Source: a bacterium (GTDB lineage Bacteria > Patescibacteriota > CPR2 > UBA1875 > CAIMLA01). Taken from it: a stretch of 64,000 nt of DNA. The DNA lies in contig JBAXUE010000002.1 in assembly GCA_037129835.1 (NCBI GenBank), forward strand, positions 66,334 to 130,333, written 5' to 3'. Of this stretch, positions 1 through 64,000 are shown one piece after another. Numbering within the stretch: position 1 is the stretch's first letter; every line of letters starts with the position of its first letter. The notes beneath the pieces were generated by a model that saw only the letters and a program-made list of their open reading frames with translations, made no database searches and was not told where the DNA came from. A program made the position numbers and the translations under genes.

Positions 1-953
1 GTAGCATTGTAATTCTTCTTTTGGTTTTTGTACCGGGACTTAAGTTTTCTCATAATGGTGCCTCGCGATGGATTAATATTTTTGGGATTCAGTTTCAGCC
101 TTCAGAACTGATGAAAATTAGTATGATTATATTTTTAGCGAGCTGGCTCGAAAAAAGAAAAAATGAAATCGGAGATTTTCAAAAAGTGGTAGTACCATTT
201 GCCGGTATCGTTATTTTAGTACTCGGCCTGATATTAATCGAACCAGATATGGGAACAGCTACGGTTCTTGCGCTTACAGCAGGGGTAATGTTTTTTGTAG
301 CTGGGTCCAAAATGTCACATGTTTTCGCAGCAGTGGGTACCGCTATCGGAGGAGTAATTGTTTTAATAGCTGCCGCTCCCTATAGAATGGCCAGGTTTAC
401 TATCTTCTTAAACCCTACAGCAGATAAGTCTGGTAGTGGTTATCAAATTTCGCAAGCGCTGGTGGCAATTGGAAGTGGCGGTTTGTTTGGGCTTGGGTTC
501 GGCAGAAGTCGACAAAAATTCAATTATTTACCCGAGGCAGCTACAGATTCGATTTTTGCTGTTATCGCTGAAGAGCTTGGACTAATCATTTCCTGCGCCA
601 TCGTCTTTGTTTTTTTGCTTTTTGGCCTTCGTGGTTATAAAATATCTAGGGGAGCACCTGATATGTTTTCCAGGTTGGTAGCTACGGGGATAACTACTTG
701 GATTATTTCTCAGGCATTTATTAATATTTTAGCGATATTAAGCCTAATGCCCCTTACTGGGGTGCCTTTGCCATTTTTTAGTTATGGCGGCACATCATTA
801 ATGATGATTTTGGCTAGTTGTGGAATATTATTAAATATATCAAAATCTGCAAATCAAGGAGGAAGCGATGAGAATAATAGTATCGGGCGGTGGAACTGGC
901 GGACATATTTCCCCAGTTTTAGCAGTAATAGGCGAATTACAAAAAAAAGATAG
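1..953 (+). CDS. ftsW: FtsW/RodA-family SEDS peptidoglycan glycosyltransferase (5' partial, runs off window start; listed ORF uses TTG at 21)
   Basis: Multi-TM protein with the SEDS C-terminal signature ...LTGVPLPFFSYGGTSL...; open frame reaches position 3; immediately precedes murG as in dcw clusters; 3' end overlaps murG by 86 nt. Confidence 0.8.
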   Translation, partial: SIVILLLVFVPGLKFSHNGASRWINIFGIQFQPSELMKISMIIFLASWLEKRKNEIGDFQKVVVPFAGIVILVLGLILIEPDMGTATVLALTAGVMFFVAGSKMSHVFAAVGTAIGGVIVLIAAAPYRMARFTIFLNPTADKSGSGYQISQALVAIGSGGLFGLGFGRSRQKFNYLPEAATDSIFAVIAEELGLIISCAIVFVFLLFGLRGYKISRGAPDMFSRLVATGITTWIISQAFINILAILSLMPLTGVPLPFFSYGGTSLMMILASCGILLNISKSANQGGSDENNSIGRWNWRTYFPSFSSNRRITKKR

Positions 954-2058
954 TTCAGTTGAAGTTTTATATATTGGTTCTTCGGAGGGGCTAGAGAGCA
1001 AGATTATCCCTCAAACTGGAATTAAATTTGTCGAAATTCATTCAGGTAAATTTCGTCGATATCACAAAAATAAAATATTAAATATTATTGATCCCACTAC
1101 TATTTATAAGAATTTTGTAGATCTTATCAAATTCAGTAGAGGTTACTTCGAGGCTAAAGAAATTATTTCAGAATATGATCCAGATGTTGTTTTTTGCAAA
1201 GGGGGATACGTTAGTTTCCCAGTCGGACTGGCGGCTTCTTCATTGAAATACCCTCTCGTTATCCATGAATCTGACAGTATTATGGGTATGGCAAATAAGG
1301 CGCTAGCTAAAAGGGCAGACAAGGTTTGCGTTTCATATCCGCTCAAAAACTTCACTGATGTTCCAAAAGATAAACTTGTTTATTCTGGTAATCCAGTCAG
1401 AGGAGATATTTTCGAGGGAGATAGAGGTAAGGCTGTAGAGGAATTTAGCCTTGTAAGGACGCTTCCGACACTTTTAATAATTGGGGGTAGCCAAGGTTCT
1501 CTGGTTATTAATCAAGTCGTTTCTGAGGCGCTTAGGAGTTTATTGAAAAGATATCAAATTATTCACGTATCGGGGGAAAGAGATTACGATTGGCTGAGTT
1601 TTCAAGCCGGCAAGCTACCAGAGGATGTAAAGGCGAACTATCATTTATATAATTTTCTTTCTGGAAGTCTCAAGCACGCATACAAAGTATCTGATTTGGT
1701 TATTTCTCGGGCGGGTAATAACGTGATTTCCGAACTTGCAGTACTTGGTAAGCCAACTATCTTAATTCCACTTCAGTCCTCTGCTAATGACCATCAGGTT
1801 TCAAATGCAAAGATTCTTTCTAGAATGGGTGCTGCTATGTTGGTCAAGCAGGACAGCCTAACAGCCCAATCGCTTGAGCGGAAAATAAATTATTTATTTG
1901 ATAATAAGGAAGAGCTAGATGGACTTGCTAGGAAAATTTCGGAATTATCAGCACCCGAAGCTTCTAAAATAGTAGCAGATATTATTAACGAAGAAGGAAA
2001 TAAGTTTATTCAAGAAACAAGCTATGAAGAAAATGAAAATAAGTCAGAGGAGAAATAA
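868..2058 (+). CDS. murG: MurG, UDP-GlcNAc:lipid I N-acetylglucosaminyltransferase
   Basis: N-terminal G-loop GGGTGGHISPVLAV; GT28 N and C domains; AAGGAGG Shine-Dalgarno 6 nt upstream of the ATG. Confidence 0.9.
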   Translation: MRIIVSGGGTGGHISPVLAVIGELQKKDSSVEVLYIGSSEGLESKIIPQTGIKFVEIHSGKFRRYHKNKILNIIDPTTIYKNFVDLIKFSRGYFEAKEIISEYDPDVVFCKGGYVSFPVGLAASSLKYPLVIHESDSIMGMANKALAKRADKVCVSYPLKNFTDVPKDKLVYSGNPVRGDIFEGDRGKAVEEFSLVRTLPTLLIIGGSQGSLVINQVVSEALRSLLKRYQIIHVSGERDYDWLSFQAGKLPEDVKANYHLYNFLSGSLKHAYKVSDLVISRAGNNVISELAVLGKPTILIPLQSSANDHQVSNAKILSRMGAAMLVKQDSLTAQSLERKINYLFDNKEELDGLARKISELSAPEASKIVADIINEEGNKFIQETSYEENENKSEEK

Positions 2059-2845
2059 TTCACGAAATATTCGAAGGGCTGTTCGTCAACCTTCTCTATA
2101 TTCAAGGACAGAAGAGCCAGCTCCTAAGCCATTCTCTTTCCGTTGGATAATTATCTTCGTTATTTTGTTGTTAATAACTGGGATTATATTTTTAGTATTT
2201 ATTTCTGACGTATTTAGGGTTAATAATGTGGTTTTTTCTCCTACGAAATACATTAGTAGGGAAGAGTTGGAAAAAACTAAGAATAATAATCAGACACTTT
2301 TTGATAATAATATTATTTCTTTTGGCTTTTTTGGTCTGGCGGGAAAGCTTGAGAAAGTGACTGGAGTTTCTAAAATTTCTGTTATTAGAAAAAGCAACCA
2401 TGACATCTATGTAAATATAAAGGAAGAATATCCTCTCTTGGTTTGGCAGACGATGAATAAAAAATATTTGGTCAATAACGATGGAATTATCTGGGCTAAT
2501 TTTGAAGATAAATATGCCAGTGTCCCGATTATAATTGATACCAAGAATGTACCCGTAGAACTGAACTCAAAGGTAATTCCGGGTACCTTTATCTCTTTTA
2601 TTACTGAACTACAGAATAATTTTCCAAAGAAAACCGCTAATACAATTATAAAAATGGAAGTTTTGGATATAATCAGCGATCTTAGGGTCACTACCAAAGC
2701 TGGCTGGTGCGTTTATTTTGATACATCGAGAACTGCCGGTAACCAGATCATAAGCTTGGGCAGAGTTCTAACCGAAGTCGCTGCTAAAAAGCAACCACTT
2801 GAATATGTCGATCTTCGGGTCAGAGACAGAATATTTTATAAGTAG
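2024..2845 (+). CDS. FtsQ/DivIB-like cell-division protein (basic N-terminus, single TM, POTRA-like)
   Basis: Basic cytoplasmic N-terminus, one TM (WIIIFVILLLITGIIFLVFI), periplasmic domain; canonical position after murG; call rests on position and topology only. Confidence 0.5.
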   Translation: MKKMKISQRRNNSRNIRRAVRQPSLYSRTEEPAPKPFSFRWIIIFVILLLITGIIFLVFISDVFRVNNVVFSPTKYISREELEKTKNNNQTLFDNNIISFGFFGLAGKLEKVTGVSKISVIRKSNHDIYVNIKEEYPLLVWQTMNKKYLVNNDGIIWANFEDKYASVPIIIDTKNVPVELNSKVIPGTFISFITELQNNFPKKTANTIIKMEVLDIISDLRVTTKAGWCVYFDTSRTAGNQIISLGRVLTEVAAKKQPLEYVDLRVRDRIFYK

Positions 2846-2955
2846 GTTCGATGCTCGCTTCGGGGGAGAGGACCACAATATTTGTATAATAATTTATTAA
2901 TATTAATAAATTAACTTCTAGGTATAAACGTATAAATGCCATAATGTTAATTTAA

Positions 2956-2993
2956 CTAATTATTTGATAATAATACAATTATCAAATAATTAG
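2956..2993. repeat. Perfect 16-bp inverted repeat ctaattatttgataat / attatcaaataattag with 6-nt spacer
   Basis: Read directly from sequence; AT-rich palindrome in the convergent ftsQ / T4SS-ATPase intergenic region. Confidence 0.6.
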
Positions 2994-2999
2994 TATTTT

Positions 3000-3028
3000 A
3001 CAGTTCAAATAATATATTATGTTAAACT
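3000..3028. promoter_or_regulatory. Candidate dif (XerC/XerD) recombination site
   Basis: ACAGTTCAAATAATATATTATGTTAAACT: XerD arm TTATGTTAAAC is 10/11 to E. coli dif TTATGTTAAAT; spacer AATATA vs TGTATA; also resembles the Firmicutes dif ...AATATATATTATGTAAACT; lies in a convergent intergenic region. Confidence 0.45.
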
Positions 3029-3179
3029 ATACATTTAACAATTTACTTGCAAAGAAAACTCCAGCCACATACTGCAGAGCTATTACAGATACAGAATAAC
3101 TTTCTCCAATATTTAGGCTTTGCAAAGATATAAACGATGTATTTTTATCGTTTTCTATGACCACTTACACCCCCAAGTC

Positions 3180-3345
3180 GATATAATCAAATAGTCGTCC
3201 AAGATATATTGTGCGACACAATGCTTCAAGCAGTTCTGGTAGGTAAGGGTGAGGCTATGGTAGTCATCTAAGTATTTAATTAGGTCGACCCATACCGTTT
3301 AGACTTAGGGCGCAGAGAAAAAAGGGGGAACTTCTTTTACTTTAT
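3180..3345. other. GC-rich structured noncoding block (possible small RNA) in a 610-bp intergenic region
   Basis: Local GC far above the flanking AT-rich spacer; TATAAT at 3182-3187 with a weak -35; tgtgcgacaca hairpin; no ORF; RNA family not recognisable. Confidence 0.2.
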
Positions 3346-3456
3346 AATGTAACAATTCTATTGTATTTTGATTAAGTAATTGAGTATTTTAAAAATAATC
3401 CCCCCAAAAAAAATTGGATATAATTTGTAATCATAAACGATAACTTAATATATTAA

Positions 3457-6453
3457 TTAAAACCGGATTTCTTCGCCTGGCTTTATCTCTTTAGTACTAC
3501 TGATGATTATTTTTTCATGTGGAAGTATCGTGGTTATGTCTTTAAAGTCACTAGGAGCTATCTCTCGTTGCTTTTTGTCGCTATGAGTACTGTTTGTATG
3601 TATTGTACTCGGTTTCGCCACTGTGACGATGATTTCTTTTATCTCAGTCTTTGTCTCCAATTTTGGTTTTTCAATGGGGGAATCCAGCTTCTTGGGTTCT
3701 ATATTTTTTGTATTTTCGGTAATTGCCTGTTTTAACTTATCTGCCAGCTGAGTGTTATCGTTTTTTACTTCACTCTTTCCCCTATTTAAATTTGAATTAG
3801 AACGAGAATTTGTGTTCTTTTCTTTATTGTTACTATTAAATTTGTTTTTACTTCTCTCATTATTGTCGTTATGATCATTACTACTATTATTGGAAATATT
3901 GGTATTACCGCTAGCGCTAGGTTTTTCTTTATCTGGTTGCGGAGTAACCATTTCTTTGTTAGCAGGTGGAATGTAATTAGGATTTGTAATAGGTCTATCG
4001 CCTTCGTTGGCATTCACGCCAGCGATTACCGAATCGATATTGTACCATTTCCGAATATCGTCTTCTACTTTCTTTTTTGGAGTACCGTATTTTTTTCGCG
4101 AAATAGCAATTACTATGCTCGTTAGATCTTCCGTTGGCTCTGCAGAGGGAATACTTTTTGCTGAGAATGGTGAGCTATTTACTCCATTTACTGGCATATT
4201 AAGGTATAAATGCCGATTGTCTAGATTGATAAGGTCATTCTGTGAAAATATAGGCTCAAATTCTTTTTCTAGAAAGCTAGCATCTGTTGCGCCCACCCTA
4301 AATGATATCAGAGTACCTACGTTGCCAAATACCGCGTCTCTAACCTCTTCCTCCATCTGTGCAACGTATTGGTTGGCCACAGCTAGGGAAAGATGGTATT
4401 TTCGGGCTTCAGAAAGAATGGTTCCAAAGGATTCTGTGGCAAAATTTTGAAACTCATCAACGTAAAGATAGAAGTCTTTCCTCTCTGATTCAGGAATAAA
4501 CGCTCTTTGCATGGCAGCGAGCTGGATTTTTGTGATTATTAATGAGCCAAGAAGTTCTGAGTTTATCTCCCCTATTTTGCCCGTTGATAGATCTACTAGT
4601 AATATTTTTCCCGTATCCATTATTTCTGAAAAGTTAACAGTGCTTTTTGGTTGACCAACAATATTGCGAATAGTTTCTGAAGCTGTAAATTGGCCAACTT
4701 TATTAAGAATAGGCGCTACAGTCTCAGTAGCCATTTTATCATTATAGGTAGAAAACTCTTTGAGCCAGAACATCTGTACTACTGGGTCAGTTACTTGGCT
4801 AACTACATTTTTGCGATAATTTTTATCGGTTAGCATTCTGACAATACCTAGCATAGTAGAGCCCTCAACTTCTGCTAGCGCTAGTACCGTGTGATTTAAG
4901 ACATATTCTAGCCTTGGCCCCCAGGAGAACCCAAACATTCTCTTCAGTACTGATATAAAGCCCTTTGCAGTCTCTTCACGCATTCCAGGGGGGCTTTCCA
5001 GGGGATTAAAACCTAGGGGAAACTCTTTATCAGAGGGGTTAAGATAAATAACATCATCTAGGCGCTCTTTGGGGATAAATTTAAGAATATTATCTATAGC
5101 CTCTCCATGAGGATCAATAAAGGCTACACCCTCCCCTCTTTGGATATCTTGTATCGCTAAACCTTCAAGAAGCCTAGACTTTCCTACTCCAGTTTTCCCG
5201 ATTATGTACATATGTCTTCGTCTATCATCTCTTTTGATCCCGAACAGTTTATCGCTATTTCGGAAAGTTGTAATCGCAAGGGGTGAAATGTCTTTATCGT
5301 TAATGTTTTCATCAGTAATGAAGGGCAAGCTTGATGGTGGTTCGCCTTTTTTCGAAGATGTCCATACGATATTGGGCGTTTCTACCGAAACATGTGGCAA
5401 GTGATATAAACTTGCAAGTTCTTCAATATTAAGATCATAGCCCTTGTCATTAAATAGTCTTGCCCGATAAGCGTTTAAGAATTCTTCACTTGTAAATAAA
5501 CCCTTCCCAGTAAAGCCATTTAAGTTTGTTGTATTAAATTGTTTAAAAGCACCAACAACGGCTTGAATTTTATCGGTAGCCTTTTCTCTGGACTTAGAAA
5601 GATATACAACCCTTATCATGACGCGATACCCGAGTTTGGCGCTCTTGTCTTCAATGGCTGTTAACTCAGTTTCTTCTGCATGAGAAAGTTTAGGCGCCTC
5701 AGGCTTAGCATCTTTTTTAGCTTCTACGGGTGCAACATTGAGCGCATTGAATATAAAATCTAGAGGGAGGGTGCCGGAGTTGGGTTTTATGGTTTTTTTA
5801 GACGCGATATATGAAAGAGCTTTTTTCCTCCAGTCGTCATTTTCTGGTTTTGCGAGTATTTGAATCCAAATTTGTTCATTTGGCTCATTGGTCATAGAAA
5901 GCATGCCCGTAATTCCTGCCAGCGGGTCAACATCAAAGTTCAAAAAAGTTTTTATTGGGTAAATATCATCTTTTGTAAGAAGTAATTCTGTTCCCGCAAT
6001 AGCATCTGGATTTTTATCACCGTCTACATCGGTTGTTTTTGAGTAGTCATTAACCACTGATATTTCCGCAGTCGGATATTGAGCATAGACTTGACCTTCT
6101 ACAAATTCTTTAATCTTCTTGGGCACCCAGATGAAAAATTCTATAGAATTTAACGTAGAGACGATTTCAAGGCTGAAATGTTCTTGTACGGTGGTTCCCT
6201 TTTTTTGTTCGCTTTTTGAATGAAGAATACCGTGTAGGGCTGCGAACATCATTTCTGCTGCCACAGGGCCTTTCTCATTATTTTTAGGTATTTTTATTGA
6301 TAAGACAGTATGTTCAATTTCGTTTACGTATGAAGCTTTTTTAAAATTTTTCCATGAAAAAAATAGAACTAGTGGTACTATAAACCACCAAGTCCAAACT
6401 ACAACACTCCACATTCCTCCAAGTATCGCTAAGCTAAGTTCCTGCAAAAACAT
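3457..6453 (-). CDS. Membrane-anchored FtsK/HerA-superfamily ATPase of the type IV secretion/conjugation type (TraD/VirD4 coupling-protein-like or VirB4-like), with a roughly 200-aa low-complexity N/S/K-rich C-terminal tail
   Basis: Two N-terminal TM helices; Walker A IIGKTGVGKS followed by FIDPHGE (T4CP-like DPxGE); Walker B YLYVDEFQNF; ...EARKYHLSLAVANQ...; disordered tail NTNISNNSSNDHNDNN... Confidence 0.6.
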   Translation of the reverse strand: MFLQELSLAILGGMWSVVVWTWWFIVPLVLFFSWKNFKKASYVNEIEHTVLSIKIPKNNEKGPVAAEMMFAALHGILHSKSEQKKGTTVQEHFSLEIVSTLNSIEFFIWVPKKIKEFVEGQVYAQYPTAEISVVNDYSKTTDVDGDKNPDAIAGTELLLTKDDIYPIKTFLNFDVDPLAGITGMLSMTNEPNEQIWIQILAKPENDDWRKKALSYIASKKTIKPNSGTLPLDFIFNALNVAPVEAKKDAKPEAPKLSHAEETELTAIEDKSAKLGYRVMIRVVYLSKSREKATDKIQAVVGAFKQFNTTNLNGFTGKGLFTSEEFLNAYRARLFNDKGYDLNIEELASLYHLPHVSVETPNIVWTSSKKGEPPSSLPFITDENINDKDISPLAITTFRNSDKLFGIKRDDRRRHMYIIGKTGVGKSRLLEGLAIQDIQRGEGVAFIDPHGEAIDNILKFIPKERLDDVIYLNPSDKEFPLGFNPLESPPGMREETAKGFISVLKRMFGFSWGPRLEYVLNHTVLALAEVEGSTMLGIVRMLTDKNYRKNVVSQVTDPVVQMFWLKEFSTYNDKMATETVAPILNKVGQFTASETIRNIVGQPKSTVNFSEIMDTGKILLVDLSTGKIGEINSELLGSLIITKIQLAAMQRAFIPESERKDFYLYVDEFQNFATESFGTILSEARKYHLSLAVANQYVAQMEEEVRDAVFGNVGTLISFRVGATDASFLEKEFEPIFSQNDLINLDNRHLYLNMPVNGVNSSPFSAKSIPSAEPTEDLTSIVIAISRKKYGTPKKKVEDDIRKWYNIDSVIAGVNANEGDRPITNPNYIPPANKEMVTPQPDKEKPSASGNTNISNNSSNDHNDNNERSKNKFNSNNKEKNTNSRSNSNLNRGKSEVKNDNTQLADKLKQAITENTKNIEPKKLDSPIEKPKLETKTEIKEIIVTVAKPSTIHTNSTHSDKKQREIAPSDFKDITTILPHEKIIISSTKEIKPGEEIRF

Positions 6454-7553
6454 TATTCCCTCCCGTTAGAAATGGTATAAGTAGCCCGAGATATTCGCCT
6501 AAATCGATCTCTTTGGAGATTGAGTAATATCGTCGTTTCTTTTACAACCCTTCGTTTCAATACCTCTATTATAATATCGTCTTTATGCATAGGTTCGCCA
6601 GATGTAATTAATATTTCTGCTATTACATCCTCTACCACGCCAGAAGTATAACCCCACTCCTTGAGCGCATAGATACCTCGACCGATTAAAATAAATCTGT
6701 CATCACGTATAAGTTCATTGTGTACGGCTTGTCTGGTAACGGTTTTTTTCTTAGTTCCAACATCTTGAATCTTTTTTGATATTTCAGAATAATGAAGAGG
6801 TTTTTTGTGTTTCTTTAAGATGTAATATGTTTTATCCTTAATACTTTTAGGATTAATTTCACGCCATTTGGTAAGGCCGAAGTGTCCTGCTTCGGTTTTG
6901 ATGATTTCCTTAGCGGTCGATAATATCGCGATAATATTTTTAGTATCTGTATTTGCTTCAGGGATAGTCATTTTTATTTCTCGTATAAGCTTTACTTCTT
7001 CTATGGGATTTTGTTCTTTTTCGAGGATACTAATAGCTGCAGCACTAATCGTTTTAATTAAGGGTATTGTAATTGGTTCGACAAAATACGATTTTTTAAA
7101 GTTATCAGCGTCAGAGAGCGTTGAGATGTTGTTACTGCAAGAGATCAAAAAACTTAGTTGATATCGTTGTTTTGTAGTAACCACAGCGGTGAAAATATCC
7201 TTTTCTAGGTCGCCAGAAACGATGATGCCACCGTTATTGATTATAATATCTTTAATGATTATATATATTTCTTGAGCTCGCATGTCGGTTTTGCCGAAGT
7301 CGCGAAGCTTACCAATGGCGTTCTTCTCTATTTGTCGTACGCGTTCCCTAGTAATGCCTAGACTCTTACCTATTTCTTCGAGAGTTTTTGGTTTTAGGCC
7401 ATCAACACCAAAGCGTTCGCTCAACACTTGTCTTTCGCGATCTTTTTTTATTTTTGCAGAATTCAAAAAAAAATTAACCTCGTCTGTTGCATTAAATTTT
7501 GCAACCGAAGGTATCTCTACTGTATTCGTGTTTTTTTCTTGTTTTCTAGGCAT
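6453..7553 (-). CDS. DNA-binding protein: N-terminal sigma-70 region-4-like HTH plus C-terminal HARE-HTH-like domain
   Basis: [27 protein letters not shown] matches the sigma70 r4 HTH; C-terminus [12 protein letters not shown]... resembles the HARE-HTH of RNAP delta; stop overlaps the start of the downstream ATPase (translational coupling). Confidence 0.5.
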
Positions 7554-7613
7554 AATTCGTAATACGATTATAGCATAAAATAGCCTGTTGTGTCAACTTA
7601 TTTGCCTATAGCG

Positions 7614-8462
7614 TTATTTTATGAATATATCTATTAAAGTGCCCGCAACGGTGCTGATAACCACCAGAATCAGGGCTATTTGTGCGAGATTTTTCCACTT
7701 AATGCCTCTAGCTGCTAGAACGACGAAGACCTCTCCACCAGCGGCAGAAAGTCCAGCTACTACGGCGCCAAAGGTAATGATTTTTTCAATATATAGAGTC
7801 GCTATCGCTATAGAGGTGCCACAACCTGGTATCAACCCCACTAATGACGCAAGGAAAGGCTGTAGCCATAAAATATTCGCAAAAAAGTCGTTTAAAAAAG
7901 TCATTGTATAGGTGTCTTGAATATAATTAAAAATAGCAAGCGTGATAAATACAATAAAGACCACTCGGATAGCATGTTTGATGGCATGTATGATCTCGCC
8001 TTTCAGGCCATCATGGTGCGGATGTTGTGCGCAACAAAACTCTATTTCTTTTTCAATTTTGGTTCTGCGTATCTTAAATCCAGGGAAGAAGTCTACTAGG
8101 TAGCCAGCCGTTATGGCTATAATTAGCTTAGCCAGTAAAATCGGTATAAACTTTTCTATCCCAAGCGGTATAAATACATATATCGCTTCGTCAGAGATAG
8201 CAATAATCGCGGCTACCAAGGTTCCTAGGGTCGCTATCCCTTCCGTAAACAATATCGCTATTACAACAGCTACATTACATCCGGGAAGCATTCCGAAAAG
8301 TGCAGCGAACAGAGGCATCATTTTCTTGGATTTTTCGAGTTTATGTTCAACCTTATGTCCGTATCGATGATTAAAATAATCAACAATCACAAAGATAGGC
8401 AGGATTATTACTCCTACTCTTAGCGCAGTTTTTGCTGCTTCTATTATTGGTTCCCAATTCAT
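7614..8462 (-). CDS. Polytopic membrane protein with internal duplication (two PGC-containing halves, His-rich linker HPHHDG); possible metal/ion transporter
   Basis: Hydrophobic throughout; repeated ...LPGCNVAVVIAI... / ...LIPGCGTSIAIA... halves; family not confidently identified. Confidence 0.4.
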   Translation of the reverse strand: MNWEPIIEAAKTALRVGVIILPIFVIVDYFNHRYGHKVEHKLEKSKKMMPLFAALFGMLPGCNVAVVIAILFTEGIATLGTLVAAIIAISDEAIYVFIPLGIEKFIPILLAKLIIAITAGYLVDFFPGFKIRRTKIEKEIEFCCAQHPHHDGLKGEIIHAIKHAIRVVFIVFITLAIFNYIQDTYTMTFLNDFFANILWLQPFLASLVGLIPGCGTSIAIATLYIEKIITFGAVVAGLSAAGGEVFVVLAARGIKWKNLAQIALILVVISTVAGTLIDIFIK

Positions 8463-8477
8463 TAGGTTATTTTACCA

Positions 8478-9287
8478 CTATTTAAACAATCTTTTATAAT
8501 TTAGCCAGCTAGAAAGTTCGCTTTCATTTTGAATGTATCCACGATATTCTATATTTTCTCCGAGATGTATGCCTAGGTGCAGGTGTTTTCTCTCCCCCCC
8601 ACTATTAGTACTGTAGGCTGGTGCCAAATTTGCTATTAAACTTTTTTTGTTTAAAATGTCGTTAACTTTTAGGTTTGATGAAGCAATATCAAGATGACCG
8701 TAAAGCACGGTTACTACTTGTTCTCCCACGTTGCAATCTTGGATAACAGCTCCTCCATATCCTTCTATTGGTCCGATTAGACGTATTTTTCCGTTACATA
8801 TTGCGGTTATTGGCACCGCGATATCTGCCTCATTAGATAGCGTTTCAAAATCAATGCCGGTATGAAATCCTATAAAATTCTCGGGCTGTATTGGTGATTC
8901 AGTAGGCGTGACATAGATTCCAAAAGGTTTTTTTGTTATTCTGGATAAAGAATTTGAGATGGGTTCGCCTAATGTCCCTATATTCGATGTCGTCGTCGGT
9001 ATTGGTGTAGGCGTTGGCGTTAACATCGGCGTCACACTAGGAGAAGATTTTGCATTAATGCTTCGTTGTAAATATACCCTACCTTTTACGACGCATTTTC
9101 GTGGATTGCTCATCTGAACTGGGATGCCAGCCTTTATACAACTTTCATAACTATTTATTTGGCTTAAGGTAAATTGTTTATATGCGTATACTAGAACAAT
9201 AAATATAATAAAAATTATTAATAATAAAAAATAATATATTCGCTTATTGTGTATCTTAATTCGTAAAAATTTACGTTTCCTATACAT
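8478..9287 (-). CDS. M23-family peptidoglycan metalloendopeptidase, membrane anchored
   Basis: N-terminal TM; HTGIDF ... LYGHL ... HLHLGIH motifs of LytM/M23; Thr/Pro-rich linker. Confidence 0.7.
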   Translation of the reverse strand: MYRKRKFLRIKIHNKRIYYFLLLIIFIIFIVLVYAYKQFTLSQINSYESCIKAGIPVQMSNPRKCVVKGRVYLQRSINAKSSPSVTPMLTPTPTPIPTTTSNIGTLGEPISNSLSRITKKPFGIYVTPTESPIQPENFIGFHTGIDFETLSNEADIAVPITAICNGKIRLIGPIEGYGGAVIQDCNVGEQVVTVLYGHLDIASSNLKVNDILNKKSLIANLAPAYSTNSGGERKHLHLGIHLGENIEYRGYIQNESELSSWLNYKRLFK

Positions 9288-10584
9288 CTTGCTTTCTTTC
9301 TTCTAGCCTTTTTTTGATCTCTAACTCTGCACCATTTGAGCTCGGTTGATAATATTTCTTGTGCTTTAATTCTGGTGGTAAATATTCTTGTTCAACGAAG
9401 TGTCCAGGATAATCATGAGGGTACTTATACCCCTTCCCTTTTCCTTGACTTTTATCAAAACCTGTTGGTGCATTTACGATATGTTTAGGCACACCGCTGA
9501 ATTTTTCTTCTCGAACATCACGAAGTGCATTATCGATAGCAAGATATGAGGCATTCGACTTTGGTGCACTGGCGAGATATATAACACATTGTGCGAGATT
9601 GATTCTTGCTTCTGGAAGGCCGATTTTTGTAACTGCATCGAAGGTGGTATTCGCAAGCACTAGTGCCATCGGTGCTGCATTGCCGATATCTTCAGAGGCA
9701 AAGACCAACATTCTGCGAGCAATAAACTTAGGATCTTCACCGCCCTCTATCATTCTTGCTAGCCAGTAGATTGCTGCGTCAGGGTCACTACCACGCATTG
9801 ATTTGATAAAAGCCGAGATAATATCGTAGTGCTCGGCGCCCTGTTTGTAACTACTGATGAATCTTTTACTAATTGCTTGTTGTAAAATATCTTGAGTAAT
9901 TTTGTTATTCAATAATTTGGAATTTGACGCGATTTCTAATGAGTTTAGGGCCACTCTTGCATCACCGCTAGAATATTCAGCCAGAGTCTCGAGTGCTTTC
10001 TTGTCTATCTTGATTCCCCTGTCCCCAAGACCGTTTGTTTTATCCTTTAGTGCAGCCTTAATAATGTTTATTATATCTATTTCTTCAAGTGGTTTTAGTT
10101 CGAATAGTTTCGACCGAGACATGATGGCAGAGTTGATTTCAAAACCTGGATTCTCGGTCGTCGCGCCTATCAAAATAATAGTACCGTTCTCAATATGAGG
10201 AAGAAAACCGTCTTGTTGAGATTTGTTAAAACGATGTATTTCGTCAACGAAAAGAACAGTTTTTTTGTCATAAAGCTCTCTGTTTTCTTTTGCTTCTTTG
10301 ACTACTCTACGGAGATCGGCTACACCGCTAGTAACTGCGCTAAATTCTTCGAAATTGCTCTTTGTTTGGTTTGCGATAATCCGTGCGAGAGTAGTTTTGC
10401 CAGTTCCCGGTGGCCCCCATAGGATTATCGAAGAGAGAGTATCATTTTCGATAATTTGTCGTAGAAGTTTCCCTTCACCGACGATGTCCTCCTGACCAAA
10501 AAAGAGATTAAAATCAGTGGGCCTCATTCTGTCAGCAAGAGGTTTGTGAGAATTATTTTTATTAAAGATATTTGGTATTTCCAT
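9280..10584 (-). CDS. rarA: Replication-associated recombination protein A (RarA/MgsA AAA+ ATPase)
   Basis: GPPGTGKTTLARIIAN Walker A; FVDEIHRFNK; MgsA C-terminal helical domain. Confidence 0.85.
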   Translation of the reverse strand: MEIPNIFNKNNSHKPLADRMRPTDFNLFFGQEDIVGEGKLLRQIIENDTLSSIILWGPPGTGKTTLARIIANQTKSNFEEFSAVTSGVADLRRVVKEAKENRELYDKKTVLFVDEIHRFNKSQQDGFLPHIENGTIILIGATTENPGFEINSAIMSRSKLFELKPLEEIDIINIIKAALKDKTNGLGDRGIKIDKKALETLAEYSSGDARVALNSLEIASNSKLLNNKITQDILQQAISKRFISSYKQGAEHYDIISAFIKSMRGSDPDAAIYWLARMIEGGEDPKFIARRMLVFASEDIGNAAPMALVLANTTFDAVTKIGLPEARINLAQCVIYLASAPKSNASYLAIDNALRDVREEKFSGVPKHIVNAPTGFDKSQGKGKGYKYPHDYPGHFVEQEYLPPELKHKKYYQPSSNGAELEIKKRLEERKQDV

Positions 10585-10627
10585 AGTCTTATTCTAAGCT
10601 TAGAGTAAGCATAATTCAAGTGTACGT

Positions 10628-12157
10628 CTAGACTGTCTGTATGCCATCATGTGTTATCTCAAGTACCTTACTTGGTTTTATGGCTTCAAGAAACTCTCTG
10701 TCGTGAGTAATTACTATGTACGTTCCAGAGTATTTGTTGATAGCGGACTGAAGCTCTTCTGCGGCAGCAATATCCAAATGATTGGTTGGTTCATCAAAGA
10801 GCAGGACATTGGCTCCTTTCCACGACAAGCTAGCAAGTATCAATCTCTGTCTTTCTCCTGGGCTCATCTTTTCAGCAACTATATTATTCTTTTCATCTAG
10901 GTTAAATCTAGCGAGAACTTGTCGTAGTTTTCCTTCGGTTAAGCTTGATTTATCTGCCTCTAGTCCAGTCATGATCTTGAAATTATCTAGTAAGCTTTTA
11001 TCTGGTGCTGGAATCGATTGATCCTGGTCAATAAGGCCAAAGTGGACACTGGGACCGATGGATATATCTCCCGAAGTGGGCTTCAGTTCTTTGAGTAATA
11101 TTTTTAATAATGTAGTTTTACCTACACCATTAGCTCCCACTATCGCTATTCTATCCCCACGATTTACCTCTAGAGTCAGGGGTCCTATCTTTCGTTCTTT
11201 GCTTAGGTTTATTTCGACTTTATCTAGCTTTGCAATCGAGTCACCCAGATATTCGTGGTTATCAAACAGGAAATTTAAGTCCAACTCCTTTTGAGGCTTC
11301 GACTTATCGTCCATTCTACCGATTCGATTTCTTAAAACTTCAGTTTGACGCCCTAGTTTTCTGGTAGCAGATTCTTTCTCCCTATTGAAAGCGAGCTTAT
11401 CGTTATCCTTTTTGTTTTTTGAATTATTCGATTTTGTCGCATTTCTTTGCATTTCCCGATAAGCTTTTTCTGCTCGTTTTTTGTCTTCTAAGTAGTTCTC
11501 ATAATCAGATTTGATTTTTTCTTTTTCTAGATGTTTTTCGTTGAGGTAATCATCATAGCTCATATTGTATGTCGCCAGTCCAGTCGCGTTAGCGCTAAGT
11601 TCCAGTACTTTTGTGCTCAATTTACGGATAAAGGTTCGATCATGAGAAACAAAAATCACAGCCTTTTTGTTATTTAGTAAATACTCTTCTAAAAGTATCA
11701 GGCCTTCTTTATCGAGGTTATTTGTAGGCTCGTCGAGTAAGAGAATGTCACTACCCGCAAGCATAATAGTAGCCAGAAGAAGCTTCGTTTTTTCTCCCCC
11801 AGAAAGTGTGCCAACCTCTCTATCTAGAGATATCTCTCTAATTCCGGTCGAATCAAATACCTTTAATCTTTGAAACTCTTCGATATCCCCTATTCTTAGC
11901 TTTAGATATTCAAGAACGCTGCCCTTATAATTTGCCGGTATTTCCTGGGGGAAATAGCAGATACTTTGTTCTTTATCTTTCACTATTTCTCCCGAGTTTG
12001 CTTCTAATTCACCGGCAATTATCCGCAAGAGAGTACTTTTACCGACCCCGTTTTCACCTATTAGGGCGACCTTTTCACCCAAATCCAAAGTAAGAGAAAT
12101 ATTATTTAGTATTTCTCGACCTGCTATATTATAGTAAATATTATTTATTTTAATCAT
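10628..12157 (-). CDS. ABC-F family ATPase (tandem ABC domains, no TMD)
   Basis: Two Walker A (GENGVGKST, GANGVGKTT) and two LSGGE/MSPGE signature motifs with a charged linker. Confidence 0.85.
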   Translation of the reverse strand: MIKINNIYYNIAGREILNNISLTLDLGEKVALIGENGVGKSTLLRIIAGELEANSGEIVKDKEQSICYFPQEIPANYKGSVLEYLKLRIGDIEEFQRLKVFDSTGIREISLDREVGTLSGGEKTKLLLATIMLAGSDILLLDEPTNNLDKEGLILLEEYLLNNKKAVIFVSHDRTFIRKLSTKVLELSANATGLATYNMSYDDYLNEKHLEKEKIKSDYENYLEDKKRAEKAYREMQRNATKSNNSKNKKDNDKLAFNREKESATRKLGRQTEVLRNRIGRMDDKSKPQKELDLNFLFDNHEYLGDSIAKLDKVEINLSKERKIGPLTLEVNRGDRIAIVGANGVGKTTLLKILLKELKPTSGDISIGPSVHFGLIDQDQSIPAPDKSLLDNFKIMTGLEADKSSLTEGKLRQVLARFNLDEKNNIVAEKMSPGERQRLILASLSWKGANVLLFDEPTNHLDIAAAEELQSAINKYSGTYIVITHDREFLEAIKPSKVLEITHDGIQTV

Positions 12158-12193
12158 TTTGTGGCCTTATTCTAGGCCAAACACGGCTTATAT

Positions 12194-13444
12194 TCAAGTA
12201 GGTATCAGGGTGTTTTCTCGAAGCAACTTATCTAGTTCCCTTGCTTCATCGCTGACCTTTAAGGACATTTCATTATATCCTAGCAAGCTTAAGCCATCGA
12301 GTTCACGAATACGAGAGAGCGCGACATATCCAAGTCCATATGTAAATGCTCGGCTGAGGTCTATTTCGGCATAATCAAGAGTCATTCCTTGGCTTTTGTG
12401 TATTGTTATCGCCCATGCAAGCCGTAGCGGAATTTGTTCGATCCAGCCATCGAAGTCGATTTCTTCTATTCCCCAACGGATCGGCATCGCGATTATTTTG
12501 TTGCCCTTAAATGTTTCTACTATTGGATTGTTGGTTTCTAAATCGAAACCGATTATTGTACCCGTGGTGCCATTTACGTATCCTTTGGCAAGATTATTAA
12601 ATACGAACATTACAACGGCGCCGATCTTTAGCTTTAGTTTCTCGGGTGCGAGACAACCTTTTTTCATTTGGCCGACGATAAAGTCATCACCGCTCGACGA
12701 CATCAGATAGACTCTTTCGGCTTCATCTATCACTGCTAATCTCTGGAGATTATAGTCATCGACATTAGAATTGTGGGTAAAAAGCTTGGTGGGTATTATT
12801 CCTTCATCGAAGCCACAGTTTATTCTAGAGCTTAGTAGCTCGCAGGATTCTTCTGTCACTCTAGATTCTCTGATCTCGTTTAGAAGCCTATAAAGGTCGT
12901 TATTGTCGCTCTGTCTGTATTGTTTCTCGAGATAACATATCTGGAGGTCCATCTGTTGCCAGGCAGTGGATTTATTAACAAAATCACCACTAGATTTACC
13001 TTTCGCAACCGGAGGCAATTGGAAAAAATCTCCACAAAGCACTACTTGCAAGCCACCAAATGGCCCTAGATCCGTTCTTACTCTACGGCAAATCTCATCT
13101 ATCATGTCTAGTTGATGGGCGTGTAGCATCGATACTTCGTCTATTATCAGAACTTTTGCTTCTTGGATTCTTTTTACTGTAGATTTGTTACGACTAAAAA
13201 GCTTTTTGATATCTGCGCTAGTTATATTGTCCTTGATCCCTATCCCCGACCAAGAGTGGATGGTCACCCCGTTTAGATGTGTCGCAGCAATGCCAGTAGA
13301 GGCGGTAATGCCAACAGCAATATCGTTTTTATTTAAATACTGAATAAACTGGTTTAGTAGAAATGTTTTTCCAGTTCCTGCTTGGCCAGTTATCAGAGCA
13401 TTTTTGCCGCTTACTAATATTTCAAAAGCTTCTTCTTGGGTCAT
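12194..13444 (-). CDS. PIF1/RecD-like SF1 DNA helicase
   Basis: GQAGTGKTFLL Walker A; IIDEVSMLHAHQLD; GGLQVVLCGDFFQLPPV (PIF1 signature); C-terminal SH3-like barrel region. Confidence 0.7.
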   Translation of the reverse strand: MTQEEAFEILVSGKNALITGQAGTGKTFLLNQFIQYLNKNDIAVGITASTGIAATHLNGVTIHSWSGIGIKDNITSADIKKLFSRNKSTVKRIQEAKVLIIDEVSMLHAHQLDMIDEICRRVRTDLGPFGGLQVVLCGDFFQLPPVAKGKSSGDFVNKSTAWQQMDLQICYLEKQYRQSDNNDLYRLLNEIRESRVTEESCELLSSRINCGFDEGIIPTKLFTHNSNVDDYNLQRLAVIDEAERVYLMSSSGDDFIVGQMKKGCLAPEKLKLKIGAVVMFVFNNLAKGYVNGTTGTIIGFDLETNNPIVETFKGNKIIAMPIRWGIEEIDFDGWIEQIPLRLAWAITIHKSQGMTLDYAEIDLSRAFTYGLGYVALSRIRELDGLSLLGYNEMSLKVSDEARELDKLLRENTLIPT

Positions 13445-13552
13445 TTATGTATTATCCCGTTTATTGGGAATATATTCCAGTAGACAGTCCATATATTTTG
13501 AGTACGAGTGTGTTTTTATAGATGAAGGGTTAAGGTTATTGAAAATTATGAC

Positions 13553-14188
13553 CTAAATATTTTTTAATGTCTTGACCGCCCTGTTTGTTTGTTCAATAAA
13601 ATCACCTTTGTATTCTATGATACGGAGGTTATATTTGTTTGTTTCTTTTGTAATTTTATCAGAATATTGGCTGAGCATATTGGCAATTTTGGGATAAATT
13701 TTGTTATTTTTTGATTTATTTTTCACCCAGCATGACTCACTTTGATCTAGTAGTATATTATTGATAAAATCTTCAGATTTTTGTTTCGTCACTATTACTG
13801 CCTTTATCTTTTTTTCGCCGTACTGGTCTATCATCTCTTTTATAAATTTCGGCGCCAGGTGATATCCTTCTATTATGATATTGTGTCCGTCTCCCAGGGT
13901 ATACGCTATTAGCCCCCCGATTGCAGGTTGTGTAATTGCTCCTTGAGCGGTGTAGGCACGGATAATGTCTGTTGCAGAGTTATTGTTATACATTTCTTCA
14001 TTTGATGATGTATTCTCTCTAATTGTATCGATGGGAAATAGCCTCGCAATATCAGCTTTATCAATATAAGGCTTTACCATACCCTCGATAGTGTCTGTGG
14101 AGACCCACGGGATGCCAGTATCTATGGACAGTTTATTTGCGACCGTTGTTTTCCCACATCTTGGCGGCCCGCCTATAAGATATATCAT
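13553..14188 (-). CDS. P-loop NTPase / small-molecule kinase-like protein
   Basis: MIYLIGGPPRCGKTT Walker A at the N-terminus; size and layout of zeta-toxin/adenylate-kinase-like kinases; substrate unknown. Confidence 0.45.
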   Translation of the reverse strand: MIYLIGGPPRCGKTTVANKLSIDTGIPWVSTDTIEGMVKPYIDKADIARLFPIDTIRENTSSNEEMYNNNSATDIIRAYTAQGAITQPAIGGLIAYTLGDGHNIIIEGYHLAPKFIKEMIDQYGEKKIKAVIVTKQKSEDFINNILLDQSESCWVKNKSKNNKIYPKIANMLSQYSDKITKETNKYNLRIIEYKGDFIEQTNRAVKTLKNI

Positions 14189-14220
14189 ATATTACCTCAA
14201 AATTATTTTGTTCTTTAAGC

Positions 14221-15708
14221 TCATTGAATTTTTCCGAGAAATTCCCATATCTTGACCATCGCTAGTGTGTCGAGTCCACAGTAGTCCCAGAGGTCTTTTA
14301 GAATTTTCTCTTTTTCGTCTGGATTATTACCATCGAGGACCGCTCCCATCCACAGTCTTTGGGCAGCCAGTCCTTCGGATATTTCTAGGTCTTTGTGTGA
14401 AAGCTCGGGAATAAGTACAGGTAGAACGTGTTTTATTGAAGCACTACCGCCAAATCTAGCGTCCACGTAGTCAAACTCTATAAATGGAGTGATTAGATCG
14501 ATGATTCTCTCATTCAGATTATGATAAAAGGTATGAAACTCGGGCAACATCTCTCCCATATCCCGATTACATCCCTTTTCGAAATCTTCCCACCAGACTA
14601 GTACACTGCCTTTTTTGCCAATATTTTCTGCAAGAGATTGTGATAGTGGTAATACTGGATTGCTATTGTCCTTGTGTAGATATTCGAGATGTCTTACTTC
14701 TGCCCCAGGGCTATCTATAATATGTAGTGAATATTGGAAAGGCACTTGTTGAAACGGTTTATGACCGTCAAAATACGGTATCACACTGCTCATAGTCTCA
14801 TAGTCAAGAAAATATATAGGATACTCTATTGTTGCCAAGAATTGTTTAATATTTTCTTTATTAATAAGCGCTTTATTCTGTTTTAGGGCCTTTATTTGCC
14901 ATCCTTGTTTATCAGAGAGACCAGCGAAATCTTCTGGAACCTCGGCAATCTTCGTGTAACCAGCTTTTTCTAGCTTTCCTATCAGGGTCGCGCTAGGATT
15001 ATAGATATCATAGATACTGCCATCACCGCTTTTTATCCCTGCTAGTAGTTTGTATATTTCTATCCAGTCAGAAGTAGCCGAAAGACCACAGTGTGCAGGT
15101 GAAATATCTGGCATTTTATCTAGCTTGGCAGTTCTAAGAGCTTCTGCGATATTTTCTCTGGCCGCAGGTATTCGTTTTTTTACGGCATCGGTAATATCTG
15201 TGACCGTAGTAATGTCCTCGGGTTTTATTTCTCCTTGTCGAACGAAGTCTTTGTTCACATGAGCTACCATAATGTTGCGTACATGGTATCCCGAGTCCTC
15301 GATCACTATTGTCTGAAATGCCAGATCATGTTCGTGATATACTCGTGGTCCCGTGGAAGATTTGATTTCATATAGATCAATCATATTCTCGTCAACAAAC
15401 TGGATTACGTCAAAAATACAGGTTAGCTCCCCTGCTTCGAAACGACCTTGGAATATAGTTTTAGCGCCAGATTCGATTACCAGTTTTGTTCTACCCGGTA
15501 GAGATAGATACTCTTTGTAGCCGTCCCAGTTTAGCTTCACACCATCTGGAAAAAGCTTCTCGGCGTAGGTTTCAAAACGAAAACCCGCTGCGAATATCGC
15601 TTGAGTAGCCGCGTCGTATGGCGGCAGTTTCTTGGGCTCATTCTTTTTGAGCCAAAGCCAAGCAGGGTGTTTTAAATATAATAAATAATCAGATTTGGAT
15701 AATTGCAT
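14221..15708 (-). CDS. DUF2779-like protein (predicted PD-(D/E)XK-type nuclease)
   Basis: N-terminus LSKSDYLLYLKHPAWLWL matches the characteristic DUF2779 start; Cys cluster; about 495 aa as typical. Confidence 0.5.
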   Translation of the reverse strand: MQLSKSDYLLYLKHPAWLWLKKNEPKKLPPYDAATQAIFAAGFRFETYAEKLFPDGVKLNWDGYKEYLSLPGRTKLVIESGAKTIFQGRFEAGELTCIFDVIQFVDENMIDLYEIKSSTGPRVYHEHDLAFQTIVIEDSGYHVRNIMVAHVNKDFVRQGEIKPEDITTVTDITDAVKKRIPAARENIAEALRTAKLDKMPDISPAHCGLSATSDWIEIYKLLAGIKSGDGSIYDIYNPSATLIGKLEKAGYTKIAEVPEDFAGLSDKQGWQIKALKQNKALINKENIKQFLATIEYPIYFLDYETMSSVIPYFDGHKPFQQVPFQYSLHIIDSPGAEVRHLEYLHKDNSNPVLPLSQSLAENIGKKGSVLVWWEDFEKGCNRDMGEMLPEFHTFYHNLNERIIDLITPFIEFDYVDARFGGSASIKHVLPVLIPELSHKDLEISEGLAAQRLWMGAVLDGNNPDEKEKILKDLWDYCGLDTLAMVKIWEFLGKIQ

Positions 15709-15718
15709 ACTCGCCTAT

Positions 15719-15997
15719 CTAGTTGGTAAAGCCAACGTGCTTGGTATTTTCTTCTGCTTGCTCTATCTTAACTCCAAAACCGCTTTCATACTGTTCTATA
15801 TTGGTTTTGAGTGCCTCGTAGAGCCTTTTGGTGTGTCCTGGTGACATTATTATCCTTGAGAGCAACATTCCTTGGTTCTGGAAGATATTAATGAAATCTA
15901 GGGTAAATTCTTCTCTAGTATGTCCGATCATCGCGACATTGGCATAGTTTCCCTTCAGGGTGGCGTCATCGGCTTTTATTTGTACTTGTTGTTCCAT
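15719..15997 (-). CDS. DUF3467 domain protein
   Basis: ...YANVAMIGHTREEFTLDFI...SRIIMSPGHTKRLYEALKTNIEQYE matches the DUF3467 consensus. Confidence 0.6.
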   Translation of the reverse strand: MEQQVQIKADDATLKGNYANVAMIGHTREEFTLDFINIFQNQGMLLSRIIMSPGHTKRLYEALKTNIEQYESGFGVKIEQAEENTKHVGFTN

Positions 15998-16039
15998 AGT
16001 GTCTCCTTTTCTCTCTTCGTCATTCTGAACCGAGTGAAG

Positions 16040-16100
16040 AATCTAGGATTGTATCTGGATTCCTGCTTACCGCAGGCAAGCTTCTTTCCGACTCAGGATG
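16040..16100. repeat. GC-rich hairpin repeat (GTCATCC...GGATC family), copy A, inverted relative to copy B
   Basis: Reverse complement cgtcatcctgagtcggaaagaagcttgcctgcggtaagcaggaatcc is 44/47 identical to 19806-19853. Confidence 0.75.
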
Positions 16101-16122
16101 ACGATTTGGGGGTGTTAAATTA

Positions 16123-18852
16123 TTATTTTGATACTAATTTCTCTGCTACTAGTTGGGTTATTCTCTTTGGAGGTTTATTTCTAGCTTTAAATGTTTCTTG
16201 AACCAAAAGATAGAATAAAGCGATAAATATTGCTATTGCCCAGGCAGAGAAGTTAAGCGGTGCCATGCCAGCGAATTTCTGGAGAAAAGGAACGTAAATT
16301 AATAAATTTACAAACATAAAAGACACGGCCAGTCCTATCCAGACTCTTTGTGAACCAAGTAGTTTCCATACTGGTTTTCTGGCTGACCGTATAGAAAAAG
16401 CGTTGGCATATTGGCACAGGGCCATGGTGGCATAAGTGACAGTAGTGGCCGCAATATATGTTTCGTTATTCGGAAAAGCACTCCCCCAACGCCAACCATT
16501 TAGATATCCATATATGCAAAATCCCGCCACCGAAAAAACACCCAGCATTATACCACTCCTTACGATGTAGTAGATAGTATCTGTACCAAAGAGGATATCC
16601 TTTTTGTCTCTTGGCGGTTTTGACATCACATCATCCTCTTCTATATCGCCTGCAAGTGCGAGAGCCGGAAAAGCCTCTGCGCAGAGGTCGATTAATAGTA
16701 TTTGGATAACAAAAATCGGAGGCAAGCCGATAACTAGCCCAAAAACAACAGCAGTGAACTCCGCCATATTTGCAGTAAAGACATATTTTGTTGCTTTTTT
16801 GATATTGTCATAGACGATTCTGCCCTCTTTTACCGCCCAAACAATAGAAGAAAAACTGTCGTTCAGCGAAACCATTTCTGCAGCTTCTTTGGTAACATCT
16901 GTTCCTGTCAGCCCCATCGCTACGCCAATATCCGAGGTCTTTAGAGCCGGAGCGTCATTGACGCCATCGCCTGTGACCGAGACGATATTTCCATGTGCTT
17001 GTAGTACTTTCACTAGCCGCAGCTTGTGGATTGGGTCTACCCGAGAGAATATTACATCTCCAGTTTCGATAATCTGATATAGTTCATCGTCTTTCAATTG
17101 ATTTAGTTCATTACCGTCGATGACGCGCGGATCTATGTTCAGCTTGATTCTCTTACCTACGGCTGCTGCTGTCAGGCCATAGTCGCCAGTCGCCATTATT
17201 ATCTTTATTCCAGCTTCTTTAGCGATTCTGACAGTTTCTGCTACATCTTCTCTTGGTGGATCGATAATACCAAGAAGTCCTAAGAAAATCAGGTCAGAAT
17301 CGATTGTACTGCCATCCATAGGCTTATAGGCAGAGGCTATTACTCTCAGCGCATCCTTGGAATATTCGTCATTTGTTTTTTCGATATCTTTTCTATCAGC
17401 TGTAGTTAGTTCGACTGCTTTGCCACCCTTAAGTATTTTTGTACATTTTTGTAAGATAACCGCAGGCGCCCCTTTGACGTATACCGTCTTTTCACCTTTG
17501 TAGTCGACTGCCTTGGCCATGAATTTTCGTTCTGAAGTAAAGGGTATTTCCTCTACACTTTTCGCTTCCCTCTGCATCGTATAAGTATCTAGTCCTGCCT
17601 TTTCTGCTGCCACAAGCAGAGCGATCTCGGTTGAGTCACCGATATAATCTGGTTTGTGATGATTTTTTGTATCGACTTCGGCATTATTGGAAATAGTTAC
17701 AGCTTGAAACAATATATTAGTTTCATCCAGACAGCTTCTGTTGCACAGTTTTCCTTCACGGGTGATTTCCCCGTCGAGACTATATCCCACGCCCTTTATA
17801 TGATAATTTTCGTTATTAAAGTAAATCTCTTTTACGGTCATCTGGTTCTTGGTTAGGGTGCCTGTTTTGTCAGTAATGATGTAGTTTGCCTCACCTAGGG
17901 TTTCCACTGCCGAAAGTCTGCGGATAGCAGCCTTTCTTCTGGTCATTTTTTGGATGCCGATCGCAAGTGCGATAGACACCGTGGCTGGTAAACCCTCAGG
18001 GACAAGAGAAGATGCTACTCCGATGGCAAAACGAAAAGATTCTAGTGCGTCAAAGTGACCCTTTGCTACTGTATCGACTACGAGCAGGATGAGAACGACC
18101 CAGAAGGTTGCTTTGGCTACAGTCTTGGCAATCCGGTCTATCTCTATTTGTAGCGGTGATTTTGATACCTTTTGGGTCGAGGTTATTTTGGCAATTTTAC
18201 CAAAGCTAGTTTCCATTCCGGTGGATACCACCACACCGATACCGTTACCAGAGATTACGTCAGTTCCCATAAATACAGAGCCTGTTACATCGACTACGTT
18301 TCTCTCGTTCTCCTCTGTTACCATCGCTACTTTGGATTGTGTTTCAGATTCTCCTGTAAGTGCTGCATCATTCGTTTCTAACTCATTTGCAGATATTAGC
18401 CGGATGTCTGCTGGTATCTTCATTCCCTCGGAAAGAACAATAATGTCACCGGGTACGATATCCATGGCGTCGATAGTCTGGCGGTCATTGTCTCTGATAA
18501 CGGTTGCAGACTGAGCGACAAATTTCTTAAGAGCGTCTATCGCTTTATCAGCTTTGTATTCTTGGAAAAAACCAATAGTGCTATTGGCAATCACAACTAA
18601 AAAGATGACAATTGCATCTTTAGGTGCTCCTAGAATATATGCGAGACCGGCGGCCGTCAGAAGAACTATCGCTAGAAGGTCAGTGAATTGGACAAGAAAT
18701 TTGACTATATATGGAGTTCGTTTTTGCTGTACTAGCTTATTGTGGCCGTATTTATTGAGACGCGTTGTAACTTCTGCGCTCGAAAGACCTTTGTCAGTCG
18801 TCTTTAGAGTATCTAATACTTTAGTAATATCGTCATAGAGCAATGAATTCAT
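16123..18852 (-). CDS. P-type cation-transporting ATPase (P2-type, Ca2+/Mg2+-like)
   Basis: DKTGTLT phosphorylation motif, TGDGVNDAPAL hinge, N-terminal cation ATPase domain, about 10 TM. Confidence 0.9.
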   Translation of the reverse strand: MNSLLYDDITKVLDTLKTTDKGLSSAEVTTRLNKYGHNKLVQQKRTPYIVKFLVQFTDLLAIVLLTAAGLAYILGAPKDAIVIFLVVIANSTIGFFQEYKADKAIDALKKFVAQSATVIRDNDRQTIDAMDIVPGDIIVLSEGMKIPADIRLISANELETNDAALTGESETQSKVAMVTEENERNVVDVTGSVFMGTDVISGNGIGVVVSTGMETSFGKIAKITSTQKVSKSPLQIEIDRIAKTVAKATFWVVLILLVVDTVAKGHFDALESFRFAIGVASSLVPEGLPATVSIALAIGIQKMTRRKAAIRRLSAVETLGEANYIITDKTGTLTKNQMTVKEIYFNNENYHIKGVGYSLDGEITREGKLCNRSCLDETNILFQAVTISNNAEVDTKNHHKPDYIGDSTEIALLVAAEKAGLDTYTMQREAKSVEEIPFTSERKFMAKAVDYKGEKTVYVKGAPAVILQKCTKILKGGKAVELTTADRKDIEKTNDEYSKDALRVIASAYKPMDGSTIDSDLIFLGLLGIIDPPREDVAETVRIAKEAGIKIIMATGDYGLTAAAVGKRIKLNIDPRVIDGNELNQLKDDELYQIIETGDVIFSRVDPIHKLRLVKVLQAHGNIVSVTGDGVNDAPALKTSDIGVAMGLTGTDVTKEAAEMVSLNDSFSSIVWAVKEGRIVYDNIKKATKYVFTANMAEFTAVVFGLVIGLPPIFVIQILLIDLCAEAFPALALAGDIEEDDVMSKPPRDKKDILFGTDTIYYIVRSGIMLGVFSVAGFCIYGYLNGWRWGSAFPNNETYIAATTVTYATMALCQYANAFSIRSARKPVWKLLGSQRVWIGLAVSFMFVNLLIYVPFLQKFAGMAPLNFSAWAIAIFIALFYLLVQETFKARNKPPKRITQLVAEKLVSK

Positions 18853-18967
18853 AAATATATTTTATGCTATATATAGATAATAATGAAGAGAAATAAATAC
18901 AAATGGAGAAGGTCCGCGCCGGGAAGACGCTTTATATAGCTACCTTCTCGTTGCGGACCTCTTGGAC

Positions 18968-19342
18968 CTAGTCTTCGACCTCATCGATCCCGAGCATCGC
19001 TCTCGCGACTTCGATATCGGGTGCCAGGTCGAAGTTGTTGGTGTACTTCACCAACTTCTTAGAGACCTTCTCGTCCTCGGGGACTACGATCACAAACGGA
19101 ATGTGATCATTCATCAGGTACCGACCAAAGCTGTAGATACGGCCGATAGCCGCGCTACAAAGCTTGGTGACCATTGCGAGGTCGAGAATGACTCCGGCCT
19201 TGCGGGCCTTTATCAGAGTCTTGTCGAACTCGAGTCGGAGAACCGGCTCGACACTGTCGTCGAGATTTCCTCCGAGCTTCAGGATCACGGCCTTGTGGCC
19301 GTTACCTGCTTCGAACTTTTCGATACTGTGTACACAATGCAT
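18968..19342 (-). CDS. STAS-domain protein (SpoIIAA-like anti-sigma-factor antagonist fold)
   Basis: About 120 aa; alternating beta/alpha pattern with the conserved ...LDL..V..I.S..IG... region; sits in a locally GC-richer segment. Confidence 0.45.
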   Translation of the reverse strand: MHCVHSIEKFEAGNGHKAVILKLGGNLDDSVEPVLRLEFDKTLIKARKAGVILDLAMVTKLCSAAIGRIYSFGRYLMNDHIPFVIVVPEDEKVSKKLVKYTNNFDLAPDIEVARAMLGIDEVED

Positions 19343-19351
19343 ATATCCCCC

Positions 19352-19768
19352 TCAGTCGGTTTCTAGTATTGCCGGGTTTTCGGAAAAGAACCATGAACCC
19401 CACAGCTCTCTCTTGACACCTACTTGCAGCGAATGTACCCACATTCCCCCTATGGGGATTTCGAAAGAGGGAAAGAAATCGAGTTCGATCTCTCCCTGCC
19501 AAACCACTTTCTCACGGTCAACGATATCGTAGATGACAAGTGAGTCACCGGTCTGGAGCAAGTGCAGGCCATCATAGCCGCCTTGCCTTCCTTCTTCTTC
19601 GAAGGCCCAGAAACCTCCTTCGGTTCCGGTCTCGAAGTAGAAATGTAACGTACCCACAAGTTTCATGTGGCTCACCTCCCAAACGATGTTATCGTGATTG
19701 AGACAAAGAGGATTATACAACATAATGAGTGTTCTGTAAAGATAAACATATACTCCCCAGTCATCCAT
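19352..19768 (-). CDS. Hypothetical protein (true start may be the internal Met at about 19665)
   Basis: ORF only; N-terminal part overlaps repeat-derived sequence. Confidence 0.3.
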   Translation of the reverse strand: MDDWGVYVYLYRTLIMLYNPLCLNHDNIVWEVSHMKLVGTLHFYFETGTEGGFWAFEEEGRQGGYDGLHLLQTGDSLVIYDIVDREKVVWQGEIELDFFPSFEIPIGGMWVHSLQVGVKRELWGSWFFSENPAILETD

Positions 19769-19774
19769 GGCCCG

Positions 19775-19860
19775 CTTTCGTCATCCTTGCGAACGCGAGG
19801 GTCTCTTTTGGCAACGTCATCCTGAGTCGAAACGAAGCTTGCCTGCGGTAAGCAGGGATC
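19775..19860. repeat. Tandem GC-rich hairpin repeats (two units), copy B
   Basis: gtcatccttgcgaacgcgagggtctc + gtcatcctgagtcgaaacgaagcttgcctgcggtaagcagggatcc. Confidence 0.75.
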
Positions 19861-20227
19861 CATGTCCACTCTCCTTATCGTTCGAATTCTAATGAGAACT
19901 ACAGATACAGGTTATATGTAGTTTTCATAGGATCTACGTAATCCAACCATCAGTTCGAAAAGAAAGAGAGTAAAGTAACGAAGTTATAATAAATAACTTC
20001 CGGTATCGGCTTGTTGTTATTTATTATATTTGAGCTACTGCAACGAATGATACTTTAAAGAATCTGTTAGGTTGGGCTTTTTGCACCACTTTTATTAAAA
20101 AAGTGGCATATATTATAATATAACGTTTAAAAGATATTCGCTAAAGTCGTAATTGCTCGACCTCGAAGATAGTCGAGTACACGGTACCAAGGCGATTTTT
20201 CATTGGGATTAACGCTTAAATATACCG

Positions 20228-20335
20228 CCCCTTTGTCATCCCTGGTCGCACTTGTCCTCCAGTAGCTTGTTAGCGAAGTAGGAACCCCAGTCTGCCCGAG
20301 CCGTACGCTCGTGTCGGCCAGGGGGATCTCTCTAG
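20228..20335. repeat. GC-rich hairpin repeat, long-loop variant (tgtcatccctggtcgc...cggccagggggatctc)
   Basis: Shares the termini of the family with a longer internal segment. Confidence 0.5.
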
Positions 20336-20619
20336 TTCCCTTTTATAAATTCCAAAAGTTTCCTTTTAGTTTCCTCTGGGTCATTCGTATATATAAAGAT
20401 ATACTGTCTCGTCGTATTCCCACGGACGACGCATTTAAACCCACTATCGATGTCGAGAAGCTTGATGTTGCGTATTCCCCTGCCGATAACCTTGATTTCA
20501 CCGAGAGAAATCTTACTCACTTCTGGATATTTGGATGCAGCATCGACAAAATCCTCCGCAGCATCGATGATGGTGGTGTGACTGCCGGCATATTTGCTGC
20601 CAGAGCGGTGCGGACTCAT
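20332..20619 (-). CDS. Hypothetical small protein
   Basis: ORF only, 95 aa; overlaps the next gene by 4 nt. Confidence 0.35.
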   Translation of the reverse strand: MSPHRSGSKYAGSHTTIIDAAEDFVDAASKYPEVSKISLGEIKVIGRGIRNIKLLDIDSGFKCVVRGNTTRQYIFIYTNDPEETKRKLLEFIKGN

Positions 20620-21254
20620 TTCTTATTCTCTCTGGCCTTCTCCCACCGTATTTCTAGCTCTTGTTTTACTTCAGTCTCGAAATCCAAAATTGATATGCCG
20701 TATACTTTATTAAAATCCTTTGCAAAGCCCTTTTCTGTCATATCTGGGCCCATATATTTGATCATTTCTAGTAGCTTATCTTTACCGTAGTCTCGGACTA
20801 ACTTGTTTACCATCAGGATTCCCCAGCGATATGTTTGCTGATCACAGCTAGAATAATGCTTTGCACAGACATTTTCGTCAGTTTCTACTGGGAGATATGT
20901 TTTCTGTCCCGCCATGTGTTCGGCTAGTCCCTCGACAAACCAAATAGGCTCCCCGTTGTATCTTCCGACGATATGATCAAAGTACCAGTGGCTCATCTCG
21001 TGGTGGACTACTTTCCAAAAATCCCCCTTTTTATGCGGGGTGATGTCTTCCAAAACACTTTCGTCGATAAAGGCCAGTCCCCTGCTATGCGTAGTCGCCC
21101 TGACCCAGTCCTCTGTTTTCCTACCTGTGAATTCGTCCATCTCAGCCCTAGTAAATAGAAACTTTATCGGCGGATCAGGGACTTTATCAGCATCGGTGAG
21201 CTCGAAGAACTCTCGACACAGTTTTTGTATTTCTTTTATCTTCTTTGTATTCAT
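20616..21254 (-). CDS. Peptidase_MA_2-like zinc metalloprotease-fold protein (HExxH)
   Basis: HHEMSHWY...WFVEGLAEHMAGQ: HExxH followed by W.x.EGxA, as in the 56359-56931 paralogue. Confidence 0.5.
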   Translation of the reverse strand: MNTKKIKEIQKLCREFFELTDADKVPDPPIKFLFTRAEMDEFTGRKTEDWVRATTHSRGLAFIDESVLEDITPHKKGDFWKVVHHEMSHWYFDHIVGRYNGEPIWFVEGLAEHMAGQKTYLPVETDENVCAKHYSSCDQQTYRWGILMVNKLVRDYGKDKLLEMIKYMGPDMTEKGFAKDFNKVYGISILDFETEVKQELEIRWEKARENKK

Positions 21255-21275
21255 AATTACTTTTCCTCTCCTGTG

Positions 21276-21310
21276 TCATCCCTGGCCACAAACCAGGGAT
21301 CTCCTGCTTA
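21276..21310. repeat. GC-rich hairpin repeat tgtcatccctggccacaaaccagggatctc
   Basis: Near-identical inverted copy at 34745-34775. Confidence 0.7.
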
Positions 21311-21369
21311 TTGTTCGAAGATCGGCAGTAGCCGAAGCGAGAACTAAAAAATAGCCTCTTGGTACTAGT

Positions 21370-22356
21370 TTATACCTCGCTAATTACGTCAAAGCCCTTG
21401 AAACTACCAGTTATGGCAAGGCCAATTATTTTGCCGTTTGTTAGGTGTTTTTCTCGCATTTTTCCAGCGATTTCATTAATAGTTGCGCCAGAACCGACGG
21501 CATCATCTATTATCAAGATATTTTTGTATTTACTGTTATCTTCTACCACGAATGTTTTTCTAGCATTTTCTATACGGTCCTCAAGTTTATTGAGAGTTTT
21601 CTGGGGTACTATCACTTGAGTTTTTATCTTTACGATACCTATCGTTCGAATGTGCAGATTTAGCTCTTTCTCCAGCTCTTTCATAAACTGAAGTTCACGT
21701 TTCACGGTAGGCTGAACAAAAGCCACCCCGTCTACATTCTTGTCATGTATCAGCTTCATAATCTGCGGTTTGATACTATCCACCAGATCATCGATGAGCT
21801 CCCTATTTTGGCTTTGTTTAGAATATAGTAGTAGTTGACCCAGGCGAGTTTTACCAAATCTTTCGATACTATAAAAATCGAGATAATATAGGTTGTCTAC
21901 ATTCACTTGTTCGAAACTAGTTCGAAGCTTGTCTATGCCAGATATCAAACCATTTTTTGTGTATTTCAGATACTTTTCGAGTGTTTTGATATACTCCACA
22001 GCTGTTTTTGTGATGTCTAGATGGTTTTTCTGAGTCCAGTATGCGAAACCCTCCCATCCAGTTTTCATTTCGCCAGCAGGCGTAATAATGAGGTAGTTTT
22101 TGTCTATAGTATTGATTATTTTTCTATCAACATTAAGACCGTCTAGGGTTTTGCCAGCCTCACCAGACTCACTTAGTGAATAATACACCTTGGGAGGCGT
22201 GCCACTCTTTACTAGGGCACCATTTTCTATCAGATTCTTGAGCTGTTTGTGAATAGCCTGTTCTGATATATCAAACTCAACAACCAATTCCTTGGGAGTT
22301 GCTTGTTTGTGTTCTGAGATGTATCTGATTATATTTTTTGAGGTATCTGTTTTCAT
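21370..22356 (-). CDS. Winged-HTH + type I phosphoribosyltransferase-domain fusion protein
   Basis: N-terminal wHTH (TPKELVVEFDISEQAIHKQLKNLIENG); C-terminal PRPP-binding motif ILIIDDAVGSGATI. Confidence 0.55.
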   Translation of the reverse strand: MKTDTSKNIIRYISEHKQATPKELVVEFDISEQAIHKQLKNLIENGALVKSGTPPKVYYSLSESGEAGKTLDGLNVDRKIINTIDKNYLIITPAGEMKTGWEGFAYWTQKNHLDITKTAVEYIKTLEKYLKYTKNGLISGIDKLRTSFEQVNVDNLYYLDFYSIERFGKTRLGQLLLYSKQSQNRELIDDLVDSIKPQIMKLIHDKNVDGVAFVQPTVKRELQFMKELEKELNLHIRTIGIVKIKTQVIVPQKTLNKLEDRIENARKTFVVEDNSKYKNILIIDDAVGSGATINEIAGKMREKHLTNGKIIGLAITGSFKGFDVISEV

Positions 22357-22431
22357 AGTAAGATTATATATGGTTTATGGTTTAGTGTCAACTATAAACT
22401 ATAAACTATTAATCAAATAATATTTCTGGTC

Positions 22432-22617
22432 TTATCGTATTACCCCTTCTCTTTTCTCGGCTTCTTCAAGGATTTCGTTGATTCCTCCATCAGATACGAG
22501 GAATTTGAAGGGCTGTATCAGCCTCTCGCCTTTTTTGGTGATGACTGTAGCAGTTTCATTCTTCATATTTACCTTTACTACTGTGACTTGGTTCTCAAAA
22601 TAATCAAATACTGTCAT
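22432..22617 (-). CDS. Hypothetical small protein (61 aa)
   Basis: ORF only; tightly packed between neighbouring genes. Confidence 0.3.
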   Translation of the reverse strand: MTVFDYFENQVTVVKVNMKNETATVITKKGERLIQPFKFLVSDGGINEILEEAEKREGVIR

Positions 22618-22625
22618 AATGCCCC

Positions 22626-24428
22626 TTACTTCTTATCGAGTATTTTTACATTTTTTTTAGCATAGTCAGCAGAGAGCATTTTGATCCCCGTATCTTTAAA
22701 AGAAACTCGAATTTCATCATCAGATATTCCCTCTACTTCGCCTATTCCGAAATCAGGATGACTGATAAGATCCCCAACTTCCAAGAAAGTTTCCGACTCT
22801 TCATCGATGTGTTCTACCACAGGTTCTTCGTCTGACCTATCTTCTACTCCTTTAGTATTTCCACTAAATATCGCTCGAAGTATTTTTTCTTCTGACGACT
22901 GAATAGCTTTTTCCTCTTCTACAGAAACAACTGTTTTTTCTACTTCTGTAACAGGTTTCTGGAAGTCATCTCCACCAGGAAGCTCTAGTGCCTTTATCTC
23001 AGGTAGGGCTATGTGACCACCAATATCACCATACATTCCTACAGTATTTGTGAGTACTCTGCTAAGCTGCTTTTCTCTCTCACACCATATCTTTTCGAAA
23101 GCGTTTCGCTCTTTGCGTATACCACTTTCCATAGCTCCAAAAGCCTCTACTATGGCCTCTACCCTTTGTTTAAACTCATTGCCCGTAAGGTATGTATATA
23201 GGTAGTCCATCTTGTCGTTCTTGTTGACTGCCAAGGCCTTCTCTCTATAGACATCCACCAGGCCTTTTCTCAGCACTGTAGCGAGTGCAATAGCATATTT
23301 TAACTCACATACCCAAATCTTTTCTATTTGTACGAATCCATGAGCATCTCCAGGCATAGCTGCTGTTACTATCACTCCGATATCTGCCTTTATAGCCCTC
23401 ATATCTTCTTTTAACTTATCTACCCAACCTGCACTCCAAGACTTGGTTTGCTTGGATTCCCAAGCTATTTTGCCACACAGAGCACCGGCTTTGTTTTGTA
23501 CTAGCTGTACCACATCAGCACCGTTTACACCCTTTGGTACTGGCGCGATAGCGTCAAAAGGAAAAGCGTCGGTTAGCACTTGTTCTAGCTCGAGCTCCTG
23601 AACTTCGCCTTGGGTTTGCATGGAGCCTTGCTCCAGCTTCCTAGCTAGATCGTCCTTTGCCCTGCTGACATTCGATAGCTTCATCTCTAGCTCAGCAATC
23701 TTTTTGTGCTGTTGCTCTTCGGCCTTTCTACCCGCTTCTTCTTGAATCTTCTGACGCTCCTCGTCTAGCTGTCTCATCTTCTCTAGCTCAAAGCTCTGCT
23801 TGTCTTCCTCTAGGGTAATCTTTTGCTTTCGAAGTTCCAGCTCTTTTTCCTGAGCTTTACGGAGCTTCTCGTCCTTTTCATTCATTTGCTCTTGGAAACT
23901 ACGTTTCTCTAGCTCCAGCTCTTTTTGAGTTTCGTCGGCTAGCTCTTTTTTGAGCTCTAGGCGATAGGCCTCAGTCTTCTCGGCGTATTTCTTCTCGACT
24001 TCGAGCTCTATCTTGATTTTTTCCTCTTCTAGCCTAGTCTTTTCTTTTCTGAGCTCTATTTCACTCTCTTGAGCTTTTTCGAGCTTTTCATTTTTTTCCA
24101 AAATTAACTGCTCAAAATTATGTTTTTCTAGCTCTAGCTCTTTTTTTGCCTCTATTGATAATTCTTTTTTGAGTTCTAGCCGATAATTTTCTATCTTTTC
24201 GGCATACTTTATCTCAGCCTCTAGTTCTATCTTGGTTTTCTCTTTTTCTATCTCAGATTCTCTGGTGGCCAGAAGCCTATTAGTCTGCTCTAGCTCATCT
24301 TTTAGCTTTTGCTGTTCACTACTTAGCTCTTTGCGAACCTTTAGTTCCATCTGCTCTTTTAGGATGTCGTCGATGTCTATATCCCAACCGCATTTTGGGC
24401 ACTTAATGTTTTGTTCTGAATCTGTCAT
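22626..24428 (-). CDS. DUF2130-family coiled-coil protein with N-terminal zinc ribbon and an internally duplicated coiled-coil block
   Basis: CPKCGWDIDID zinc ribbon; long E/K/L heptad region with a near-perfect roughly 45-aa duplication; conserved DUF2130 core QGEVQELELEQVLTDAF...GADVVQ...WESKQTKSWSAGWVDKLKEDM...YLTGNEFKQRVEAI. Confidence 0.55.
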   Translation of the reverse strand: MTDSEQNIKCPKCGWDIDIDDILKEQMELKVRKELSSEQQKLKDELEQTNRLLATRESEIEKEKTKIELEAEIKYAEKIENYRLELKKELSIEAKKELELEKHNFEQLILEKNEKLEKAQESEIELRKEKTRLEEEKIKIELEVEKKYAEKTEAYRLELKKELADETQKELELEKRSFQEQMNEKDEKLRKAQEKELELRKQKITLEEDKQSFELEKMRQLDEERQKIQEEAGRKAEEQQHKKIAELEMKLSNVSRAKDDLARKLEQGSMQTQGEVQELELEQVLTDAFPFDAIAPVPKGVNGADVVQLVQNKAGALCGKIAWESKQTKSWSAGWVDKLKEDMRAIKADIGVIVTAAMPGDAHGFVQIEKIWVCELKYAIALATVLRKGLVDVYREKALAVNKNDKMDYLYTYLTGNEFKQRVEAIVEAFGAMESGIRKERNAFEKIWCEREKQLSRVLTNTVGMYGDIGGHIALPEIKALELPGGDDFQKPVTEVEKTVVSVEEEKAIQSSEEKILRAIFSGNTKGVEDRSDEEPVVEHIDEESETFLEVGDLISHPDFGIGEVEGISDDEIRVSFKDTGIKMLSADYAKKNVKILDKK

Positions 24429-24514
24429 CTTATCTCCTTATTCTTTTTAGCATTTATTAATAGCTCCTGCATTATACACCCCAATAATGCCAAAAGTGCC
24501 CATTTACGAAAAAA

Positions 24515-24757
24515 TTAATCAAAAAGTATAAAAGGATTCATCTCCGCCGGTGTTTTCCAGCGTATTTTATACTTCTTCCTAAGTATTTCTTTTTTCTTAT
24601 GCCAAAAGGTATGGCAATATCCCAAATCACCTTCTTTGATTGGCGAATCTTTCAACGCATCCGTGACTTCATTATTGATTTTTGCGAAAATATCACGATA
24701 CCTCGGGTCTCGCTCTATTGGATCGTTAGCTATGTCGTCATCGTACATATTAATCAT
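24515..24757 (-). CDS. Hypothetical protein (80 aa)
   Basis: ORF only. Confidence 0.3.
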   Translation of the reverse strand: MINMYDDDIANDPIERDPRYRDIFAKINNEVTDALKDSPIKEGDLGYCHTFWHKKKEILRKKYKIRWKTPAEMNPFILFD

Positions 24758-24768
24758 CTTTGTTCTTC

Positions 24769-25110
24769 TTATTCCGGAGCTTGAATTGGCTTCGCTTCTC
24801 GTCTTTTCTTTATGTAGCTAACTAGGTTAATTATATCTACAACGAATGACCCAAGCAAAATCACTACGAAAAAGAATAGACCAAGTGCATAAGAGATGGC
24901 ATCACCCCAGGCCTGGTTTGGTAATGTGCGTATATAGGTTCCGAATAGAAAAAATCCGACGGCTACTACGACGCTAGTTATCTTTAGACCTATTGATAGA
25001 TCTCCGAGTTTTTTCCCGGTCTTGATATAGATAATGATCGAAGGTGCGACCATAGCCGCGATAGCAAGCAAGAGTATGAATAGCCCAGTAATTAGACCCA
25101 TAAGCACCAC
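24769..25110 (-). CDS. Small membrane protein (3 predicted TM)
   Basis: Hydrophobic segments; ORF only. Confidence 0.35.
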   Translation of the reverse strand: MVLMGLITGLFILLLAIAAMVAPSIIIYIKTGKKLGDLSIGLKITSVVVAVGFFLFGTYIRTLPNQAWGDAISYALGLFFFVVILLGSFVVDIINLVSYIKKRREAKPIQAPE

Positions 25111-25146
25111 CCTCCAGACGCGATACGTAACGATTTTGTTATGATA

Positions 25147-26121
25147 TTACTTTTGTACATGTTCCTCTCCTTTTGCATGAATTATATTTTCCATATTATC
25201 ATACAGATAAACAAAATATTTTTCTATTTCATTCATTTTATTTGGTAACATATTTTTTGTAAGAGCTGCCGATTCTGCAAAAAACTCTTCGAAATATTCT
25301 GCATATTCAAGAATAAAGTCGTCAGTGAACTCTCCCTTAATTATACATTCATCATAGAGTGGTTTGATCGCCTTTACTCTGGTCTTTAGATATGGGGTAA
25401 AGGGATTATCTATTAGATATCCCATCCCTGGTGGGTTGTAATACATATTGCCTTCGTCATCTTTGATAAAGAAGAACTGTCCGAATTCGGTATTTGCTAG
25501 TATTCCTCGTTCTAGTTGAGCGCCAGTCCCGTTTTCTGTAGCGTAAAGATTTTTAAAATAAAAATGTCCGATTTCATGTGCAAGTAGATATTCGAGTAGC
25601 GCCTCTTCTTTGTTATCTGCTTCTTTTACTACATCTGGCATCTCGTATGGATAGTCATAGGTATCAAATAGCTTTATATCGCCAAAGTGCTCGCTTTCTC
25701 TGTCGGAAATGGCATGTGCCCGTACCCTCAACCACTCATCACCCTCAGGTAGCTCGTTGTTTGCTTTGGCTTTTTCGTATTCTTCCCTGTTATAAAGCTT
25801 CTTTTCATTCTCTATTCCTGGGGTGTAGACATACATTATTACATTATCATAGATTATTTTTGATATACCGACTTTTTTAAAATCCTCTAATTCGTAATTT
25901 CTCGCGATGAACTCCAAGGCGCTCTCTCCTAGATTCTTGTTTTCTTCAAATCCTTCGAAACCGAGATATGCTCGAAAATCATCTAGCTTCTCCTTTGATA
26001 TTTCATCATGAGTTTCCGTATAGACACTACTAGTAGGCGCACTTTCTTTAAGTTTTGTTCTTTCCCACAGCTTACTAGCCTCACGCTCAGCAGGTCCTAT
26101 TGGTAATGGTATATGTTCCAC
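25147..26121 (-). CDS. Hypothetical protein with HExxH zincin-like motif
   Basis: LLAHEIGHFYF; acidic, no TM. Confidence 0.35.
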   Translation of the reverse strand: MEHIPLPIGPAEREASKLWERTKLKESAPTSSVYTETHDEISKEKLDDFRAYLGFEGFEENKNLGESALEFIARNYELEDFKKVGISKIIYDNVIMYVYTPGIENEKKLYNREEYEKAKANNELPEGDEWLRVRAHAISDRESEHFGDIKLFDTYDYPYEMPDVVKEADNKEEALLEYLLAHEIGHFYFKNLYATENGTGAQLERGILANTEFGQFFFIKDDEGNMYYNPPGMGYLIDNPFTPYLKTRVKAIKPLYDECIIKGEFTDDFILEYAEYFEEFFAESAALTKNMLPNKMNEIEKYFVYLYDNMENIIHAKGEEHVQK

Positions 26122-26140
26122 TATTATCCTTTCTTTGTAT

Positions 26141-26812
26141 TTATTTCTCTTTCGTCACCAAGAACGGAAAAACTCTGTTCATTTCATCGTTCCGAAGGAT
26201 AAATGCCGCCTCGAGGAAAGTATACAGTAAATCTTTTGTATTTTTCAGTACATCAGCACTACAAAAGACGACGAAATCAGCTTCGTTTATCTCTGAGGGC
26301 GATTGGATGTGGATCTTGTTTCTCAAGTTCTTGAGCTGTTTCAAATCATTTCGATAAAAGGCAAATGACAGCCCGAATGTCTGCTCCTGCGCAGACTTAT
26401 AGAGTAAGCTCTTAAAATCATGGATATCGTCATAGCTGGCACCTGTTTCTTTGTGCTGGATATACAGAATAGACTCTATTATTAGTGCCGATATCAGAAC
26501 AAATGTCTTCACATTCTGCCCATAGAGAGAGCTGGTGAGATATAGCTGCTTGGTGCATTCGTCTAGATAGTGAAGATATTGGAGATTATAGGCGATGTTA
26601 CTAAAAGCAGCATACTTTGGGTCATCATCAGAAAATTCGTAATCTATCAGCCGTGGGAATATAGTACTGCGATAGAAATCTATTGAGTTTGGCAGAAACT
26701 TGTTCGAACCCTCCTCTTTGGAACAAACCCGACACAAGATATTAGGCTTGTCTGGATTGTACAAGTCCTGCTTTACAAAGCCTGAATTGCTGTGTTGTTC
26801 TGTTTTAGTCAT
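26141..26812 (-). CDS. Hypothetical protein
   Basis: ORF only, 223 aa. Confidence 0.3.
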   Translation of the reverse strand: MTKTEQHSNSGFVKQDLYNPDKPNILCRVCSKEEGSNKFLPNSIDFYRSTIFPRLIDYEFSDDDPKYAAFSNIAYNLQYLHYLDECTKQLYLTSSLYGQNVKTFVLISALIIESILYIQHKETGASYDDIHDFKSLLYKSAQEQTFGLSFAFYRNDLKQLKNLRNKIHIQSPSEINEADFVVFCSADVLKNTKDLLYTFLEAAFILRNDEMNRVFPFLVTKEK

Positions 26813-26873
26813 TTTTCCCTTTTATAAAAGAATACATTGTTCTATCTTACTTTGTAAAAAATTATTAACTAAA

Positions 26874-28229
26874 CTAGTCTCTGCCACCCCTTTGTCTATT
26901 ACAATATCGGTGGACTAATCTGGCGTTTGATAGCTTGGTTTCTCCACCTCGCCAGTAAAACTCAATATGATCAACCTCAGAATCGTCTAAAACACGTATT
27001 TTTTGACCACATATTTTACAGGTTGAATCAGTGTCAAAAAGTTGCTTTTTCTCGTCGTGTGAATAGTTTCTTGTCTGTGACTTGGAATAATCTACGATTT
27101 TCCTCAAAGATTCTAGCCATTTCTCAAATCTGTATTGCACATTTTCTGGCTTATCTGTTGATGACTTCAAGGAATCTTCAAATTTCTTGACAGCTGTCAT
27201 TAAGTGTAAAAGTTCTTCGCGAATAGAATCAAGGTGAGGGATAATTTCGTTTTTTTGATACATCGTGAAACCCCACATTACGATGTCAAATAAGCCTTTG
27301 TTTATTTTTGTATTTTCCCACTTTCCGTTTGAGTCAGATTCTTCGCCTACAACAAACCTACGAAAAGCATTGTCACCAAATACTGAGCGAGTTAGGTCAA
27401 CAGATTTTTTAAAAACCTCACGAAGTTCTTTTGCTTTTTCTTCATTTAGATTTTGGTTATTATGCATTTCTTGATTTAGAAACTGTCTCATGGGTGCTTT
27501 GTATTTTAAGTATGAGTTATTATAAAAAGCGAAAAATCGTAATAAAAGCTCTCTATCAATCATTCTTATGGACATAGCTGGTGATTTTAATAATGTTTGA
27601 TATTCTTTATTTTCGGCAAGCTCGATTAGTAAGTCGTTATATTTTCCACGGTAAATACAGTTTCTGAGTTCCTGGTCGTTCAGCTTCACTGCGCCAGTAT
27701 TTAGTCTTTCGAAAACCTCAAATCTAACATTGATATCAGAATCCTTTTTGATTCTGATAAATGGTATAAGATAAGAATCAACTTTTCGCTGTGTTATTTT
27801 GTCTAGTTCCTTAAATGATTTCCTGTTTAGTCCTGTCAAAACCTTTAATCCCGAAAGGGCAAATTTTTCGTGCTTGTCTTGAAAGTACCCGTCCTTAAAA
27901 GAAAAGATAGAAATTAGTCTTTGTTGCCCGTCTATTACTGATTGGGTACCGTCATCTTCTTCGGCAGTGTATATTACTGGTATCGGGACTCCCAAGAGAA
28001 TAGATTCTATCAGTCTACTAGCTTTGCTTTTATCCCAGACATATCCTCTTTGAAAGTATGGTCTTACATCAAGTTCCCCTGCCTTGTAATCAGAATATAA
28101 GTCTTTTATGGCTCTACTGGGGTTGTCAAAGGTAATTCTTCTTTCATCCTCAGGTATATCAAAAACCAGTGGTTCGTTGTCATTATTGTCTTCTTCAAGA
28201 ATAACGTCATTATTATCTATTACCGTCAT
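26874..28229 (-). CDS. DUF262 (ParB/Srx-like NTPase) + C-terminal HNH nuclease protein, GmrSD/BrxU-like (copy 1)
   Basis: DGQQRLISIF (DUF262 DGQQR motif); C-terminal CKICGQK...DHIEFYWRGGETKLSNARLVHRYCN HNH. Confidence 0.7.
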   Translation of the reverse strand: MTVIDNNDVILEEDNNDNEPLVFDIPEDERRITFDNPSRAIKDLYSDYKAGELDVRPYFQRGYVWDKSKASRLIESILLGVPIPVIYTAEEDDGTQSVIDGQQRLISIFSFKDGYFQDKHEKFALSGLKVLTGLNRKSFKELDKITQRKVDSYLIPFIRIKKDSDINVRFEVFERLNTGAVKLNDQELRNCIYRGKYNDLLIELAENKEYQTLLKSPAMSIRMIDRELLLRFFAFYNNSYLKYKAPMRQFLNQEMHNNQNLNEEKAKELREVFKKSVDLTRSVFGDNAFRRFVVGEESDSNGKWENTKINKGLFDIVMWGFTMYQKNEIIPHLDSIREELLHLMTAVKKFEDSLKSSTDKPENVQYRFEKWLESLRKIVDYSKSQTRNYSHDEKKQLFDTDSTCKICGQKIRVLDDSEVDHIEFYWRGGETKLSNARLVHRYCNRQRGGRD

Positions 28230-28285
28230 AATTCTCCTTTACTTTGATCTATCGTTTTTGCTTATCAAGTTTTTTCATTGGTTCG

Positions 28286-29449
28286 CTATTTATTTCCCTT
28301 GGCACGGTTATGTGTTTTACAAAGCATCTCACAGTTATTGATATCTGTGGCGCCACCTTTACTCCATGCTGTAACATGGTCAGCATCCATTTCGGTAAGA
28401 CTCCAGATTTTTGTCTTGTTGGCGTCGTGACCGATTACGCAATTCGGACAATTTGAAATGCCTTTAGATTTAGCGGTCGTAGTTTGTGACGAATATACCG
28501 CTTTTTTAGTTGCCTCATCAAAAACACGAACTTCAAGTAGTTTCTTTTCATTAGACCCACCTAGAATATATTCAAATATTCCCTTTCGATTTTTTATGTA
28601 TGGGTCTCCATAAAGCTTTTGTACGGCCAATGACACTTTTGCAGGATCATAGGCTTTTGTATGAAATTTTTTATAAAGTCGACCCCAATCCAGGCCTCGC
28701 ATTTCACTTTCAACATCTATAAATACACCAGAAACCCATTCTATTACGCTTTTAAAATATGCTTTTAACTCAGTGATATTGTTATCAAAGCGGTGACGAC
28801 TCATATATTCGCCGTTATTACCACAACTAATCCAGTCTAAGGCTCTCTCTAGAAATTCCTGTCTGTTGGCACTGCCAGTTACATAAGCACTCCATTTTTG
28901 AATGTTGGCATTTTGACTATTACTGAATTCCTCTTTACCAAGTGTGACAAATGGACCAGAATAAACCGCATTTAATAGTTCTTGATTATTTAGCGGTACA
29001 CCGGCAATGTTTATGGTTTTGAACCACTCTTTTATTTCACTTTCTTCGCCCTCGCATTCGTATATAAGAAGCTCAGCGTTCATGATTTTAGCCTGCTTAT
29101 CTGAAGCAATTCCACTGAAGTATTGTTCCATGCCGTTTTCGTCTTTTATGGCAAATTTGTTATAAACGAATCGTCCGATACTAGTGATACGTTGTTGTCC
29201 GTCCAATACTTCTAAGTTGTCAGTGCTCACTTTGTTAAAATATATTAAGCCCAGCGGATAGTCTTTGAGTAATGAGTCAATGACCGCGACGTCTTTTTTA
29301 CCATCAGCATAGATGTAGTTACGTTGATACTCTGGCTGAATAGTGAGCTTGCCAGAGAGTCCGAACAAACCCTTGCCTTCATGCTGGTTATACACAAATC
29401 CTTCACATATATTTCTTACGGTTATGTTAGTTACTAAAGTAGTTTTCAT
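28286..29449 (-). CDS. DUF262 (ParB/Srx-like) + C-terminal HNH nuclease protein (copy 2, diverged paralogue)
   Basis: [14 protein letters not shown]; C-terminal CPNC...[29 protein letters not shown]. Confidence 0.7.
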
Positions 29450-30648
29450 GCTATACCTTTCTTGTGTTTGATTAAAATCCTAGCGAATGGAACCACAACA
29501 GTTTCATCTTTTATCATATATAAATCACCGTTCACCGTTCCTCTTTTTTGCACTTCTTTCCGATACTTTTTATGCTCAGGTTTATACGGTTTGACTCCGA
29601 TGGATAAGCCCAGGTTTGCTATTCCCAAACCAATAATATCAAATTGTTCAGGAGAATATTTGTCAAGGAAACTAATTGGCACGCCCATAATACCCTTAAA
29701 GTCTCCAGGAATATGTTTAACGAAAGGAACTTCTATTGCATTAAAATTATCATAATTATCAAAAGATCTTTTAGTGCCAAATTTTATAACGTCTGACAAT
29801 TTCATTAATGGTAAGAATTCGTGAAGCCTTCCGTGGTCAAGATTAGTAAACCAGCGAACACCTTGGACTCTCGTGATGTAAACTTTCTTACCATTTTCAT
29901 CCGTCCGTATTTCGCGTACTTGCTCTAGATTGGCAATATCTTCTGGTATTTCATAAAACATTGCTCCACCATTCACTTTATGATTATTGCCAAGCCAAAT
30001 CTTGTTATCCTTAATTAATGGAAAGACTTCTTTATAAGTAATAGCGTTCATACTACCAATTATTAAGAACTTTTTTTTGTACTCAATAAGTTGTTTTAAG
30101 TACTCGCGGAACAAACTGAAAGGCGGGTTAGTTACCACTATATCAGCCTGCTTTAGTAGCTCAACACACTCGTTGCTCCGAAAATCTCCGGCTGCGTATT
30201 TATCATCGCCAAGTAAAAGCGAATAAGCATTATTGTCATGTTCTAAAAGCCATTTCACATCATTAAGGTTGGTTATGCCATCTTTATTAAGGTCTGAAAC
30301 CTCATTGATCTCAATTTTAAATGCTTTTTTATTTTTTCGATTAGAAAGTGTCTTATTTTTACCCATTTCTTCGAAACCCGGTATTTGTATCTGTGTTTGT
30401 ACAATCGGCGAACCAACGTAGCTTGTCGTTATCAACTTTTTTAAGCCAAATTCCTTAAATTTATTTGCAAAATACTTGAAGAAATTACTTTCAAATGGGT
30501 CATCGCAGTTGCAATAGACTATCTTGCCGCGAAAAACATCAGGATCGTAATCAATGTAGGCTTGGATTTCCTTCTGAATATCTTGATATTGAGTATAAAA
30601 CTCGTCGTTTTTAGTCTTTTTTGCGTTATGTAAATTTTTTTGTGCCAT
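29446..30648 (-). CDS. N6-adenine DNA methyltransferase, M.EcoRI family (PF13651-like)
   Basis: N-terminus ...[15 protein letters not shown]...VYCNCDDP closely resembles M.EcoRI; NPPF catalytic motif ([10 protein letters not shown]); 4-nt overlap with the downstream gene. Confidence 0.7.
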
Positions 30649-30660
30649 TTAAAACCTTAT

Positions 30661-31128
30661 TTATTTTTCAAAGCAAATTGGATTAAATATCTTTTCAGGA
30701 AAATCGTTATCTCCAATTTTATATTTTAATTCACCGTTTGTTCCATGTACTGAATATTTTTCTCGATTGCGCTTTGACACAGAAATTGATTTGACTCCGG
30801 ACTGGCTAGGCCTTAACAACCTCTCAATTTCGTCATAGTTTAAGCAACAAACTCCTGCATCGTAACATACAAGTAGGACAAAAACCTTCTCAAACTTTGA
30901 TTTTAGCTCTAATAGTTTTTCGAGATGATTCTCCGAAAATGTAAAGCTCCAGGGGATTAACCGACTCTCAGTATATTTAACATATAAGCCACTTTCTCTG
31001 AGCTGAGAGAGAATCTTAAAACTAGAATTGTCATCATCAACATAATCACTAACACCAAGACATCTTTGGTCTTGAATTATTTTTAGTAAAGCTGCCCCGT
31101 AATATAGTTGATATTTAAAATTTGCCAT
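30661..31128 (-). CDS. Hypothetical 155-aa protein within the R-M/defence operon (candidate nuclease or specificity partner)
   Basis: ORF between the Z1 ATPase and the methyltransferase with 6-12 nt spacers; no recognisable motif. Confidence 0.35.
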   Translation of the reverse strand: MANFKYQLYYGAALLKIIQDQRCLGVSDYVDDDNSSFKILSQLRESGLYVKYTESRLIPWSFTFSENHLEKLLELKSKFEKVFVLLVCYDAGVCCLNYDEIERLLRPSQSGVKSISVSKRNREKYSVHGTNGELKYKIGDNDFPEKIFNPICFEK

Positions 31129-31134
31129 AATAAT

Positions 31135-33018
31135 TTATCTTAGCCTATAGTTTGCCTTTTTAAGGCTATCTTTAAAATAGTAAACAAATCTACACTTTCC
31201 TGCCTCGTTTCTGATCAACATAATATGGTGCTTTGCATTGGGAAAAGCGACCATTTCTGTACCACCAAAAACACCCCTACTTCTGTATAAAAAGTCCTTA
31301 TATTCAAGGTCATCTGTTTTTGAAACCATTCTTATTGGATGGAATGCTATGTCCTTGTCTGCAGTCATTCCACTGTATACAATAAAATTAATTAGAAATA
31401 GAGGCACCACACTGCCACCGTAAAGCCGGTTAACTTCTTTTAGCTTTTGGATATTACTTATTCCTTTTTTACTAATAATATCTGAAAAAATGCTAGCGTA
31501 ATCAAACATAGGAAAATACATTTCGTTTTTGTCAGTTAATATATTCTTCTTGTCGATACTAGAACTAGAGGCGGGCTTAACTCTTTGGCTTGAAATCCAA
31601 ACTGGTGCTGCACCCTCGTCATTGCTTTTTAATGATTTTAAAGATAAATCATGAAAAATAAAACAACGGTGCCAGTCCTCGAAAAGTGATTTTGGTATTG
31701 AGAGTTCAAAGAAGTCTTTGTATTTGCCTCTACTGCCGAACATTCTAGCTCTTTGGATATAAGTGTCTTGTTGAATCCTGTGTTTAGCAGTTCGTGTGAA
31801 GAACATGCCCAAAAGATTCTTTATTGTTAAGCCCCGGGAAATTATATTTCCACCAATTATTATTGTAAAAAGAGCTGGTGCATTAGTTGGGTCTTCTTCC
31901 ATTTTATTATTTGAGTTAATAACATAAACTTTTTTCTTATTAACATAATCTTTGACAAATGTTGTCACTTCTTTTGCTGCTATATCACCAAATCTTTCTT
32001 CTGCAATACTGTGTATTATTCCAAGGTAACGTTCCCATTTGGGACCCTTATTTGTATCTGCCAGTGCGTCAAAAAAATTATCTACAATTTTTTTATCTCT
32101 TTCGTGTTCACTTTTAATGCCACTTGTATGAATAATAAAAGCAAAATTAACATCATCATTATTCGCATTTTGTTCTACGAGCTTTTCCTTGTACTCGGGA
32201 TTTATATTTAAATAAGAAGCATTAACTAAAAAGCTTGCTAAAGCTTCATGTAAATATGATGGGTCATCTCCATTCTCAGGAAGTATATTCACCATGTATT
32301 CAACTTCGGTTATTTTTTCTAGATTAATTGGAAAAAAAAAGTCTTTGCCTACATAATTTTTATGAGAATCAAAAAATACCCATTCTTCAGATAAATTATC
32401 AAAAGTATTGTTAAGATCTAGTCGTGCTGGAGTGGCTGTTACCCCAACGTAGGTGCCGTCTCTTCGAAGTAATTTGCCGATTTCGTTATTAATTGCCGTT
32501 ACTTCATCTTTATTTATTTTAGAATTTGGGCTGGCATAATCAGCCTCGTCATCAATTATTATTAAACCACTTCTATTTCTTAGTTTTTCGTTTAAATTTG
32601 TTAAATTGCGGATATTTTTCTTTGAAAAAATTATAACCTGCCCATCATTTAAGTCTTCTTCAAGAAAAGCCCTGCTAGACATGGTATCTGGTGTAGGGTC
32701 GATACCTGAACTAGTAAATCTTTCGAGATTTTGAAGTTCAAGCTTTTTATTGTCATTCATGAGAATAACAATAGTGTTGTTGCCAATATCAAGTAATTTT
32801 GCTGTAAGCGATATCATCATTTCGGTTTTGCCACTTTGTGGCTCACCGTAAATCACAAATGATGTTATACCCTTTTGAATTTTTTCTACTGAATCTGAAA
32901 CAGCGTTTTCAATTTGAAAAGTATCAATACCCTTTTTATCTCTAAGGAAATTAATTCTTTTCTCATATCGGCTGTTTCTTCTATTTTCTGAGTCTCTATA
33001 ATCATCTGGATTAAACAT
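31135..33018 (-). CDS. Z1-domain SF2 helicase-like ATPase (restriction-system-associated)
   Basis: Motif I GEPQSGKT, motif II IIDDEADYAS, motif III GVTATP, motif V FTIIIGGNIISRGLTI, motif VI QQDTYIQRARMFGSRG (Z1-type QxxRxFGYR). Confidence 0.55.
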   Translation of the reverse strand: MFNPDDYRDSENRRNSRYEKRINFLRDKKGIDTFQIENAVSDSVEKIQKGITSFVIYGEPQSGKTEMMISLTAKLLDIGNNTIVILMNDNKKLELQNLERFTSSGIDPTPDTMSSRAFLEEDLNDGQVIIFSKKNIRNLTNLNEKLRNRSGLIIIDDEADYASPNSKINKDEVTAINNEIGKLLRRDGTYVGVTATPARLDLNNTFDNLSEEWVFFDSHKNYVGKDFFFPINLEKITEVEYMVNILPENGDDPSYLHEALASFLVNASYLNINPEYKEKLVEQNANNDDVNFAFIIHTSGIKSEHERDKKIVDNFFDALADTNKGPKWERYLGIIHSIAEERFGDIAAKEVTTFVKDYVNKKKVYVINSNNKMEEDPTNAPALFTIIIGGNIISRGLTIKNLLGMFFTRTAKHRIQQDTYIQRARMFGSRGKYKDFFELSIPKSLFEDWHRCFIFHDLSLKSLKSNDEGAAPVWISSQRVKPASSSSIDKKNILTDKNEMYFPMFDYASIFSDIISKKGISNIQKLKEVNRLYGGSVVPLFLINFIVYSGMTADKDIAFHPIRMVSKTDDLEYKDFLYRSRGVFGGTEMVAFPNAKHHIMLIRNEAGKCRFVYYFKDSLKKANYRLR

Positions 33019-33109
33019 AGCTCTCCAAATTTAATATATATTATATTCTACTCTCCTTTTGTGCTTATCGCAAGCATAAATTCGGTTTGACGGCTCTAGG
33101 CATCGGATA

Positions 33110-33137
33110 TTGACAACTAAAATACGCGGAGTATAAT
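33110..33137 (+). promoter_or_regulatory. Consensus sigma70-type promoter TTGACA-16-TATAAT on the plus strand, inside a GC-rich intergenic block
   Basis: ttgacaactaaaatacgcggagtataat read directly; every flanking gene is minus-strand. Confidence 0.4.
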
Positions 33138-33241
33138 TATTCATGAAGAGAGCAGTAATGCCTATGTAACGCCGAGTGGAGGCACCTCGATAGAGGGCCC
33201 GTGAAGCGAGGAGCACGAGTATATAGGTCACCTCTTCTTTT

Positions 33242-33877
33242 TTATAGCTTATTTTCTAAATATATTAAATTAACTTTTTTACCTAGTTTAGTCAGAGTTT
33301 TTTTATTTCCATACAGGTGACTATGAATAATTCCACATATCTGATCTGCTATTTGTAGATTTGCTTCTTCTGACGTGCCAAAATCAATACGAAAGTCCGA
33401 CTCTGGGTACTCTAGTTTTAGTTCGGTCTCGATAGTTCTTGATAAACCTTCTTTATTAATTAATTTTGTTTTAAAACTATCTAAAGTCACTATAGTCACC
33501 TTTTCACGTTTAAATGTTTTGCTAGATTCAAGCAAAACCTTCTTTACAAGGTTGATGTACAACCTGTCATAGACAAGCTTACTTTTGTAATAATATTTCT
33601 GAGACAGCAGATTCTTGCTCTGAGAAGCAGCGAATACTGTAATCTCAGGTGCTGGACACTCAGGACTAAAGATATATGGCAATATATACAAGTCTGATAA
33701 AGCATTTGAGCTCTTTATTTCACCTTTCGGATAACTGGCAGGTAGTGCCTTCCTCTTAACCTTCTTATACCATTTCGCCGTCTCACCCGGATTTGCAGTG
33801 CTAAAACCGGCCACAGCCATAAACTGATTTTTTGTGCCCTTTTCTAAGTTAAAAGTTTCGTCGATATAGATAAACAT
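33242..33877 (-). CDS. DUF3800-family protein
   Basis: N-terminus MFIYIDETFN matches the DUF3800 hallmark (I-Y-I-D-E-S/T); about 210 aa. Confidence 0.5.
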   Translation of the reverse strand: MFIYIDETFNLEKGTKNQFMAVAGFSTANPGETAKWYKKVKRKALPASYPKGEIKSSNALSDLYILPYIFSPECPAPEITVFAASQSKNLLSQKYYYKSKLVYDRLYINLVKKVLLESSKTFKREKVTIVTLDSFKTKLINKEGLSRTIETELKLEYPESDFRIDFGTSEEANLQIADQICGIIHSHLYGNKKTLTKLGKKVNLIYLENKL

Positions 33878-33941
33878 ACTTATATTTTACCCTTGCCATA
33901 GGATAAAACTAGTAGACAAGTTGAAACAGCACGCTAGCCTA

Positions 33942-34823
33942 CTATTTCAAATCACGTAATTCCTCTATCACTCCGACTTTATTAAGAATGGGTATCATTT
34001 CGGAGCTACCTTCATAATTACTATAGTAGAAAGTTCCACCGATTTCGTACCATCTTTTAAATGGTTTCCCTTTCTCTGGAGTGAACAAAAAATGTGTCCA
34101 AAGTCTGTAGTCTAGCATGTCGATGTGATTTGTCTCGACATGTAGAAATGAGTGCGGCTTCAACACGCCTAGTGAGTTCTCTGCTATCCCCATCGGTGCT
34201 GGCGGGTCATCATCTTGAGGTATATTACCCCCTACAATATCCTCGACACTGGTATAGTGATTACTTGAATCATTTATAATATAGGCGTCATAGAAGCCAG
34301 ACTCTTTTTCGTCAAAGACGATTGCAATGTAGAGTCCCTTGTTATGTTTTCTGATTTTGTCCCACTCTTTCTGTTCTTCTATCTCTGGACATATCATCTT
34401 GGCACTGCATTTAGGGCATGGATGACTAGCTGGCCAGATGTGATACTTTTCGTCATGACAATATGGGCATAGATTCACTAGAGACTGAAAGTATTTCTCT
34501 GGATCCCACGGCACATCCCAAGCCTTGGTAGTGACTTCTACTAATATCTTTCTTCTATCACAGACACAAGTCCGCGTTTCCTGATCGGCACAGCGGCCAA
34601 AACCAGCAATAGTCTTTTTTTGATAATTACACTTTGTGCATTTGTATAACTTGTGTGTCATATTTGCAATATACGCTCGTTTTGTGCCTGGGGCAAGACC
34701 CAGGAGGTCATCCTTACGAAAGTAAGGATGACCTCCGGAGGGTAAGAAAGAGATCCCTGGGTTTGTGACCAGGGATGACAACGGGTGTTCCCACGAAAAA
34801 TAACTCAGTCCGCAGACCGACAC
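33942..34823 (-). CDS. Cys-rich zinc-finger protein (true start probably Met at 34661; upstream part is repeat-derived)
   Basis: Multiple CxxC pairs (CTKCNY...CADQ, CPYCHDEK, CPKCSAK); first 54 codons overlap a GC-rich hairpin repeat. Confidence 0.4.
   Translation of the reverse strand: MSVCGLSYFSWEHPLSSLVTNPGISFLPSGGHPYFRKDDLLGLAPGTKRAYIANMTHKLYKCTKCNYQKKTIAGFGRCADQETRTCVCDRRKILVEVTTKAWDVPWDPEKYFQSLVNLCPYCHDEKYHIWPASHPCPKCSAKMICPEIEEQKEWDKIRKHNKGLYIAIVFDEKESGFYDAYIINDSSNHYTSVEDIVGGNIPQDDDPPAPMGIAENSLGVLKPHSFLHVETNHIDMLDYRLWTHFLFTPEKGKPFKRWYEIGGTFYYSNYEGSSEMIPILNKVGVIEELRDLK
34738..34790. repeat. GC-rich hairpin repeat (inverted copy of the 21276-21310 unit plus partial unit)
   Basis: Reverse complement tgtcatccctggtcacaaacccagggatctc. 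Confidence 0.7.
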
Positions 34824-34976
34824 TTTGAGAAATATGTATGCTGTAGCTCGGCTACTAAAAGTATTTTTAAAAGAGAGTTGTTATTTTTCTTGAACTTAAC
34901 TCCATTTTCTTTCAAGAGAAAATGGATAATAAATAATTAATAAATTTTTAGTTAGAATAAATTGGTATATTGCGAA

Positions 34977-35546
34977 TTAATGTCCGCCGTAGACAGTGAA
35001 GCCTTTTTGTTTTAGCTCTTCGGCGAGCTTTATCTCGGCCTTTTTTGCTTCTTCTCTATTTTCTATCTTTCCTATCTTGCCGTAGAGGTCTGGGCGGAGC
35101 TTTGGATTGTCTGCCTTTCGGACCTTTACTGATGAGTTCAGCCCTGCCATGTGTTGCTCCAGTCGTATTTCTGGATCATAGATACTTTGCCCGATATATA
35201 TTTTCTTCTCGTTGTTATCTAGTTCGATAGCATATACTTGCCAAAAATCATTCTGGACCATGGGTCCAGCGATAACCATATATTTTTTTGCTTCGAGAGC
35301 GACGATAACCGCTTTTGCGGCCTCTATCGCCTCTTCGGCAGTATCATACTCTGGTAATTCTTTTGTCCATTTGGTCAGATTAGCGGGGTGACGTTCTTTG
35401 CGAACGCTAGTCACAAACTTTTCAAAGGCTTGCTGGTGATTGCTCGTGCCATATCCGACAAATACTTTTTTCTTACCTTGGTCTATTTCAAATACGTTTA
35501 CTATGTATTTATTATCTTCCATTTTTTTGGTCTCCTGTAGCGTCAT
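34977..35546 (-). CDS. Hypothetical protein with C-terminal GIY-YIG nuclease-like motif
   Basis: VYAIELDNNEKKIYIGQS...RLEQH fits GIY-(x10)-YIG...R...E/QH. Confidence 0.4.
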   Translation of the reverse strand: MTLQETKKMEDNKYIVNVFEIDQGKKKVFVGYGTSNHQQAFEKFVTSVRKERHPANLTKWTKELPEYDTAEEAIEAAKAVIVALEAKKYMVIAGPMVQNDFWQVYAIELDNNEKKIYIGQSIYDPEIRLEQHMAGLNSSVKVRKADNPKLRPDLYGKIGKIENREEAKKAEIKLAEELKQKGFTVYGGH

Positions 35547-35577
35547 TTTACTCCTATTTTGTGCTTAGAGCAAGGGA

Positions 35578-36651
35578 TTATTTATCCCAAACGCAGCTAC
35601 TCCCAAAGTGTCCGTGCTTTGCGGTTTCTAGATACATTGGCTTTTTTAGTTTTAGAAAACTGATGATTCCCCGAGGGGTCAAGTCGTACTCGTTCGATCC
35701 CAGTAGGTTTACCTCGGTTCTGTTATCAATAATAGCGATGGCCATCACCGGCTCTGCGACACCGATACTATAAGCAAGCTTCACGAGCACTTCATGGGCA
35801 TTTTCTTTGCGGAGATAGTCTACGGCGATACGGCGCGCCATATAGGCAGCGCTTCTGTCTACCTTCGTGGCGTCTTTGCCACTAAAACAGCCACCTCCTA
35901 TGGGAATCTGAGGACCGTAATTGTCTACTGCTAGCTTGCGACCGGTGAGACCAGTGTCGGCGGTAAAGCCTCCTACTACAAATTCCCCTGTCGGGTTAAT
36001 GTGAATATGTTTTGGTTCAAGTGTTTCCGCTAATATTCTCAGGGGTGTAAAGTCTGCGCCTTCAAGATGCTGGGCACTGATGACTACTGTGTCTACTTTA
36101 CCATTTTCACCCAACGTTACTTGACTTTTCGCATCTGGACCGAAACCTTTCGGTAAATTCTTCATCAGTTGTCTGGCTAAATATAGCTCCTGCGGGATCA
36201 TTTCTTCGTTTTCATCGCAGGCATATCCGACCATGATTCCTTGGTCCCCCGCCCCACCAGTATCTACTCCTTGGGCGATTTCTGGGCTTTGATGAACGAT
36301 ATTTATGTGTATCTCGAGTTCGTCAGAATATCCGATTTCTGAATAAATATTTTGTACAATATTTTTGACGTCTACTTTTGCACATGATGTCACTTCTCCG
36401 GTGATATATATGTGCCCATGACCTCCCATCGTCTCTATCGCTACCCTACTTTCTGGGTCTTGTCTTAGATATTCGTCTAGTAATCCGTCGGATATTTGGT
36501 CGCAGACTTTATCGGGGTGTCCAGGGCTGACGCACTCGGCTGTCCGTATCCCCTTCTTGCTATAATATTCTACTTTTTCTTTTCGCGAGTTTATCGCCGT
36601 CATCGCTTCTTTCACTACTTCCTCCTTTGTCTTACCATGGGTATCGATCAT
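35578..36651 (-). CDS. metK: S-adenosylmethionine synthetase
   Basis: ECVSPGHPDKVCDQISD, GGHGHIYITGE, GGGCFSGKDATKVDRSAAYMARRIA motifs. Confidence 0.85.
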   Translation of the reverse strand: MIDTHGKTKEEVVKEAMTAINSRKEKVEYYSKKGIRTAECVSPGHPDKVCDQISDGLLDEYLRQDPESRVAIETMGGHGHIYITGEVTSCAKVDVKNIVQNIYSEIGYSDELEIHINIVHQSPEIAQGVDTGGAGDQGIMVGYACDENEEMIPQELYLARQLMKNLPKGFGPDAKSQVTLGENGKVDTVVISAQHLEGADFTPLRILAETLEPKHIHINPTGEFVVGGFTADTGLTGRKLAVDNYGPQIPIGGGCFSGKDATKVDRSAAYMARRIAVDYLRKENAHEVLVKLAYSIGVAEPVMAIAIIDNRTEVNLLGSNEYDLTPRGIISFLKLKKPMYLETAKHGHFGSSCVWDK

Positions 36652-36668
36652 AAATAATAGTTCTTTTG

Positions 36669-36881
36669 TTATTTCTTCCTTCTTTCTTTTTCACATCTAT
36701 CAATATAATTAATAGTTACTTCTGCAATTGTTTCTGGTGTTTCATTTAGCACATCAGTCAGGTATCCTATCCCGAATCGAATTTCTTGTTTTTCTTTTTC
36801 TGTTAGATACATAAACATCCCTTTCTTTTCTTTCTTTTCTTTTGAAAAATCATTAGGTAGCCTCAGCTGCCCGACTATCAA
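36669..36881 (-). CDS. Hypothetical small ORF in the metK leader region (may be spurious or a leader peptide)
   Basis: ORF only. Confidence 0.2.
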   Translation of the reverse strand: MIVGQLRLPNDFSKEKKEKKGMFMYLTEKEKQEIRFGIGYLTDVLNETPETIAEVTINYIDRCEKERRKK

Positions 36882-37370
36882 CGATTGCCAGAAATTGCGT
36901 TAAACGAATTTCTTAATGAGTTGAAGGAGTCGATTTTCCTGAACCTGGCGCCACCTGCTTTCAAGAGGAGGTGGCAATTAATAAAATTAATCTGCCGTAA
37001 TCTATAACTATTTAACTACTTATTTTGATACCTTTGTCTTTCGTCACAAAGGTATCGCCAAAAGACTCTTTTCATGCGGACTCACTGCGGTTCACCGCAA
37101 TGTCTGATAATATTTTGTTTTCAGAAACATCGTTGTCATTGAATCAACTTTCATCAAGTTAGTTATTTACCAATCAAAAAATCTTTCCATTTGGAAAGAT
37201 AAGTTCGACCTTTGAGTTTTCACTCCTTATCGTTCCGCATTTGCGGCTAGCATTGGCACCCATTTGGTGTGGGTTGCCGGCAGGTACCGCCGTCGCGACG
37301 CTATGTCGGTCAGGCATCGGGCTAGTTCCCTATCTGCACTCTTGATATATTTGATTGTAGATATATTATA

Positions 37371-37940
37371 TCACATCTTTGATTTTCTCGTTTCGGTAAG
37401 TAGCCTTTCATATTCGTCTATTATATTGCTATCTAGTTTTGTTTTCAGCACTCTTAGTATTTCTTCGTGATACCAGAGTCTTTCTTCTGGAGTGGAGTTA
37501 AAGTTTTTTCCAGCTTCTTCGCCTACTAATTTCTTGTCGTCTAATAGGTTTCTCATATTATGAATTTTGTCTGCGGCACACACCATCAGAGACTCTACTC
37601 TGTCGTTTTCCAGATTCTCAATATAGGCATCTTTTCTGACTTTCCATGGCAGTTTCTCTTTGCCATCTGATTTCTTTTCAGTAACGCCCATAACTATCTC
37701 ACAGACATCTGGTCCAAAATCTCTGGTAAGCTCCTCCGGAGTGTATTCTGAGTCTTCTATCGTATCGTGAAGTAGCCCGGCTACTATGGTATTTTCGTCA
37801 TCGGTGTAGTTTGACAAGATAATAGCGACAGCAAAAGGATGAATGATATATGGAATGGCTACGTCTGATTTTCTTAGTTGATCTCGGTGGCAGACTGCTG
37901 CTACCTTTAGGGCTTTTTCGATCTTTGGTGTATATTTCAT
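37371..37940 (-). CDS. HD-domain phosphohydrolase (RelA/SpoT-type (p)ppGpp hydrolase-like, HD_4)
   Basis: HRDQ...IIHP...LLHDTIEDS metal-binding H-HD-D pattern. Confidence 0.65.
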   Translation of the reverse strand: MKYTPKIEKALKVAAVCHRDQLRKSDVAIPYIIHPFAVAIILSNYTDDENTIVAGLLHDTIEDSEYTPEELTRDFGPDVCEIVMGVTEKKSDGKEKLPWKVRKDAYIENLENDRVESLMVCAADKIHNMRNLLDDKKLVGEEAGKNFNSTPEERLWYHEEILRVLKTKLDSNIIDEYERLLTETRKSKM

Positions 37941-38093
37941 ACAACCTCCATTTCTTTGTTAATGCATTTATAAACAAAAAGCGGTCAATAAACAAGGTAC
38001 AATCCTTGTAATAACCGCAATGGACGCTCCTCGGAGCCGCTGACCTATTACATGTTTATTATATCATTATGGGTTGAAAAATCAACTTTAGGA

Positions 38094-39956
38094 TTAGCAC
38101 CCGCCTCCACCGCCACCGCCGCCACCACCACCAGCTCCACCAGAACCAGACATCGAAGAGCTAGCGACAGATGATGAAACAGAAGACATGGCCGATGAAA
38201 AAGAGTCGGCATTGAAGTTATTAAAAGAGCCGACATACCAAACGGGTGCATATGTATTGAAGTATTCCTTGCCATAGATATCTTCCATTTTCTTTGCCCA
38301 TTCTTTGGTAATGCCAAATACGATTGCATAGGGCAGTAGCTTTTCAAATATCCCCTCTTTTTCATAGAATCTTTGGCGATATTTTTCGGCAATATTCATA
38401 TAATATCTCAGTCCTTCTATTCTCCATCTAGCTTCTGCTCCCTTGGGCGTTACTTTGTCCATCAGAATCCCAAAGATAATGAGTATAGCCGCCGAGATAC
38501 CAAATGATGCGGTAACAAAAAAATTGGAACTTGCGATAATATAGGCAAGAAAAGCAAAGAAGCCACCTATGCTTAAAATAATTATTTGATTTTTACTACC
38601 GCTAGTATCTAAATATCCAGCTGAAACCAACTCTGCTTTTATTAGTTTTTCTACCATCGTATACGTGGTTGTGAATTTATTTTTTAAAGCCGATAGTTTC
38701 CTAGTTGTTTGAAGACCCATATCTACTTCGTTTTTGGGGTCATAGTCTCCTGGAGTTATTTTTGGCTTGCCCGAGAATATTAGTCCAATTTTGCCGATAA
38801 CATTTACCGGATCCATAAAAACACCTCGAATAAGTATCCTTTGATGCTCTTTGAGTTTACTAAAGTCCCGATTGAGTAGGGTGAATTGAAAATCCTTTCC
38901 GAGTCCTAGAAAGCTACCCTTGATTTCCTCGATTTTTAGATATTTGTTTGTTGCTAGATATACAAGTTCAGCAGCGATAAATTTATCTTTACCACCACCA
39001 CCTTGTAAGTAGCTGATCTCCCCAGGAGATAATTCGTCTGGTGGGTCGTATTCGGCAACTATCGCGGCTTTCTTCTTTGGGTCGCGGCCGTATTTATACC
39101 AAAACCAAAATACAAACGGGAAGAGGAACAAAGGGATTATTAACCAAAAAACATCAAAAGGAACGATATCGAAGAGTCCGAGCTTGGCGGCCGTGAATGT
39201 GTTTTTGGGTAGTTTTGCATCAATCGTAATCCCATCCCCTTTTCGCATAAGTTCTGTCCGCGTAAGTGATAAGGTGTTGTCGGTGTTCCAAGAAGCCGTA
39301 GAGCTAATGTTATTAGTGCCCCCTTGACTACCGTAGTATATCTTGTAATCTATCTGGTTTTCGGTAACGTTATCAGGGAATCTAATCGTCGCGACAACTT
39401 GGTCTATCTCCATGTCCCAGCTGTTGCCAGTAATATTCCAATTAAATCTGTCATAGTCAGAATTGGAATAGTCTATACCGTTTTTGACATGATAAGTTAC
39501 CATATATTCATTCACCCCCGATACATTTACTAGGTCATCCGCGATTCTCAAAGTGATGAGGCCACTTAAAGAATCAATAGTAGTTGTATAGTATCGGTTT
39601 TTTCCGGAAAAGTCAGTAACAGAAGAAATAACTATTGGCGTAAAGATAATATTACCCTGATCGCTTAGATAGCGAGTAGGTAAAACTCTAAAGATACCGT
39701 GTTTGTCATATACATCGCCAATATCTGCGGTAATTTTCTCCGTAATGTCTAATGATGAGTCCTGATTTACTATAATATTGGTCTCAAAATTCTGTACGTA
39801 CCACTCGGTGATGTTGGTGCGGCGAGGTGGTATCGATAACTCATTAAAGGTTAAATTGTCTGTGTTTAAGCTATCAGCTGTGAAACTATTTAGGGTCTGA
39901 GCTGATACGGTGATTGGAAACAATAATAAAGTTAAGAATATAAAAATTTTCTTCAT
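38094..39956 (-). CDS. DUF2207 membrane protein with C-terminal poly-Gly tail
   Basis: Signal peptide, DUF2207-like N-terminal domain, central TM helices, C-terminus SGSGGAGGGGGGGGGGGC encoded by a GC-rich simple repeat (38098-38140). Confidence 0.6.
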   Translation of the reverse strand: MKKIFIFLTLLLFPITVSAQTLNSFTADSLNTDNLTFNELSIPPRRTNITEWYVQNFETNIIVNQDSSLDITEKITADIGDVYDKHGIFRVLPTRYLSDQGNIIFTPIVISSVTDFSGKNRYYTTTIDSLSGLITLRIADDLVNVSGVNEYMVTYHVKNGIDYSNSDYDRFNWNITGNSWDMEIDQVVATIRFPDNVTENQIDYKIYYGSQGGTNNISSTASWNTDNTLSLTRTELMRKGDGITIDAKLPKNTFTAAKLGLFDIVPFDVFWLIIPLFLFPFVFWFWYKYGRDPKKKAAIVAEYDPPDELSPGEISYLQGGGGKDKFIAAELVYLATNKYLKIEEIKGSFLGLGKDFQFTLLNRDFSKLKEHQRILIRGVFMDPVNVIGKIGLIFSGKPKITPGDYDPKNEVDMGLQTTRKLSALKNKFTTTYTMVEKLIKAELVSAGYLDTSGSKNQIIILSIGGFFAFLAYIIASSNFFVTASFGISAAILIIFGILMDKVTPKGAEARWRIEGLRYYMNIAEKYRQRFYEKEGIFEKLLPYAIVFGITKEWAKKMEDIYGKEYFNTYAPVWYVGSFNNFNADSFSSAMSSVSSSVASSSMSGSGGAGGGGGGGGGGGC

Positions 39957-40063
39957 AAATATATCTTACACTTTATTGAAATTATTTAATACTAAAGTAT
40001 AAAATCTTAATTAAAATAATCTTTACAGTAATTCAGAAAGCGTTAAAAACTAAGCTTATGAGA

Positions 40064-43000
40064 TTATTCTTCTTTGCTTTCGATTTCCGCAGCTGCCTTG
40101 ATGGCTATCATGGTTTTCCAGAGATCTTGTAATGTGCTTAAGCCCTCGGTATGGCTAAGTGCGGCCTGACTCGGTTTGCTTATTTCGACGAAACCGGCTT
40201 TACCGATAATCTCAGGGACAAAACCTTGTGAGTCATCATTAATCGGTTTCTCATAGTCAGTCCACGGGTCTACAAAGGCTACTTCCATGTGTTTTTCGGT
40301 CGGCATTATCTCAACAAATTTTGTATGATCTTCACCGACACCATCCTTGGTTTTACCAAAAAATCGTAATGTTACTCCACCGAGAGATTCCTGTCTTCTG
40401 TTTAAAAAGTTGTAAAGACACTCGAGAGATCGGGGTGCTCTTCTAGTAGATTCATCCATAAATAAAGCTCTTCCTCCAAGCATTGAAATCATTTTGAGGA
40501 ATGTGAGATACTCATCGATCCCCTCTGGCTCATCTTTACTGGCGTTAGAAAGACTAGAAGGAATTTTCGTGCCATATATTGGTATTATAAGCTCATCGTC
40601 ATATCCAATAGCTTCTTTTGCCTCTGTAATTAATGTTTCGTCTAAGGCGCCAGTTTGTTCATACTCTTCAAAGGCGGCTTCAATCCGATCTTTATTTGCT
40701 CGTACAAAATTGCGAATATCATCGGTACGAAGCTCTTGGAGTATTTTTCTTTCTTTAGCAAACTGTTCTGGTAAGTATTCGGCTGCTACATCGGCAGGAC
40801 CAGTCCTCTCATTGGCAAGCAAAAAAACAGGGCTTTCTGGATTTTCTCTTTGATATAACAGAGCCGTATTCCAAGTAGTGACTGATGACTCAATATTATG
40901 TTCCATAGTTTCTATCAATTGCTCTGGAGTAAAATTTGATTTTCTACGATTTCTACCTTTTTTGTCTTCTAGTGAACCAAGCTGTTCGTAAAAAATATCT
41001 CCAGTAGTATAGGCTGAACCCTTTTCTATAATTTTTTGTGCGATATATTTTGCCATTTCTACCAGTGGTATTGCATTAGGATGTTCTCTTTTTATCTTCA
41101 CAAATTCTCTTAGAAACTCAACAGGCATCTTAAAATTCTTTGGCTTAATATTTAGATCGCTGACAATCTCATCGTAGATCTTTCTGATGTGTATATAATC
41201 GGAGGAAAAACGGTCAATCTGTGCTGCATCTTGGGAAAAAGGAACAAAACCTTCCTTGAAACCATCCAAAGAGGCTTCTAGCTTACTCTGTATCTGCTCT
41301 ACAGTATCATCTAGGGTTACTTGGTCTTCTGTCAGCCACCTAAGTGCCCGTGAAATTATTTGAAATCTATCGGCGTCAGAATAATTTTCTAGTTCCCTTG
41401 TTAGTATTTGTAGTTTTATTGGGTTATCAAACTGTTTATAACAGGAAATGTCCAGTAGTATCTGTGTGGCTTCTTTTCCCTCTGCAAACAAAGATGCTGT
41501 CAACTGTCCCAACTCAGAATTTTTTGTTTCCTCTAGGTCAGATATTCTTTCGTCGGAAATATTCGTAATGTTATCCACAAAAGTCATAAAAGAATCAAGT
41601 AATAGTTCTCGATTTTCTTTTTTGATACTACCGCTTTCTATAGTGTCTTGGTAAACGTCTATAAAATACCAGAAATTATCAAGACCGGTTTTGTCGATCA
41701 CTTTACTAAAAAATTCTATATCATCATCTCCGCTAAATAATTCGGGATTCGACACAAGATATTCGCAAAGCCTTGTATAATTTATTGCTTCAGTGTGATC
41801 TGTGGCAGACCCCAATATTTTATTTATAAAATCCTTGAAACCAGGCTTTTCGGCAAGAATAAAGACATTCGGCAAAGCCTCTTCGGATAAATATAGGTCA
41901 TAAAATAATTCATTATTTGCCCTTAAGTCTGTTATGTATGCGACATATTCGCTAGCTGCAGTCACCTGCTCTTTTGTAACTCCATGTACCTGTCCATATA
42001 ATTCGAACCCAGACTCGGAAATTTTGTCAGAAAGGAAAAGAGCATCCAATAACATTTTTGCAGTATTTTTGCTTTTCCCAAGCCTTTCGTAATTGTTCAA
42101 CAATACAAGGATAGCAGTCCTAACATATTCTAAATCTCCTTTATAGGTAAATTCTTGGAAGATTTCCACTAAAGAAGCTATAACTCTTGGGTTGGTAGCG
42201 GTTTGAAGTGCTTGGTCGAGCTCGTTTAGATGATCAGCTTTTGCTTGCTCTACATTCTCACTACCATCTTTATCTTTTTCTGGAAAATCTTCCATAATCC
42301 CAATGATAAAAAATCGCTCTTCTTCAGTTCCATTGTTGGCAAAATATAGTGCAGTTTGCCTTAAAAGGCGGCGAAATTCACGGTCATTGTCAAAATTACT
42401 TTTTTCTCCACTGTCTTGATACCAAAGTTGCAGGGTATTCGGATTGGCCTTGATGAAAAGTATAAAATCCAGAAGCTCTTTGGGGAGCTCTATTAGGTTT
42501 CTCAAGTCATCAGATGAAAGTGACTCTAGATATCCGGGTAACTGATCAATATATGGCCAACCTCCAGAATAACCTACCTCTCTAAAGGCATTTAGGACAT
42601 TAATCTTTACGGCCTCGGGATCTTTAAAAGAAAGAAGCATAGAGCTACATCTCACCGAAAGGTCTGAATGGTCGTTTATTACTGTCATTTCATCGATAAT
42701 TGATCTTTTTATTTTAGTACGGATTATATCGACTAGGGTTTCTCCAAAAATATCTGACAAACCAGGGGCTTCTATTAAGAATTTGATTAAATCACGTTTT
42801 TGATTAAGAAAATCACCATCAATTTCAGTTATTAATCGTTTTAGCATTGTGGTATCTGCAATTGAGTCTTTTTGAGGGTTGCTTTCGACTTGTCGTATGC
42901 GTTTTCTTATCAATTCGGCTAGATCATTGTATTTATCGAATTCTGTAAAAATAGTAACGGCATCTGCAATATTATTTCTACTAATATTCATTGATTTCCT

Positions 43001-43846
43001 GATCTCAGAGGCTAAATCATGGCCACCGATCTCCCTAATTTTTTCTTCAGTCTCTGAAAAGTCACCGTCTTGGTAAAATTCTAAAAGGGGTACTCTCGCT
43101 TTTTCTAAGTTTTCATCAGAAAGTGCTTTTATTTGTTTGACCAGATAGTCGCGATAAGGCCAGACAATCAATTCTTTTTCTGCTTCTTCTCGTGTCTTCC
43201 GAGCTTCTTGAACAAAGTATTCATAGAAGGAAAGACCCATCTTCTTTTGTAATTCTACCCCTGGATCTAACTCATCTTTTTCGGTTAGGATGCTATTTAC
43301 GGCTTGTTTCATCTCGTCGATCTCTTCCCAACCGACAGACATAGATGGTTCTGCGATACTAATGATTGAACTTATAGTTAGCGCGCCATTAAAATTATAA
43401 TATTCTGGTTGTACGGGGCTAGTAATATTTGAAGATTCTTTAAGTCTTGGGAGGTTATTTTGTAAAACCTTGATTCTAACGTTATTTTCTCTGATGGAAA
43501 TGCTCAGCTGGACAATTTCTGTGATGATTGTTTCTAGTTCTTGATTTGTATTATCTTTAGATAATATCTCTCTCAATTGAGACATTAATGTGAATAATTT
43601 TTCATCAAACCTGCCGTTCATTTCCACCCAAATTTTAAGAGACTTGCATAGTTCTTCATACTCCGTCACATCAATTTGTTCTTTCGACTCTAGTTCCATC
43701 TTATAGTCTACGATAGAGGGCAAAAGCGGTTTTGTAATGTCAATATATAGACGAGAAAGTAGTTCGTTCTTGTCAATGCGTTTTTCTAATCTTTGATAAG
43801 GCGTTTCCGGGAACTCTGTATTCTCATGTTCTATTTCTTGGCTCAT
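40064..43846 (-). CDS. Giant hypothetical protein (1260 aa), predominantly alpha-helical, no recognised domain
   Basis: Long uninterrupted ORF with coding-like composition. Confidence 0.5.
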   Translation of the reverse strand: MSQEIEHENTEFPETPYQRLEKRIDKNELLSRLYIDITKPLLPSIVDYKMELESKEQIDVTEYEELCKSLKIWVEMNGRFDEKLFTLMSQLREILSKDNTNQELETIITEIVQLSISIRENNVRIKVLQNNLPRLKESSNITSPVQPEYYNFNGALTISSIISIAEPSMSVGWEEIDEMKQAVNSILTEKDELDPGVELQKKMGLSFYEYFVQEARKTREEAEKELIVWPYRDYLVKQIKALSDENLEKARVPLLEFYQDGDFSETEEKIREIGGHDLASEIRKSMNISRNNIADAVTIFTEFDKYNDLAELIRKRIRQVESNPQKDSIADTTMLKRLITEIDGDFLNQKRDLIKFLIEAPGLSDIFGETLVDIIRTKIKRSIIDEMTVINDHSDLSVRCSSMLLSFKDPEAVKINVLNAFREVGYSGGWPYIDQLPGYLESLSSDDLRNLIELPKELLDFILFIKANPNTLQLWYQDSGEKSNFDNDREFRRLLRQTALYFANNGTEEERFFIIGIMEDFPEKDKDGSENVEQAKADHLNELDQALQTATNPRVIASLVEIFQEFTYKGDLEYVRTAILVLLNNYERLGKSKNTAKMLLDALFLSDKISESGFELYGQVHGVTKEQVTAASEYVAYITDLRANNELFYDLYLSEEALPNVFILAEKPGFKDFINKILGSATDHTEAINYTRLCEYLVSNPELFSGDDDIEFFSKVIDKTGLDNFWYFIDVYQDTIESGSIKKENRELLLDSFMTFVDNITNISDERISDLEETKNSELGQLTASLFAEGKEATQILLDISCYKQFDNPIKLQILTRELENYSDADRFQIISRALRWLTEDQVTLDDTVEQIQSKLEASLDGFKEGFVPFSQDAAQIDRFSSDYIHIRKIYDEIVSDLNIKPKNFKMPVEFLREFVKIKREHPNAIPLVEMAKYIAQKIIEKGSAYTTGDIFYEQLGSLEDKKGRNRRKSNFTPEQLIETMEHNIESSVTTWNTALLYQRENPESPVFLLANERTGPADVAAEYLPEQFAKERKILQELRTDDIRNFVRANKDRIEAAFEEYEQTGALDETLITEAKEAIGYDDELIIPIYGTKIPSSLSNASKDEPEGIDEYLTFLKMISMLGGRALFMDESTRRAPRSLECLYNFLNRRQESLGGVTLRFFGKTKDGVGEDHTKFVEIMPTEKHMEVAFVDPWTDYEKPINDDSQGFVPEIIGKAGFVEISKPSQAALSHTEGLSTLQDLWKTMIAIKAAAEIESKEE

Positions 43847-43945
43847 AAAGTAATATTAATATTATTTAAGCTTTATTACAAGAAACTATTATCATTGAGA
43901 TTCTTATTTCCTAGATATATGACATGGGTCTATTTTGTATATATG

Positions 43946-44752
43946 TTATAAAACTTTTAATTCTTTCGCACGCTTTATTTGAGAAATATCTTCTGGTATT
44001 TTCCCAGCTAGAGAGTTTCCTTTAAATGATTGAATAATCCTAACTTCTTCAATATCAATATCGACTCGACTGGTAGAGGCTAATACCAGTCCTGGTTCTC
44101 TGATTGTGCCTTTTGACGGACCACCCGTGATAAAGCATTTTCTAGCATCCATAATGATGAGATCTGGTGTATAGATAGTATTCATCTCAGCGACTTTCTC
44201 GGATACTTTGCCGAGATGTAGACTGATTCTCTCTGTTGGCTTCATAAAGCCAATAATAATCTTCAGTGCACCGGTAAAGTCAGCGATAAAGTGGGTTTTG
44301 CAGCAGGGCAAGAGAATAATCTTGTCTACTTCATCCATGATCTTTGGCACTGATACTTTCTTTAGATATTTTCCTTCTGGGATTTGTTTTGTCACCCACT
44401 GATGGTCATCAAAAATGTATATATCCGGTGGTGTCTTGGATTTCTGCAGGTCATAGACACATGCCTTGCACAATGTCTTTTCTGTTGATATAGAGTGATT
44501 ACTGATAGTAAAAGTTGAGCTCTCGCCCACTATCACCCTTTTGGCTCCAGCTGCGAAGACGAGCTCGACAGTAGCTGCCAAGAAGTCTGGTGCTGTCGAT
44601 GCCGGTGATTCATCCGCGGTATTGTAGTTGGGCTTTATTAGTACAGTCTCACCTTTTTTAACGAAATTATCAAAACCACCAATTTCATCAACTGCTTTTT
44701 GAATTGATGGCTTAATATCTTTTTCTGCTTTTACCTTGGCTATATGCATCAT
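43946..44752 (-). CDS. DUF362 domain protein
   Basis: ...VLIKPNYNT... and overall length typical of DUF362. Confidence 0.45.
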   Translation of the reverse strand: MMHIAKVKAEKDIKPSIQKAVDEIGGFDNFVKKGETVLIKPNYNTADESPASTAPDFLAATVELVFAAGAKRVIVGESSTFTISNHSISTEKTLCKACVYDLQKSKTPPDIYIFDDHQWVTKQIPEGKYLKKVSVPKIMDEVDKIILLPCCKTHFIADFTGALKIIIGFMKPTERISLHLGKVSEKVAEMNTIYTPDLIIMDARKCFITGGPSKGTIREPGLVLASTSRVDIDIEEVRIIQSFKGNSLAGKIPEDISQIKRAKELKVL

Positions 44753-44765
44753 AATTTTTTTATCC

Positions 44766-46043
44766 TTATCTGATTATGTCTTCCATCCCATGTTTTAAAA
44801 GTAATCTAATGAACTCCCCAGAGGTAAATATCTTTGCGAAGTTTGGTCCACTAGCGGTAAGGTCCGCACCTTCTTTTTCTGAGAGCAGCTTAAGTAGCGC
44901 TTCGGCTTCTTCTGGGTCAACGATATTTTCTACTGAGTGTGAGCTTTTCCCTCCGATTTGAATAGCTGATTTTCTTCTTTGTTTTCTTGTTTCTGACATG
45001 TAATAATCAGTCATAAATTTATCATAGTCTGGGTCCATCATAGATACCTCTCGATAGATTCCTTCATTGGTTAACTCAGTCATTTCTTCATTTATCTCAT
45101 ATCCGGTCATCATGACAGTGTCGCCTTCACTATTATCTATCCTGATTCTCCCACCCAAAATCTTAACAGCATATCCGTCTTTTAGTGTTCCGTCTGGTTT
45201 TAGTAGCCTTTCTTTGTAAAAGTTTTCAACTCTAGTCTTGAACTCGGCATTCTGCTTATAATGATTGTTATTTTTGATAAAACTGTTTATCAGCTGTCTT
45301 TCGAAATTAGCTATTATCACTTTTGCTAGTCTATCTTTTTCTTCTGGGTCGGTTACTAACTCTGGCTTTGACTCTAGGTGAATATATTCATGAGACAGTG
45401 TATGTGATACATCAAGTAGCTTCATTTGTCGTATTTGCTCTGGTGTATGAATAGCTGTGATCTCTGGGCTCTCAAACTGATATGAAAATTCCTGCATATT
45501 CTTTTTTACGTCTGCATAAGTCATATATGCCTTACCGTCCTCGACGAAGCTAGTAGTGGCAAATACATAATCTTTTCCTGGTTCTAGGTACATGGTGAAT
45601 TCAAATTCGTCCTTAAGAATCTTTTGTAGATCTTTTGTTTCAGTAGAACGACTGTCAGATTCTTTCTTTTCTATTACTTCGCCGTCCACTATTTCGAATA
45701 AATCGGCTGAGAAATCTGCTGCGATATCTGGGACAATTTTTTCCATTGCTTGTTTTACAGATATAGATGCTTCAGCTATCAATGATTGCATAACAGGGAT
45801 AATCTCTGCCTTTTCTTTCTCAATATCTCGGGTCATCTCATTAGCTTCATTTATTTGATCAATACTGTCTTGAGACCCCTTGGGGTCGTTCTCACGGTGT
45901 TTTGTAAAAAATCCCTCTGCTCTTGAGTAATCTTCTGTGCTAGGCAATGTAACATTGCGATCACTCGCTATTGCTTCTGCAATTTTCTTTACTACGAGTC
46001 CTTCTTTGTAGGCTTCGTCGTTGCTAAGTCTTTCTGGTGTCAT
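44766..46043 (-). CDS. Hypothetical protein with HExxH motif (SHEYIH)
   Basis: ORF; acidic; possible zincin-like. Confidence 0.35.
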   Translation of the reverse strand: MTPERLSNDEAYKEGLVVKKIAEAIASDRNVTLPSTEDYSRAEGFFTKHRENDPKGSQDSIDQINEANEMTRDIEKEKAEIIPVMQSLIAEASISVKQAMEKIVPDIAADFSADLFEIVDGEVIEKKESDSRSTETKDLQKILKDEFEFTMYLEPGKDYVFATTSFVEDGKAYMTYADVKKNMQEFSYQFESPEITAIHTPEQIRQMKLLDVSHTLSHEYIHLESKPELVTDPEEKDRLAKVIIANFERQLINSFIKNNNHYKQNAEFKTRVENFYKERLLKPDGTLKDGYAVKILGGRIRIDNSEGDTVMMTGYEINEEMTELTNEGIYREVSMMDPDYDKFMTDYYMSETRKQRRKSAIQIGGKSSHSVENIVDPEEAEALLKLLSEKEGADLTASGPNFAKIFTSGEFIRLLLKHGMEDIIR

Positions 46044-46168
46044 ATTATTCTTCCCTTATTATCAAATATTACCTCAGTTAGTTGTTGTAAACAACCTTAG
46101 TTTACAAAAGTTCGGAGCCCAAGATCGGGCCCCATTAGGGTGCCGTCCATGGGCTCATATTGTTCTAC

Positions 46169-46510
46169 TTACTTCTTCTCGAAGGCTGGTGGTTTTACCC
46201 ACACACCTCTTTTGCGAAGTAGCTTATAGAAACCTTTTAGGATATCTTGGTATTCCGACTCTACAGTCGAAATGTTGAGCTGTTGCCAAGCCTCCTTTAG
46301 TTCTCGATACGAGATGTTGCTCGCTAGTGACTTCCACTGGTCTTGAGCCCCAAAGTAGAAGATATAGCTACTAGGGCCGCATCGCTTTCCGGTGATGTGT
46401 ATCACTATTTCTCGACGACGATTCGACTTGCATAAATAGACTTTGACACAGTTGTGTCGAAAGCATCTGCCGATAAAGCCAAGCTTACTCACGATGGGTC
46501 CTCCTCTCAC
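46169..46510 (-). pseudogene. Cys/basic-rich ORF inside a GC-rich island; possibly a remnant of a larger disrupted gene (continues in another frame at 46534-46917)
   Basis: Atypical composition, adjacent out-of-frame ORF, no domain recognised. Confidence 0.2.
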
Positions 46511-47269
46511 TAGGGGCAGATTGTGCGACTACTCTAGCTGCGGTGCTTCTTCTTCCCTTTTCTTGGGTGAGCAGCAGTTACGGCCTTGCCACAACCTCTG
46601 GCGCAACATTTCCTGCAACGCCGCAGATCCTTTTCGTTACAGATTCGCATGCTCGCTCCCCCCGATAGTAATGGATACCAGACTAGGTGATAATATACTA
46701 AAATATTTGTCAGAGCAAGGTAAATCTGCTCAAAATTAATTAATAATTGTAAATATATTTTGTAATATGCGGCCATTTTCTTTGCATAAAGCCACAAAGG
46801 TTCTCTCAGCTTTTGCTCAGATTTGATGTATACAATATAGATGTCATTTAAACAAGGAAGGAGATGAATGACAAAACCTGGCGAGTAGTGATCGCCGCTA
46901 TCAAGACTTGGCGCCACTGGAGGACACGAATTTCACAAAGAGTTGGTGCTAGTGTGTCGCAAAAGTCGGATAGCAAATACAGTTCAGGGCTAGAAGTACA
47001 TATTCTCAGCTCGGGCAGGGTCACGAAAACCACCACAACTAAATATATATTTTTCATTCCACTCAAAATAATAGAGGCCATCCCCCGGCCTCTATTATTA
47101 TTAATATCAATAATGCAAAAAGCCATCGTTTGGGAACGATAGCTTCCATAGGCATTCCTCTCTGTTGTTGGAATAATAGATGGTTTGCTGTTTGGTCGAA
47201 GTCCTCTGCGATATTACTCGCTCTCTCACCTACTGGTGAGACCCATGGGCTCCATTGTTGCGGTGTTGA

Positions 47270-47512
47270 CTAGCTTGGGAATTTGATTCGCTTGCCAATT
47301 TTTTCGGCTCTTACTGCCTTAAGGAATTCTTCGGGTTCTATCCCAAAGTGCTCCGAGAGCCAGTTTTGAACCTCACAGAGGGCGTAGTTGCGTTCCCACA
47401 ACGTATCTCCTCTAAAGGACTGTGAAGCCAAAGCGATAACCTCCGCTCTGCTAAAACTGTCATAACCGTCTTTGTTGGTACTGTTACTCCCTTTCTTCAT
47501 GATTGTCTCCAA
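47270..47512 (-). CDS. Hypothetical small protein (80 aa) at the edge of a GC-rich island
   Basis: ORF only. Confidence 0.3.
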   Translation of the reverse strand: METIMKKGSNSTNKDGYDSFSRAEVIALASQSFRGDTLWERNYALCEVQNWLSEHFGIEPEEFLKAVRAEKIGKRIKFPS

Positions 47513-47632
47513 TCGCTAAACGCTGGTTTGATCCAACGCTGTCGTCTTATGAACGACAAGAACTGATAGGACTTAACACAAACGATATTATAGTCATTTA
47601 ACGGGGTTTTGTCAATAAGCATCAATAATAAA

Positions 47633-47664
47633 GCCGAGGTGATCTTTCCCCCTCGGTTTTATTT
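47633..47664 (-). terminator. Rho-independent terminator hairpin (ccgagg...cctcgg + T-run), usable on either strand
   Basis: 6-bp GC stem, 12-nt loop, TTTTATTT after on plus; T-rich after on minus; downstream of the ABC ATPase gene. Confidence 0.45.
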
Positions 47665-47672
47665 AATGGTAA

Positions 47673-48554
47673 TTATTTTGCTACTTTGCCGTCGACTATC
47701 GTGATCGTACGAGTGCAGAGTTTGGCCACTTCTGGATTATGGGTAACAATTATAAATGTCTGCCCGTGCTGATTGAGTCGAACTATAAGATCCATTATTT
47801 CTTTGGTCATTTTGATATCTAGTTCTCCTGTAAGCTCATCACCAAATATAATTGCTGGTTTATTTACTAGAGAGCGAGCTATTGCTACTCTCTGCCGTTG
47901 ACCGCCCGAAAGTTCGTTTGGAGTGTGAGTAAGTCTATCTCCAAGCCCCACAAGCCTTAACGATTTTTCTGCAAGTGCCCTTCGTTCGTTTCTCGGAGTT
48001 TTTCCATAACGGAGTGGTAGCATCACATTTTCTATGGCTGTCAGCGTTGGAATCAGATTGAAAGATTGAAAGACAAAGCCGAGCTCGCTAGATCGGACTT
48101 CTGGTAGTTTGTTTTGACTAATTCCAGTAACATTGACGCCTCGTAGAAATATCTGCCCAGTCGTTGGCTCGTCTAGAAGGCCTAGCATATTTAAAAGAGT
48201 TGATTTCCCAGAACCAGATGGTCCCATAATAGCAACCATCTCCCCCTTTTTAATATCTATGTCCACGCCATTTAGGGCATGGACAACAACCCCTTTTTCA
48301 TTTTTGCCTTCTTTTATTTTTTTACCCGTTAGAAAATGATAAGTTTCGACGTATTTTTCTTTATCAAATAAATCTTGTGCTTTTTCTAGTCTTATCTCAA
48401 TTTCAGAAATTTTTTCAGTATTATTCTTTGAAACTGCTTTTTCATAAGCATGATGAAGTTTGTGGATTGCTTCCTGGGCCTTTATTGCCACCTTCTTATT
48501 CCCCATAATGTAAACCTTGCGAAGGTTATTAAGCTTTAGAATAGTATCGGCCAT
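47673..48554 (-). CDS. ABC transporter ATP-binding protein (MacB/LolD/FtsE-like) with about 70-aa N-terminal coiled-coil extension
   Basis: GPSGSGKSTLLN Walker A, LSGGQRQRVAIARSL signature, IIFGDELTGELD Walker B. Confidence 0.85.
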   Translation of the reverse strand: MADTILKLNNLRKVYIMGNKKVAIKAQEAIHKLHHAYEKAVSKNNTEKISEIEIRLEKAQDLFDKEKYVETYHFLTGKKIKEGKNEKGVVVHALNGVDIDIKKGEMVAIMGPSGSGKSTLLNMLGLLDEPTTGQIFLRGVNVTGISQNKLPEVRSSELGFVFQSFNLIPTLTAIENVMLPLRYGKTPRNERRALAEKSLRLVGLGDRLTHTPNELSGGQRQRVAIARSLVNKPAIIFGDELTGELDIKMTKEIMDLIVRLNQHGQTFIIVTHNPEVAKLCTRTITIVDGKVAK

Positions 48555-48556
48555 GA

Positions 48557-49711
48557 TTATTCCTCCCTCAGTGATTTAACAATACTGATTTTCACCGCAT
48601 AGTAAGCGGGGTAAATACCCGCAATTACGCCGATGGCGAGCGAGAATATCATTGAACCGATAAGTAACCTAGGAGTGAGTAAAAATATCTTGTCCCCAGT
48701 CTGCTCCATATAATAGTTCACTAAATATACAATAACAGCTCCAAGGGCTATCCCGATGGCGCCACCAAAAAATCCGATAACGCCAGCTTCTGTAAGATAT
48801 TCGAGTAATATATTGCGGTTTTTTGCCCCTAGAGCTTTCTTTATCCCTATTTCCTTAGTTCTTTCTGAAATTGACATCGTCATGGTATTGACTATTGATA
48901 GCGTGCCAACAAGAAGTGAGATGATACAAATTCCGTAAATAATTGAGTTAAAAGTTTGCATTGTAGATGCTATTTGGTCTTGAAATTGTTTCGGTCCAAG
49001 AGTATCAACGCCTTTGACCTCTTTCTTTATTTTTTCTGATAATTTATTTGGGTCTACACCTTTTTTAGGATAGGCAATAAAGCCATAAACCAGATCGTCT
49101 GGTTTCGTAGTATTTCTAAGTAATTCGGGTAATTCATTGTACATTATTTCTCTACCATCATGTAAAGAGACGGATATTTGAGTATCAGGTAGAGTGAAAG
49201 TTTTTTCGGCAATGCCAACAACTTCAAAATTTTTACCTCTAATTTTGATATTTTCTCCCACCTTGGCTTTTAGTTTTTTTACTAGGTCTGCGCCGACCAA
49301 TGCCTTGTTACGGTCTGAAGCAGTAATAGCTCGCCCACTAGTAAGTCTAATTTTAAAGCTTTCGTAATCGTTGGATTTTTCGTCAATGCTAATAATGTTT
49401 GCTAGTGGTCCAAGACTAGCAGTGATGTTATCACTAAGTAGTGAATAAGTTTCGGCCGCTACATATGCGACGCCATCGACTTTTTCTATTTCTTTTTTCT
49501 TATCAATCTTTAATGGGCTACTATATGTACTTATTTTGGCAGATATTTCTACTTTGTCCTTATAATATTCTGCCCCTCCATCTACAAGCAAACTCAGTTT
49601 CTCGGCGATAGCTCCCATAACCACAAGGGCCAGGATACCGATGGCGATACCAAAAACCGTCAGTAGTGTTCTGGTTTTTCGTCTCCACATATTTTTTAAG
49701 ATTTCAAACAT
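48557..49711 (-). CDS. ABC transporter permease, MacB_PCD + FtsX domain
   Basis: N-terminal TM, large periplasmic domain, C-terminal 3-TM FtsX-like module; 2-nt spacing to the ATPase gene. Confidence 0.8.
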   Translation of the reverse strand: MFEILKNMWRRKTRTLLTVFGIAIGILALVVMGAIAEKLSLLVDGGAEYYKDKVEISAKISTYSSPLKIDKKKEIEKVDGVAYVAAETYSLLSDNITASLGPLANIISIDEKSNDYESFKIRLTSGRAITASDRNKALVGADLVKKLKAKVGENIKIRGKNFEVVGIAEKTFTLPDTQISVSLHDGREIMYNELPELLRNTTKPDDLVYGFIAYPKKGVDPNKLSEKIKKEVKGVDTLGPKQFQDQIASTMQTFNSIIYGICIISLLVGTLSIVNTMTMSISERTKEIGIKKALGAKNRNILLEYLTEAGVIGFFGGAIGIALGAVIVYLVNYYMEQTGDKIFLLTPRLLIGSMIFSLAIGVIAGIYPAYYAVKISIVKSLREE

Positions 49712-49760
49712 TTAATTCCTTATGATTATGAAAATATTTTAACATAATTATGAATGATAA

Positions 49761-49816
49761 ATAATAAAAAGAAAAGGCCCGCACTAGGGTAGGTGTGAAC
49801 CTTCTCTTTGCGGGCC
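49761..49816 (-). terminator. Hairpin ggcccgca...tgcgggcc followed by a U-run on the minus strand
   Basis: 8-bp GC stem; plus-strand A-run 49761-49775 becomes a U-tract on the minus strand. Confidence 0.4.
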
Positions 49817-49828
49817 GTTGTGTCTTGT

Positions 49829-50631
49829 TTAGAACAGGGAGGGCTGGTCTTTCCCAGCAGCATCAGACGTATCTGATACTTGCAGTTTGTCGATAGGTCC
49901 CTTTGGAAACCTCTCGACAAACTCCTCGAGATTACTGTCTTGCACCAACCAGCTCTGTTCTATCTTGCGATTGAACTTCCTACTCAGTGCATTGCTGATG
50001 ATGTGTGAGAAGTTCACAGTAGTAGTGAACTCCCGGGGACGAGCGTGCCACGCGTCGTGTTGCTTCTGCGTGACATAGATACCGACACTCAAGCCGGCGA
50101 CCTTGAATACCCCGATGTAGGGGCAATTGGGTCTGGTGACCTTCATTTTTGTTACATCTGTAGTGCTAGTGCGTTTGGCCAAGCCAAACACCCCCTTCAG
50201 TTTAGTGAGATGTACAGGTCGGTTCTTGCTCTTTCAGGTTCGTGCCGGGCTGCCATAAAGAGTAAAACAATCGCTCTTCTGCTGGCCAAAACCAGTGTTT
50301 CAGGATCTTTGGTTGTTGGGCCGAAGCAACCGCTTTCGATGTACTCGATCTGATCGCCGATAATCTCAGCAATCGTGATCATGTCATCGGGCACTTGATA
50401 ATGTGCCGCGAAGTTTAGTACCGCCTCTCTTTGGACAGAAGCCGTTAACAGTACAGTAATACTGAGTTCAGGCTCGAGACCTAGATCTTCACAGCGTTGA
50501 ACTAGCATGTCTTGGACTGCCCCAAGTATTAGTGTGCTTAAAGCCGCCATTGACAATCCCCTCGTTTCTAGACGAATTGTGTAGGTACAATGTAAATTAC
50601 TATACCACTTTATGGTATATTTGTAAAGCAT
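49829..50631 (-). pseudogene. Two adjacent out-of-frame ORFs (50197-50631 and 49829-50191) in a GC-rich island: frameshifted or programmed-frameshift gene of unknown function
   Basis: ORFs abut within 6 nt in different frames; GC content well above genome background. Confidence 0.3.
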
Positions 50632-50637
50632 GATTTA

Positions 50638-50666
50638 CGCAAAAAACAGCCCTAAGTCGGGGCTGT
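50638..50666 (-). terminator. Hairpin acagccc/gggctgt followed by UUUUUU on the minus strand
   Basis: Read from sequence: gggctgttttttgcg on the minus strand. Confidence 0.45.
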
Positions 50667-50842
50667 TTGTAATAAATTGCAGGTTGAGCCGCACTGTAGG
50701 GTAACAGTAGTGCGCGGCTTTGCCCATAGGCGAATCCTCTCTCATGAAGGGTTGTGGTATCTTACTTGAGTTATTGAGATTGACCTAATCCCAGAATCAA
50801 ACTGTTTCCAGTTACCCTTGATTCTGAGTGCAGAGTTTTGGG

Positions 50843-51190
50843 TTATCTTTTTTGGAAGAAGACTTTGCGACCAAGGTCCTGTGGTTTACAAACGGCCCAG
50901 AAAAGACTAAGTCCCATCTCGGATAAACCAAGAAGGTCATCTAGTAATTCTGGGTTATTCCATCGAACCTCTTTGCCGGCATACTTCTTGAGTAGTTCGT
51001 CGACGTCCCTGATATTTTGGTCTCTTTCGATTTCACGCCGTTGTTCTTCAAGGTCTACTAAGACCTCAATGTGATACCCATTACGCTGCAGAGCTTGTAA
51101 AAGAGCTAATTGAGTCATAAAGACTCCCTTCGTTTGACAGCACTTCGCAATATTGCGGAGTAACTGCATCATCACGTTGCCGCGACTCAT
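50843..51190 (-). CDS. Hypothetical protein (115 aa) in GC-rich island
   Basis: ORF only. Confidence 0.3.
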   Translation of the reverse strand: MSRGNVMMQLLRNIAKCCQTKGVFMTQLALLQALQRNGYHIEVLVDLEEQRREIERDQNIRDVDELLKKYAGKEVRWNNPELLDDLLGLSEMGLSLFWAVCKPQDLGRKVFFQKR

Positions 51191-51268
51191 GTGCGGTATT
51201 ATACTCTTTTTTACCTATATGTCAAGATAATTTACTGTTACAAGTTTTTGTTATAGGAATAGGTTGCT

Positions 51269-53377
51269 TTAGTTGAATTTAACTTCTGCGACCTTTGAGA
51301 TATCGCTAAGTTTATGACCCTGAATCATCGAATCCGAAATTGTGTACAAAATGTCACCAATATATAAAATTCTAGATATTGTACTGTTGGCTGCATAGTC
51401 GTAAGAATAATTATTTTTTGAGTTTTCGTTAGTTGTTTTGTGTGTGATGCGATCGCGGAACTGGAATCCTTTTTCTAAGTCCACTTTGTAAACATAGGCT
51501 CCTTGGAAAGTATCCGTACCATATGTATTTGCCTCTGCCCCAGTACTCGCCTTTTGTTCTGGTGTTAGCTCGGCAAGAGATATTGGTAACGATAATAGGC
51601 TTTTTGCTTTATCAAACAGAAACGCCTTTGGGTCTGTAAGGACTGGTGAATCAGTCCCTCGGTCACCTATTACCGTCTTGAACATTTCTTTTGGATTGGT
51701 AACATCTGTAACATCAAATATAGCCATCTTTACGCCCTGGTACCAAGCGAAGTCCAAATTTCTGCTTTCGATCGCTTCGGTGGAGGCGTCGATAGCTTCT
51801 TTTCCGATGCCGATAATGTGGTTTTCGTCATATGGATGTAAATAGTCAGAGTATCCCGGTATCTTTAGGTATCCAAGAACAGCGGGTTTCTCGGGATCCT
51901 TAAGGTCAATAACATAAAAAGGATCTACTTTTTTGAAAGTGACAAGGTACCCTCTATCTCCCATAAATCTGGCGGAATATATCTCTTCTCCTGGCGCAAG
52001 ATCTTCTAGGGCGCCAACTTGTTTCATGTCACCATTAAAAACATAAATATTATTTGTCGATTTATTGACTGTATCAGTAATACTTCCCTTGGTAGCGGCT
52101 ACTCTAAAAAATCCATTGCTCTCGTCCATAGAATATTGATTAAGCGCACTACCCTCTATCGAAGCCGAACTAAGATATTCAGAATTGTTACCTACTAGTT
52201 TAAATTTGTGGAACTGTGTTTTTGAGACAGTGTTCCTGGTATAGTTTGTATAAATTGGTTGTTCAAGACTGGCAAGATACAGGTTTTGGCTGGATGCATA
52301 TACAATGTCTGAATTTCCGATAATTGTCCGTCTATTGATTTCCTTGGTTTCGTCTTTGATCGATAGACTCACAACACTTACAAAGGTGTTATTGGTCTTA
52401 TCTTCTATATTATTAACGTTTTTGAAATATTCCACATCGGCACAGCCACAAGTGGGTTTATAAACTGCTTTGGCAGAACCTTGAACATCAGAATATTTAG
52501 GAAGTAGAGATAGGGCATCTGTTTGGGGTGTAATGACATTATAATTTGGATATGTATTAAGAACTAAGTGAACATTGTCACCAATCATTCTGCCAGCACT
52601 ATAATTACCTTCATACTCAACACTTCTAGTGAGTTTTGGGTTTGTCTTATTGCTAGTATCCCAGATTTTGATAAAAGTATAGGTGGTAGAGGGATTATAG
52701 GGTTTTGTAAACCTTTCGATAATACTATTATTTGTAGAGGTCTCTTTTGTAACTGTTTTATTGCCGATGGCTAATAACCTATTTTTCGCGATAAATAATT
52801 GACTAACATTTCCATAATCGCTACCCGTATATTCTTCAGGCATTATAGAGGAAGGGCTAGCATCGGTATTGTTACTTTCTACTACCTTGATTGTTTTTAC
52901 AAGTTTGGCATCTTCGGCGGGATAAGCTTTAACGATGTCAATGTTACCTTGCCTGACAGTATAGATATATTCACCATCATTCTTAACAGTATCAGCTTCG
53001 TCAACTCCCTCAACTTGCACATTCGTTTTAGAATAATCACTACTACCTCCTGTAGTATCTGCGGTAGTGGCTTCACCGGCCTCTATACTCATGCCAAGCG
53101 GGGCATTAACGCCTATGTTTTTTGTTTGTACATCTCTTGCGAGCATTTTAGTAATATCTCCGCAGGATTTTGCAGTTCCAATGTACGTATTATTAACTTT
53201 GATAGCGCTTTTCGATGTATTTCTTACGCGATAATACCAGCCCAAGGCGATAATTGAAAATAAGAATATAATTGCTATAGATCCAAAGAAAATTTTCATA
53301 AAGACAGGGCTTTTGTAAAAATTATTTTTTATAGAGTCCTTTTTTGTTATATCCATATCATCTCCTTTAATATACAT
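51269..53377 (-). CDS. Membrane-anchored large extracellular protein (possible beta-propeller-type)
   Basis: N-terminal TM anchor, 650-aa Ser/Thr/Asn-rich ectodomain; family uncertain. Confidence 0.4.
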   Translation of the reverse strand: MYIKGDDMDITKKDSIKNNFYKSPVFMKIFFGSIAIIFLFSIIALGWYYRVRNTSKSAIKVNNTYIGTAKSCGDITKMLARDVQTKNIGVNAPLGMSIEAGEATTADTTGGSSDYSKTNVQVEGVDEADTVKNDGEYIYTVRQGNIDIVKAYPAEDAKLVKTIKVVESNNTDASPSSIMPEEYTGSDYGNVSQLFIAKNRLLAIGNKTVTKETSTNNSIIERFTKPYNPSTTYTFIKIWDTSNKTNPKLTRSVEYEGNYSAGRMIGDNVHLVLNTYPNYNVITPQTDALSLLPKYSDVQGSAKAVYKPTCGCADVEYFKNVNNIEDKTNNTFVSVVSLSIKDETKEINRRTIIGNSDIVYASSQNLYLASLEQPIYTNYTRNTVSKTQFHKFKLVGNNSEYLSSASIEGSALNQYSMDESNGFFRVAATKGSITDTVNKSTNNIYVFNGDMKQVGALEDLAPGEEIYSARFMGDRGYLVTFKKVDPFYVIDLKDPEKPAVLGYLKIPGYSDYLHPYDENHIIGIGKEAIDASTEAIESRNLDFAWYQGVKMAIFDVTDVTNPKEMFKTVIGDRGTDSPVLTDPKAFLFDKAKSLLSLPISLAELTPEQKASTGAEANTYGTDTFQGAYVYKVDLEKGFQFRDRITHKTTNENSKNNYSYDYAANSTISRILYIGDILYTISDSMIQGHKLSDISKVAEVKFN

Positions 53378-53397
53378 TATTATTAATACTTTACACT

Positions 53398-53871
53398 TTA
53401 CAATTTCTTTTGAAAAGTAACATCTGTTTCCGTAAGGCCCATTTTGGTATAAAAGTTTCTGCCAAAACTATTATTGTAAGACGCAGTAATAGTCATTAGA
53501 TTTGAATCTTGCGCTATGGCCCATTTTTCAATCATCGTATACAACTGTTCACCGATACCCATTCTGCGGTATTCTTTTTTGATGAAGGTGTTTTCAACTT
53601 CTGCTAATTTTAGGTCCTTTCGCATATGGTCGGGAGTTTCTGTCAAATGTGCAATCATGTACCCAATAATCTTTTCGTCAGTTTCAACTACAAGAACTAG
53701 CGAGTCGCTTATGTTTATTCTTTTTTCGAAATAGTCTCTACCCCACTGAGAATCTGGCCAGGCAACATCCAATGTATCGTCAAAAACATAATCGTGTTCA
53801 AATAGCGCGGTATTTAAGTTTACGATAGTATCGATATCTTTTGTTGTAGCTTTTCTTATATTGGTATTCAT
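53398..53871 (-). CDS. GNAT-family N-acetyltransferase
   Basis: Acetyl-CoA-binding motif RRMGIGEQLYTMIEKWA. Confidence 0.7.
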   Translation of the reverse strand: MNTNIRKATTKDIDTIVNLNTALFEHDYVFDDTLDVAWPDSQWGRDYFEKRINISDSLVLVVETDEKIIGYMIAHLTETPDHMRKDLKLAEVENTFIKKEYRRMGIGEQLYTMIEKWAIAQDSNLMTITASYNNSFGRNFYTKMGLTETDVTFQKKL

Positions 53872-54007
53872 ATAAAAATCCGTTAGTAGACCATTTTATA
53901 GGTTATTCTAACCTAACTTCGAGATAATGCAAAATTACGTTTTTTTTGTATAATTAATAAGCTCAAAATATTATCTATCCGAGAGCACAAATAAATATAT
54001 TATAGTA

Positions 54008-54109
54008 TTATTTCTCGGCTTGAACTGAAGAAGTAATTTGAATACCTTTAGGCTTTTTTGCCTGCTTTGGTTTCTTGGTATTCTTTTGTGAATTTTTTCC
54101 TTTAGCCAT
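54008..54109 (-). CDS. Small basic protein (33 aa, MAKGKNSQKNTKKPKQAKKPKGIQITSSVQAEK)
   Basis: Not in the ORF track (below 60 aa); strong AGGAGG SD 7 nt upstream of the ATG; lies immediately downstream of topA. Confidence 0.35.
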   Translation of the reverse strand: MAKGKNSQKNTKKPKQAKKPKGIQITSSVQAEK

Positions 54110-54126
54110 TTTTCCTCCTTGTAGCA

Positions 54127-56289
54127 TTATACATTTTTATGTGGATTATGATTAGGACAATCTTTGCTAGAACAACGCTCTGGGATAGTTTTGGTCCCTT
54201 CCATCATCAGAGAGCCGCATTCTTTACATATATTACCTGTCGGTTTCGCTTTAATAGCGTATTTGCATTTTGGATAATTGTTACAAGAATAGAATATTCC
54301 GAAACGACCTTTTCTTTCAGCCATTTCACCTTTTTTGCAGACTGGGCACTTTACGCCAGTACCATTATCGATTACAGCCGTTTCGTCTTTTCTGATATAT
54401 TTGCATTTCGGATAATTTGAACAAGAAATGAATTTGCCGTATTTTCCCTCACGTTCAATAAGATCTCCGCCACATTCGGGGCAGGGTTCACCGATTGGTT
54501 TCGGCCCTTCCATCTCTTCGCCTTCCATAGTAAGTGCACCCTGGCATTCTGGATACTTGGAGCAACTAAGAAATTTACCGTTCTTCCCAAGCTTTATTAT
54601 CATACTACTTTTGCATTTTGGGCATTTGAATTTTGGATCCGCAGGTTCTGGTTTTACTGGTTCTTTGAGCTCTGTTTTTACTTTTTTGATAAATGGACCA
54701 TAAAATTCTGACAGTATTTGGACATACTTGGCTTTTCCGTTAGCTATAAGGTCAAGTTCATCTTCCATTTCAGCAGTAAAGGTGTCGCTGATGTATTCGG
54801 CAAAATATTTTTCAAGAAAGGTACTAACAACATCGCCGGTATCTGTAGGAATGAGTGTTCGACCCTCTTTTGTAACATAGCCACGATCTTCTAGTGTTTT
54901 CATAATGGAAGCATAAGTACTAGGTCTGCCGATACCTCTTTTCTCTAATTCCTTAATCAGGCCAGCTTCCGTGTATCTGGTTGGAGGTTCGGTCTGTTTG
55001 GCAGTAGTAACAAAATCTATCAGTGTTAGCTCGTCACCGATATTAACTTTTGGTAGGTTGACTTCTTCGCCTGCCACTGCCGGATCAGCTGAAAGCCAGC
55101 CGGCGAATAGTTGATGACTACCATTGGCTGTAAATAAAGGAAATTTGTTGTCATCGTAATACTTGGCAGTTATCTTGCTTCGAAGAAGTTTGGCATCAGC
55201 CATCTGACTTGCCACTGTTCTGCCCCATATCAGCTTGTAGAGTTTCTTTTGTTCGTCATTGTGACCAGCATTGTCATGTTCAAAATTTGTGGGACGGATT
55301 GCCTCATGAGCTTCCTGGGCATTTTTACTCGTAGTTTTGTATTTATGAGGGGATAAATATTCTTTGCCGTACTTACTCGTCACCACTTGGTTTATTTGTT
55401 CTAGCGCTGTCTCTGAAAGATTAGTACTATCGGTACGCATATAACTGATTAAACCTGCTTCATATAGTTTCTGTGCTACTCCCATGGTTCGTGATGGCGA
55501 GAATCCTAGTCTAGTGCTCGCTGTCTGCTGTAGTGTAGATGTAGTAAATGGTGGTTTTGGTGCTCTTTTTGCTTCTGTACTTGTGACATTGGCAACTATC
55601 CATTGTCCATTTTTGGCAACGGTTTCTATTTCGGTTAATCGTTCTATATTTTTTGGCTCTTCGGTACAGGTAAGCGAAAGATTATCTTTGCCCAGAGTCT
55701 TTGTTTCGGCAACTAGTGTCCAAAAATCTTCACTGACAAAAGCTCGTCTTTCTCTTTCTCTTTCCATAATAATTCTAAGTGCAGGAGATTGTACTCGGCC
55801 TGCAGATAGACCATATCGAACCTTTTTCCAGATGACTCCAGAAAGGTCATAGCCAACAAGACGGTCTAGGACACGCCTAGCCTGTTGTGCATCTACTAAG
55901 TCAATATTTATCTTGCGTGGATTATTGGCGGCATGTTCAACTGCGCTTTTGGTGATTTCATGAAATTCAATCCTGTCATAATCGCTTTCTTTTAGCTTCA
56001 ACGCTTGGGCCAAGTGCCACGAAATTGCTTCACCTTCACGATCAGGATCAGTCGCCAGTAGTACTTGGTCGGCTTTCACTGCTACCGCTCGTAGATCACT
56101 GATAATTTTTTTACCACGGGGAGTAATAATGTATTTTGGTTTAAACCCGTGTTCGATATCTACGGCGTCTTTATTGCTTTTTGGTAGATCTCGCACATGT
56201 CCAAAAGAAGCCATTACTTTGTGGCCTGGACCTAAATATTTTTCTATTGTCTTCCCTTTTGCGGGAGACTCTACAATTACAAGTTTCAT
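54127..56289 (-). CDS. topA: DNA topoisomerase I with C-terminal zinc-ribbon repeats
   Basis: TOPRIM N-terminus (MKLVIVESPAK), Topo IA core, three to four C4 zinc ribbons (CPKCKS..., CPECGG..., CPVCKKG...). Confidence 0.9.
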   Translation of the reverse strand: MKLVIVESPAKGKTIEKYLGPGHKVMASFGHVRDLPKSNKDAVDIEHGFKPKYIITPRGKKIISDLRAVAVKADQVLLATDPDREGEAISWHLAQALKLKESDYDRIEFHEITKSAVEHAANNPRKINIDLVDAQQARRVLDRLVGYDLSGVIWKKVRYGLSAGRVQSPALRIIMERERERRAFVSEDFWTLVAETKTLGKDNLSLTCTEEPKNIERLTEIETVAKNGQWIVANVTSTEAKRAPKPPFTTSTLQQTASTRLGFSPSRTMGVAQKLYEAGLISYMRTDSTNLSETALEQINQVVTSKYGKEYLSPHKYKTTSKNAQEAHEAIRPTNFEHDNAGHNDEQKKLYKLIWGRTVASQMADAKLLRSKITAKYYDDNKFPLFTANGSHQLFAGWLSADPAVAGEEVNLPKVNIGDELTLIDFVTTAKQTEPPTRYTEAGLIKELEKRGIGRPSTYASIMKTLEDRGYVTKEGRTLIPTDTGDVVSTFLEKYFAEYISDTFTAEMEDELDLIANGKAKYVQILSEFYGPFIKKVKTELKEPVKPEPADPKFKCPKCKSSMIIKLGKNGKFLSCSKYPECQGALTMEGEEMEGPKPIGEPCPECGGDLIEREGKYGKFISCSNYPKCKYIRKDETAVIDNGTGVKCPVCKKGEMAERKGRFGIFYSCNNYPKCKYAIKAKPTGNICKECGSLMMEGTKTIPERCSSKDCPNHNPHKNV

Positions 56290-56358
56290 AACTAAGTGTT
56301 AATGTTATTTTAATTAGTGCTATGTGTCAATCTTTTCCATTCATGGCTGCCGGTAAAG

Positions 56359-56931
56359 CTATTCTTTGTTTAGCCATGGAAACATTTTGACGAGCTCTAT
56401 GTTTCTTTCGTCATTTTTTTCTAACGAGGCAAGGTTAAATAGTTTTTCTTTGCCAAATTCGGACATGATCAAATTGACCATAGTTATACCCACTTGATAT
56501 TTATCACCGTTTTGGGTGTAGCTAAGTTTATTCAGTAACTGTATATTTATATCTTCTTGGGTCCAAGTACTACTTTGGCCAGCAACGTATCCGCAGACAC
56601 CTTCTATTAACCATCCTGGCGTATGCTTATTGCTGACAGGGCGTAAATATTTATGAACCAGTTCGTGTTTTAAAACTTTCTGAAATCTGATGTGACCTGG
56701 ATCCTTTTGCGGGGGCATTCCATTTGGACCAATAATGTAAATATGGTTTTGGGGAGAAAAGCCAACGAGGTAGTCTGGGGCTGGGATATCATCATTTCTG
56801 TTTTTGTCATAAAAAGTAATAATATCTTTTTGACTATCAAACAAAACAACGTCTATATCTTTTAGTGGTTTGGTGCCGAAAAAGTCTGCCACTTCCTGAT
56901 TGTACCTTTGGGCTAGATCGTTTGTATCCAT
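56359..56931 (-). CDS. Peptidase_MA_2-like zinc metalloprotease-fold protein (HExxH), paralogue of 20616-21254
   Basis: LKHELVHKY...WLIEGVCGYVAGQ. Confidence 0.5.
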   Translation of the reverse strand: MDTNDLAQRYNQEVADFFGTKPLKDIDVVLFDSQKDIITFYDKNRNDDIPAPDYLVGFSPQNHIYIIGPNGMPPQKDPGHIRFQKVLKHELVHKYLRPVSNKHTPGWLIEGVCGYVAGQSSTWTQEDINIQLLNKLSYTQNGDKYQVGITMVNLIMSEFGKEKLFNLASLEKNDERNIELVKMFPWLNKE

Positions 56932-56949
56932 ATTATCTCCTTAAATATT

Positions 56950-58095
56950 TTAATTGATTCTATATACCATACCACCAATATGCTTAATTTTGCCAGATAT
57001 TTCCATAATGGTTATAGCAGAGCTTATTTCACTTTGGGAGAGCCCGGCTTTTTTTGAAATCTCGTCAATGTGTTTTGGTTCTAGTCTTAGCACTTCGATA
57101 ATTGTTTTTTCTGTTTTATTGCTACCAACTGCTTGGCGCATCTCGGAAACTACTTCAGGGCAAGAAAACCCAAATTCATCATAGACGTCTTGAACACTGG
57201 TAAGGACATGAGCTCCAGATTTGATCAGGTTGTTTGTTCCAATACTGGCTAAACTAAATATATTTCCAGGAACGGCAAAAACTTCTCTGTTCTGGTTCAG
57301 TGCCGAAAGCGCAGTGATGAGGCTTCCAGAGCTCTCTGCTGCTTCGGTAACGATGAGACCCTGAGATATACCGCTAATGATTCGGTTTCTGGCTGGGAAG
57401 TTTTGTTTTAATGGAGGAGTGTCGAATGGATATTCAGAGATTATTGCTCCGTTACCGATGATTTCGCGAGATAATCTAAAGTTGCTGCTCGGATAGATCT
57501 GATTCAGGCCGCAGCCGATAACCGCAATAGTCTGCCCACCGCCAGATAGGGCTCCTTTGTGAGCGGCAGTATCGATGCCAATTGCTAGCCCACTAACGAC
57601 TGTCACACCTCCCATGGCAAGTTCGCTGGTAATCTTTTCTGTGACGCGGAGGCCATAGTCAGAGGGTCTTCTACTGCCTACTACGCCGATACATAACTGA
57701 TTTAGCTTGGCTGTGCCCTTTTTGTATAGAATAAATGGAGGATCGTAAATCTGTTTCAACAGTTCGGGGTAGTCATTTTCAAAAATAAAGACAGGCTCTA
57801 TATTATTTTGTTTAAGTTCGTGGAGAACGTTTTCTGGTTTGTAGTTCTCTTTTGAGAATATGAATTCTTTGAGACATCGCTTGCTTAGTTTGAGAGCTCT
57901 TAGCTTGCTATCGGGTAGCTCGAACAAATTATTTATGGGAGCGTCTAAGGCGAAAACCTCAAGAAACAGAGAGGCAGTGAATCGAGCATTTCTACCTAGT
58001 GTAAGCCAATATATGTAGTCTTCAATATTCTTTTCCACAACCCCTCCAAAAAACACTTGACAAAAGTAGCCAACAGTGCTAGAATAAATAGTCAA
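56950..58095 (-). CDS. dprA: DNA processing protein DprA (Smf)
   Basis: Rossmann-like DprA core GVVGSRRPSDYG...VVSGLAIGIDTAAHKGAL...; C-terminal wHTH; next to topA as is common. Confidence 0.8.
   Translation of the reverse strand: MTIYSSTVGYFCQVFFGGVVEKNIEDYIYWLTLGRNARFTASLFLEVFALDAPINNLFELPDSKLRALKLSKRCLKEFIFSKENYKPENVLHELKQNNIEPVFIFENDYPELLKQIYDPPFILYKKGTAKLNQLCIGVVGSRRPSDYGLRVTEKITSELAMGGVTVVSGLAIGIDTAAHKGALSGGGQTIAVIGCGLNQIYPSSNFRLSREIIGNGAIISEYPFDTPPLKQNFPARNRIISGISQGLIVTEAAESSGSLITALSALNQNREVFAVPGNIFSLASIGTNNLIKSGAHVLTSVQDVYDEFGFSCPEVVSEMRQAVGSNKTEKTIIEVLRLEPKHIDEISKKAGLSQSEISSAITIMEISGKIKHIGGMVYRIN
58057..58085 (+). promoter_or_regulatory. Consensus sigma70-type promoter TTGACA-17-TAGAAT on the plus strand
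   Basis: cacTTGACAaaagtagccaacagtgcTAGAATaaat read directly; overlaps the first codons of dprA on the opposite strand. Confidence 0.45.
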
Positions 58096-58341
58096 CCTAA
58101 ATCAGGATGACATTTGACAATAAGTTTCTCTAGGTAAACGCCAGTTATGGCGAGTGTCCTATCAATGAGTAAGGCCTTAAACACCCTCCTTTAAGCTTAC
58201 TTGTTGGTAGGGTTCTCCCCGTAACCGCCAGCCAATATTTTGGGCTAGGTAAAGTCTTCGGATCGAGTTACACTAACGGGAGAACTTTGAAACAAAAGTA
58301 AGGGAGTCGTATTTATACGGCTCCCTTACTTTATTATATTT
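58093..58341 (+). ncRNA. Candidate sRNA of about 250 nt between the promoter at 58057 and a strong terminator (stem aagtaagggag/ctcccttactt + T-run)
   Basis: No ORF; long-range complementarity (gttctcccgt / acgggagaac); 11-bp terminator stem 58296-58331 followed by TATTATATTT; RNA family not recognised. Confidence 0.35.
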
Positions 58342-58375
58342 AAGTGTTTATGACTAGTGGACAAGGAAAAATTAA

Positions 58376-59344
58376 CTATTCTTTAACTATTTTCACAACA
58401 TTAATTTTCGGGGTTACTTTTACCACTACAGGTTGCTTTATTTTTGGTAGGCTCACATCACTTCCCTCTCGCACTTCAGCTGTGGCAAAGATGTTATTAG
58501 ATTCTTTCGGTAATACTCTCTCTCGGATAAACGCCAGTCTTTCTGGGTCTAAAGAGTCAGGATCTACAATTGCTGCTACCATACTGTCACAAAAATCTTC
58601 AGCAGCAGAATGGATTGCATATTCGCTGATACACCTTGATGGATCTTTGGGTTTAAAATACAAAGTAAGGCCACCAGGTGTTGTTATGCCTTCTGGGACG
58701 TGTTCCCAGCCAAAATCTTTCTGCCATTTATCTAGTTGTTTAGAGGCCAAACTGTGAGAAAGCTCATGAATTAATGTCCCTTCAAAGTTTGATGTAGCCG
58801 ATATTCGGTGTTGTTTGTCTTCTAACGCAGGAGGATAAAGCTTAATTGCACCTTCGCCTGTTTCTGCGTAACCATTTAGTGGCTCATTAGTGTATTTATT
58901 AATCTCGTTTTTGTCATCAATTAGAATATATTTAACGGTATTAAGAGCTTCGCCACCTAAGATATTAGAGAATTTCTCTAATATGGATTTTAGCTGAAAT
59001 ATTCTCTTGTCTTCTATTTTTTGACTAAAACTGTATAATTCAAGGCTGTACTCACCTACTTTAATCGATACTTGTTGTTCTGGTATGCCTTTTTCTCTCC
59101 ACTTATCCTGTAACCACCAATTATTACTAATAATTTCTTCTTTTGCTTTTTCTTCAATATTTTCTTGAGAAACTGTAATATCTGCCACTCGATCACTACC
59201 ATCTTCTAGAAATTCAAATTTAATGTCGTTTATTTTTTCATACTCTCGATCTTTCGGTAATTGGAATTCAGAAGCCTTGATATTAGAAATAATTTTGTGA
59301 CTTTCTTTTTTCATTTCTTGAAAATCTACTAGTTGTTTTTCCAT
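58376..59344 (-). CDS. Hypothetical protein with HExxH motif (LIHELSHSL)
   Basis: ORF; possible zincin-like. Confidence 0.35.
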   Translation of the reverse strand: MEKQLVDFQEMKKESHKIISNIKASEFQLPKDREYEKINDIKFEFLEDGSDRVADITVSQENIEEKAKEEIISNNWWLQDKWREKGIPEQQVSIKVGEYSLELYSFSQKIEDKRIFQLKSILEKFSNILGGEALNTVKYILIDDKNEINKYTNEPLNGYAETGEGAIKLYPPALEDKQHRISATSNFEGTLIHELSHSLASKQLDKWQKDFGWEHVPEGITTPGGLTLYFKPKDPSRCISEYAIHSAAEDFCDSMVAAIVDPDSLDPERLAFIRERVLPKESNNIFATAEVREGSDVSLPKIKQPVVVKVTPKINVVKIVKE

Positions 59345-59383
59345 ATAAACCCTTAATCTTTTACTATTGCTGGATACTGTTAT

Positions 59384-59938
59384 TTAAATACTAATATGCT
59401 CTATGCCTTCTGCGAGGGCTTTTTCTATTTCTGACACTGTTTTTGTGACAACTTCTTGTGCAAGGGCCTCTTCATCTTTAGTAAATTTCTGTAACACAAA
59501 AGCTTCTGTGGGTATATTATCACATTCTTTTGTTTTGATTCCCATTCGAAACCTGGCAAATTCATCAGTGCCGATACACTCTATGATAGATTTAACACCT
59601 TTGTGTCCCGCAGAGCTACCACCTTGTCTGACTCTGACTACACCAAGCTCGAGATCGATATCGTCATAAGCGACCCAGAGATGTTCAGTATTAATATTAA
59701 AATAACTCATTACAGATTGTATAGCTTCTCCAGATAGGTTCATAAAAGTCTGAGGTTTAAGAAGTTTGATCTTTTCGCCACTTACTATTATTTCGCAGAT
59801 CTCAGCCTTGAACTTTTTCTCAAGCTTAAAATCACCGTCATATTTATCTGCTAGGTTATCAACCGTAGCGAAGCCGAAATTATGGCGTGTGCCGATATAT
59901 TCTTTTCCCGGATTACCAAGTCCAACGATTAGTTTCAT
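59384..59938 (-). CDS. pth: Peptidyl-tRNA hydrolase
   Basis: MKLIVGLGNPGKEY...TRHNFGF N-terminal signature. Confidence 0.9.
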   Translation of the reverse strand: MKLIVGLGNPGKEYIGTRHNFGFATVDNLADKYDGDFKLEKKFKAEICEIIVSGEKIKLLKPQTFMNLSGEAIQSVMSYFNINTEHLWVAYDDIDLELGVVRVRQGGSSAGHKGVKSIIECIGTDEFARFRMGIKTKECDNIPTEAFVLQKFTKDEEALAQEVVTKTVSEIEKALAEGIEHISI

Positions 59939-60036
59939 GGTTTATGTACTTTCCCCCGTCATGCTGAATTTATTTCAGTATCCCGAGATCCTGAATCGAG
60001 TTCAGGAAGACGCAAAGAGGTGTGCGACGAGTGTAG

Positions 60037-61437
60037 TTATTTTTTCTTTTTACTTTTCTTATTATACTCAGCATTTTTCTTTTTGAAAACCAGTCTTATG
60101 GCCGTACCTGAGAAATCCCAGTGGTCGCGAATTCGATTTTCGAGATATCTTTTGTAAGAAAAGTGAATATGTTCTGGGTGACTTGAGAAGAAAATAAATG
60201 TCGGTGGATTGATATCGGCTTGAGTGATGTAGTTGATTTTGGGTAATACATTCTTCTTTGCTGGTGGTGATTTTTTCAAGATGTCCGCACCTATAAGTAG
60301 GTTTAGCTCGGATGTTGGGATTCGGCGGGCACGTGCTTCTGTTACTTCGAAGACTACATCGGGGATTTTCTCGATATTTTTACTTGTTTTTGCTGAAACG
60401 AATACAACTGGAGCAAAAGGTAGGAATGAAATCTTGTTATGAAGATAGGCAAGATAGTTTTGCATGTCGGTTTCGTCTTTATCAATTGCGTCCCATTTGT
60501 TAACAACTATTACAACACCTTTTGCTTGATCGGCGGCGAATCCTGCGATGTGTAGGTCTTGTGATGTAAGTCCTTCTGTTGGATCTATAAGTATTAGCAC
60601 GATATCAGCGTCTTCAACGGCACGGAATGAACGAAGGACTGAGTATTTCTCTATTTTACCTTCTTCATATTTGGTTCCTAGATCTCCAACTTTACCTCTT
60701 CTTCGGATTCCAGCAGTATCGATAAAGTTTATTTTTCCTCTTTCGTCTTCGAAACTCGAAATAGTAAAGTCTCTGGTGGTGCCAGCAATATCAGAGATAA
60801 TTGCTAGCTTTTTGCCGATGAGAGCATTGAAAAGGCTTGATTTGCCGACGTTCGGACGACCCGCAATAGCGACGTTTATTCCTTCTTCGTTGTCTATGAC
60901 CACTTTTCTTTGTGGTTCGATATCTTTTAGATTTGTGACAATACCGTCCATAAGATCGCCCATATTGCGGCCTGTGAGCGCAGATATCGGTGTTATTTCA
61001 CTTGCGCCAAGGCGGTGAAGCTCTGATAAATTTGAAAGATATTTTTCACTATCATATTTGTTGGCAGCAACAATAAACGGTTTTTTTGCTTTTTGTACCA
61101 TTCTAATGGCATTGTCATCGTCTTTAGTCGGTCCGACAGAGGCATCAACGATAAATACTATTAGATCTGCTTCATCGAGTGCTACTAATACCTGTTCTTT
61201 GACATCTTCATCGAGAACTGTGTAAGCAGTTCCTTCTGATTCTATTCCTGCGGTATCAACTAATATAAATTCGGTACTATTCCAGGTTGTCCTTGCATAT
61301 AGACGGTCTCTAGTCGTTCCAGCCCAGTCGGCAGTAACTGCTTGTTGTTTTCCTAAGATACGATTAAAAAGAGTCGATTTTCCGACATTCGGTCTGCCCA
61401 CAATGGCAATAACTGGGATATTAGCATTTTCTGACAT
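60037..61437 (-). CDS. der: GTPase Der (EngA), tandem GTP-binding domains + KH-like C-terminus
   Basis: Two G1 motifs (GRPNVGKSTLFN, GRPNVGKSSLFN), two DxxG motifs, C-terminal KH-like domain. Confidence 0.9.
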   Translation of the reverse strand: MSENANIPVIAIVGRPNVGKSTLFNRILGKQQAVTADWAGTTRDRLYARTTWNSTEFILVDTAGIESEGTAYTVLDEDVKEQVLVALDEADLIVFIVDASVGPTKDDDNAIRMVQKAKKPFIVAANKYDSEKYLSNLSELHRLGASEITPISALTGRNMGDLMDGIVTNLKDIEPQRKVVIDNEEGINVAIAGRPNVGKSSLFNALIGKKLAIISDIAGTTRDFTISSFEDERGKINFIDTAGIRRRGKVGDLGTKYEEGKIEKYSVLRSFRAVEDADIVLILIDPTEGLTSQDLHIAGFAADQAKGVVIVVNKWDAIDKDETDMQNYLAYLHNKISFLPFAPVVFVSAKTSKNIEKIPDVVFEVTEARARRIPTSELNLLIGADILKKSPPAKKNVLPKINYITQADINPPTFIFFSSHPEHIHFSYKRYLENRIRDHWDFSGTAIRLVFKKKNAEYNKKSKKKK

Positions 61438-61468
61438 ATTTTCTCTTTGGTTTACTTAACGATGTATT

Positions 61469-62368
61469 TTACCACACAAAGTGGGTAAAAATCCATGAGT
61501 TTATGTTATAAGATTCAGAAAATCTACTCGCTGAGCCGATCACTGCCGTCAGAACCTCGTGGCCATCTTGCTTTTCTAGGGATATTAGGCACTCTCCTGC
61601 CCCAAAAGTATAACCGGTTTTGACACCGAAATATTTCTTTCCATCGAGCAAGATATTTGTATTCGTGAGATAGATCGGTCTTCCGGCCGTGGTGTAGACC
61701 ACCTTTTGTGTTGTCGCCACTGTTTCTGCGAAGAAATTATTTCTGAGTAATATTCGGCTTAGCTCTAACATGTCTTTGGCGCTAGAATAGTTGCCTGCAT
61801 CGTCCCAACCTACAGGATTGGCAAAATGAGTATTTGATAGGTTTAGGCTCTCTGCTGCTAGATTCATTTTTGTCACAAAACCATCAACGCTCCCAGCATC
61901 TAGAGTCGCTAGCGAGGTAGCGGCGTCAGAGCCAGAATTCAACAGCATTCCAGTAAGTAGATCGCGCTTAGATATTTCCTCGCCTTTACTTATGCCCATC
62001 AGGGCGTCGCCAGCTTGAGTGATGTAATCTGGGATTGTAACTTTCTCGTCTAGGTTTGGGCTGTCTTTTAGGACTACATATGCCGTCATTAGCTTCGTTA
62101 GGCTGGCAATCTGAAGCTTTTCGTCTTTGTTGCTCTCGTTTAGAGCTGTGTTGCTGCCAAGATCAATACTATAAACTGATTTCGCCAAATTTTGGTATTC
62201 TGCATCAACGCTAGATAAAGTAGGACCGCTTACAATCTCCGGCAATTTTGTAACTACAGTTTCTTTTTGAGGGGATGGCTTCAAAAAATTATCAAGATAA
62301 GCCCTTGGTCCGTCGAAAATATGCCAACCGGGTGTCAGTAATAGTAGTATTAAGGCTATTTCACGCAT
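61469..62368 (-). CDS. D-alanyl-D-alanine carboxypeptidase (peptidase S11, PBP5-like)
   Basis: SxxK active site (ASLTKLMT), signal/TM N-terminus. Confidence 0.7.
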   Translation of the reverse strand: MREIALILLLLTPGWHIFDGPRAYLDNFLKPSPQKETVVTKLPEIVSGPTLSSVDAEYQNLAKSVYSIDLGSNTALNESNKDEKLQIASLTKLMTAYVVLKDSPNLDEKVTIPDYITQAGDALMGISKGEEISKRDLLTGMLLNSGSDAATSLATLDAGSVDGFVTKMNLAAESLNLSNTHFANPVGWDDAGNYSSAKDMLELSRILLRNNFFAETVATTQKVVYTTAGRPIYLTNTNILLDGKKYFGVKTGYTFGAGECLISLEKQDGHEVLTAVIGSASRFSESYNINSWIFTHFVW

Positions 62369-63059
62369 CTAGAAGGCTCCTGAGCTCTTTTTCTGTTAGA
62401 TTGCGATATTCACCCATCTTCAAATTACCTAGTTCTAGTGGGCCTACTTTGGCCCTGTGAAGCTTGGTAATGTTTTTACCAAAGTGCTCAATAGAACGCC
62501 GAATCAGTCTATTTCGGCCCTCGTGGACTCTAACCAGATATTTACCCTGAGAAAGCACTTCTAGGTGATCTGGTTTAAACTCGCCATCTTCTAGGGCAAT
62601 CCCCTTTTTCATCTTCGCTAATTCTACATCAGAGAGCGGTCTATCTACTGAAAAACTATATTCTTTGAGTTTTTGATGGCTCGGATGTGTAATCTTTTGG
62701 GTTAGGTCTCCGTCATTTGTCATAATAATCAGACCCGAGGTGTTTTTGTCTAGTCTACCAACAGGCCAAACGCTGGGACTTCCTGGGACGAGCTCGGTAA
62801 TAAGAAGATCGGCGTGTCTGTCTGAGACCGTAGAAGTATAGCCAACGGGCTTATTTAGCAGATAATACACCTTATTGCTTATCTGCACTTCTTTACCATC
62901 AAGTAATATCTTATCTACTTCAGACACAGAAAAAGCAGGATCGATAATGTTTGTACCGTTTACTGTAACTCTGCCAGACTGAATAATGTCTTCACTTTTT
63001 CTTCTCGAAGAAACCCCGGTAGATGCTAAATATTTAGCTAGCCTCATCGTTTTTCTCAA
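62361..63059 (-). CDS. rluB: 23S rRNA pseudouridine synthase, RsuA/RluB family (S4 + PseudoU_synth_2)
   Basis: N-terminal S4 domain; catalytic motif GRLDKNTSGLIIMTNDG. Confidence 0.8.
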   Translation of the reverse strand: MRKTMRLAKYLASTGVSSRRKSEDIIQSGRVTVNGTNIIDPAFSVSEVDKILLDGKEVQISNKVYYLLNKPVGYTSTVSDRHADLLITELVPGSPSVWPVGRLDKNTSGLIIMTNDGDLTQKITHPSHQKLKEYSFSVDRPLSDVELAKMKKGIALEDGEFKPDHLEVLSQGKYLVRVHEGRNRLIRRSIEHFGKNITKLHRAKVGPLELGNLKMGEYRNLTEKELRSLLDA

Positions 63060-63585
63060 AAAGATTTAATTCTTCCATCTTGGGTAGTGCATTTTCGTTT
63101 TCTAGACCACAATATTGGATAAATTCCATAGTAGTACCGTAAAGTATCGGTTTACCGACACTTTCTTTGCGGCCTATTTCGGCTATAAGCCCTCGAACCA
63201 TTAGATTTCGAACTATCTGGTCGGAGTTTACTCCTCGGATTTCTTCGATTTCGGCTTTTGTCAGGGGCTGTTTGTAGGTAATTATAGCTAGTGTCTCTAG
63301 AGCTGCTTGTGATAAATCGTGTCTGAGCTCTTCGTTGAGTAGTCTGCTTACTTCCTTTGAATTTTCAGGAGCCGAGATAAGGGCAAAATATTCACCTTTA
63401 TTTATGAGGCTTATTCCCCTATTTTTGTAATCAGCTTCAAGCTCTTTTAGCGATTTCTGTATCTCCGAAACTGGGATGCCGATCGCTTCGGCGATTTCTA
63501 GTAGAGAAAGTGGTTTTTCGGCAACAAAAAGTAAGCTTTCTACGATAGATTTGATATTAATATTTTTTGTTTCTATTCCGCTCAT
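63034..63585 (-). CDS. scpB: Segregation and condensation protein B
   Basis: Tandem wHTH; N-terminus ...IVESLLFVAEKPLSLLEIAEAIG... Confidence 0.8.
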   Translation of the reverse strand: MSGIETKNINIKSIVESLLFVAEKPLSLLEIAEAIGIPVSEIQKSLKELEADYKNRGISLINKGEYFALISAPENSKEVSRLLNEELRHDLSQAALETLAIITYKQPLTKAEIEEIRGVNSDQIVRNLMVRGLIAEIGRKESVGKPILYGTTMEFIQYCGLENENALPKMEELNLFEKNDEAS

Positions 63586-63589
63586 AGCT

Positions 63590-64000
63590 TTATTTTAAAC
63601 CCATTATAAGGATATCCGCAAAGGATTCTTTTTGGATGACCCCTATTTCTTTCTGTTTTATCATTTCTAATATTGCCAAAAAGGTCACAATAACCTCGGT
63701 TTTATTCTTTGCACCAGCTAATATTTCTTTGAATCTAATAGTTTTTTTCTTTTTAGTTAGGGAATAAATAATCTTTTTTTTGTCTTCTATGGTAATTTTT
63801 TGCTCAGGTGAATCTGTAATAACTCTTTCCTCTATTTGCTCTGGTAATTTGTTTAGAGTTTCTTGGAAAATCGCGAAAAGCATTTGATGATTAATGTCCT
63901 GTGGAGGTAAAAAGATTATTTCTGACTCTGATTTTGCGCGTCTGGAATAGCCTCTTTGGCCGTCTATAAGGATAGATTCTAAATTTGCTGCCGCTTTTTT
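63590..64000 (-). CDS. scpA: Segregation and condensation protein A (3' portion; N-terminus beyond window end)
   Basis: C-terminal ScpA region upstream of scpB; frame stays open to the window edge. Confidence 0.65.
   Translation of the reverse strand, partial: KKAAANLESILIDGQRGYSRRAKSESEIIFLPPQDINHQMLFAIFQETLNKLPEQIEERVITDSPEQKITIEDKKKIIYSLTKKKKTIRFKEILAGAKNKTEVIVTFLAILEMIKQKEIGVIQKESFADILIMGLK

Follow-up and report, generated by a model that had tools for sequence, protein, structure and literature searches.

Coupling protein homologs in Patescibacteria

Homologs of type IV coupling proteins (T4CPs) are near-universal in Patescibacteria and unlinked to virB4, with 148 of 5,713 located near such a gene; VirB4 itself was found in 2,417 of 3,035 genomes (Quinonero-Coronel et al. 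2025, PMC12102498). Relaxases are almost absent from the phylum (109 in the 3,035 genomes), and the authors grant that the T4CP homologs may have been exapted (PMC12102498). In the published Tn-seq data for Southlakia epibionticum, the T4CP homolog SEML1_0293 was dispensable in co-culture (NE/NE/NE) and the gene SEML1_0294 was essential (ES/ES/ES). A second T4CP-like paralog, SEML1_0142, annotated as a 'TraM recognition domain-containing protein', was essential in the same table; PMC12102498 calls the S. epibionticum T4CP homolog non-essential.

The locus described here contains orthologs of SEML1_0293 (hereafter, the motor) and SEML1_0294 (the partner). Its motor gene is one of roughly two T4CP-like paralogs per Patescibacteria genome.

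Organization of the locus

The two genes lie in a 64-kb stretch of a 372-kb contig (the window), to which all coordinates refer. Both open reading frames and the 998-aa size of the motor agreed with the original prediction, which had been made from the sequence alone.

6453-7553, minus strand: partner gene, 366 aa, sigma-factor-like HTH / HARE-HTH DNA-binding protein (ORF list, Pfam, family alignment)
3457-6453, minus strand: motor gene, 998 aa, T4CP-like ATPase, a type IV coupling protein of DUF8128 type (ORF, Pfam, hhalign, AlphaFold2)
6451-6464, minus strand: coupling junction, GGGAGGG Shine-Dalgarno at 6464-6458, then TAATG stop/start overlap at 6455-6451 (sequence)
7567-7596, minus strand: putative sigma-70-type promoter, perfect, TTGACA, 18 nt, TGcTATAAT (consensus match)

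As had been proposed, the motor start overlaps the stop of the upstream gene: the partner stop codon was read at 6455-6453 and the motor ATG at 6453-6451, with the Shine-Dalgarno sequence 4 nt upstream. This arrangement supports translational coupling of the motor to its sigma-region-4/HARE-HTH partner in the present genome. The putative promoter lies in the gap of 60 bp that precedes the partner gene and is the sole 12/12 consensus match within positions 2700-8700; across the window, five such sites were found against 0.05 expected by chance. Its -10 element ends 13 nt before the partner ATG, implying a very short leader. The pair forms a bicistronic operon that has a consensus promoter of its own.

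Domain architecture and class of the motor

Five regions were delineated in the motor.

6349-6438, minus strand: single N-terminal transmembrane helix, residues 6-35 (Kyte-Doolittle, AlphaFold2)
5299-6318, minus strand: DUF8128 alpha/beta domain, residues 46-385, predicted VirB4-N-terminal-domain-like fold (Pfam PF26449, Foldseek)
4039-5271, minus strand: T4CP nucleotide-binding domain with inserted all-alpha domain, residues 395-805 (Pfam, hhalign, AlphaFold2)
3574-4026, minus strand: N/K/S-rich disordered linker, residues 810-960 (pLDDT below 50, composition)
3460-3573, minus strand: conserved C-terminal motif, residues 961-998 (family alignment, AlphaFold2)

Two N-terminal transmembrane helices had been expected, but Kyte-Doolittle analysis gave a single hydrophobic peak (residues 6-35), after which comes the basic stretch KNFKK, and the AlphaFold2 model has one continuous helix (2-45). 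Between this helix and the ATPase lies DUF8128 (PF26449, precomputed Pfam), a domain of about 340 aa overlooked in the original prediction. When its AlphaFold2 model (pLDDT 85) was searched against the PDB with Foldseek, the top 13 matches were all TrwK/VirB4 (probability 1.0, E 5e-6 to 2e-4, query-normalised TM 0.38-0.42), and the full-length motor model matched VirB4 over about 900 columns (E 1e-15). At the sequence level, the N-domain similarity was absent, with hhalign of the motor against TrwK recovering the P-loop only (probability 5.5%). The modelling thus assigns DUF8128 a VirB4-type N-terminal domain at fold level only.

The ATPase carries the three motifs reported earlier: Walker A GKTGVGKS (residues 419-426, lysine K425), IDPHGE (446-451) and Walker B VDEFQNF (665-671, D666/E667). 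In an alignment of 120 homologs these motifs were invariant or nearly so, and G419-K425, D666/E667 and R684 were strictly invariant. The all-alpha insertion consists of helices at 489-600 between core strands of the model. In the hhalign alignment, the P-loop, D666/E667 and R684 pair with the P-loop, D356/E357 and R375 of TrwB; R375, the counterpart of R684, we take to be the arginine finger.

Both VirD4/TraD-type Pfam models matched the motor above their cutoffs, though marginally: TrwB_AAD_bind at 24.8 bits (cutoff 20.5) and TraG-D_C at 22.6 bits (cutoff 22). Other family members reached 67.7 and 48.7 bits with these models and 50 bits with T4SS-DNA_transf. The best solved relatives in a motor-family profile search were TrwB (E 2.5e-6) and DotL; direct comparison with TrwB gave 97% probability by hhalign (E 7.6e-11, 274 columns) and a target-normalised TM of 0.66 by Foldseek. 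By sequence comparison, the motor is a type IV coupling protein of the TrwB/VirD4 class, in line with its earlier description as a membrane ATPase of the FtsK/TraD/VirB4 superfamily.

Other classes were considered and rejected. As a VirB4 by sequence, the motor gave no CagE_TrbE_VirB match and reached only 20 bits with AAA_10 (cutoff 27.5). For FtsK, there was no FtsK_SpoIIIE Pfam match at E ≤ 1 and no gamma domain, the C-terminus being disordered and ending in a short motif. DUF87, indicative of HerA, scored 19.8 bits (cutoff 23.2) over the P-loop only; no NurA gene lies nearby, and HerA ranked below TrwB in the fold search. Neither an unrelated AAA family, a complete T4SS in the window nor an FtsK with gamma domain was found that could account for the gene.

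The C-terminus had been described as a low-complexity N/S/K tail of roughly 200 aa. Its composition was confirmed (N+S+K 41% over residues 810-960), but the low-complexity part spans about 150 aa, is not alignable across homologs and is followed by a folded, conserved motif of 38 aa; the region is consequently a linker plus motif and not a plain tail. The motif has the form ..F..I..ILPHEKI.I....EIKPGEEIRF, is modelled with two short strands (pLDDT 73-84 over most of its length) and is clade-specific, Saccharimonadia having a basic patch and a ...LRLR end in its place.

The partner protein

7302-7442, minus strand: sigma-70 region 4 HTH, residues 38-84 (Pfam Sigma70_r4, 61.4 bits)
6654-6845, minus strand: HARE-HTH winged helix, residues 237-300 (Pfam HARE-HTH, 44.7 bits)
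6474-6641, minus strand: second conserved winged-helix-like module, residues about 305-360 (conserved block, family alignment)

The Pfam scores bore out the predicted combination of sigma-70 region 4 with HARE-HTH. The fusion had been called unusual; it is in fact phylum-wide: more than 7,000 proteins matched at E ≤ 1e-5, and among the 120 matches listed almost all share the architecture. The S. epibionticum ortholog has been parsed as 'tri-helical, winged, winged, winged' (Wang 2023 supplement).

Region 4 is closest to that of group-1 SigA/RpoD (PDB profile matches, E about 4e-15). Profile searches revealed no sigma region 2 or 3 signature, region 4 being the only sigma region; lacking region 2, the partner cannot be a sigma factor and cannot direct promoter melting. 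TIGR04567 (RNAP delta) scored 45.3 bits on the HARE-HTH (cutoff 42). Identity as an RNAP delta subunit was nevertheless rejected, as the HARE-HTH is at residues 237-300 instead of N-terminal and an acidic tail is missing. With a net charge of about +16, the protein is basic. On an Abditibacteriota plasmid, an Eco57I-like methylase is adjoined, with 0-bp spacing, by a sigma-r4 protein that in its C-terminal half is similar to the HARE-HTH/winged-helix region of the partner (30.6% identity over 88% of that region), which indicates that the partner module is not T4CP-specific.

Conservation of synteny

Of the 71 GTDB species loci that were informative, 56 had the partner gene immediately before the motor gene, on the same strand. 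Eight more loci had it upstream with a gap of 327-1280 bp, some with an intervening ORF, giving 64/71 upstream overall. The motor was inverted in one locus, and in six loci from other classes there was no partner, the motor following a tandem paralog and a small beta-rich protein. By longest-ORF calls, the genes overlap or lie 0-15 bp apart in 11 loci, including most of the closest relatives, and even lineages with motors of only about 48% identity have kept the pairing.

The pair is embedded in a larger conserved block of DprA, TopA, the pair and then a convergent dcw cluster, which makes adjacency weaker evidence of interaction. In related genomes it closely follows dprA-topA, and some of them have a pilin-like gene in the interval; in the present window dprA-topA is 46 kb away. 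Here and in most related loci, the motor is convergent with ftsQ-murG-ftsW and, given this orientation, is not part of the dcw operon.

Relatives on plasmids and in phages

An 833-aa protein of Bacillus methanolicus plasmid pBM69 (WP_003349917.1) aligned with motor residues 62-775 (hhalign probability 100%, E 1.4e-50). The neighbors of its gene encode a relaxase (Replic_Relax), an AAA_10 ATPase resembling VirB4, and conjugal transfer proteins. A B. subtilis plasmid (27-kb type) has the same conjugation-cluster arrangement around its DUF8128-T4CP, as does a Natrinema plasmid, in which DUF8128 is a separate adjacent gene. Members of the motor family thus occur in bona fide Bacillus plasmid conjugation clusters. 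Full-length homologs also occur in Bacillus phages, namely phage G (gp156, 97% coverage, E 4e-49), JL, Shanette and TP-84. To our knowledge, T4SSs are not expected in these phages.

Functional interpretation

The analyses above establish what the two proteins are and how they are built, that the catalytic residues are conserved, and that the genes form an operon with conserved synteny. On this basis we tentatively favor, at somewhat less than even likelihood, a reading in which the motor is a domesticated T4CP paralog that probably docks on a T4SS with genes elsewhere, and the partner is its adaptor for DNA recognition. The motor would form a membrane-tethered ATPase ring, as TrwB does, and its VirB4-like N-domain may dock on the VirB4/VirB3-type inner-membrane platform of that T4SS. 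The co-translated partner would confer nucleic-acid recognition on the motor, in a role akin to that of the small DNA-binding accessory proteins TrwA for TrwB and TraM for TraD, and the disordered tail with its end-motif may be a tether to the partner or to the substrate. Several observations speak against this scheme. The near absence of relaxases from Patescibacteria leaves a docked T4CP without its classical DNA substrate, and the full-length phage homologs imply that the ATPase may work without a T4SS. The essentiality of SEML1_0294 but not SEML1_0293 implies that the partner has a function of its own, the main part of which needs no motor. Further points against the scheme are the lack of T4SS genes in the window, the six loci with a tandem paralog and a beta-rich protein in place of the partner, the conserved block around the pair, which weakens the argument from adjacency, and the likeness of DUF8128 to VirB4 at fold level only.

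These opposite Tn-seq calls lead to a rather doubtful, though serious, alternative: that the genes are co-transcribed but functionally independent, the partner being an essential RNAP-associated or general DNA-binding factor and the motor an accessory T4CP sharing its promoter. Here the partner is pictured as a sigma-4 mimic plus a delta-like HARE-HTH. The near-consensus group-1 region 4, the HARE-HTH score above the RNAP-delta cutoff, the gapped, inverted and partnerless loci, and the pairing of the Abditibacteriota relative with a methylase instead of a T4CP all speak for independence. However, the pairing persists between highly diverged motors and has outlasted the break that put topA 46 kb away here. 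The tight spacing in 11 loci, together with the stop/start overlap and internal Shine-Dalgarno sequence, would favor coupled translation, which is common for subunits of one complex.

The original prediction described a stand-alone module. It had noted no other T4SS components nearby, and indeed neither a T4SS component nor a relaxase was found in the window, but T4CP homologs are routinely encoded far from virB4 and most Patescibacteria genomes have VirB4, so that the lack of such genes in 64 kb out of a 372-kb contig says little. A likewise serious but rather doubtful rival is that the motor is a stand-alone DNA or nucleoprotein translocase, tethered by its single helix, with the partner selecting DNA for export, import or membrane handling. 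The rarity of virB4 linkage and the possibility of exaptation granted in PMC12102498 would suit such a translocase, as would the phage homologs, the position downstream of dprA-topA in related genomes (at times with the pilin-like gene) and the strongly basic KKKRTRSRKRKK-type patch in Saccharimonadia tails. Against this, a channel conducting DNA through the membrane is unlikely to form from one transmembrane helix per subunit, the nearest relatives that can be characterised lie inside complete conjugation clusters, the dprA-topA adjacency reflects general macro-synteny that is broken here, and the motor ortholog is dispensable in co-culture. The suggested role in DNA uptake is without direct support: comEC deletion abolished competence in S. 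epibionticum (review PMC12857230), which argues that uptake runs through ComEC.

A broader and quite improbable reading joins these elements: DUF8128-type T4CPs would form a lineage of their own within the VirB4/VirD4 superfamily, and the Patescibacteria motor with its essential partner a relaxase-independent DNA-handling machine. If true, a VirB4-type N-terminal docking domain would be combined with a VirD4-type motor, and Patescibacteria would have domesticated two DUF8128-T4CP paralogs, making them core genes of the chromosome. The machine might tether or move DNA at the membrane, be it chromosomal or that of the host, in partial or complete independence of a T4SS.

SpoIIIE and SftA are dispensable, like the motor ortholog. 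This likeness, the superfamily relationship to FtsK and the convergence with ftsQ-murG-ftsW recall an FtsK-like chromosome segregation motor acting at division, with the separate winged-helix partner replacing the FtsK gamma domain, but this is highly improbable given the missing FtsK_SpoIIIE match, T4CP as the clearly closest class, an annotated ftsK in Saccharibacteria (TM7x_00370; PMC10768705) and the convergent position outside the dcw operon.

Comparison with known systems

Like TrwB, VirD4, TraD and DotL, the motor has an N-terminal membrane anchor and a RecA-like nucleotide-binding domain with an all-alpha insert, its Walker A and B motifs aligned and R684 matching R375; these proteins are also its best matches in sequence and fold. 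It differs from them in having one transmembrane helix instead of two, an additional domain of 340 aa, DUF8128, ahead of the ATPase, a disordered tail of 190 aa that ends in a motif, and a chromosomal location with no relaxase or T4SS genes nearby. In R388, the DNA-binding accessory gene trwA directly precedes trwB, as the partner gene precedes the motor. With VirB4/TrwK the motor shares the two-domain build of an N-terminal alpha/beta domain and a C-terminal ATPase, and solely VirB4 chains matched the DUF8128 model among solved structures in the PDB; however, its ATPase is T4CP-like and sequence similarity stops at the P-loop.

The DUF8128-T4CPs of Bacillus plasmids, haloarchaeal plasmids and Bacillus phages have the full-length build of the motor, with DUF8128 as a separate gene in haloarchaea. 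The plasmid proteins are encoded beside relaxase, VirB4 and conjugal transfer genes and, unlike the motor, have no sigma-r4/HARE-HTH neighbor. The partner resembles group-1 sigma factors in its N-terminal HTH and RNAP delta (RpoE) in its HARE-HTH, but carries the latter C-terminally in a net basic protein without an acidic tail.

The orphan Patescibacteria T4CP homologs of PMC12102498 belong to the same family and share the same unlinked chromosomal setting. That paper contains no occurrence of sigma and does not mention DUF8128, so that the partner gene and an N-domain of VirB4 type do not come up in it. Both protein families had been recognized before and abound in Patescibacteria; what is undescribed is their pairing and the N-terminal domain of the motor, a DUF8128 placed in a T4CP between the transmembrane helix and the ATPase. 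In S. epibionticum, SEML1_0294-0293 have the same arrangement downstream of dprA-topA.

Organization of the gene pair

The feature predicted from sequence alone, an ATPase (motor) gene joined by a stop/start overlap to the gene of a sigma-region-4/HARE-HTH protein (partner), is real: both ORFs, the overlap and the motor motifs were found.

Elements of the pair
6453-7553, minus strand: partner ORF, 366 aa
3457-6453, minus strand: motor ORF, 998 aa
7596-7567, minus strand: perfect promoter TTGACA-18 nt-TATAAT with an extended -10 TG, in the 60-bp gap before the partner

The partner TAA stop (6455-6453) and the motor ATG (6453-6451) have one base in common (junction sequence GGGAGGGAATAATG), and a strong Shine-Dalgarno sequence lies 4 nt 5' of the motor start, within the coding end of the partner. 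The gap between the partner ATG and the preceding gene, encoding an ArsP_2 permease, is 60 bp. Five perfect promoters of such type were observed in the window, where chance alone would give 0.05; the other four (TTGACA-N16-18-TATAAT) are at 22363-22391, 33110-33137, 47587-47615 and 51198-51225. Because of the overlap, the Shine-Dalgarno sequence and a promoter of their own, the two genes appear to form a self-contained bicistronic unit. A search 3' of the motor gave no convincing intrinsic terminator.

At 7553-7572 (minus strand), the -10 hexamer ends just 13 nt from the partner ATG, and no Shine-Dalgarno sequence is visible at this start, which suggests a leaderless or near-leaderless partner mRNA. 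A perfect TTGACA in front of a gene whose product has a sigma-4 domain could be a hint of autoregulation.

Identity and architecture of the motor

Judged by its sequence, the motor is a type IV coupling protein (T4CP). Among solved structures, the family profile found meaningful relatives only in TrwB (E 2.5e-6) and DotL. Alignment with R388 TrwB by hhalign reached 97% probability over 274 columns and placed the TrwB P-loop, D356/E357 and R375 against the invariant motor residues K425, D666/E667 and R684. The motor passes the Pfam TrwB_AAD_bind and TraG-D_C cutoffs by a narrow margin, and its relatives score far higher (TrwB_AAD_bind 67.7 bits; T4SS-DNA_transf 50 bits). In Pfam, DUF87 (HerA) and AAA_10 stayed below threshold, and FtsK_SpoIIIE and CagE_TrbE_VirB had no match. 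The original assignment to the FtsK/TraD/VirB4 superfamily was thus right at family level and is refined here; the motifs quoted for it are present in the ORF and conserved.

Three other labels were rejected. As a VirB4 by sequence, the same family profile aligns with R388 TrwK/VirB4 at the P-loop alone (hhalign). The motor is not called pLS20-type because the pLS20 T4CP annotation carries a different signature (IPR003688). For a defence system, PADLOC matches were weak (mad8 at 5e-12 and HerA on the ATPase core; MzaA on region 4 alone), and matching neighbour genes were not seen. Among long motor homologs, a search for domain fusions or informative extra domains yielded one NUDIX fusion only. 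Searching the window ORFs by phmmer with the motor, its paralog and the partner returned only the motor and partner themselves, with no paralog or FtsK.

In the full-length AlphaFold2 model (pLDDT 81.8; above 90 across most of residues 1-810), a TM helix is followed by an alpha/beta domain of 340 aa and then by a RecA-like ATPase into which a helical domain is inserted. Two N-terminal TM helices had been predicted; there is only one hydrophobic segment (residues 6-35), modelled as a single helix 2-45. The predicted low-complexity tail does exist as a disordered N/K/S-rich stretch of 150 aa (810-960), but it is a linker, since a conserved 38-aa motif, modelled mostly with confidence, ends the protein. 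The C-termini of motor orthologs (loci L004-L083) are lineage-specific: the window clade ends in ...HPHE...KPGE..F, and many Saccharibacteria loci carry a strongly basic patch (KKKRTRSRKRKK-like) and/or an ...LRLR, ...LKIR or ...ISLR end.

In Foldseek searches of the PDB, the ATPase half resembled TrwB (target-normalised TM 0.66), and the top E-values for the full-length model went to full-length TrwK/VirB4 (1e-15, ~900 aligned columns). Residues ~46-385, between the TM helix and the ATPase, are DUF8128 (PF26449) in precomputed Pfam annotation; the domain is absent from our local Pfam-A search, whose copy is apparently older than the model. A separate AlphaFold2 model of residues 1-390 (pLDDT 85) matched TrwK/VirB4 chains only, with 13 matches at probability 1.0 (E 5e-6 to 2e-4, ~400 columns, query-normalised TM 0.38-0.42); all matches ranking below E 1e-3 were unrelated. 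On these models, DUF8128 looks like the VirB4 N-terminal domain, which provides a concrete docking hypothesis. The domain was unmentioned in the literature searched.

The sigma-4/HARE-HTH partner

The partner Sigma70_r4 domain (residues 38-84) is near the group-1 sigma consensus, with SigA/RpoD region 4 as its best PDB matches (E ~4e-15). Its HARE-HTH domain (residues 237-300) clears even the RNAP-delta model cutoff and precedes another conserved block, also winged-helix-like. Sigma region 2 and an acidic tail are both lacking; the partner is therefore neither a sigma factor nor RNAP delta, and the 'RpoS' and 'RNAP delta' labels given to such proteins by annotation pipelines are both impossible. 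More than 7,000 family members matched at E <= 1e-5, and both domains are present in 119 of the 120 among the matches listed. The best-ranked literature matches for HARE-HTH and sigma held no account of a bacterial fusion of this kind.

Against plasmids and phages, the C-terminal winged-helix region had a single match, on an Abditibacteriota plasmid (AP024153.1, 26-6403). This locus encodes a 568-aa 'RpoD' with sigma region 4, whose C-terminal half resembles the partner HARE-HTH/winged-helix region (30.6% identity, tblastn), HARE-HTH not being scored there in Pfam. It is followed at 0-bp spacing by an Eco57I/MmeI-type methylase, not a T4CP, then by DUF4007 and a small AAA protein. Other DNA-acting enzymes are therefore also paired with the sigma-4/HARE module.

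Conservation of gene order

Loci from 80 GTDB species, mostly Saccharibacteria, were compared, and 71 were informative. The partner lies immediately 5' of the motor on the same strand in 56 of the 71 (gap -1 to 145 bp) and across a gap of 327-1280 bp in eight more; the motor is inverted relative to the partner in one. A single locus (L070, CAMCBN010000003.1) has the partner 3' of the motor and convergent, with the order of the remaining block kept. Spacing of 0-15 bp or overlap, counted on longest-ORF calls, occurs in 11 loci, including most of the window's closest relatives (L004, L007-L010); most remaining loci, largely Saccharibacteria, have ~37-56 bp.

The layout differs in six of the 71 loci, from Nealsonbacteria, Berkelbacteria and others, which lack the partner within 6 kb. 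There the motor is preceded by a conserved beta-rich protein of roughly 170-190 aa with no Pfam match, and this in turn by a full-length paralog (35% identical).

Paralog and beta-rich protein layout, other patescibacterial classes
L013: 2115-7850
L021: 2934-8919
L022, L033, L060 and L056: same layout

The pair is flanked 5' by a conserved DprA-TopA block, sometimes with a pilin-like gene, and 3' by a conserved convergent FtsQ-like/MurG/FtsW/MraY/PBP cluster.

DprA-TopA block in the window
54127-58095, minus strand: DprA (56950-58095), a 190-aa ORF and TopA (54127-56289)

This block is directly 5' of the pair in Saccharibacteria; in the window it is 46 kb off, beyond housekeeping genes and a defence island, with the pair still together. 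A 1260-aa ORF at 40064-43846 (minus strand), without a Pfam match on record, adjoins a DUF2207 membrane protein.

Relatives in plasmids and phages

By tblastn, the ATPase half matched 444 plasmid records, including Streptomyces, Bacillus, Staphylococcus, Clostridium and haloarchaea, and the DUF8128 half 43, in haloarchaea and in Bacillus and relatives. B. methanolicus pBM69 encodes an 833-aa 'DUF87 protein' that matches residues 62-775 of the motor family profile (probability 100%, E 1.4e-50). Next come genes for a Replic_Relax relaxase, conjugal-transfer proteins and a VirB4-like AAA_10 ATPase, in an arrangement shared by a 27-kb B. subtilis plasmid. On a haloarchaeal Natrinema plasmid (NZ_CP100758.1, 7884-12087), a separate 382-aa DUF8128 gene, preceded by a large 'conjugal transfer protein' gene, overlaps the beginning of the T4CP gene (1021 aa); the architecture joined in the motor occurs here in naturally divided form.

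Bacillus phage G gp156 (JN638751.1, 90952-93213) matched over 97% of the region (E 4e-49), and relatives also occur in phages JL, Shanette, Slash and TP-84. Proteins combining DUF8128 with a T4CP-like part are thus encoded by Bacillus and Geobacillus phages; in phage G, two adjacent DUF8128-like genes (gp155, gp156) echo the patescibacterial tandem paralogs. Given these plasmid, haloarchaeal and phage homologs, the motor architecture is a widespread mobile-element T4CP subtype, and the family is not CPR-specific.

Distribution in Patescibacteria and Tn-seq data

The motor has more than 7,000 close homologs; an exhaustive search over 50%-identity cluster representatives gave 24,183 at E <= 1e-3 and 6,742 at E <= 1e-30. 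Quinonero-Coronel et al. (PMC12102498) surveyed 3,035 genomes: 2,918 contained VirD4-type homologs, 5,713 in all, of which just 148 were near virB4; VirB4 was present in 2,417 genomes, and the relaxases numbered only 109. The authors regard exaptation as possible. Nearly every genome holds about two T4CP-like ATPases away from T4SS, whose role is acknowledged there as an open question. We calculate that with two copies in each genome and a completeness of roughly 80%, detection would be ~96%. VirB4 and T4CP paralogs may thus both be effectively universal, and their co-occurrence therefore cannot discriminate between hypotheses.

Southlakia epibionticum ML1, which is genetically tractable, has the same gene arrangement, as listed with Tn-seq calls in the supplement to Wang et al. 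2023 (PMC10633639).

Tn-seq calls in S. epibionticum ML1 (PMC10633639)
SEML1_0298: DprA; NE
SEML1_0296: TopA; ES
SEML1_0294: partner ortholog, annotated 'RpoS', Sigma70_r4 and HARE-HTH, 349 aa; ES, ES, ES
SEML1_0293: motor ortholog; NE, NE, NE
SEML1_0142: second T4CP-like paralog, separated from the motor ortholog; ES, ES, ES
SEML1_0141: 139 aa, precedes SEML1_0142; GD, ES, ES

With SEML1_0294 ES and SEML1_0293 NE, the partner's essential role needs no motor. Read values for SEML1_0293 run 5817, 2940 and 1372 across three table columns (PMC10633639); if these are successive passages, as we assume, they may indicate a fitness cost.

Possible function

The identity and architecture of both proteins are well supported. 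For their function, we tentatively propose a domesticated T4CP paralog working with a T4SS encoded elsewhere, the partner acting as adaptor. The motor would form a membrane-tethered ATPase ring, its VirB4-like N-domain would dock on the T4SS platform, the co-translated sigma-4/winged-helix partner would recognise nucleic acid for it, and the tail motif is a candidate tether.

A serious rival, though one we find doubtful, is that the pair is merely co-transcribed without physical coupling. The split essentiality of the orthologs, the wider macro-synteny around the pair and the similar sigma-r4 protein beside an Eco57I-like methylase on the Abditibacteriota plasmid all argue for it. The motor as a T4SS-independent translocase is also a serious rival, if an unlikely one, and is supported by its phage homologs, the lack of linkage to T4SS genes and the near absence of relaxases. 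An FtsK-like role is unlikely, and FtsK replacement was rejected, as the motor has no FtsK_SpoIIIE signal in Pfam and ftsK is already annotated in TM7x (PMC10768705).

Neither protein family is new to the catalogues, and the 'orphan T4CP' puzzle has been published. In the literature searched there is no account of the conserved operon whose sigma-like partner is essential, of the resemblance of DUF8128 to VirB4 or of the link of the patescibacterial motor to Bacillus plasmid and phage homologs. Epibiotic growth of Patescibacteria relies on T4SS, and a testable lead comes from the conserved operon that joins one T4CP paralog to a sigma-4/HARE-HTH protein scored as essential by Tn-seq in one species. 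The partner itself deserves attention as a phylum-wide sigma-like protein, essential in the one species with Tn-seq data, and the Bacillus plasmids and phages with the motor architecture are tractable and open to genetic study.

A widespread mobile-element subtype agrees with the derivation of the patescibacterial T4SS from monoderm conjugation machinery (PMC12102498). In the proposed adaptor role, the partner would resemble TrwA, which stimulates TrwB and whose gene adjoins that of TrwB in R388.

Follow-up and report, generated by a model that had tools for sequence, protein, structure and literature searches.

Two copies of a GC-rich hairpin repeat lie in inverted orientation on either side of a P-type ATPase operon, and the locus raises the question of whether they delimit a segment of DNA that moves as a unit or belong to a family of repeats scattered independently of the operon. 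A sequence-only reading of the whole stretch of DNA analyzed here (64 kb, hereafter the window) had favored a mobile cassette or a recombination hotspot. We find that the two 57-nt copies are very probably paralogous members of a dispersed REP family in a Patescibacteria/CPR genome, and not the ends of a cassette.

The inverted repeat pair and the genes between its copies

A repeat search returned inverted arms at 16047-16103 and 19815-19871 (57 nt, 88% complementary, spacing 3711 nt), the strongest inverted repeat of the 64-kb window. The core of the pair comprises 48 nt, with 3 mismatches between 16056-16103 (reverse-complemented) and 19815-19862 (93.75% over 48 nt by BLAST), and the 20-mer GCTTGCCTGCGGTAAGCAGG within the window occurs exactly twice compared to 0 occurrences in 100 shuffles. 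The pair with three mismatches described in the sequence-only reading is therefore real, although the positions it gave, 16047-16097 and 19806-19853, are off by ~9 nt and are replaced by those of the core. The canonical unit reads GTCATCCTGAGTCGAAACGAAG^GATCC, and the 57-nt form carries in addition a 19-nt GC-rich hairpin nested in the loop at ^. Two copies of this subfamily are present in the 83 kb seen, both bracketing the ATPase operon, and a third was found in contig L031 in another context, possibly from another strain or species. The CGTC tags of the left (U2) and right (U4) copies point inward, so that the pair does not have the layout of terminal inverted repeats bounding a single element.

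Table 1 Features of the locus and units of the repeat family in the window
Feature	Position	Strand	Sequence or remarks
U1, partner of U2	16018..16045	+	CGTCATTCTGAACCGAGTGAAGAATCTA
U1+U2, tag-outside (HH) REP dimer	16018-16103		86 nt; fold -32.7/-36 kcal/mol, z -3.1/-4.2
U2, left 48-nt copy	16056..16103	-	CGTC-tagged REP unit CGTCATCCTGAGTCGGAAAGAAG[CTTGCCTGCGGTAAGCAGG]AATCCA with nested 19-nt hairpin; arm reaches 16047
Nested 19-nt GC-rich hairpin, second copy	16062-16080	-	CTTGCCTGCGGTAAGCAGG
P2A-type cation P-type ATPase	16123..18852	-	909 aa; Pfam
Weakly STAS-like orphan gene	18968..19342	-	124 aa; GC3 0.70; near-identical in all haplotypes
p104, hypothetical gene	19352..19666	-	104 aa; widespread uncharacterised domain family
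Promoter-like site	19712..19740	-	TTTACA-17-TATAAT (11/12); conserved in all strain variants
U3, short unit	19779..19806	+	CGTC ATCCTTGC GAAC GCGAGGGT CTC; z -2.7
U4, right 48-nt copy	19815..19862	+	CGTCATCCTGAGTCGAAACGAAG[CTTGCCTGCGGTAAGCAGG]GATCCA; arm reaches 19871
Nested 19-nt GC-rich hairpin	19838..19856	+	CTTGCCTGCGGTAAGCAGG
Module after U4	19863..19915	+	..CTTATCGTTCGAA-[small hairpin]-GAGAACTA
U5, long-loop unit	20234..20331	+	TGTCATCCCTGG...CCAGGGGGATCTC; 1-2 nt past DUF2103 stop codon
U6	21274..21303	+	TGTC ATCCCTGG CCACAAA CCAGGGAT CTC; HTH gene / p212 gene gap; z -2.95
U7, palindromic	34707-34732	.	gap 34706..34780, downstream of GIY-YIG gene
U8	34750-34779	-	gap 34706..34780, downstream of GIY-YIG gene
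U9 + U10, second HH dimer	59957..60013		U9 59957-59984, U10 59985-60013; EngA/Der gene - Pth gene gap; z -4.4

The best NCBIfam matches of the ATPase are PMR1/SERCA-type Ca-ATPases, under the equivalog cut-offs. A second, divergent ATPase allele occupies the same site in other haplotypes, with ~77% amino acid identity at the N-terminus (N-terminal 91 aa); the 90% cluster of the ATPase has 1 member compared to 2-4 for neighboring genes, and homologues at 71-74% aa lie in unrelated contexts in other CPR genomes. The 124-aa gene had no Pfam match even at E<=10 and no homologue among 5.8e9 proteins, and its AF2 model was unusable (pLDDT 36). Three weak, collinear matches, all to STAS / anti-sigma antagonists, were obtained: 4hyl_A (E=0.086) and 7ch8_K (E=0.52) in the PDB, and TIGR00377 in NCBIfam (E=1.7e-4; 21 bits, cut-off 53). 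Of the gene content proposed earlier, the P-type ATPase and the hypothetical gene hold, while the STAS label is weakly supported, with no Pfam match and three weak matches elsewhere. The hypothetical gene, p104, is hyper-divergent between strains (70% and 55% aa), and a 138-aa ORF represents its upstream extension. The promoter-like site marks the predicted start of the p104 / STAS-like / ATPase transcription unit. The right part of the segment is GC-rich, as had been observed before: no other 900-nt stretch of the window is as GC-rich as 18901-19800 (0.509 vs a mean of 0.391, sd 0.034), and GC3 reaches 0.70 in the STAS-like gene and 0.55 in p104 compared to about 0.36-0.51 in flanking genes.

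A family of tagged hairpin units

Both copies are members of a family that numbers at least 10 short hairpin units in the 64-kb window, spread over 6 sites and both orientations (Table 1). The adjoining 18.7 kb of the contig contains 3 further units, all in one gap, for a total of 13 units at 7 sites in the 83 kb analyzed of the 372-kb contig, and a grammar scan of the window gave 14 matches vs 3.9 ± 2.0 in shuffles. All six window sites are intergenic, though only 9.2% of the window is intergenic. Four of the six fall in 16.0-21.3 kb, indicating that local clustering is real, which counts against an explanation by plain dispersal.

Each unit is built from a (C/T)GTC tag that stays unpaired, a stem of 8 bp whose first pairs are A-T and T-A, a loop, and a 3-nt tail. 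The tag reads CGTC in U1-U4, U9, U10, L003a/b and L031b/c, TGTC in U5, U6 and U8, and GGTC in U7. The stem is 8 bp long in the 12 short units, where 95 of 96 positions pair, position 1 being A-T in 11/12 and position 2 T-A in 10/12 and T-G in 2/12. The stems covary: at the inner four positions, 2-4 kinds of Watson-Crick pair occur among the 12 distinct short units and 48 of 48 cases are paired, whereas permuting the arms 10,000 times gave 29.8 paired cases on average and never more than 42. This count carries ascertainment bias because the units were picked by a rule requiring pairing. Loops measure 4 or 5 nt in 9/12 short units and 7-8 nt in 3/12, U2, U4 and U5 being long-loop variants, and the tail is CCA in U2, U4 and L031b, CTC in most others, and CCC, CTA or GAC in single units. 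Short units (z -2.7 to -3.1) and dimers (z -3.1 to -4.4) fold better than shuffles, and single 57-nt units do not (z -0.1 to -0.8). The proposal that the element is a REP-type hairpin holds.

The dimer formed by the left copy and U1 begins 19 nt past the ATPase stop codon, its far end lies ~20 nt before the DUF3467 start codon, and it is 100% conserved across all haplotypes. On the right, U3 and U4 (19779-19862) form a tandem (HT) pair, and the right copy is located 75-150 nt upstream of the -35 box of the operon. The module downstream of U4 (TTGTTCGAA...GAGAACTA) recurs after U6 (21304-21350) and after one L031 unit. Units turn over between strains: L003-type strains carry a 27-nt short-loop unit in place of U5, and haplotype L004, in which different sequence stands in for everything upstream of the -35 box, has no right copy but retains the operon.

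Distribution and relation to known repeats

Outside the window, the canonical unit GTCATYCTGAGCGNAGCGAAGRATCT was found on at least 120 IMG/VR contigs with GC contents of 0.32-0.70, where covariation of its Y and R positions is 93:1 and ORFs are depleted of it, as well as on plasmids of Planktothrix, Calothrix, Oscillatoria and Granulicella. The 19-nt insert CNNGCCTGCGGNANGCAGG is present in U2/U4, in L031, in the L003 copy of a 170-nt element, and in unrelated soil contigs. Its single presence/absence pair (L003 vs the window at 34.89 kb and L004) leads us to infer that the 19-nt module may be mobile. Cyanobacterial small dispersed repeats (SDRs), reportedly described by Elhai and colleagues in 2008, are about 20-27 nt long, form hairpins and can nest inside other repeats; the nested insert resembles them in these respects.

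CGTC-tagged REPs, including Neisseria dRS3 and Rickettsia RPE-4/RPE-6, have been described in five phyla (Di Nocera, De Gregorio & Rocco 2013, BMC Genomics 14:522, PMC3733652) as having a CGTC tag with variants TGTC/CCTC, 8-9 bp stems that open with a complementary AT in positions 1-2, loops that measure 4-5 nt except in some families, and an unpaired tail of 3 nt, most often CCA. They are extragenic, near the 3' end of the upstream ORF, occur at moderate to high copy number (tens to thousands), have no dedicated transposase, and predominantly form HH dimers, HT dimers being negligible (PMC3733652). The tag, the 8-bp A-T/T-A stem, the loop and the 3-nt tail are all matched by the units described here, which are likewise extragenic and near the 3' end of the upstream ORF, form HH dimers able to fold into a single long hairpin, and lack a linked transposase. 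They differ in that their Patescibacteria/CPR host lies outside the five phyla listed (PMC3733652), the HT pair at 19779-19862 is atypical, U2 and U4 add the nested 19-nt GC-rich hairpin in the loop, and some units carry the trailing TTGTTCGAA...GAGAACTA module. On architecture, and at the level of the super-family, the units fit the CGTC-tagged REPs.

The dimers at 16018-16103 and 59957-60013 are of REPIN type (Bertels & Rainey 2011, PMC3116915, PMC3337134), whereas classical REPINs have GTAG-type heads and a single-copy RAYT tyrosine transposase, and no Y1_Tnp or other transposase was found in the 64-kb window (Pfam, ~60 proteins, ORFs of at least 80 aa). A preprint (bioRxiv 10.1101/2022.05.22.493013) describes REPIN-RAYT systems as mostly vertically inherited within lineages, in contrast to the canonical unit, which spans contigs of GC 0.32-0.70 and several phyla. 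Integron cassettes resemble the present arrangement in placing one or more genes between imperfect palindromes of ~57 nt. An attC identity was rejected, as the repeats lack GTTRRRY/RYYYAAC core sites and the window contains no IntI integrase; the bracketed unit differs further in having its own promoter and three genes, and the repeats are also found between ordinary housekeeping genes.

Strain comparison and recombination at the locus

All strain-level contigs (L001-L004, L013, L023, L030 and L037-L042) are collinear and carry the operon at an unchanged site. The sequence-only reading had itself counted synteny in all relatives as evidence against a cassette, and at the strain level such synteny is what is seen. 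In distant relatives (65-74% aa), synteny is lost on all sides, flanking genes included, so that an 'empty site' comparison and the differing ATPase contexts are uninformative at this distance. No target-site duplication and no direct repeat flanking 16047 or 19871 was found, no inverted version of the segment was seen in any contig, no second location of it was found, and the 64-kb window contains no transposase or integrase (Pfam, ORFs of at least 80 aa, ~60 proteins).

The near-identical tracts and the divergent ATPase allele have their boundaries at 19313-19343, 18854-18940, 16150, 16016 and 15860, and none was found in the strain contigs at the right repeat (19815-19871). The window differs from L003 by 1 nt over 15861-19312 and from L004 by 2 nt over 16017-19342, with flanks that are 3-10% diverged, and the 15860/15861 junction was confirmed by independent JGI/ENA contigs (L040-L042). 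The divergent ATPase allele sits between a near-identical STAS-like gene (L037, L023) and an identical block, 15861-16149 (L038), that includes the REP dimer. In L004, the left edge of the near-identical tract is 2 nt outside the dimer, which could hint at a role for the dimer in recombination. Mosaic near-identity also occurs at 12.2-14.3 kb (~5 mismatches in 2.1 kb, flanks roughly 5%) without any REP, indicating that recombination is not special to the repeat-bracketed segment. From these short metagenome contigs, which are possibly chimeric across shared sequence and one of which (L038) begins with adapter, the locus appears to be recombination-active, in line with the hotspot proposed earlier, but so does its neighborhood.

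Explanations for the bracketing

As dispersed REPs, the units would accumulate in the roughly 9% non-coding part of a compact genome, mostly just after stop codons, and because they gather in scarce non-coding DNA, two of them can readily end up on either side of a transcription unit. They may fold as hairpins in single-stranded DNA or read-through mRNA, any effect they have might be on transcript ends or stability, and they would spread via a putative trans-acting enzyme without moving the ATPase operon.

It is possible, though doubtful, that the hairpins are instead kept as cis-acting signals for mRNA 3'-end protection or processing, insulation or protein binding, the pair marking the operon boundaries. 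This would be consistent with their extragenic position near upstream stop codons (19 nt after the ATPase, 1-2 nt after DUF2103), their covarying stems, the complete conservation of the dimer in all haplotypes, and the finding that published REPs are mostly downstream of ORFs and plausibly transcribed (PMC3733652). However, the units lie in either orientation and are not followed by a T-run, no terminator-like site was found on the coding strand past the ATPase, and the right copy is dispensable in L004. Any role at the RNA level is presumed from such features; a cis-acting signal is compatible with a selfish repeat, and the two are not exclusive.

We consider it unlikely that the REP dimer and the conserved STAS-like gene serve as recombination anchors, that is, as a homology block or structure-prone break site promoting exchange of ATPase alleles by homologous recombination between diverged, co-existing strains, like the 'minimal mobile elements' of Neisseria. 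The near-identical tracts within diverged flanks (15861-19312 in L003, 16017-19342 in L004), the 15860/15861 junction in independent contigs, the divergent allele lying between the STAS-like gene and the dimer-holding block, and the single-member ATPase cluster next to neighbors with 2-4 would all agree with such a role. Against this, the REP-free mosaic at 12.2-14.3 kb indicates that REPs are not needed for exchange, the boundaries vary by haplotype (15860 vs 16016; 19313 vs 19343) as would be expected if the tracts arose by ordinary homologous recombination, no boundary falls at the right 57-nt copy, and the contigs are short, possibly chimeric and in one case adapter-bearing. An extended form, in which dimer and STAS-like gene are fixed anchors for swaps of ATPase alleles (~77% aa) among CPR strains and the 19-nt hairpin is an independently inserting micro-element that unrelated high-GC soil bacteria share base for base, seems similarly improbable.

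Despite the inverted orientation, 88% identity and rarity of the two copies (only two of the subfamily in 83 kb), the anomalous GC of the right part, and ATPase homologues (71-74% aa) in unrelated contexts of other CPR genomes, which are uninformative given the lost flanking synteny, it is most improbable, and at the strain level largely refuted, that p104, the STAS-like gene and the ATPase move as a unit in a composite, MITE-flanked element ending in the two copies, since these copies are two of at least 10 dispersed units, the operon keeps its place throughout the strain contigs and persists in L004 without the right copy, exchange boundaries lie off the repeats, and 64 kb contain no transposase or integrase. 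A MITE or composite transposon was rejected on the lack of a target-site duplication and on the right copy missing in L004 with the cargo kept.

Implications

Reading the two copies as dispersed REPs removes a false lead, the idea of the ATPase operon as a mobile cassette bounded by repeats. The strain contigs suggest that this small-genome lineage recombines often and that the ATPase and the upstream p104 exist as strongly divergent alleles at one locus. Were the anchors and the micro-element to prove real, they would imply an undescribed mechanism, very widely distributed, by which tiny hairpins spread. The CGTC-tagged REPs, for which no transposase is known to date, appear to extend beyond the five phyla of the 2013 description to a Patescibacteria genome, and the canonical unit is spread over metagenomic contigs of very different GC and over cyanobacterial and acidobacterial plasmids.

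Inverted repeats and the REP family

A repeat search returned the two 57-nt arms at 16047–16103 and 19815–19871, 88% complementary and 3711 nt apart, ranking above every other inverted repeat in the window, and their 48-nt cores (16056–16103, reverse-complemented, against 19815–19862) showed 3 mismatches. The 20-mer GCTTGCCTGCGGTAAGCAGG is present exactly twice in the window and was absent from 100 shuffles. The inverted GC-rich repeat described in the sequence-only reading was borne out, although its coordinates had been shifted by about 9 nt. In the 57-nt form, CTTGCCTGCGGTAAGCAGG interrupts a canonical unit, GTCATCCTGAGTCGAAACGAAG^GATCC, at ^, and a third instance of the same insert was found in another unit, GTCATTCCAAACTCGATTTGG^GATCC, on the CPR-like metagenome contig L031.

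The units of the window share a plan consisting of (C/T)GTC, an 8-bp stem starting A-T, T-A, a loop, a 3′ arm and a 3-nt tail. A strict hairpin grammar gave 14 matches in the window compared to 3.9 ± 2.0 in dinucleotide shuffles, while a loose grammar (GTC plus 7/8 pairs) was dropped as uninformative, with 87 matches compared to 70.6 ± 7.6. All six unit sites in the window are intergenic, where the intergenic share is 9.2%, and a further 18.7 kb of the contig, next to the window, contains one gap with three more units and no additional copy of the 19-nt hairpin. The 12 distinct short units have 96 stem positions in all, and 95 of these are paired. The four inner positions carry two to four different Watson–Crick pairs and are paired in 48 of 48 cases (10,000 arm permutations averaged 29.8 and never exceeded 42), for units gathered by a rule that itself demanded pairing. 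This covariation in the stem, with that selection of units in mind, indicates that the hairpin is under selection. Structure prediction, proposed as a check with the sequence-only reading, showed that short units (z of −2.7 to −3.1) and the tag-outside (HH) dimers at 16018–16103 and 59957–60013 (−3.1 to −4.4) fold beyond shuffles, but 57-nt units taken singly have no folding advantage over shuffles. Neither the units nor any other part of the window matched an Rfam family, and a search for tRNA or tmRNA genes as potential integration sites found none; a literature search with sequence strings returned primers only. Each of three different units, two in the window and one on L031, is followed by a conserved module, CTTAT(T/C)GTTCGAA-[small covarying hairpin]-GAGAACTA, the L031 copy being at 331–385.

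Features of the window
Feature	Position	Strand	Remark
PIF1 helicase and ABC-F genes	10628–13444
Short unit CGTCATTCTGAACCGAGTGAAGAATCTA	16018–16045	+	beside left 57-nt copy
P-type ATPase, 909 aa	16123–18852	−	downstream of promoter-like site
124-aa gene (STAS-like)	18968–19342	−	downstream of promoter-like site
104-aa gene (p104)	19352–19666	−	downstream of promoter-like site; 138-aa ORF is its extension
Promoter-like site TTTACA-17-TATAAT	19740–19712	−	best in 15.6–21.5 kb; kept in strain variants
Short unit CGTCATCCTTGCGAACGCGAGGGTCTC	19779–19806	+	beside right 57-nt copy
Conserved module	19863–19915
AT-rich spacer, 320 nt	19916–20233		window-type strain only
Long-loop unit	20234–20331		family member
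Unit	21274–21303		family member
Conserved module	21304–21350
Defence-type gene run	22626–33018
30-nt direct repeat	33045–33074	+
30-nt direct repeat	34668–34697	+
Palindromic unit	34707–34732		family member
Unit	34750–34779	−	family member
Recurring stretch, ~170 nt	34783–34932		downstream of GIY-YIG gene
GIY-YIG gene	34977–35546	−
30-nt direct repeat	35545–35574	+
Unit	59957–59984		family member
Unit	59985–60013	−	family member

This architecture agrees with the CGTC-tagged REP super-family (Di Nocera et al. 2013; PMC3733652). That paper gives the family an unpaired CGTC tag, often TGTC, stems of 8–9 bp whose first two positions are complementary AT, loops of 4–5 nt with variants and 3-nt tails, mostly CCA, which also end both 57-nt copies here. 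It places the elements mainly as HH dimers near the 3′ end of the upstream ORF, with no dedicated transposase. The five phyla given there do not include Patescibacteria, whereas the host here is a CPR/Patescibacteria MAG (window contig in ENA, ERZ27300174 k141_20016, 372 kb; NCBI proteins MEI62666xx, among them MEI6266604–MEI6266613, locus tags WCP14_018xx), and the nearest named relatives of a flanking gene are from Saccharibacteria/Patescibacteria MAGs. By architecture, the window repeats match the super-family, and the REP nature put forward in the sequence-only reading is upheld.

The canonical unit GTCATYCTGAGCGNAGCGAAGRATCT has a very wide distribution and was found on at least 120 IMG/VR contigs; in the 80 analysed, GC ranged from 0.32 to 0.70 and the Y/R positions covaried 93:1. 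Among the 120 contigs listed, 37% of the units lie in long ORFs, a depletion relative to random positions (78%). It is also present in unannotated plasmid spacers of Planktothrix, Calothrix, Oscillatoria and Granulicella, and one Planktothrix spacer holds three tandem HH dimers whose unit, GTCATTCTGAGTGAAACGAAGAATCTC, resembles the core of the window's 57-nt copy. A metagenome scan with the 20-mer core recovered the locus of the right copy in strains, a single additional locus of CPR-like type and unrelated contigs of high GC; as it missed JGI contigs L040 and L042, which carry the left copy, it is not a census. The exact nested-hairpin 20-mer is also present in unrelated contigs (among L012–L032) with GC of 0.55–0.6, nested in L017 and L021 in GTCAT...ATCTC units such as GTCATGCTGA[GCTTGCCTGCGGTAAGCAGG]CGAAGCGAAGCATCTC, and adjoining the end of a 16S rRNA gene in L025.

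Genes and composition between the copies

The genes near the repeat are all on the minus strand. The ATPase is of the P2A kind (PMR1/SERCA-like), scoring below the NCBIfam equivalog cut-offs. For the 124-aa protein, no Pfam match was found even at E ≤ 10, no homologue was found among 5.8e9 proteins, and an AF2 model made without an alignment was unusable (pLDDT 36). Weak collinear matches to SpoIIAA/STAS proteins (4hyl_A, E = 0.086; 7ch8_K, E = 0.52; TIGR00377, E = 1.7e-4) weakly support a STAS domain; of the gene content assigned earlier, the P-type ATPase and the hypothetical gene hold and the STAS label is tentative. The p104 protein is a member of a large uncharacterised domain family (536 representative matches, no Pfam family), and Pfam searches of its large relatives gave no functional hint. 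The GC-richer right part of the segment was confirmed, as 18901–19800 is the GC-richest 900-nt stretch of the window (0.509 compared to 0.391 ± 0.034); GC3 of the 124-aa gene is 0.70.

Several neighbouring features were also observed. The 30-nt direct repeats (TTTTGTGC...GCAAG) sit directly upstream of three minus-strand genes and, on the coding strand, read as a hairpin with an AGGAG ribosome-binding site after it. The defence-type run encodes DUF2130, two GmrSD_N/HNH proteins, an EcoRI-type adenine methyltransferase and a Z1/ResIII helicase, and the repeat-rich 16–21 kb lies at the edge of what seems to be a variable island. The PIF1 helicase and ABC-F proteins have 90%-identity cluster mates (P0262, P0264) annotated in NCBI under an 'Actinomycetota bacterium' MAG, on a contig of 2.3 kb, which is probably mis-binned CPR DNA or conceivably a hint at the host.

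Recombination between strains

The window is identical to strain contig L003 over 15861–19312 except for 1 nt, and to L004 over 16017–19342 except for 2 nt, while identity to strain contigs is about 90–98% on the DUF3467/DUF2779 side and about 90% at DUF2103. The p value of ~1e-41 that a Poisson test with a uniform rate gave for the identical tract was disregarded, since divergence in the background is mosaic as well. The p104 gene (L003:1475–1786, L004:186–500) is 57–83% identical in nucleotides and 70% and 55% in amino acids, making it hyper-divergent between the same strains in which the adjacent 124-aa gene is near-identical. The junction at 15860/15861 recurs in independent JGI and ENA contigs (L040–L042). 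Two short contigs show that this place also holds a second ATPase allele. In L037, an L004-type p104 and a near-identical STAS-like gene are followed by an ATPase with 77% identity to that of the window over its first 91 residues. L038 has a divergent ATPase 3′ end, after which it matches the window exactly from 16149 down to 15861, a stretch that includes the REP dimer. This strongly divergent allele of other haplotypes, seen as its two ends on contigs of 609–1644 nt, has the conserved STAS-like gene on one side and the conserved REP dimer on the other. L023 shares the seven intergenic SNPs of L037 at 18854–18937. L038:1–16 is a Nextera mosaic-end adapter (TGTGTATAAGAGACAG), an assembly contamination in ERZ27299992.

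Comparison of these contigs (L003, L004, L037, L023, L038 and L040–L042) places exchange boundaries at ~19313–19343, 18854–18940, 16150, 16016 and 15860, positions at gene ends; the left dimer has one of them 2 nt beyond its edge, and the right repeat coincides with none. These are short metagenome contigs, in which contiguous sequence covers each junction but not the long-range linkage. The same kind of mosaic is present at 12.2–14.3 kb (PIF1 and a 211-aa gene), with ~5 mismatches to L036 in 2.1 kb and flanks ~5% diverged (96.9% identity overall), indicating that frequent homologous recombination is a property of the population and not of the repeat-bounded segment. The recombination hotspot of the sequence-only reading is retained as a recombination-active locus, but not one special to the bracketed segment.

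The bracketed segment as a proposed mobile cassette

The same reading had offered a MITE/REP-flanked mobile cassette. The CGTC tags of the two copies face inward, no direct repeat was found at the outer ends of the segment, and no transposase, integrase or Y1 enzyme was found within the window. All strain-level contigs are collinear with the window. In the L004 haplotype, everything upstream of the −35 box is replaced and the right copy is gone, with another repeat there, and the operon is kept without it; in L003-type strains, 19916–20331 is replaced by a short-loop unit and a roughly 170-nt element present in the window at 34783–34932. These two replacements indicate that the spacer upstream of the promoter is turned over by small-repeat gain and loss, independently of the genes, and the evidence as a whole argues that the segment is not a mobile cassette. 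More distant relatives were uninformative: ATPase homologues (71–74% aa) lie in unrelated contexts, DUF2779 homologues (65–71% aa) keep an adjacent small gene as their only shared neighbour, and the nearest species representatives in a scan with the flanking DUF2779 protein are 36–50% identical with no shared synteny. Since the ATPase and DUF2779 homologue neighbourhoods all differ, they allow no 'empty site' conclusion. The GIY-YIG protein by the 34.7-kb repeat cluster was rejected as a mobilising enzyme, having no relatives in the 80 viral loci scanned (part of the at least 120 carrying the canonical unit).

The ~170-nt stretch recurs at 82–96% identity upstream of the p104 promoter in L003:1058–1226, L013, L023 and L004:25–97; in the L003 copy, an insert of 19 extra nucleotides, CCCGCCTGCGGCAGGCAGG, separates CTTGAAC from TTAACTCC. 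The AT-rich spacer contains several small hairpins such as CCACTTTTATTAAAAAAGTGG and no convincing ORF.

Origin and possible role of the repeats

Overall, the sequence-only reading is partly supported, for a REP nature and a recombination-active locus and against a repeat-bounded mobile cassette. The hairpin probably forms in single-stranded DNA or read-through RNA, and it may plausibly serve as a transcript-end or stability element; neither a T-run nor a terminator-like site was found after the ATPase on the coding strand. Taken as one picture, we consider it most likely, with fairly high confidence, that CGTC-type REPs have settled in the little intergenic space that a compact genome offers, that the two 57-nt copies are paralogues of one REP sub-type, and that their inverted orientation and placement around one transcription unit are incidental.

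Follow-up and report, generated by a model that had tools for sequence, protein, structure and literature searches.

The 1.63-kb gap at 46044-47672 of the 64-kb window (the whole stretch of DNA analyzed in this study), which lies between a minus-strand 425-aa gene and a minus-strand ABC ATPase gene, is probably a strain-variable accessory stretch of the chromosome packed with short lineage-restricted transcription units and not a selfish element. The stretch appears to be organized in two modules. In module A (47615-46790), a consensus promoter would drive the gene for a 76-aa helical protein ending at two tandem terminators. A transcript of ~260 nt from the plus strand, in which an invariant 5′ segment rich in purines precedes three conserved hairpins, would converge on the second terminator hairpin, which would be active both ways. 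In module B (46790-46100), a weakly predicted promoter would be followed by the genes for a 38-aa cationic Cys-rich peptide and a 107-aa basic protein and then by a terminator.

Composition and gene content of the gap

An earlier note described this region as a GC-rich island without a credible gene. The GC content of 46050-47600 was 0.439 against a window mean of 0.390 (tile sd 0.028), placing it in the top 4.4% among sliding windows, and the description holds as far as this mild rise goes. However, the GC content of the window exceeds that of the island at 16-20 kb and 49.8-50.4 kb, and it is uneven inside the island, whose core (46690-46860) is AT-rich. The two Cys/Arg-rich ORFs listed earlier (46169-46510 and 46534-46917) are indeed present, both on the minus strand, and the longest ORF in 46044-47672 encodes 127 aa. 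The view that no credible gene exists fails because three small minus-strand ORFs (76, 38, and 107 aa) carry ribosome-binding sites together with a promoter and/or terminators and stay open in diverged alleles.

We compared every candidate ORF with the Pfam, NCBIfam, PHROGs, and PADLOC profiles, and no match above noise was obtained. Six-frame translations of 46044-47672 contained no Pfam family at E ≤ 0.1, and a PDB sequence search with the candidate products returned nothing. Homologue searches for the 107-, 80-, and 127-aa ORFs were word-indexed and returned only near-identical alleles. A scan for tRNA and tmRNA genes found none, and no paralogue of any part of the locus was present within the 64-kb window. 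By these searches, the three small proteins are orphans without a homologue outside the alleles, a domain, or a confident fold match. Two further minus-strand ORFs were rejected: the 127-aa ORF (46534-46917) lacks both a Shine-Dalgarno site and homologues and is not enriched in synonymous changes, and the start of a 92-aa ORF (46848-47126) lies within terminators.

The ABC-transporter operon ends with a stop at 47673, upstream of a minus-strand hairpin followed by a T-run (CCGAGG...CCTCGG, 47630-47660), which was read from the sequence as the putative terminator of this operon. The hairpin is missing in L008, a more distant strain without the ABC genes.

The 76-aa protein gene and its signals

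The promoter scan located a sigma-70-type promoter at 47587-47615 on the minus strand (TTGACA, 17 nt, TATAAT; 12 of 12 matches). Its hexamers are identical in L008 despite changes at 10 of the 17 spacer bases, and the homology with L008 starts exactly at the −35 hexamer. The 5′ UTR (47501-47580, minus strand) contains two predicted hairpins, and GGAGA precedes the ATG by 6 nt; the fold z-score of the UTR is −2.9, and it is near-invariant in L007 and L008. The 76-aa protein gene itself occupies 47270-47500 on the minus strand and would encode 80 aa if the TTG at 47512 were used. The ORF is open in all alleles. Compared with L008, it shows six synonymous and nine non-synonymous codon changes (5/2/10 by codon position), and compared with L007, five and three, respectively (0/2/6).

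The only homologues of the 76-aa protein are P0003 (96% identity) and P0004 (88%), and a metagenome scan with the 76-aa alignment recovered only near-identical contigs. Accession numbering implies that the protein is also annotated in GenBank. It is hydrophilic (GRAVY −0.67) and predicted to form three helices, and its AlphaFold model (pLDDT 60) was too poor for a structure search. No Pfam, NCBIfam, PHROG, PADLOC, or PDB match was found for it.

Downstream of the gene, the first intrinsic terminator (47116-47145, minus strand) is a predicted 10-bp stem (AGCUAUCGUU/AACGAUGGCU) followed by UUUUU, and the sole stem change in L008 still pairs, as G·U. The second is a perfect 13-bp hairpin at 47067-47099, a predicted bidirectional terminator that would serve both the 76-aa gene on the minus strand and the RNA on the plus strand. 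A hairpin terminator had been recognized here before; the hairpin stands, and its coordinates change from 47070-47093 to 47067-47099. In L008, GGCC/GGCC of the stem has become GACC/GGTC, a compensatory change. On the plus strand, the U-tract after the hairpin is interrupted (AUUAUUAUU).

A candidate structured RNA convergent with the 76-aa protein gene

A candidate structured small RNA of ~260 nt was identified on the plus strand (46843-47103), with a fold conserved in three alleles. Its layout is an invariant purine-rich 5′ segment (AAGGAAGGAGAUGAAUGAC), the plus-strand hairpins P1 (46880-46896), P2 (46897-46974), and P3 (46982-47016), an A/C/U-rich linker, and the terminator. The consensus fold comprises 47 pairs, with 97.9% of cells paired and six pairs changed on both sides; this covariation comes from three distinct alleles, all at least 84% identical, and hence from few independent events. 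In slid controls of the fold, 30-39% of cells were paired, with zero to two double-sided changes. In a substitution-placement test, 43 of the 47 pairs of the structure predicted from the window only were kept under the 34 substitutions of L008 (P = 0.00035), and the same test with L007 alone gave P = 0.069.

Both energy and z-score favor the plus strand in all three alleles. The plus-strand z-scores were −4.6, −4.4, and −6.5, and the MFE ranged from −47 to −51 kcal/mol versus −31 to −42 kcal/mol on the minus strand, where a terminator-like hairpin exists at 46896-46880 and the z-score was only −0.75. Among these alleles, the RNA structure is thus conserved, compensatory changes are present, and the plus strand is clearly preferred. 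The earlier suggestion of a large structured RNA is borne out for these ~260 nt, and the remainder of the region is taken up by minus-strand small protein genes. We also looked for an excess of synonymous changes in the reading frames of 46790-47066 and found none.

A candidate −10 box for the RNA, read from the alignment, lies at 46831-46836 on the plus strand (TACAAT; TATAAT in L008). The site falls below the reporting level of the consensus scan and is accompanied by no convincing −35 hexamer. The convergent transcripts would overlap only across the 33-nt terminator. No Rfam family matched the candidate RNA at the gathering threshold or at E ≤ 10. When RNA-RNA targets were predicted with duplexfold in 51 translation-initiation regions, the duplexes were loop-ridden and none stood out clearly; we regard this prediction as uninformative. 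A CsrB-like sponge was considered and set aside: by an estimate made by eye, about six GGA motifs are present versus roughly three expected, and no CsrA match was obtained for the 76-aa protein.

The 38-aa/107-aa bicistron

A weak candidate promoter for the 38-aa/107-aa operon lies in the AT-rich spacer at 46690-46718 on the minus strand (TTGCTC, 17 nt, TATTAT; 8 of 12 matches). It is under the threshold of the promoter scan and has no convincing −35 hexamer. The first ORF (46534-46650, minus strand) would encode a 38-aa Cys/Lys/Arg-rich peptide (MRICNEKDLRRCRKCCARGCGKAVTAAHPRKGKKKHRS; pI 10.7) and has GGGGGGAG 5 nt upstream. It is intact in L006/L007, with four synonymous and two non-synonymous changes and all five Cys residues kept, a comparison of one allele with six substitutions that lends the ORF weak support. 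No homologue or family was found for the peptide. An identity as bL36, suggested by a resemblance, was considered and dropped, with no profile match in support.

The second gene (46169-46492, minus strand) has a GTG start with GAGGAGG 7 nt upstream and encodes a 107-aa basic protein (pI 9.9), deposited in GenBank as the hypothetical protein MEI6266636.1. It is intact in L006/L007 at 83% amino-acid identity. The 13 synonymous and 17 non-synonymous changes point to only weak constraint; 9 of the 17 fall within the first 25 residues, and conservation does not extend to the N-terminal Cys residues. When 1.84 billion proteins were searched in full with HMMER, the only matches were P0002 and an EF-hand-repeat match, the latter regarded as spurious because it is repeat-driven. 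The AlphaFold prediction (pLDDT 69) has four strands followed by three helices (β4-α3), and a Foldseek search with this model gave nothing significant (best E 0.28 in PDB, PUR-alpha/PC4-like; 0.026 among viral structures). The terminator scan placed an intrinsic terminator of the operon at 46113-46134 on the minus strand, where the changes in L007 are confined to the loop.

In alleles diverged by 5-10%, both ORFs are kept open, while plus-strand ORFs overlapping them gain stop codons. Gene-like anatomy, ORF retention, and, for the 76-aa ORF, codon-position bias are evident in these alignments.

Variation among strains

In the comparison with relatives, which the earlier note had proposed, the segment varies between strains, with the breakpoints in L008 at ~47612 and ~46790. 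The related contigs are from JGI 3300021473 and 3300021601, ENA ERZ273001xx, and SRR7053572. L008 joins the equivalent of window position ~49763 straight to 47612 and retains 47612-46790; between this segment and the DUF362 gene lies an unrelated gene of 237 aa. It therefore has the 76-aa gene and the RNA in a changed neighborhood, without module B (the 38-aa/107-aa bicistron), the ABC transporter, and the 425-aa gene. Since only the 76-aa gene and the RNA are kept in another neighborhood, the locus is, on the sequences compared, a strain-variable hotspot. Divergence is locally high (~10% versus a mean of 3.6%). Scans of genome contigs found no relative with the 425-aa neighbor and four loci with the DUF362 neighbor, none of them syntenic.

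Alternative explanations

The earlier proposal of a decayed mobile element or the remnant of a group II intron between CCATGGGCTC repeats is very improbable, and this reading is already refuted for practical purposes. It could draw on the mildly raised GC content, the differences among strains, an exact 10-mer close to each end, and a GTGCGAC heptamer at 46523 (not 46521, as first given). However, the exact match between the supposed flanking repeats is limited to this one 10-mer (CCATGGGCTC at 46147 and 47243) and is at chance level: direct repeats with an exact match of 10 nt or more occurred in 72% of composition-matched random sequences of equal length, and all 1.6-kb tiles of the window had one of 9 nt or more. 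In the L007 allele the copy at 46147 has changed, neither copy lies at a presence/absence boundary of relatives, and the strain breakpoints (47612 and ~46790) are away from both. GTGCGAC, the only likeness of the locus to the 5′ GUGYG of group II introns, is likewise at chance level (five in the window versus 2.4 expected). Unlike such introns, the locus has no domain I-VI structures (no match to D1-D6), no reverse transcriptase/maturase ORF or remnant, and no interrupted host gene. A cmscan of the whole window against Rfam gave no matches at the gathering threshold, and at E ≤ 10 over 45900-47800 and 46800-47130 only terminator-like noise appeared, with no group II intron or other ribozyme model. 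The six-frame Pfam search of 46044-47672 revealed no reverse transcriptase, transposase, or integrase domain or remnant, terminal inverted repeats are absent from the segment ends, and there is no second copy within the 64-kb window. Blastn against phages and plasmids and scans of viral contigs for relatives or patterns also found nothing. That the region is instead decaying non-functional DNA left by rearrangements in a variable hotspot, its ORFs being spurious or pseudogene fragments, appears unlikely. The lack of ORF homologues beyond alleles at least 83% identical, the weak constraint and lost N-terminal Cys residues of the 107-aa ORF, and the high local divergence would all be expected of decay. 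The retention of all three ORFs while antisense ORFs gain stops would not, nor would a well-spaced Shine-Dalgarno site and a terminator for every ORF, promoter hexamers kept beside a diverged spacer, third-position bias in the 76-aa ORF, and compensatory changes that maintain the RNA structure.

The plus-strand transcript itself might be an mRNA or a dual-function sRNA for a short Arg/Trp-rich peptide (AUG at 46864), forming a two-component unit with the convergent 76-aa gene, as in type I toxin-antitoxin systems or Bacillus subtilis SR7. The 5′ end of the RNA, with a good Shine-Dalgarno site and AUG (invariant AAGGAAGGAG-AUG), is its best-conserved part, and the first ~30 codons can be aligned in all alleles. 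In the window allele, a predicted pairing joins the Shine-Dalgarno region to a 3′ segment, as in type I toxin mRNAs, yet three of the nine pairs of this long-range helix are broken in L008. Convergent units with a common bidirectional terminator are also known from par of pAD1 (PMC7472228) and SR7/rpsD (PMC7834092), and the 76-aa gene and the RNA remain together in L008 despite the new neighborhood. Against translation, the Shine-Dalgarno site and AUG are kept while the frame and length are not: the ORF is 92, 93, and 40 aa long in the three alleles, a 1-nt deletion shifts the frame in L008, 3 synonymous versus 12 non-synonymous changes separate it from L008, and it continues past the terminator in the window strain. 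Neither product is like a type I toxin, given that the peptide lacks hydrophobicity and the 76-aa protein is hydrophilic; no conserved small (<60 aa) ORF for a hydrophobic membrane peptide was found on the structured RNA. We consider a translated transcript of this kind a rather doubtful reading. Since its ORF is conserved in neither length nor sequence and passes through the terminator in the window strain, the plus-strand RNA is most likely a non-coding regulatory RNA.

Comparison with known systems

In B. subtilis, SR7 converges on rpsD and shares a bidirectional terminator with it, and SR1P and SR7P are conserved 39-aa peptides (PMC7834092). The candidate RNA resembles the genes of such regulatory sRNAs as an intergenic transcript of 200-300 nt on the strand opposite its neighbors, with a stack of hairpins ending in a Rho-independent terminator, a Shine-Dalgarno site and AUG in its 5′ portion, and, as in SR7/rpsD, convergence on a neighboring gene with a common bidirectional terminator. 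In contrast to SR1 and SR7, it has no conserved small ORF and no Rfam match, and it is known from the sequences of three closely related alleles. In par of pAD1 (fst RNA I/RNA II), convergent transcripts meet at a bidirectional terminator (PMC7472228), and the type I toxin-antitoxin systems of Clostridia have been reviewed (PMC6563280). The present locus shares with these systems two convergent transcripts, here predicted, that would meet at such a terminator, a highly structured ~250-nt RNA with a Shine-Dalgarno site and AUG, and a position in a strain-variable region. It differs in that it has no small hydrophobic toxin ORF, its candidate peptide is Arg/Trp-rich and not conserved in length, and the product of its partner gene is a hydrophilic protein of 76 aa. 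Moreover, unlike par of pAD1, the overlap would be restricted to the terminator and there are no paired direct repeats (DRa/DRb).

The protein-coding part of the locus belongs with the orphan small-protein operons of variable islets. It shares with them short ORFs (38, 76, and 107 aa), each having signals of its own and none having homologues, atypical GC content, and presence or absence among close strains, and nothing distinctive sets it apart.

Implications

The preferred reading, an accessory stretch of short lineage-restricted transcription units, removes a false lead, in that the locus holds neither an intron nor a mobile element. It also illustrates that short genes on the "expected" strand can pass for a gene desert to a naive reader. 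We infer that the RNA would be expressed from the TACAAT box and may act by base-pairing or protein binding, and the basic small proteins may bind nucleic acid. There is a slim chance that module A represents a new kind of self-contained two-component unit, in which the 76-aa gene and the convergent ~260-nt RNA with their common terminator move jointly between contexts. Such a unit could be a protein with a dedicated RNA regulator or sponge, or a new RNA-controlled toxin/antitoxin-like pair of an uncultured bacterial lineage.

To our knowledge, almost no regulatory RNAs are known in this uncultured bacterium. The lasting item is the ~260-nt structured RNA, a candidate sRNA that appears to be previously undescribed, with compensatory changes and a link to a small orphan protein gene in a pair that is kept when the context is rearranged. 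If the pairing is not functional, the locus would be an ordinary case of strain-variable orphan genes; if it is, one ~260-nt RNA and one 76-aa protein would make a small and tractable system.

Composition of the gap and search for a mobile element

The 1,629-nt gap at 46044–47672 lies between a 425-aa gene (44766–46043) and an ABC ATPase gene (47673–48554) and consists of orphan small genes and one new sRNA candidate at a strain-variable spot. The window is bacterial chromosomal DNA with nearly all genes on the minus strand, and it encodes topoisomerase I, SAM synthetase, a P-type ATPase, an ABC/FtsX transporter pair, and a restriction/defence cluster. Contigs identical to it were found in several metagenome assemblies and one NCBI MAG. 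The defence or restriction cluster (26874–33018, minus strand) encodes two adjoining GmrSD_N+HNH proteins, an EcoRI-type adenine methyltransferase, a 155-aa orphan, and a Z1-domain SWI2/SNF2 helicase.

The GC content of 46050–47600 was 0.439 versus 0.390 for the window (tile sd 0.028), ranking in the top 4.4% of sliding windows. Composition is thus raised less than the earlier note stated; 16–20 kb and 49.8–50.4 kb are higher still, and the rise is confined to two blocks (46200–46600 and 47200–47600) with an AT-rich core between. The second, stronger bump (49800–50650, up to 0.51) coincides with two further ORFs (120 and 144 aa), both orphans and neither matching Pfam or PADLOC; L008, a more distant strain, conserves the 120-aa gene together with its terminator. 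At 18962–19768, within the GC-richest part of the window (~0.46), beside the P-type cation ATPase gene, ORFs longer than 120 aa overlap on both strands, and the two minus-strand ORFs there had no Pfam match.

The supposed terminal or target-site repeats have in common one exact 10-mer only, CCATGGGCTC. Exact direct repeats of at least 10 nt were present in 72% of composition-matched random 1.6-kb sequences, and those of at least 9 nt in 39 of 39 window tiles; the word itself is rare in the window but was picked after the fact. The intron-like GTGCGAC motif is present (at 46523), with five occurrences in the window against 2.4 expected. Rfam gave no match in the whole window at the gathering threshold and terminator-like noise only at E ≤ 10, and a tRNA scan found none. 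Translations of the gap in all six frames, stops masked, matched no Pfam family at E ≤ 0.1. Neither inverted terminal repeats nor a second copy within the 64-kb window was found, and nothing in phage, plasmid, and viral collections matched the segment. A mobile element or intron remnant therefore fell away. The hairpin terminator, with 13 perfect base pairs at 47067–47099, proved real.

Alleles of the region

Related contigs, retrieved by exact-protein look-ups and one metagenome scan, collapse to three distinct alleles: the window type (L001–L005 and L010), the L007/L006 type (96% identical over 5.8 kb, ~10% diverged inside the gap), and the L008/L009 type (84% identical). L011 is a recombinant, overall window-like (98.7% identical) and carrying the L007-type allele only in 46822–47330, which spans precisely the RNA candidate and the 3′ part of the 76-aa gene. 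The mosaic points to within-population recombination. Divergence in the RNA region was ~10% versus a mean of 3.6%.

Small genes in the gap

The 76-aa gene has a TTGACA-17-TATAAT promoter (47615–47587, minus strand; 12/12 positions), and both hexamers are identical in L008 though 10 of 17 spacer bases changed. A 5′ UTR of ~80 nt with two hairpins (fold z-score, −2.9) leads to a GGAGA site before the ATG at 47500. The ORF, 80 aa if the TTG at 47512 is used, is open in every allele, and stops abound in both other same-strand frames. Differences at codon positions 1/2/3 were 5/2/10 against L008 (6 synonymous changes and 9 mostly conservative replacements) and 0/2/6 against L007. The 3′ UTR contains, in order on the minus strand, a conserved hairpin, a 10-bp stem followed by UUUUU (47145–47116), and the hairpin at 47099–47067. 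AlphaFold modeled the protein as a three-helix bundle with low confidence.

The two short ORFs named earlier (46169–46510 and 46534–46917) exist, both in the same, minus orientation as every neighbouring gene. Downstream of the 76-aa gene, the 38-aa ORF (46650–46534), preceded by GGGGGGAG, encodes 5 Cys and 14 Lys+Arg (pI 10.7). The 107-aa ORF (46492–46169; pI 9.9) starts with GTG behind GAGGAGG and is followed by a minus-strand terminator (46134–46113). Both are intact in the L006/L007 allele, in which the overlapping plus-strand ORFs gain stop codons. In this single allele comparison the 38-aa ORF, a tentative gene, differs by 4 synonymous and 2 non-synonymous substitutions and retains every Cys. 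The 107-aa ORF shows 13 synonymous and 17 non-synonymous changes, with 9 of the 17 replacements, three Cys among them, within the first 25 residues. The 107-aa product is already in GenBank (MEI6266636.1), and the 76-aa gene may be annotated there too, as the accession numbering has room. The gap is thus not devoid of credible genes.

No homologues of the three proteins beyond these alleles were found among 5.8 billion clustered proteins, and none matched Pfam, NCBIfam, PHROG, PADLOC, or PDB. Exhaustive HMMER over 1.84 billion representatives gave no true homologue of the 107-aa protein outside the alleles; its sole extra match, a eukaryote-like EF-hand repeat protein, matched through three repeats and was judged spurious. 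The 107-aa model (β4-α3, pLDDT 69, AlphaFold) had PUR-alpha and PC4-like single-stranded nucleic-acid binders as top, non-significant Foldseek neighbours, and a viral structure library added nothing. As a working guess, the two very basic products may bind nucleic acid.

Candidate structured RNA on the plus strand

In the interval separating the two coding units, no synonymous excess was detected in any frame on either strand, yet 46790–46965 is conserved in L008. RNAalifold on the plus strand of three alleles yielded a consensus of P1 (46880–46896), P2 (a 78-nt hairpin, 46897–46974), P3 (46982–47016), and the terminator (47067–47099). On the alignment, its 47 pairs were 97.9% paired and six were altered on both sides (e.g., G-C at 46913/46958 became A-U, and three pairs inward A-U became G-C), whereas control structures slid by 1–3 columns gave 30–39% pairing and 0–2 double-sided changes; 2 of 500 shuffles attained the observed values. 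The terminator stem also has a compensatory change in L008. In a non-circular test, based on a structure computed for the window allele by itself, the 34 substitutions of L008 kept 43 of 47 pairs versus 36.0 ± 2.0 under random placement (P = 0.00035); the same test for L007 gave P = 0.069.

The RNA strand can be assigned as plus. Each allele has 5–7 G·U pairs, which are A·C mismatches on the minus strand; minimum free energies were −50.8, −46.7, and −50.7 kcal/mol (plus) against −31.4, −37.2, and −42.1 (minus), and z-scores −4.6, −4.4, and −6.5 against −0.75. A TACAAT box (46831–46836), TATAAT in L008, places the candidate start near 46843; no −35 hexamer was found. The full predicted transcript of ~265 nt folds at −81 kcal/mol (z = −4.5).

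The most conserved part of the RNA is its 5′ AAGGAAGGAGAUGAAUGAC, where a good ribosome-binding site is joined by an AUG (46864), which speaks for translation into a small peptide or for a dual role. However, the ORF from this AUG varies in length between the alleles (92, 93, and 40 aa), is frame-shifted in L008 by a 1-nt deletion, reads through the terminator in the window strain, and carries 3 synonymous and 12 non-synonymous changes. A non-coding transcript is therefore favoured by the allele comparison, and we offer a regulatory role for it as a working guess. The large structured RNA suggested earlier thus shrinks to one sRNA candidate between the two protein-coding units, the rest being small genes.

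Strain variability of the locus

Homology between the window and L008 starts exactly at the −35 hexamer of the 76-aa gene and extends through this gene and the RNA as far as ~46790. Upstream in L008, the terminator of the 120-aa gene (window ~49770) directly adjoins the 76-aa promoter, and the ABC transporter pair is absent. Beyond ~46790, L008 instead has another AGAGGCC-GGGGGA-GGCCTCT-type hairpin, an unrelated, oppositely oriented 237-aa gene, and then the DUF362 gene, the one that comes after the 425-aa gene in the window. Thus L008 (1–2149, versus window 44648–49936) lacks the ABC/FtsX pair, the 38-aa/107-aa operon, and the 425-aa gene, which make up the variable cargo. Since L008 replaces all of these, the interval between the 120-aa and DUF362 genes is a rearrangement hotspot, and since the 76-aa gene and the RNA are both retained, they behave as one unit.

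The 237-aa protein of L008 is internally duplicated, and its N-terminus resembles a signal peptide. Two terminator hairpins of the type AGAGRCC-GGGGGA(T)-GGYCTCT lie ~300 nt apart in L008 (735–760 and 1046–1072), against a single one in the 64-kb window (47073–47093); the repeated hairpin could be a duplicated terminator module. The nearest genome-collection relatives of the DUF362 protein (43946–44752), at 67–70% identity, come from four MAGs, three of them Bacillota and the fourth unclassified, and all four lack synteny with the window.

Comparison with known systems

The RNA candidate belongs to no Rfam family and resembles ordinary bacterial sRNAs that end in a terminator. The convergent layout, shared bidirectional terminator, and 5′ Shine-Dalgarno sequence with AUG of the candidate recall Bacillus subtilis SR7/rpsD (PMC7834092) and the par(pAD1) type I toxin-antitoxin locus (PMC7472228), but among their defining features a conserved small ORF and a hydrophobic toxin are missing here, and the predicted antisense overlap is not extended. 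The observation in the earlier note was in part right and its interpretation largely wrong. The orphan genes and the sRNA candidate are new but of kinds already known, and their importance is modest.
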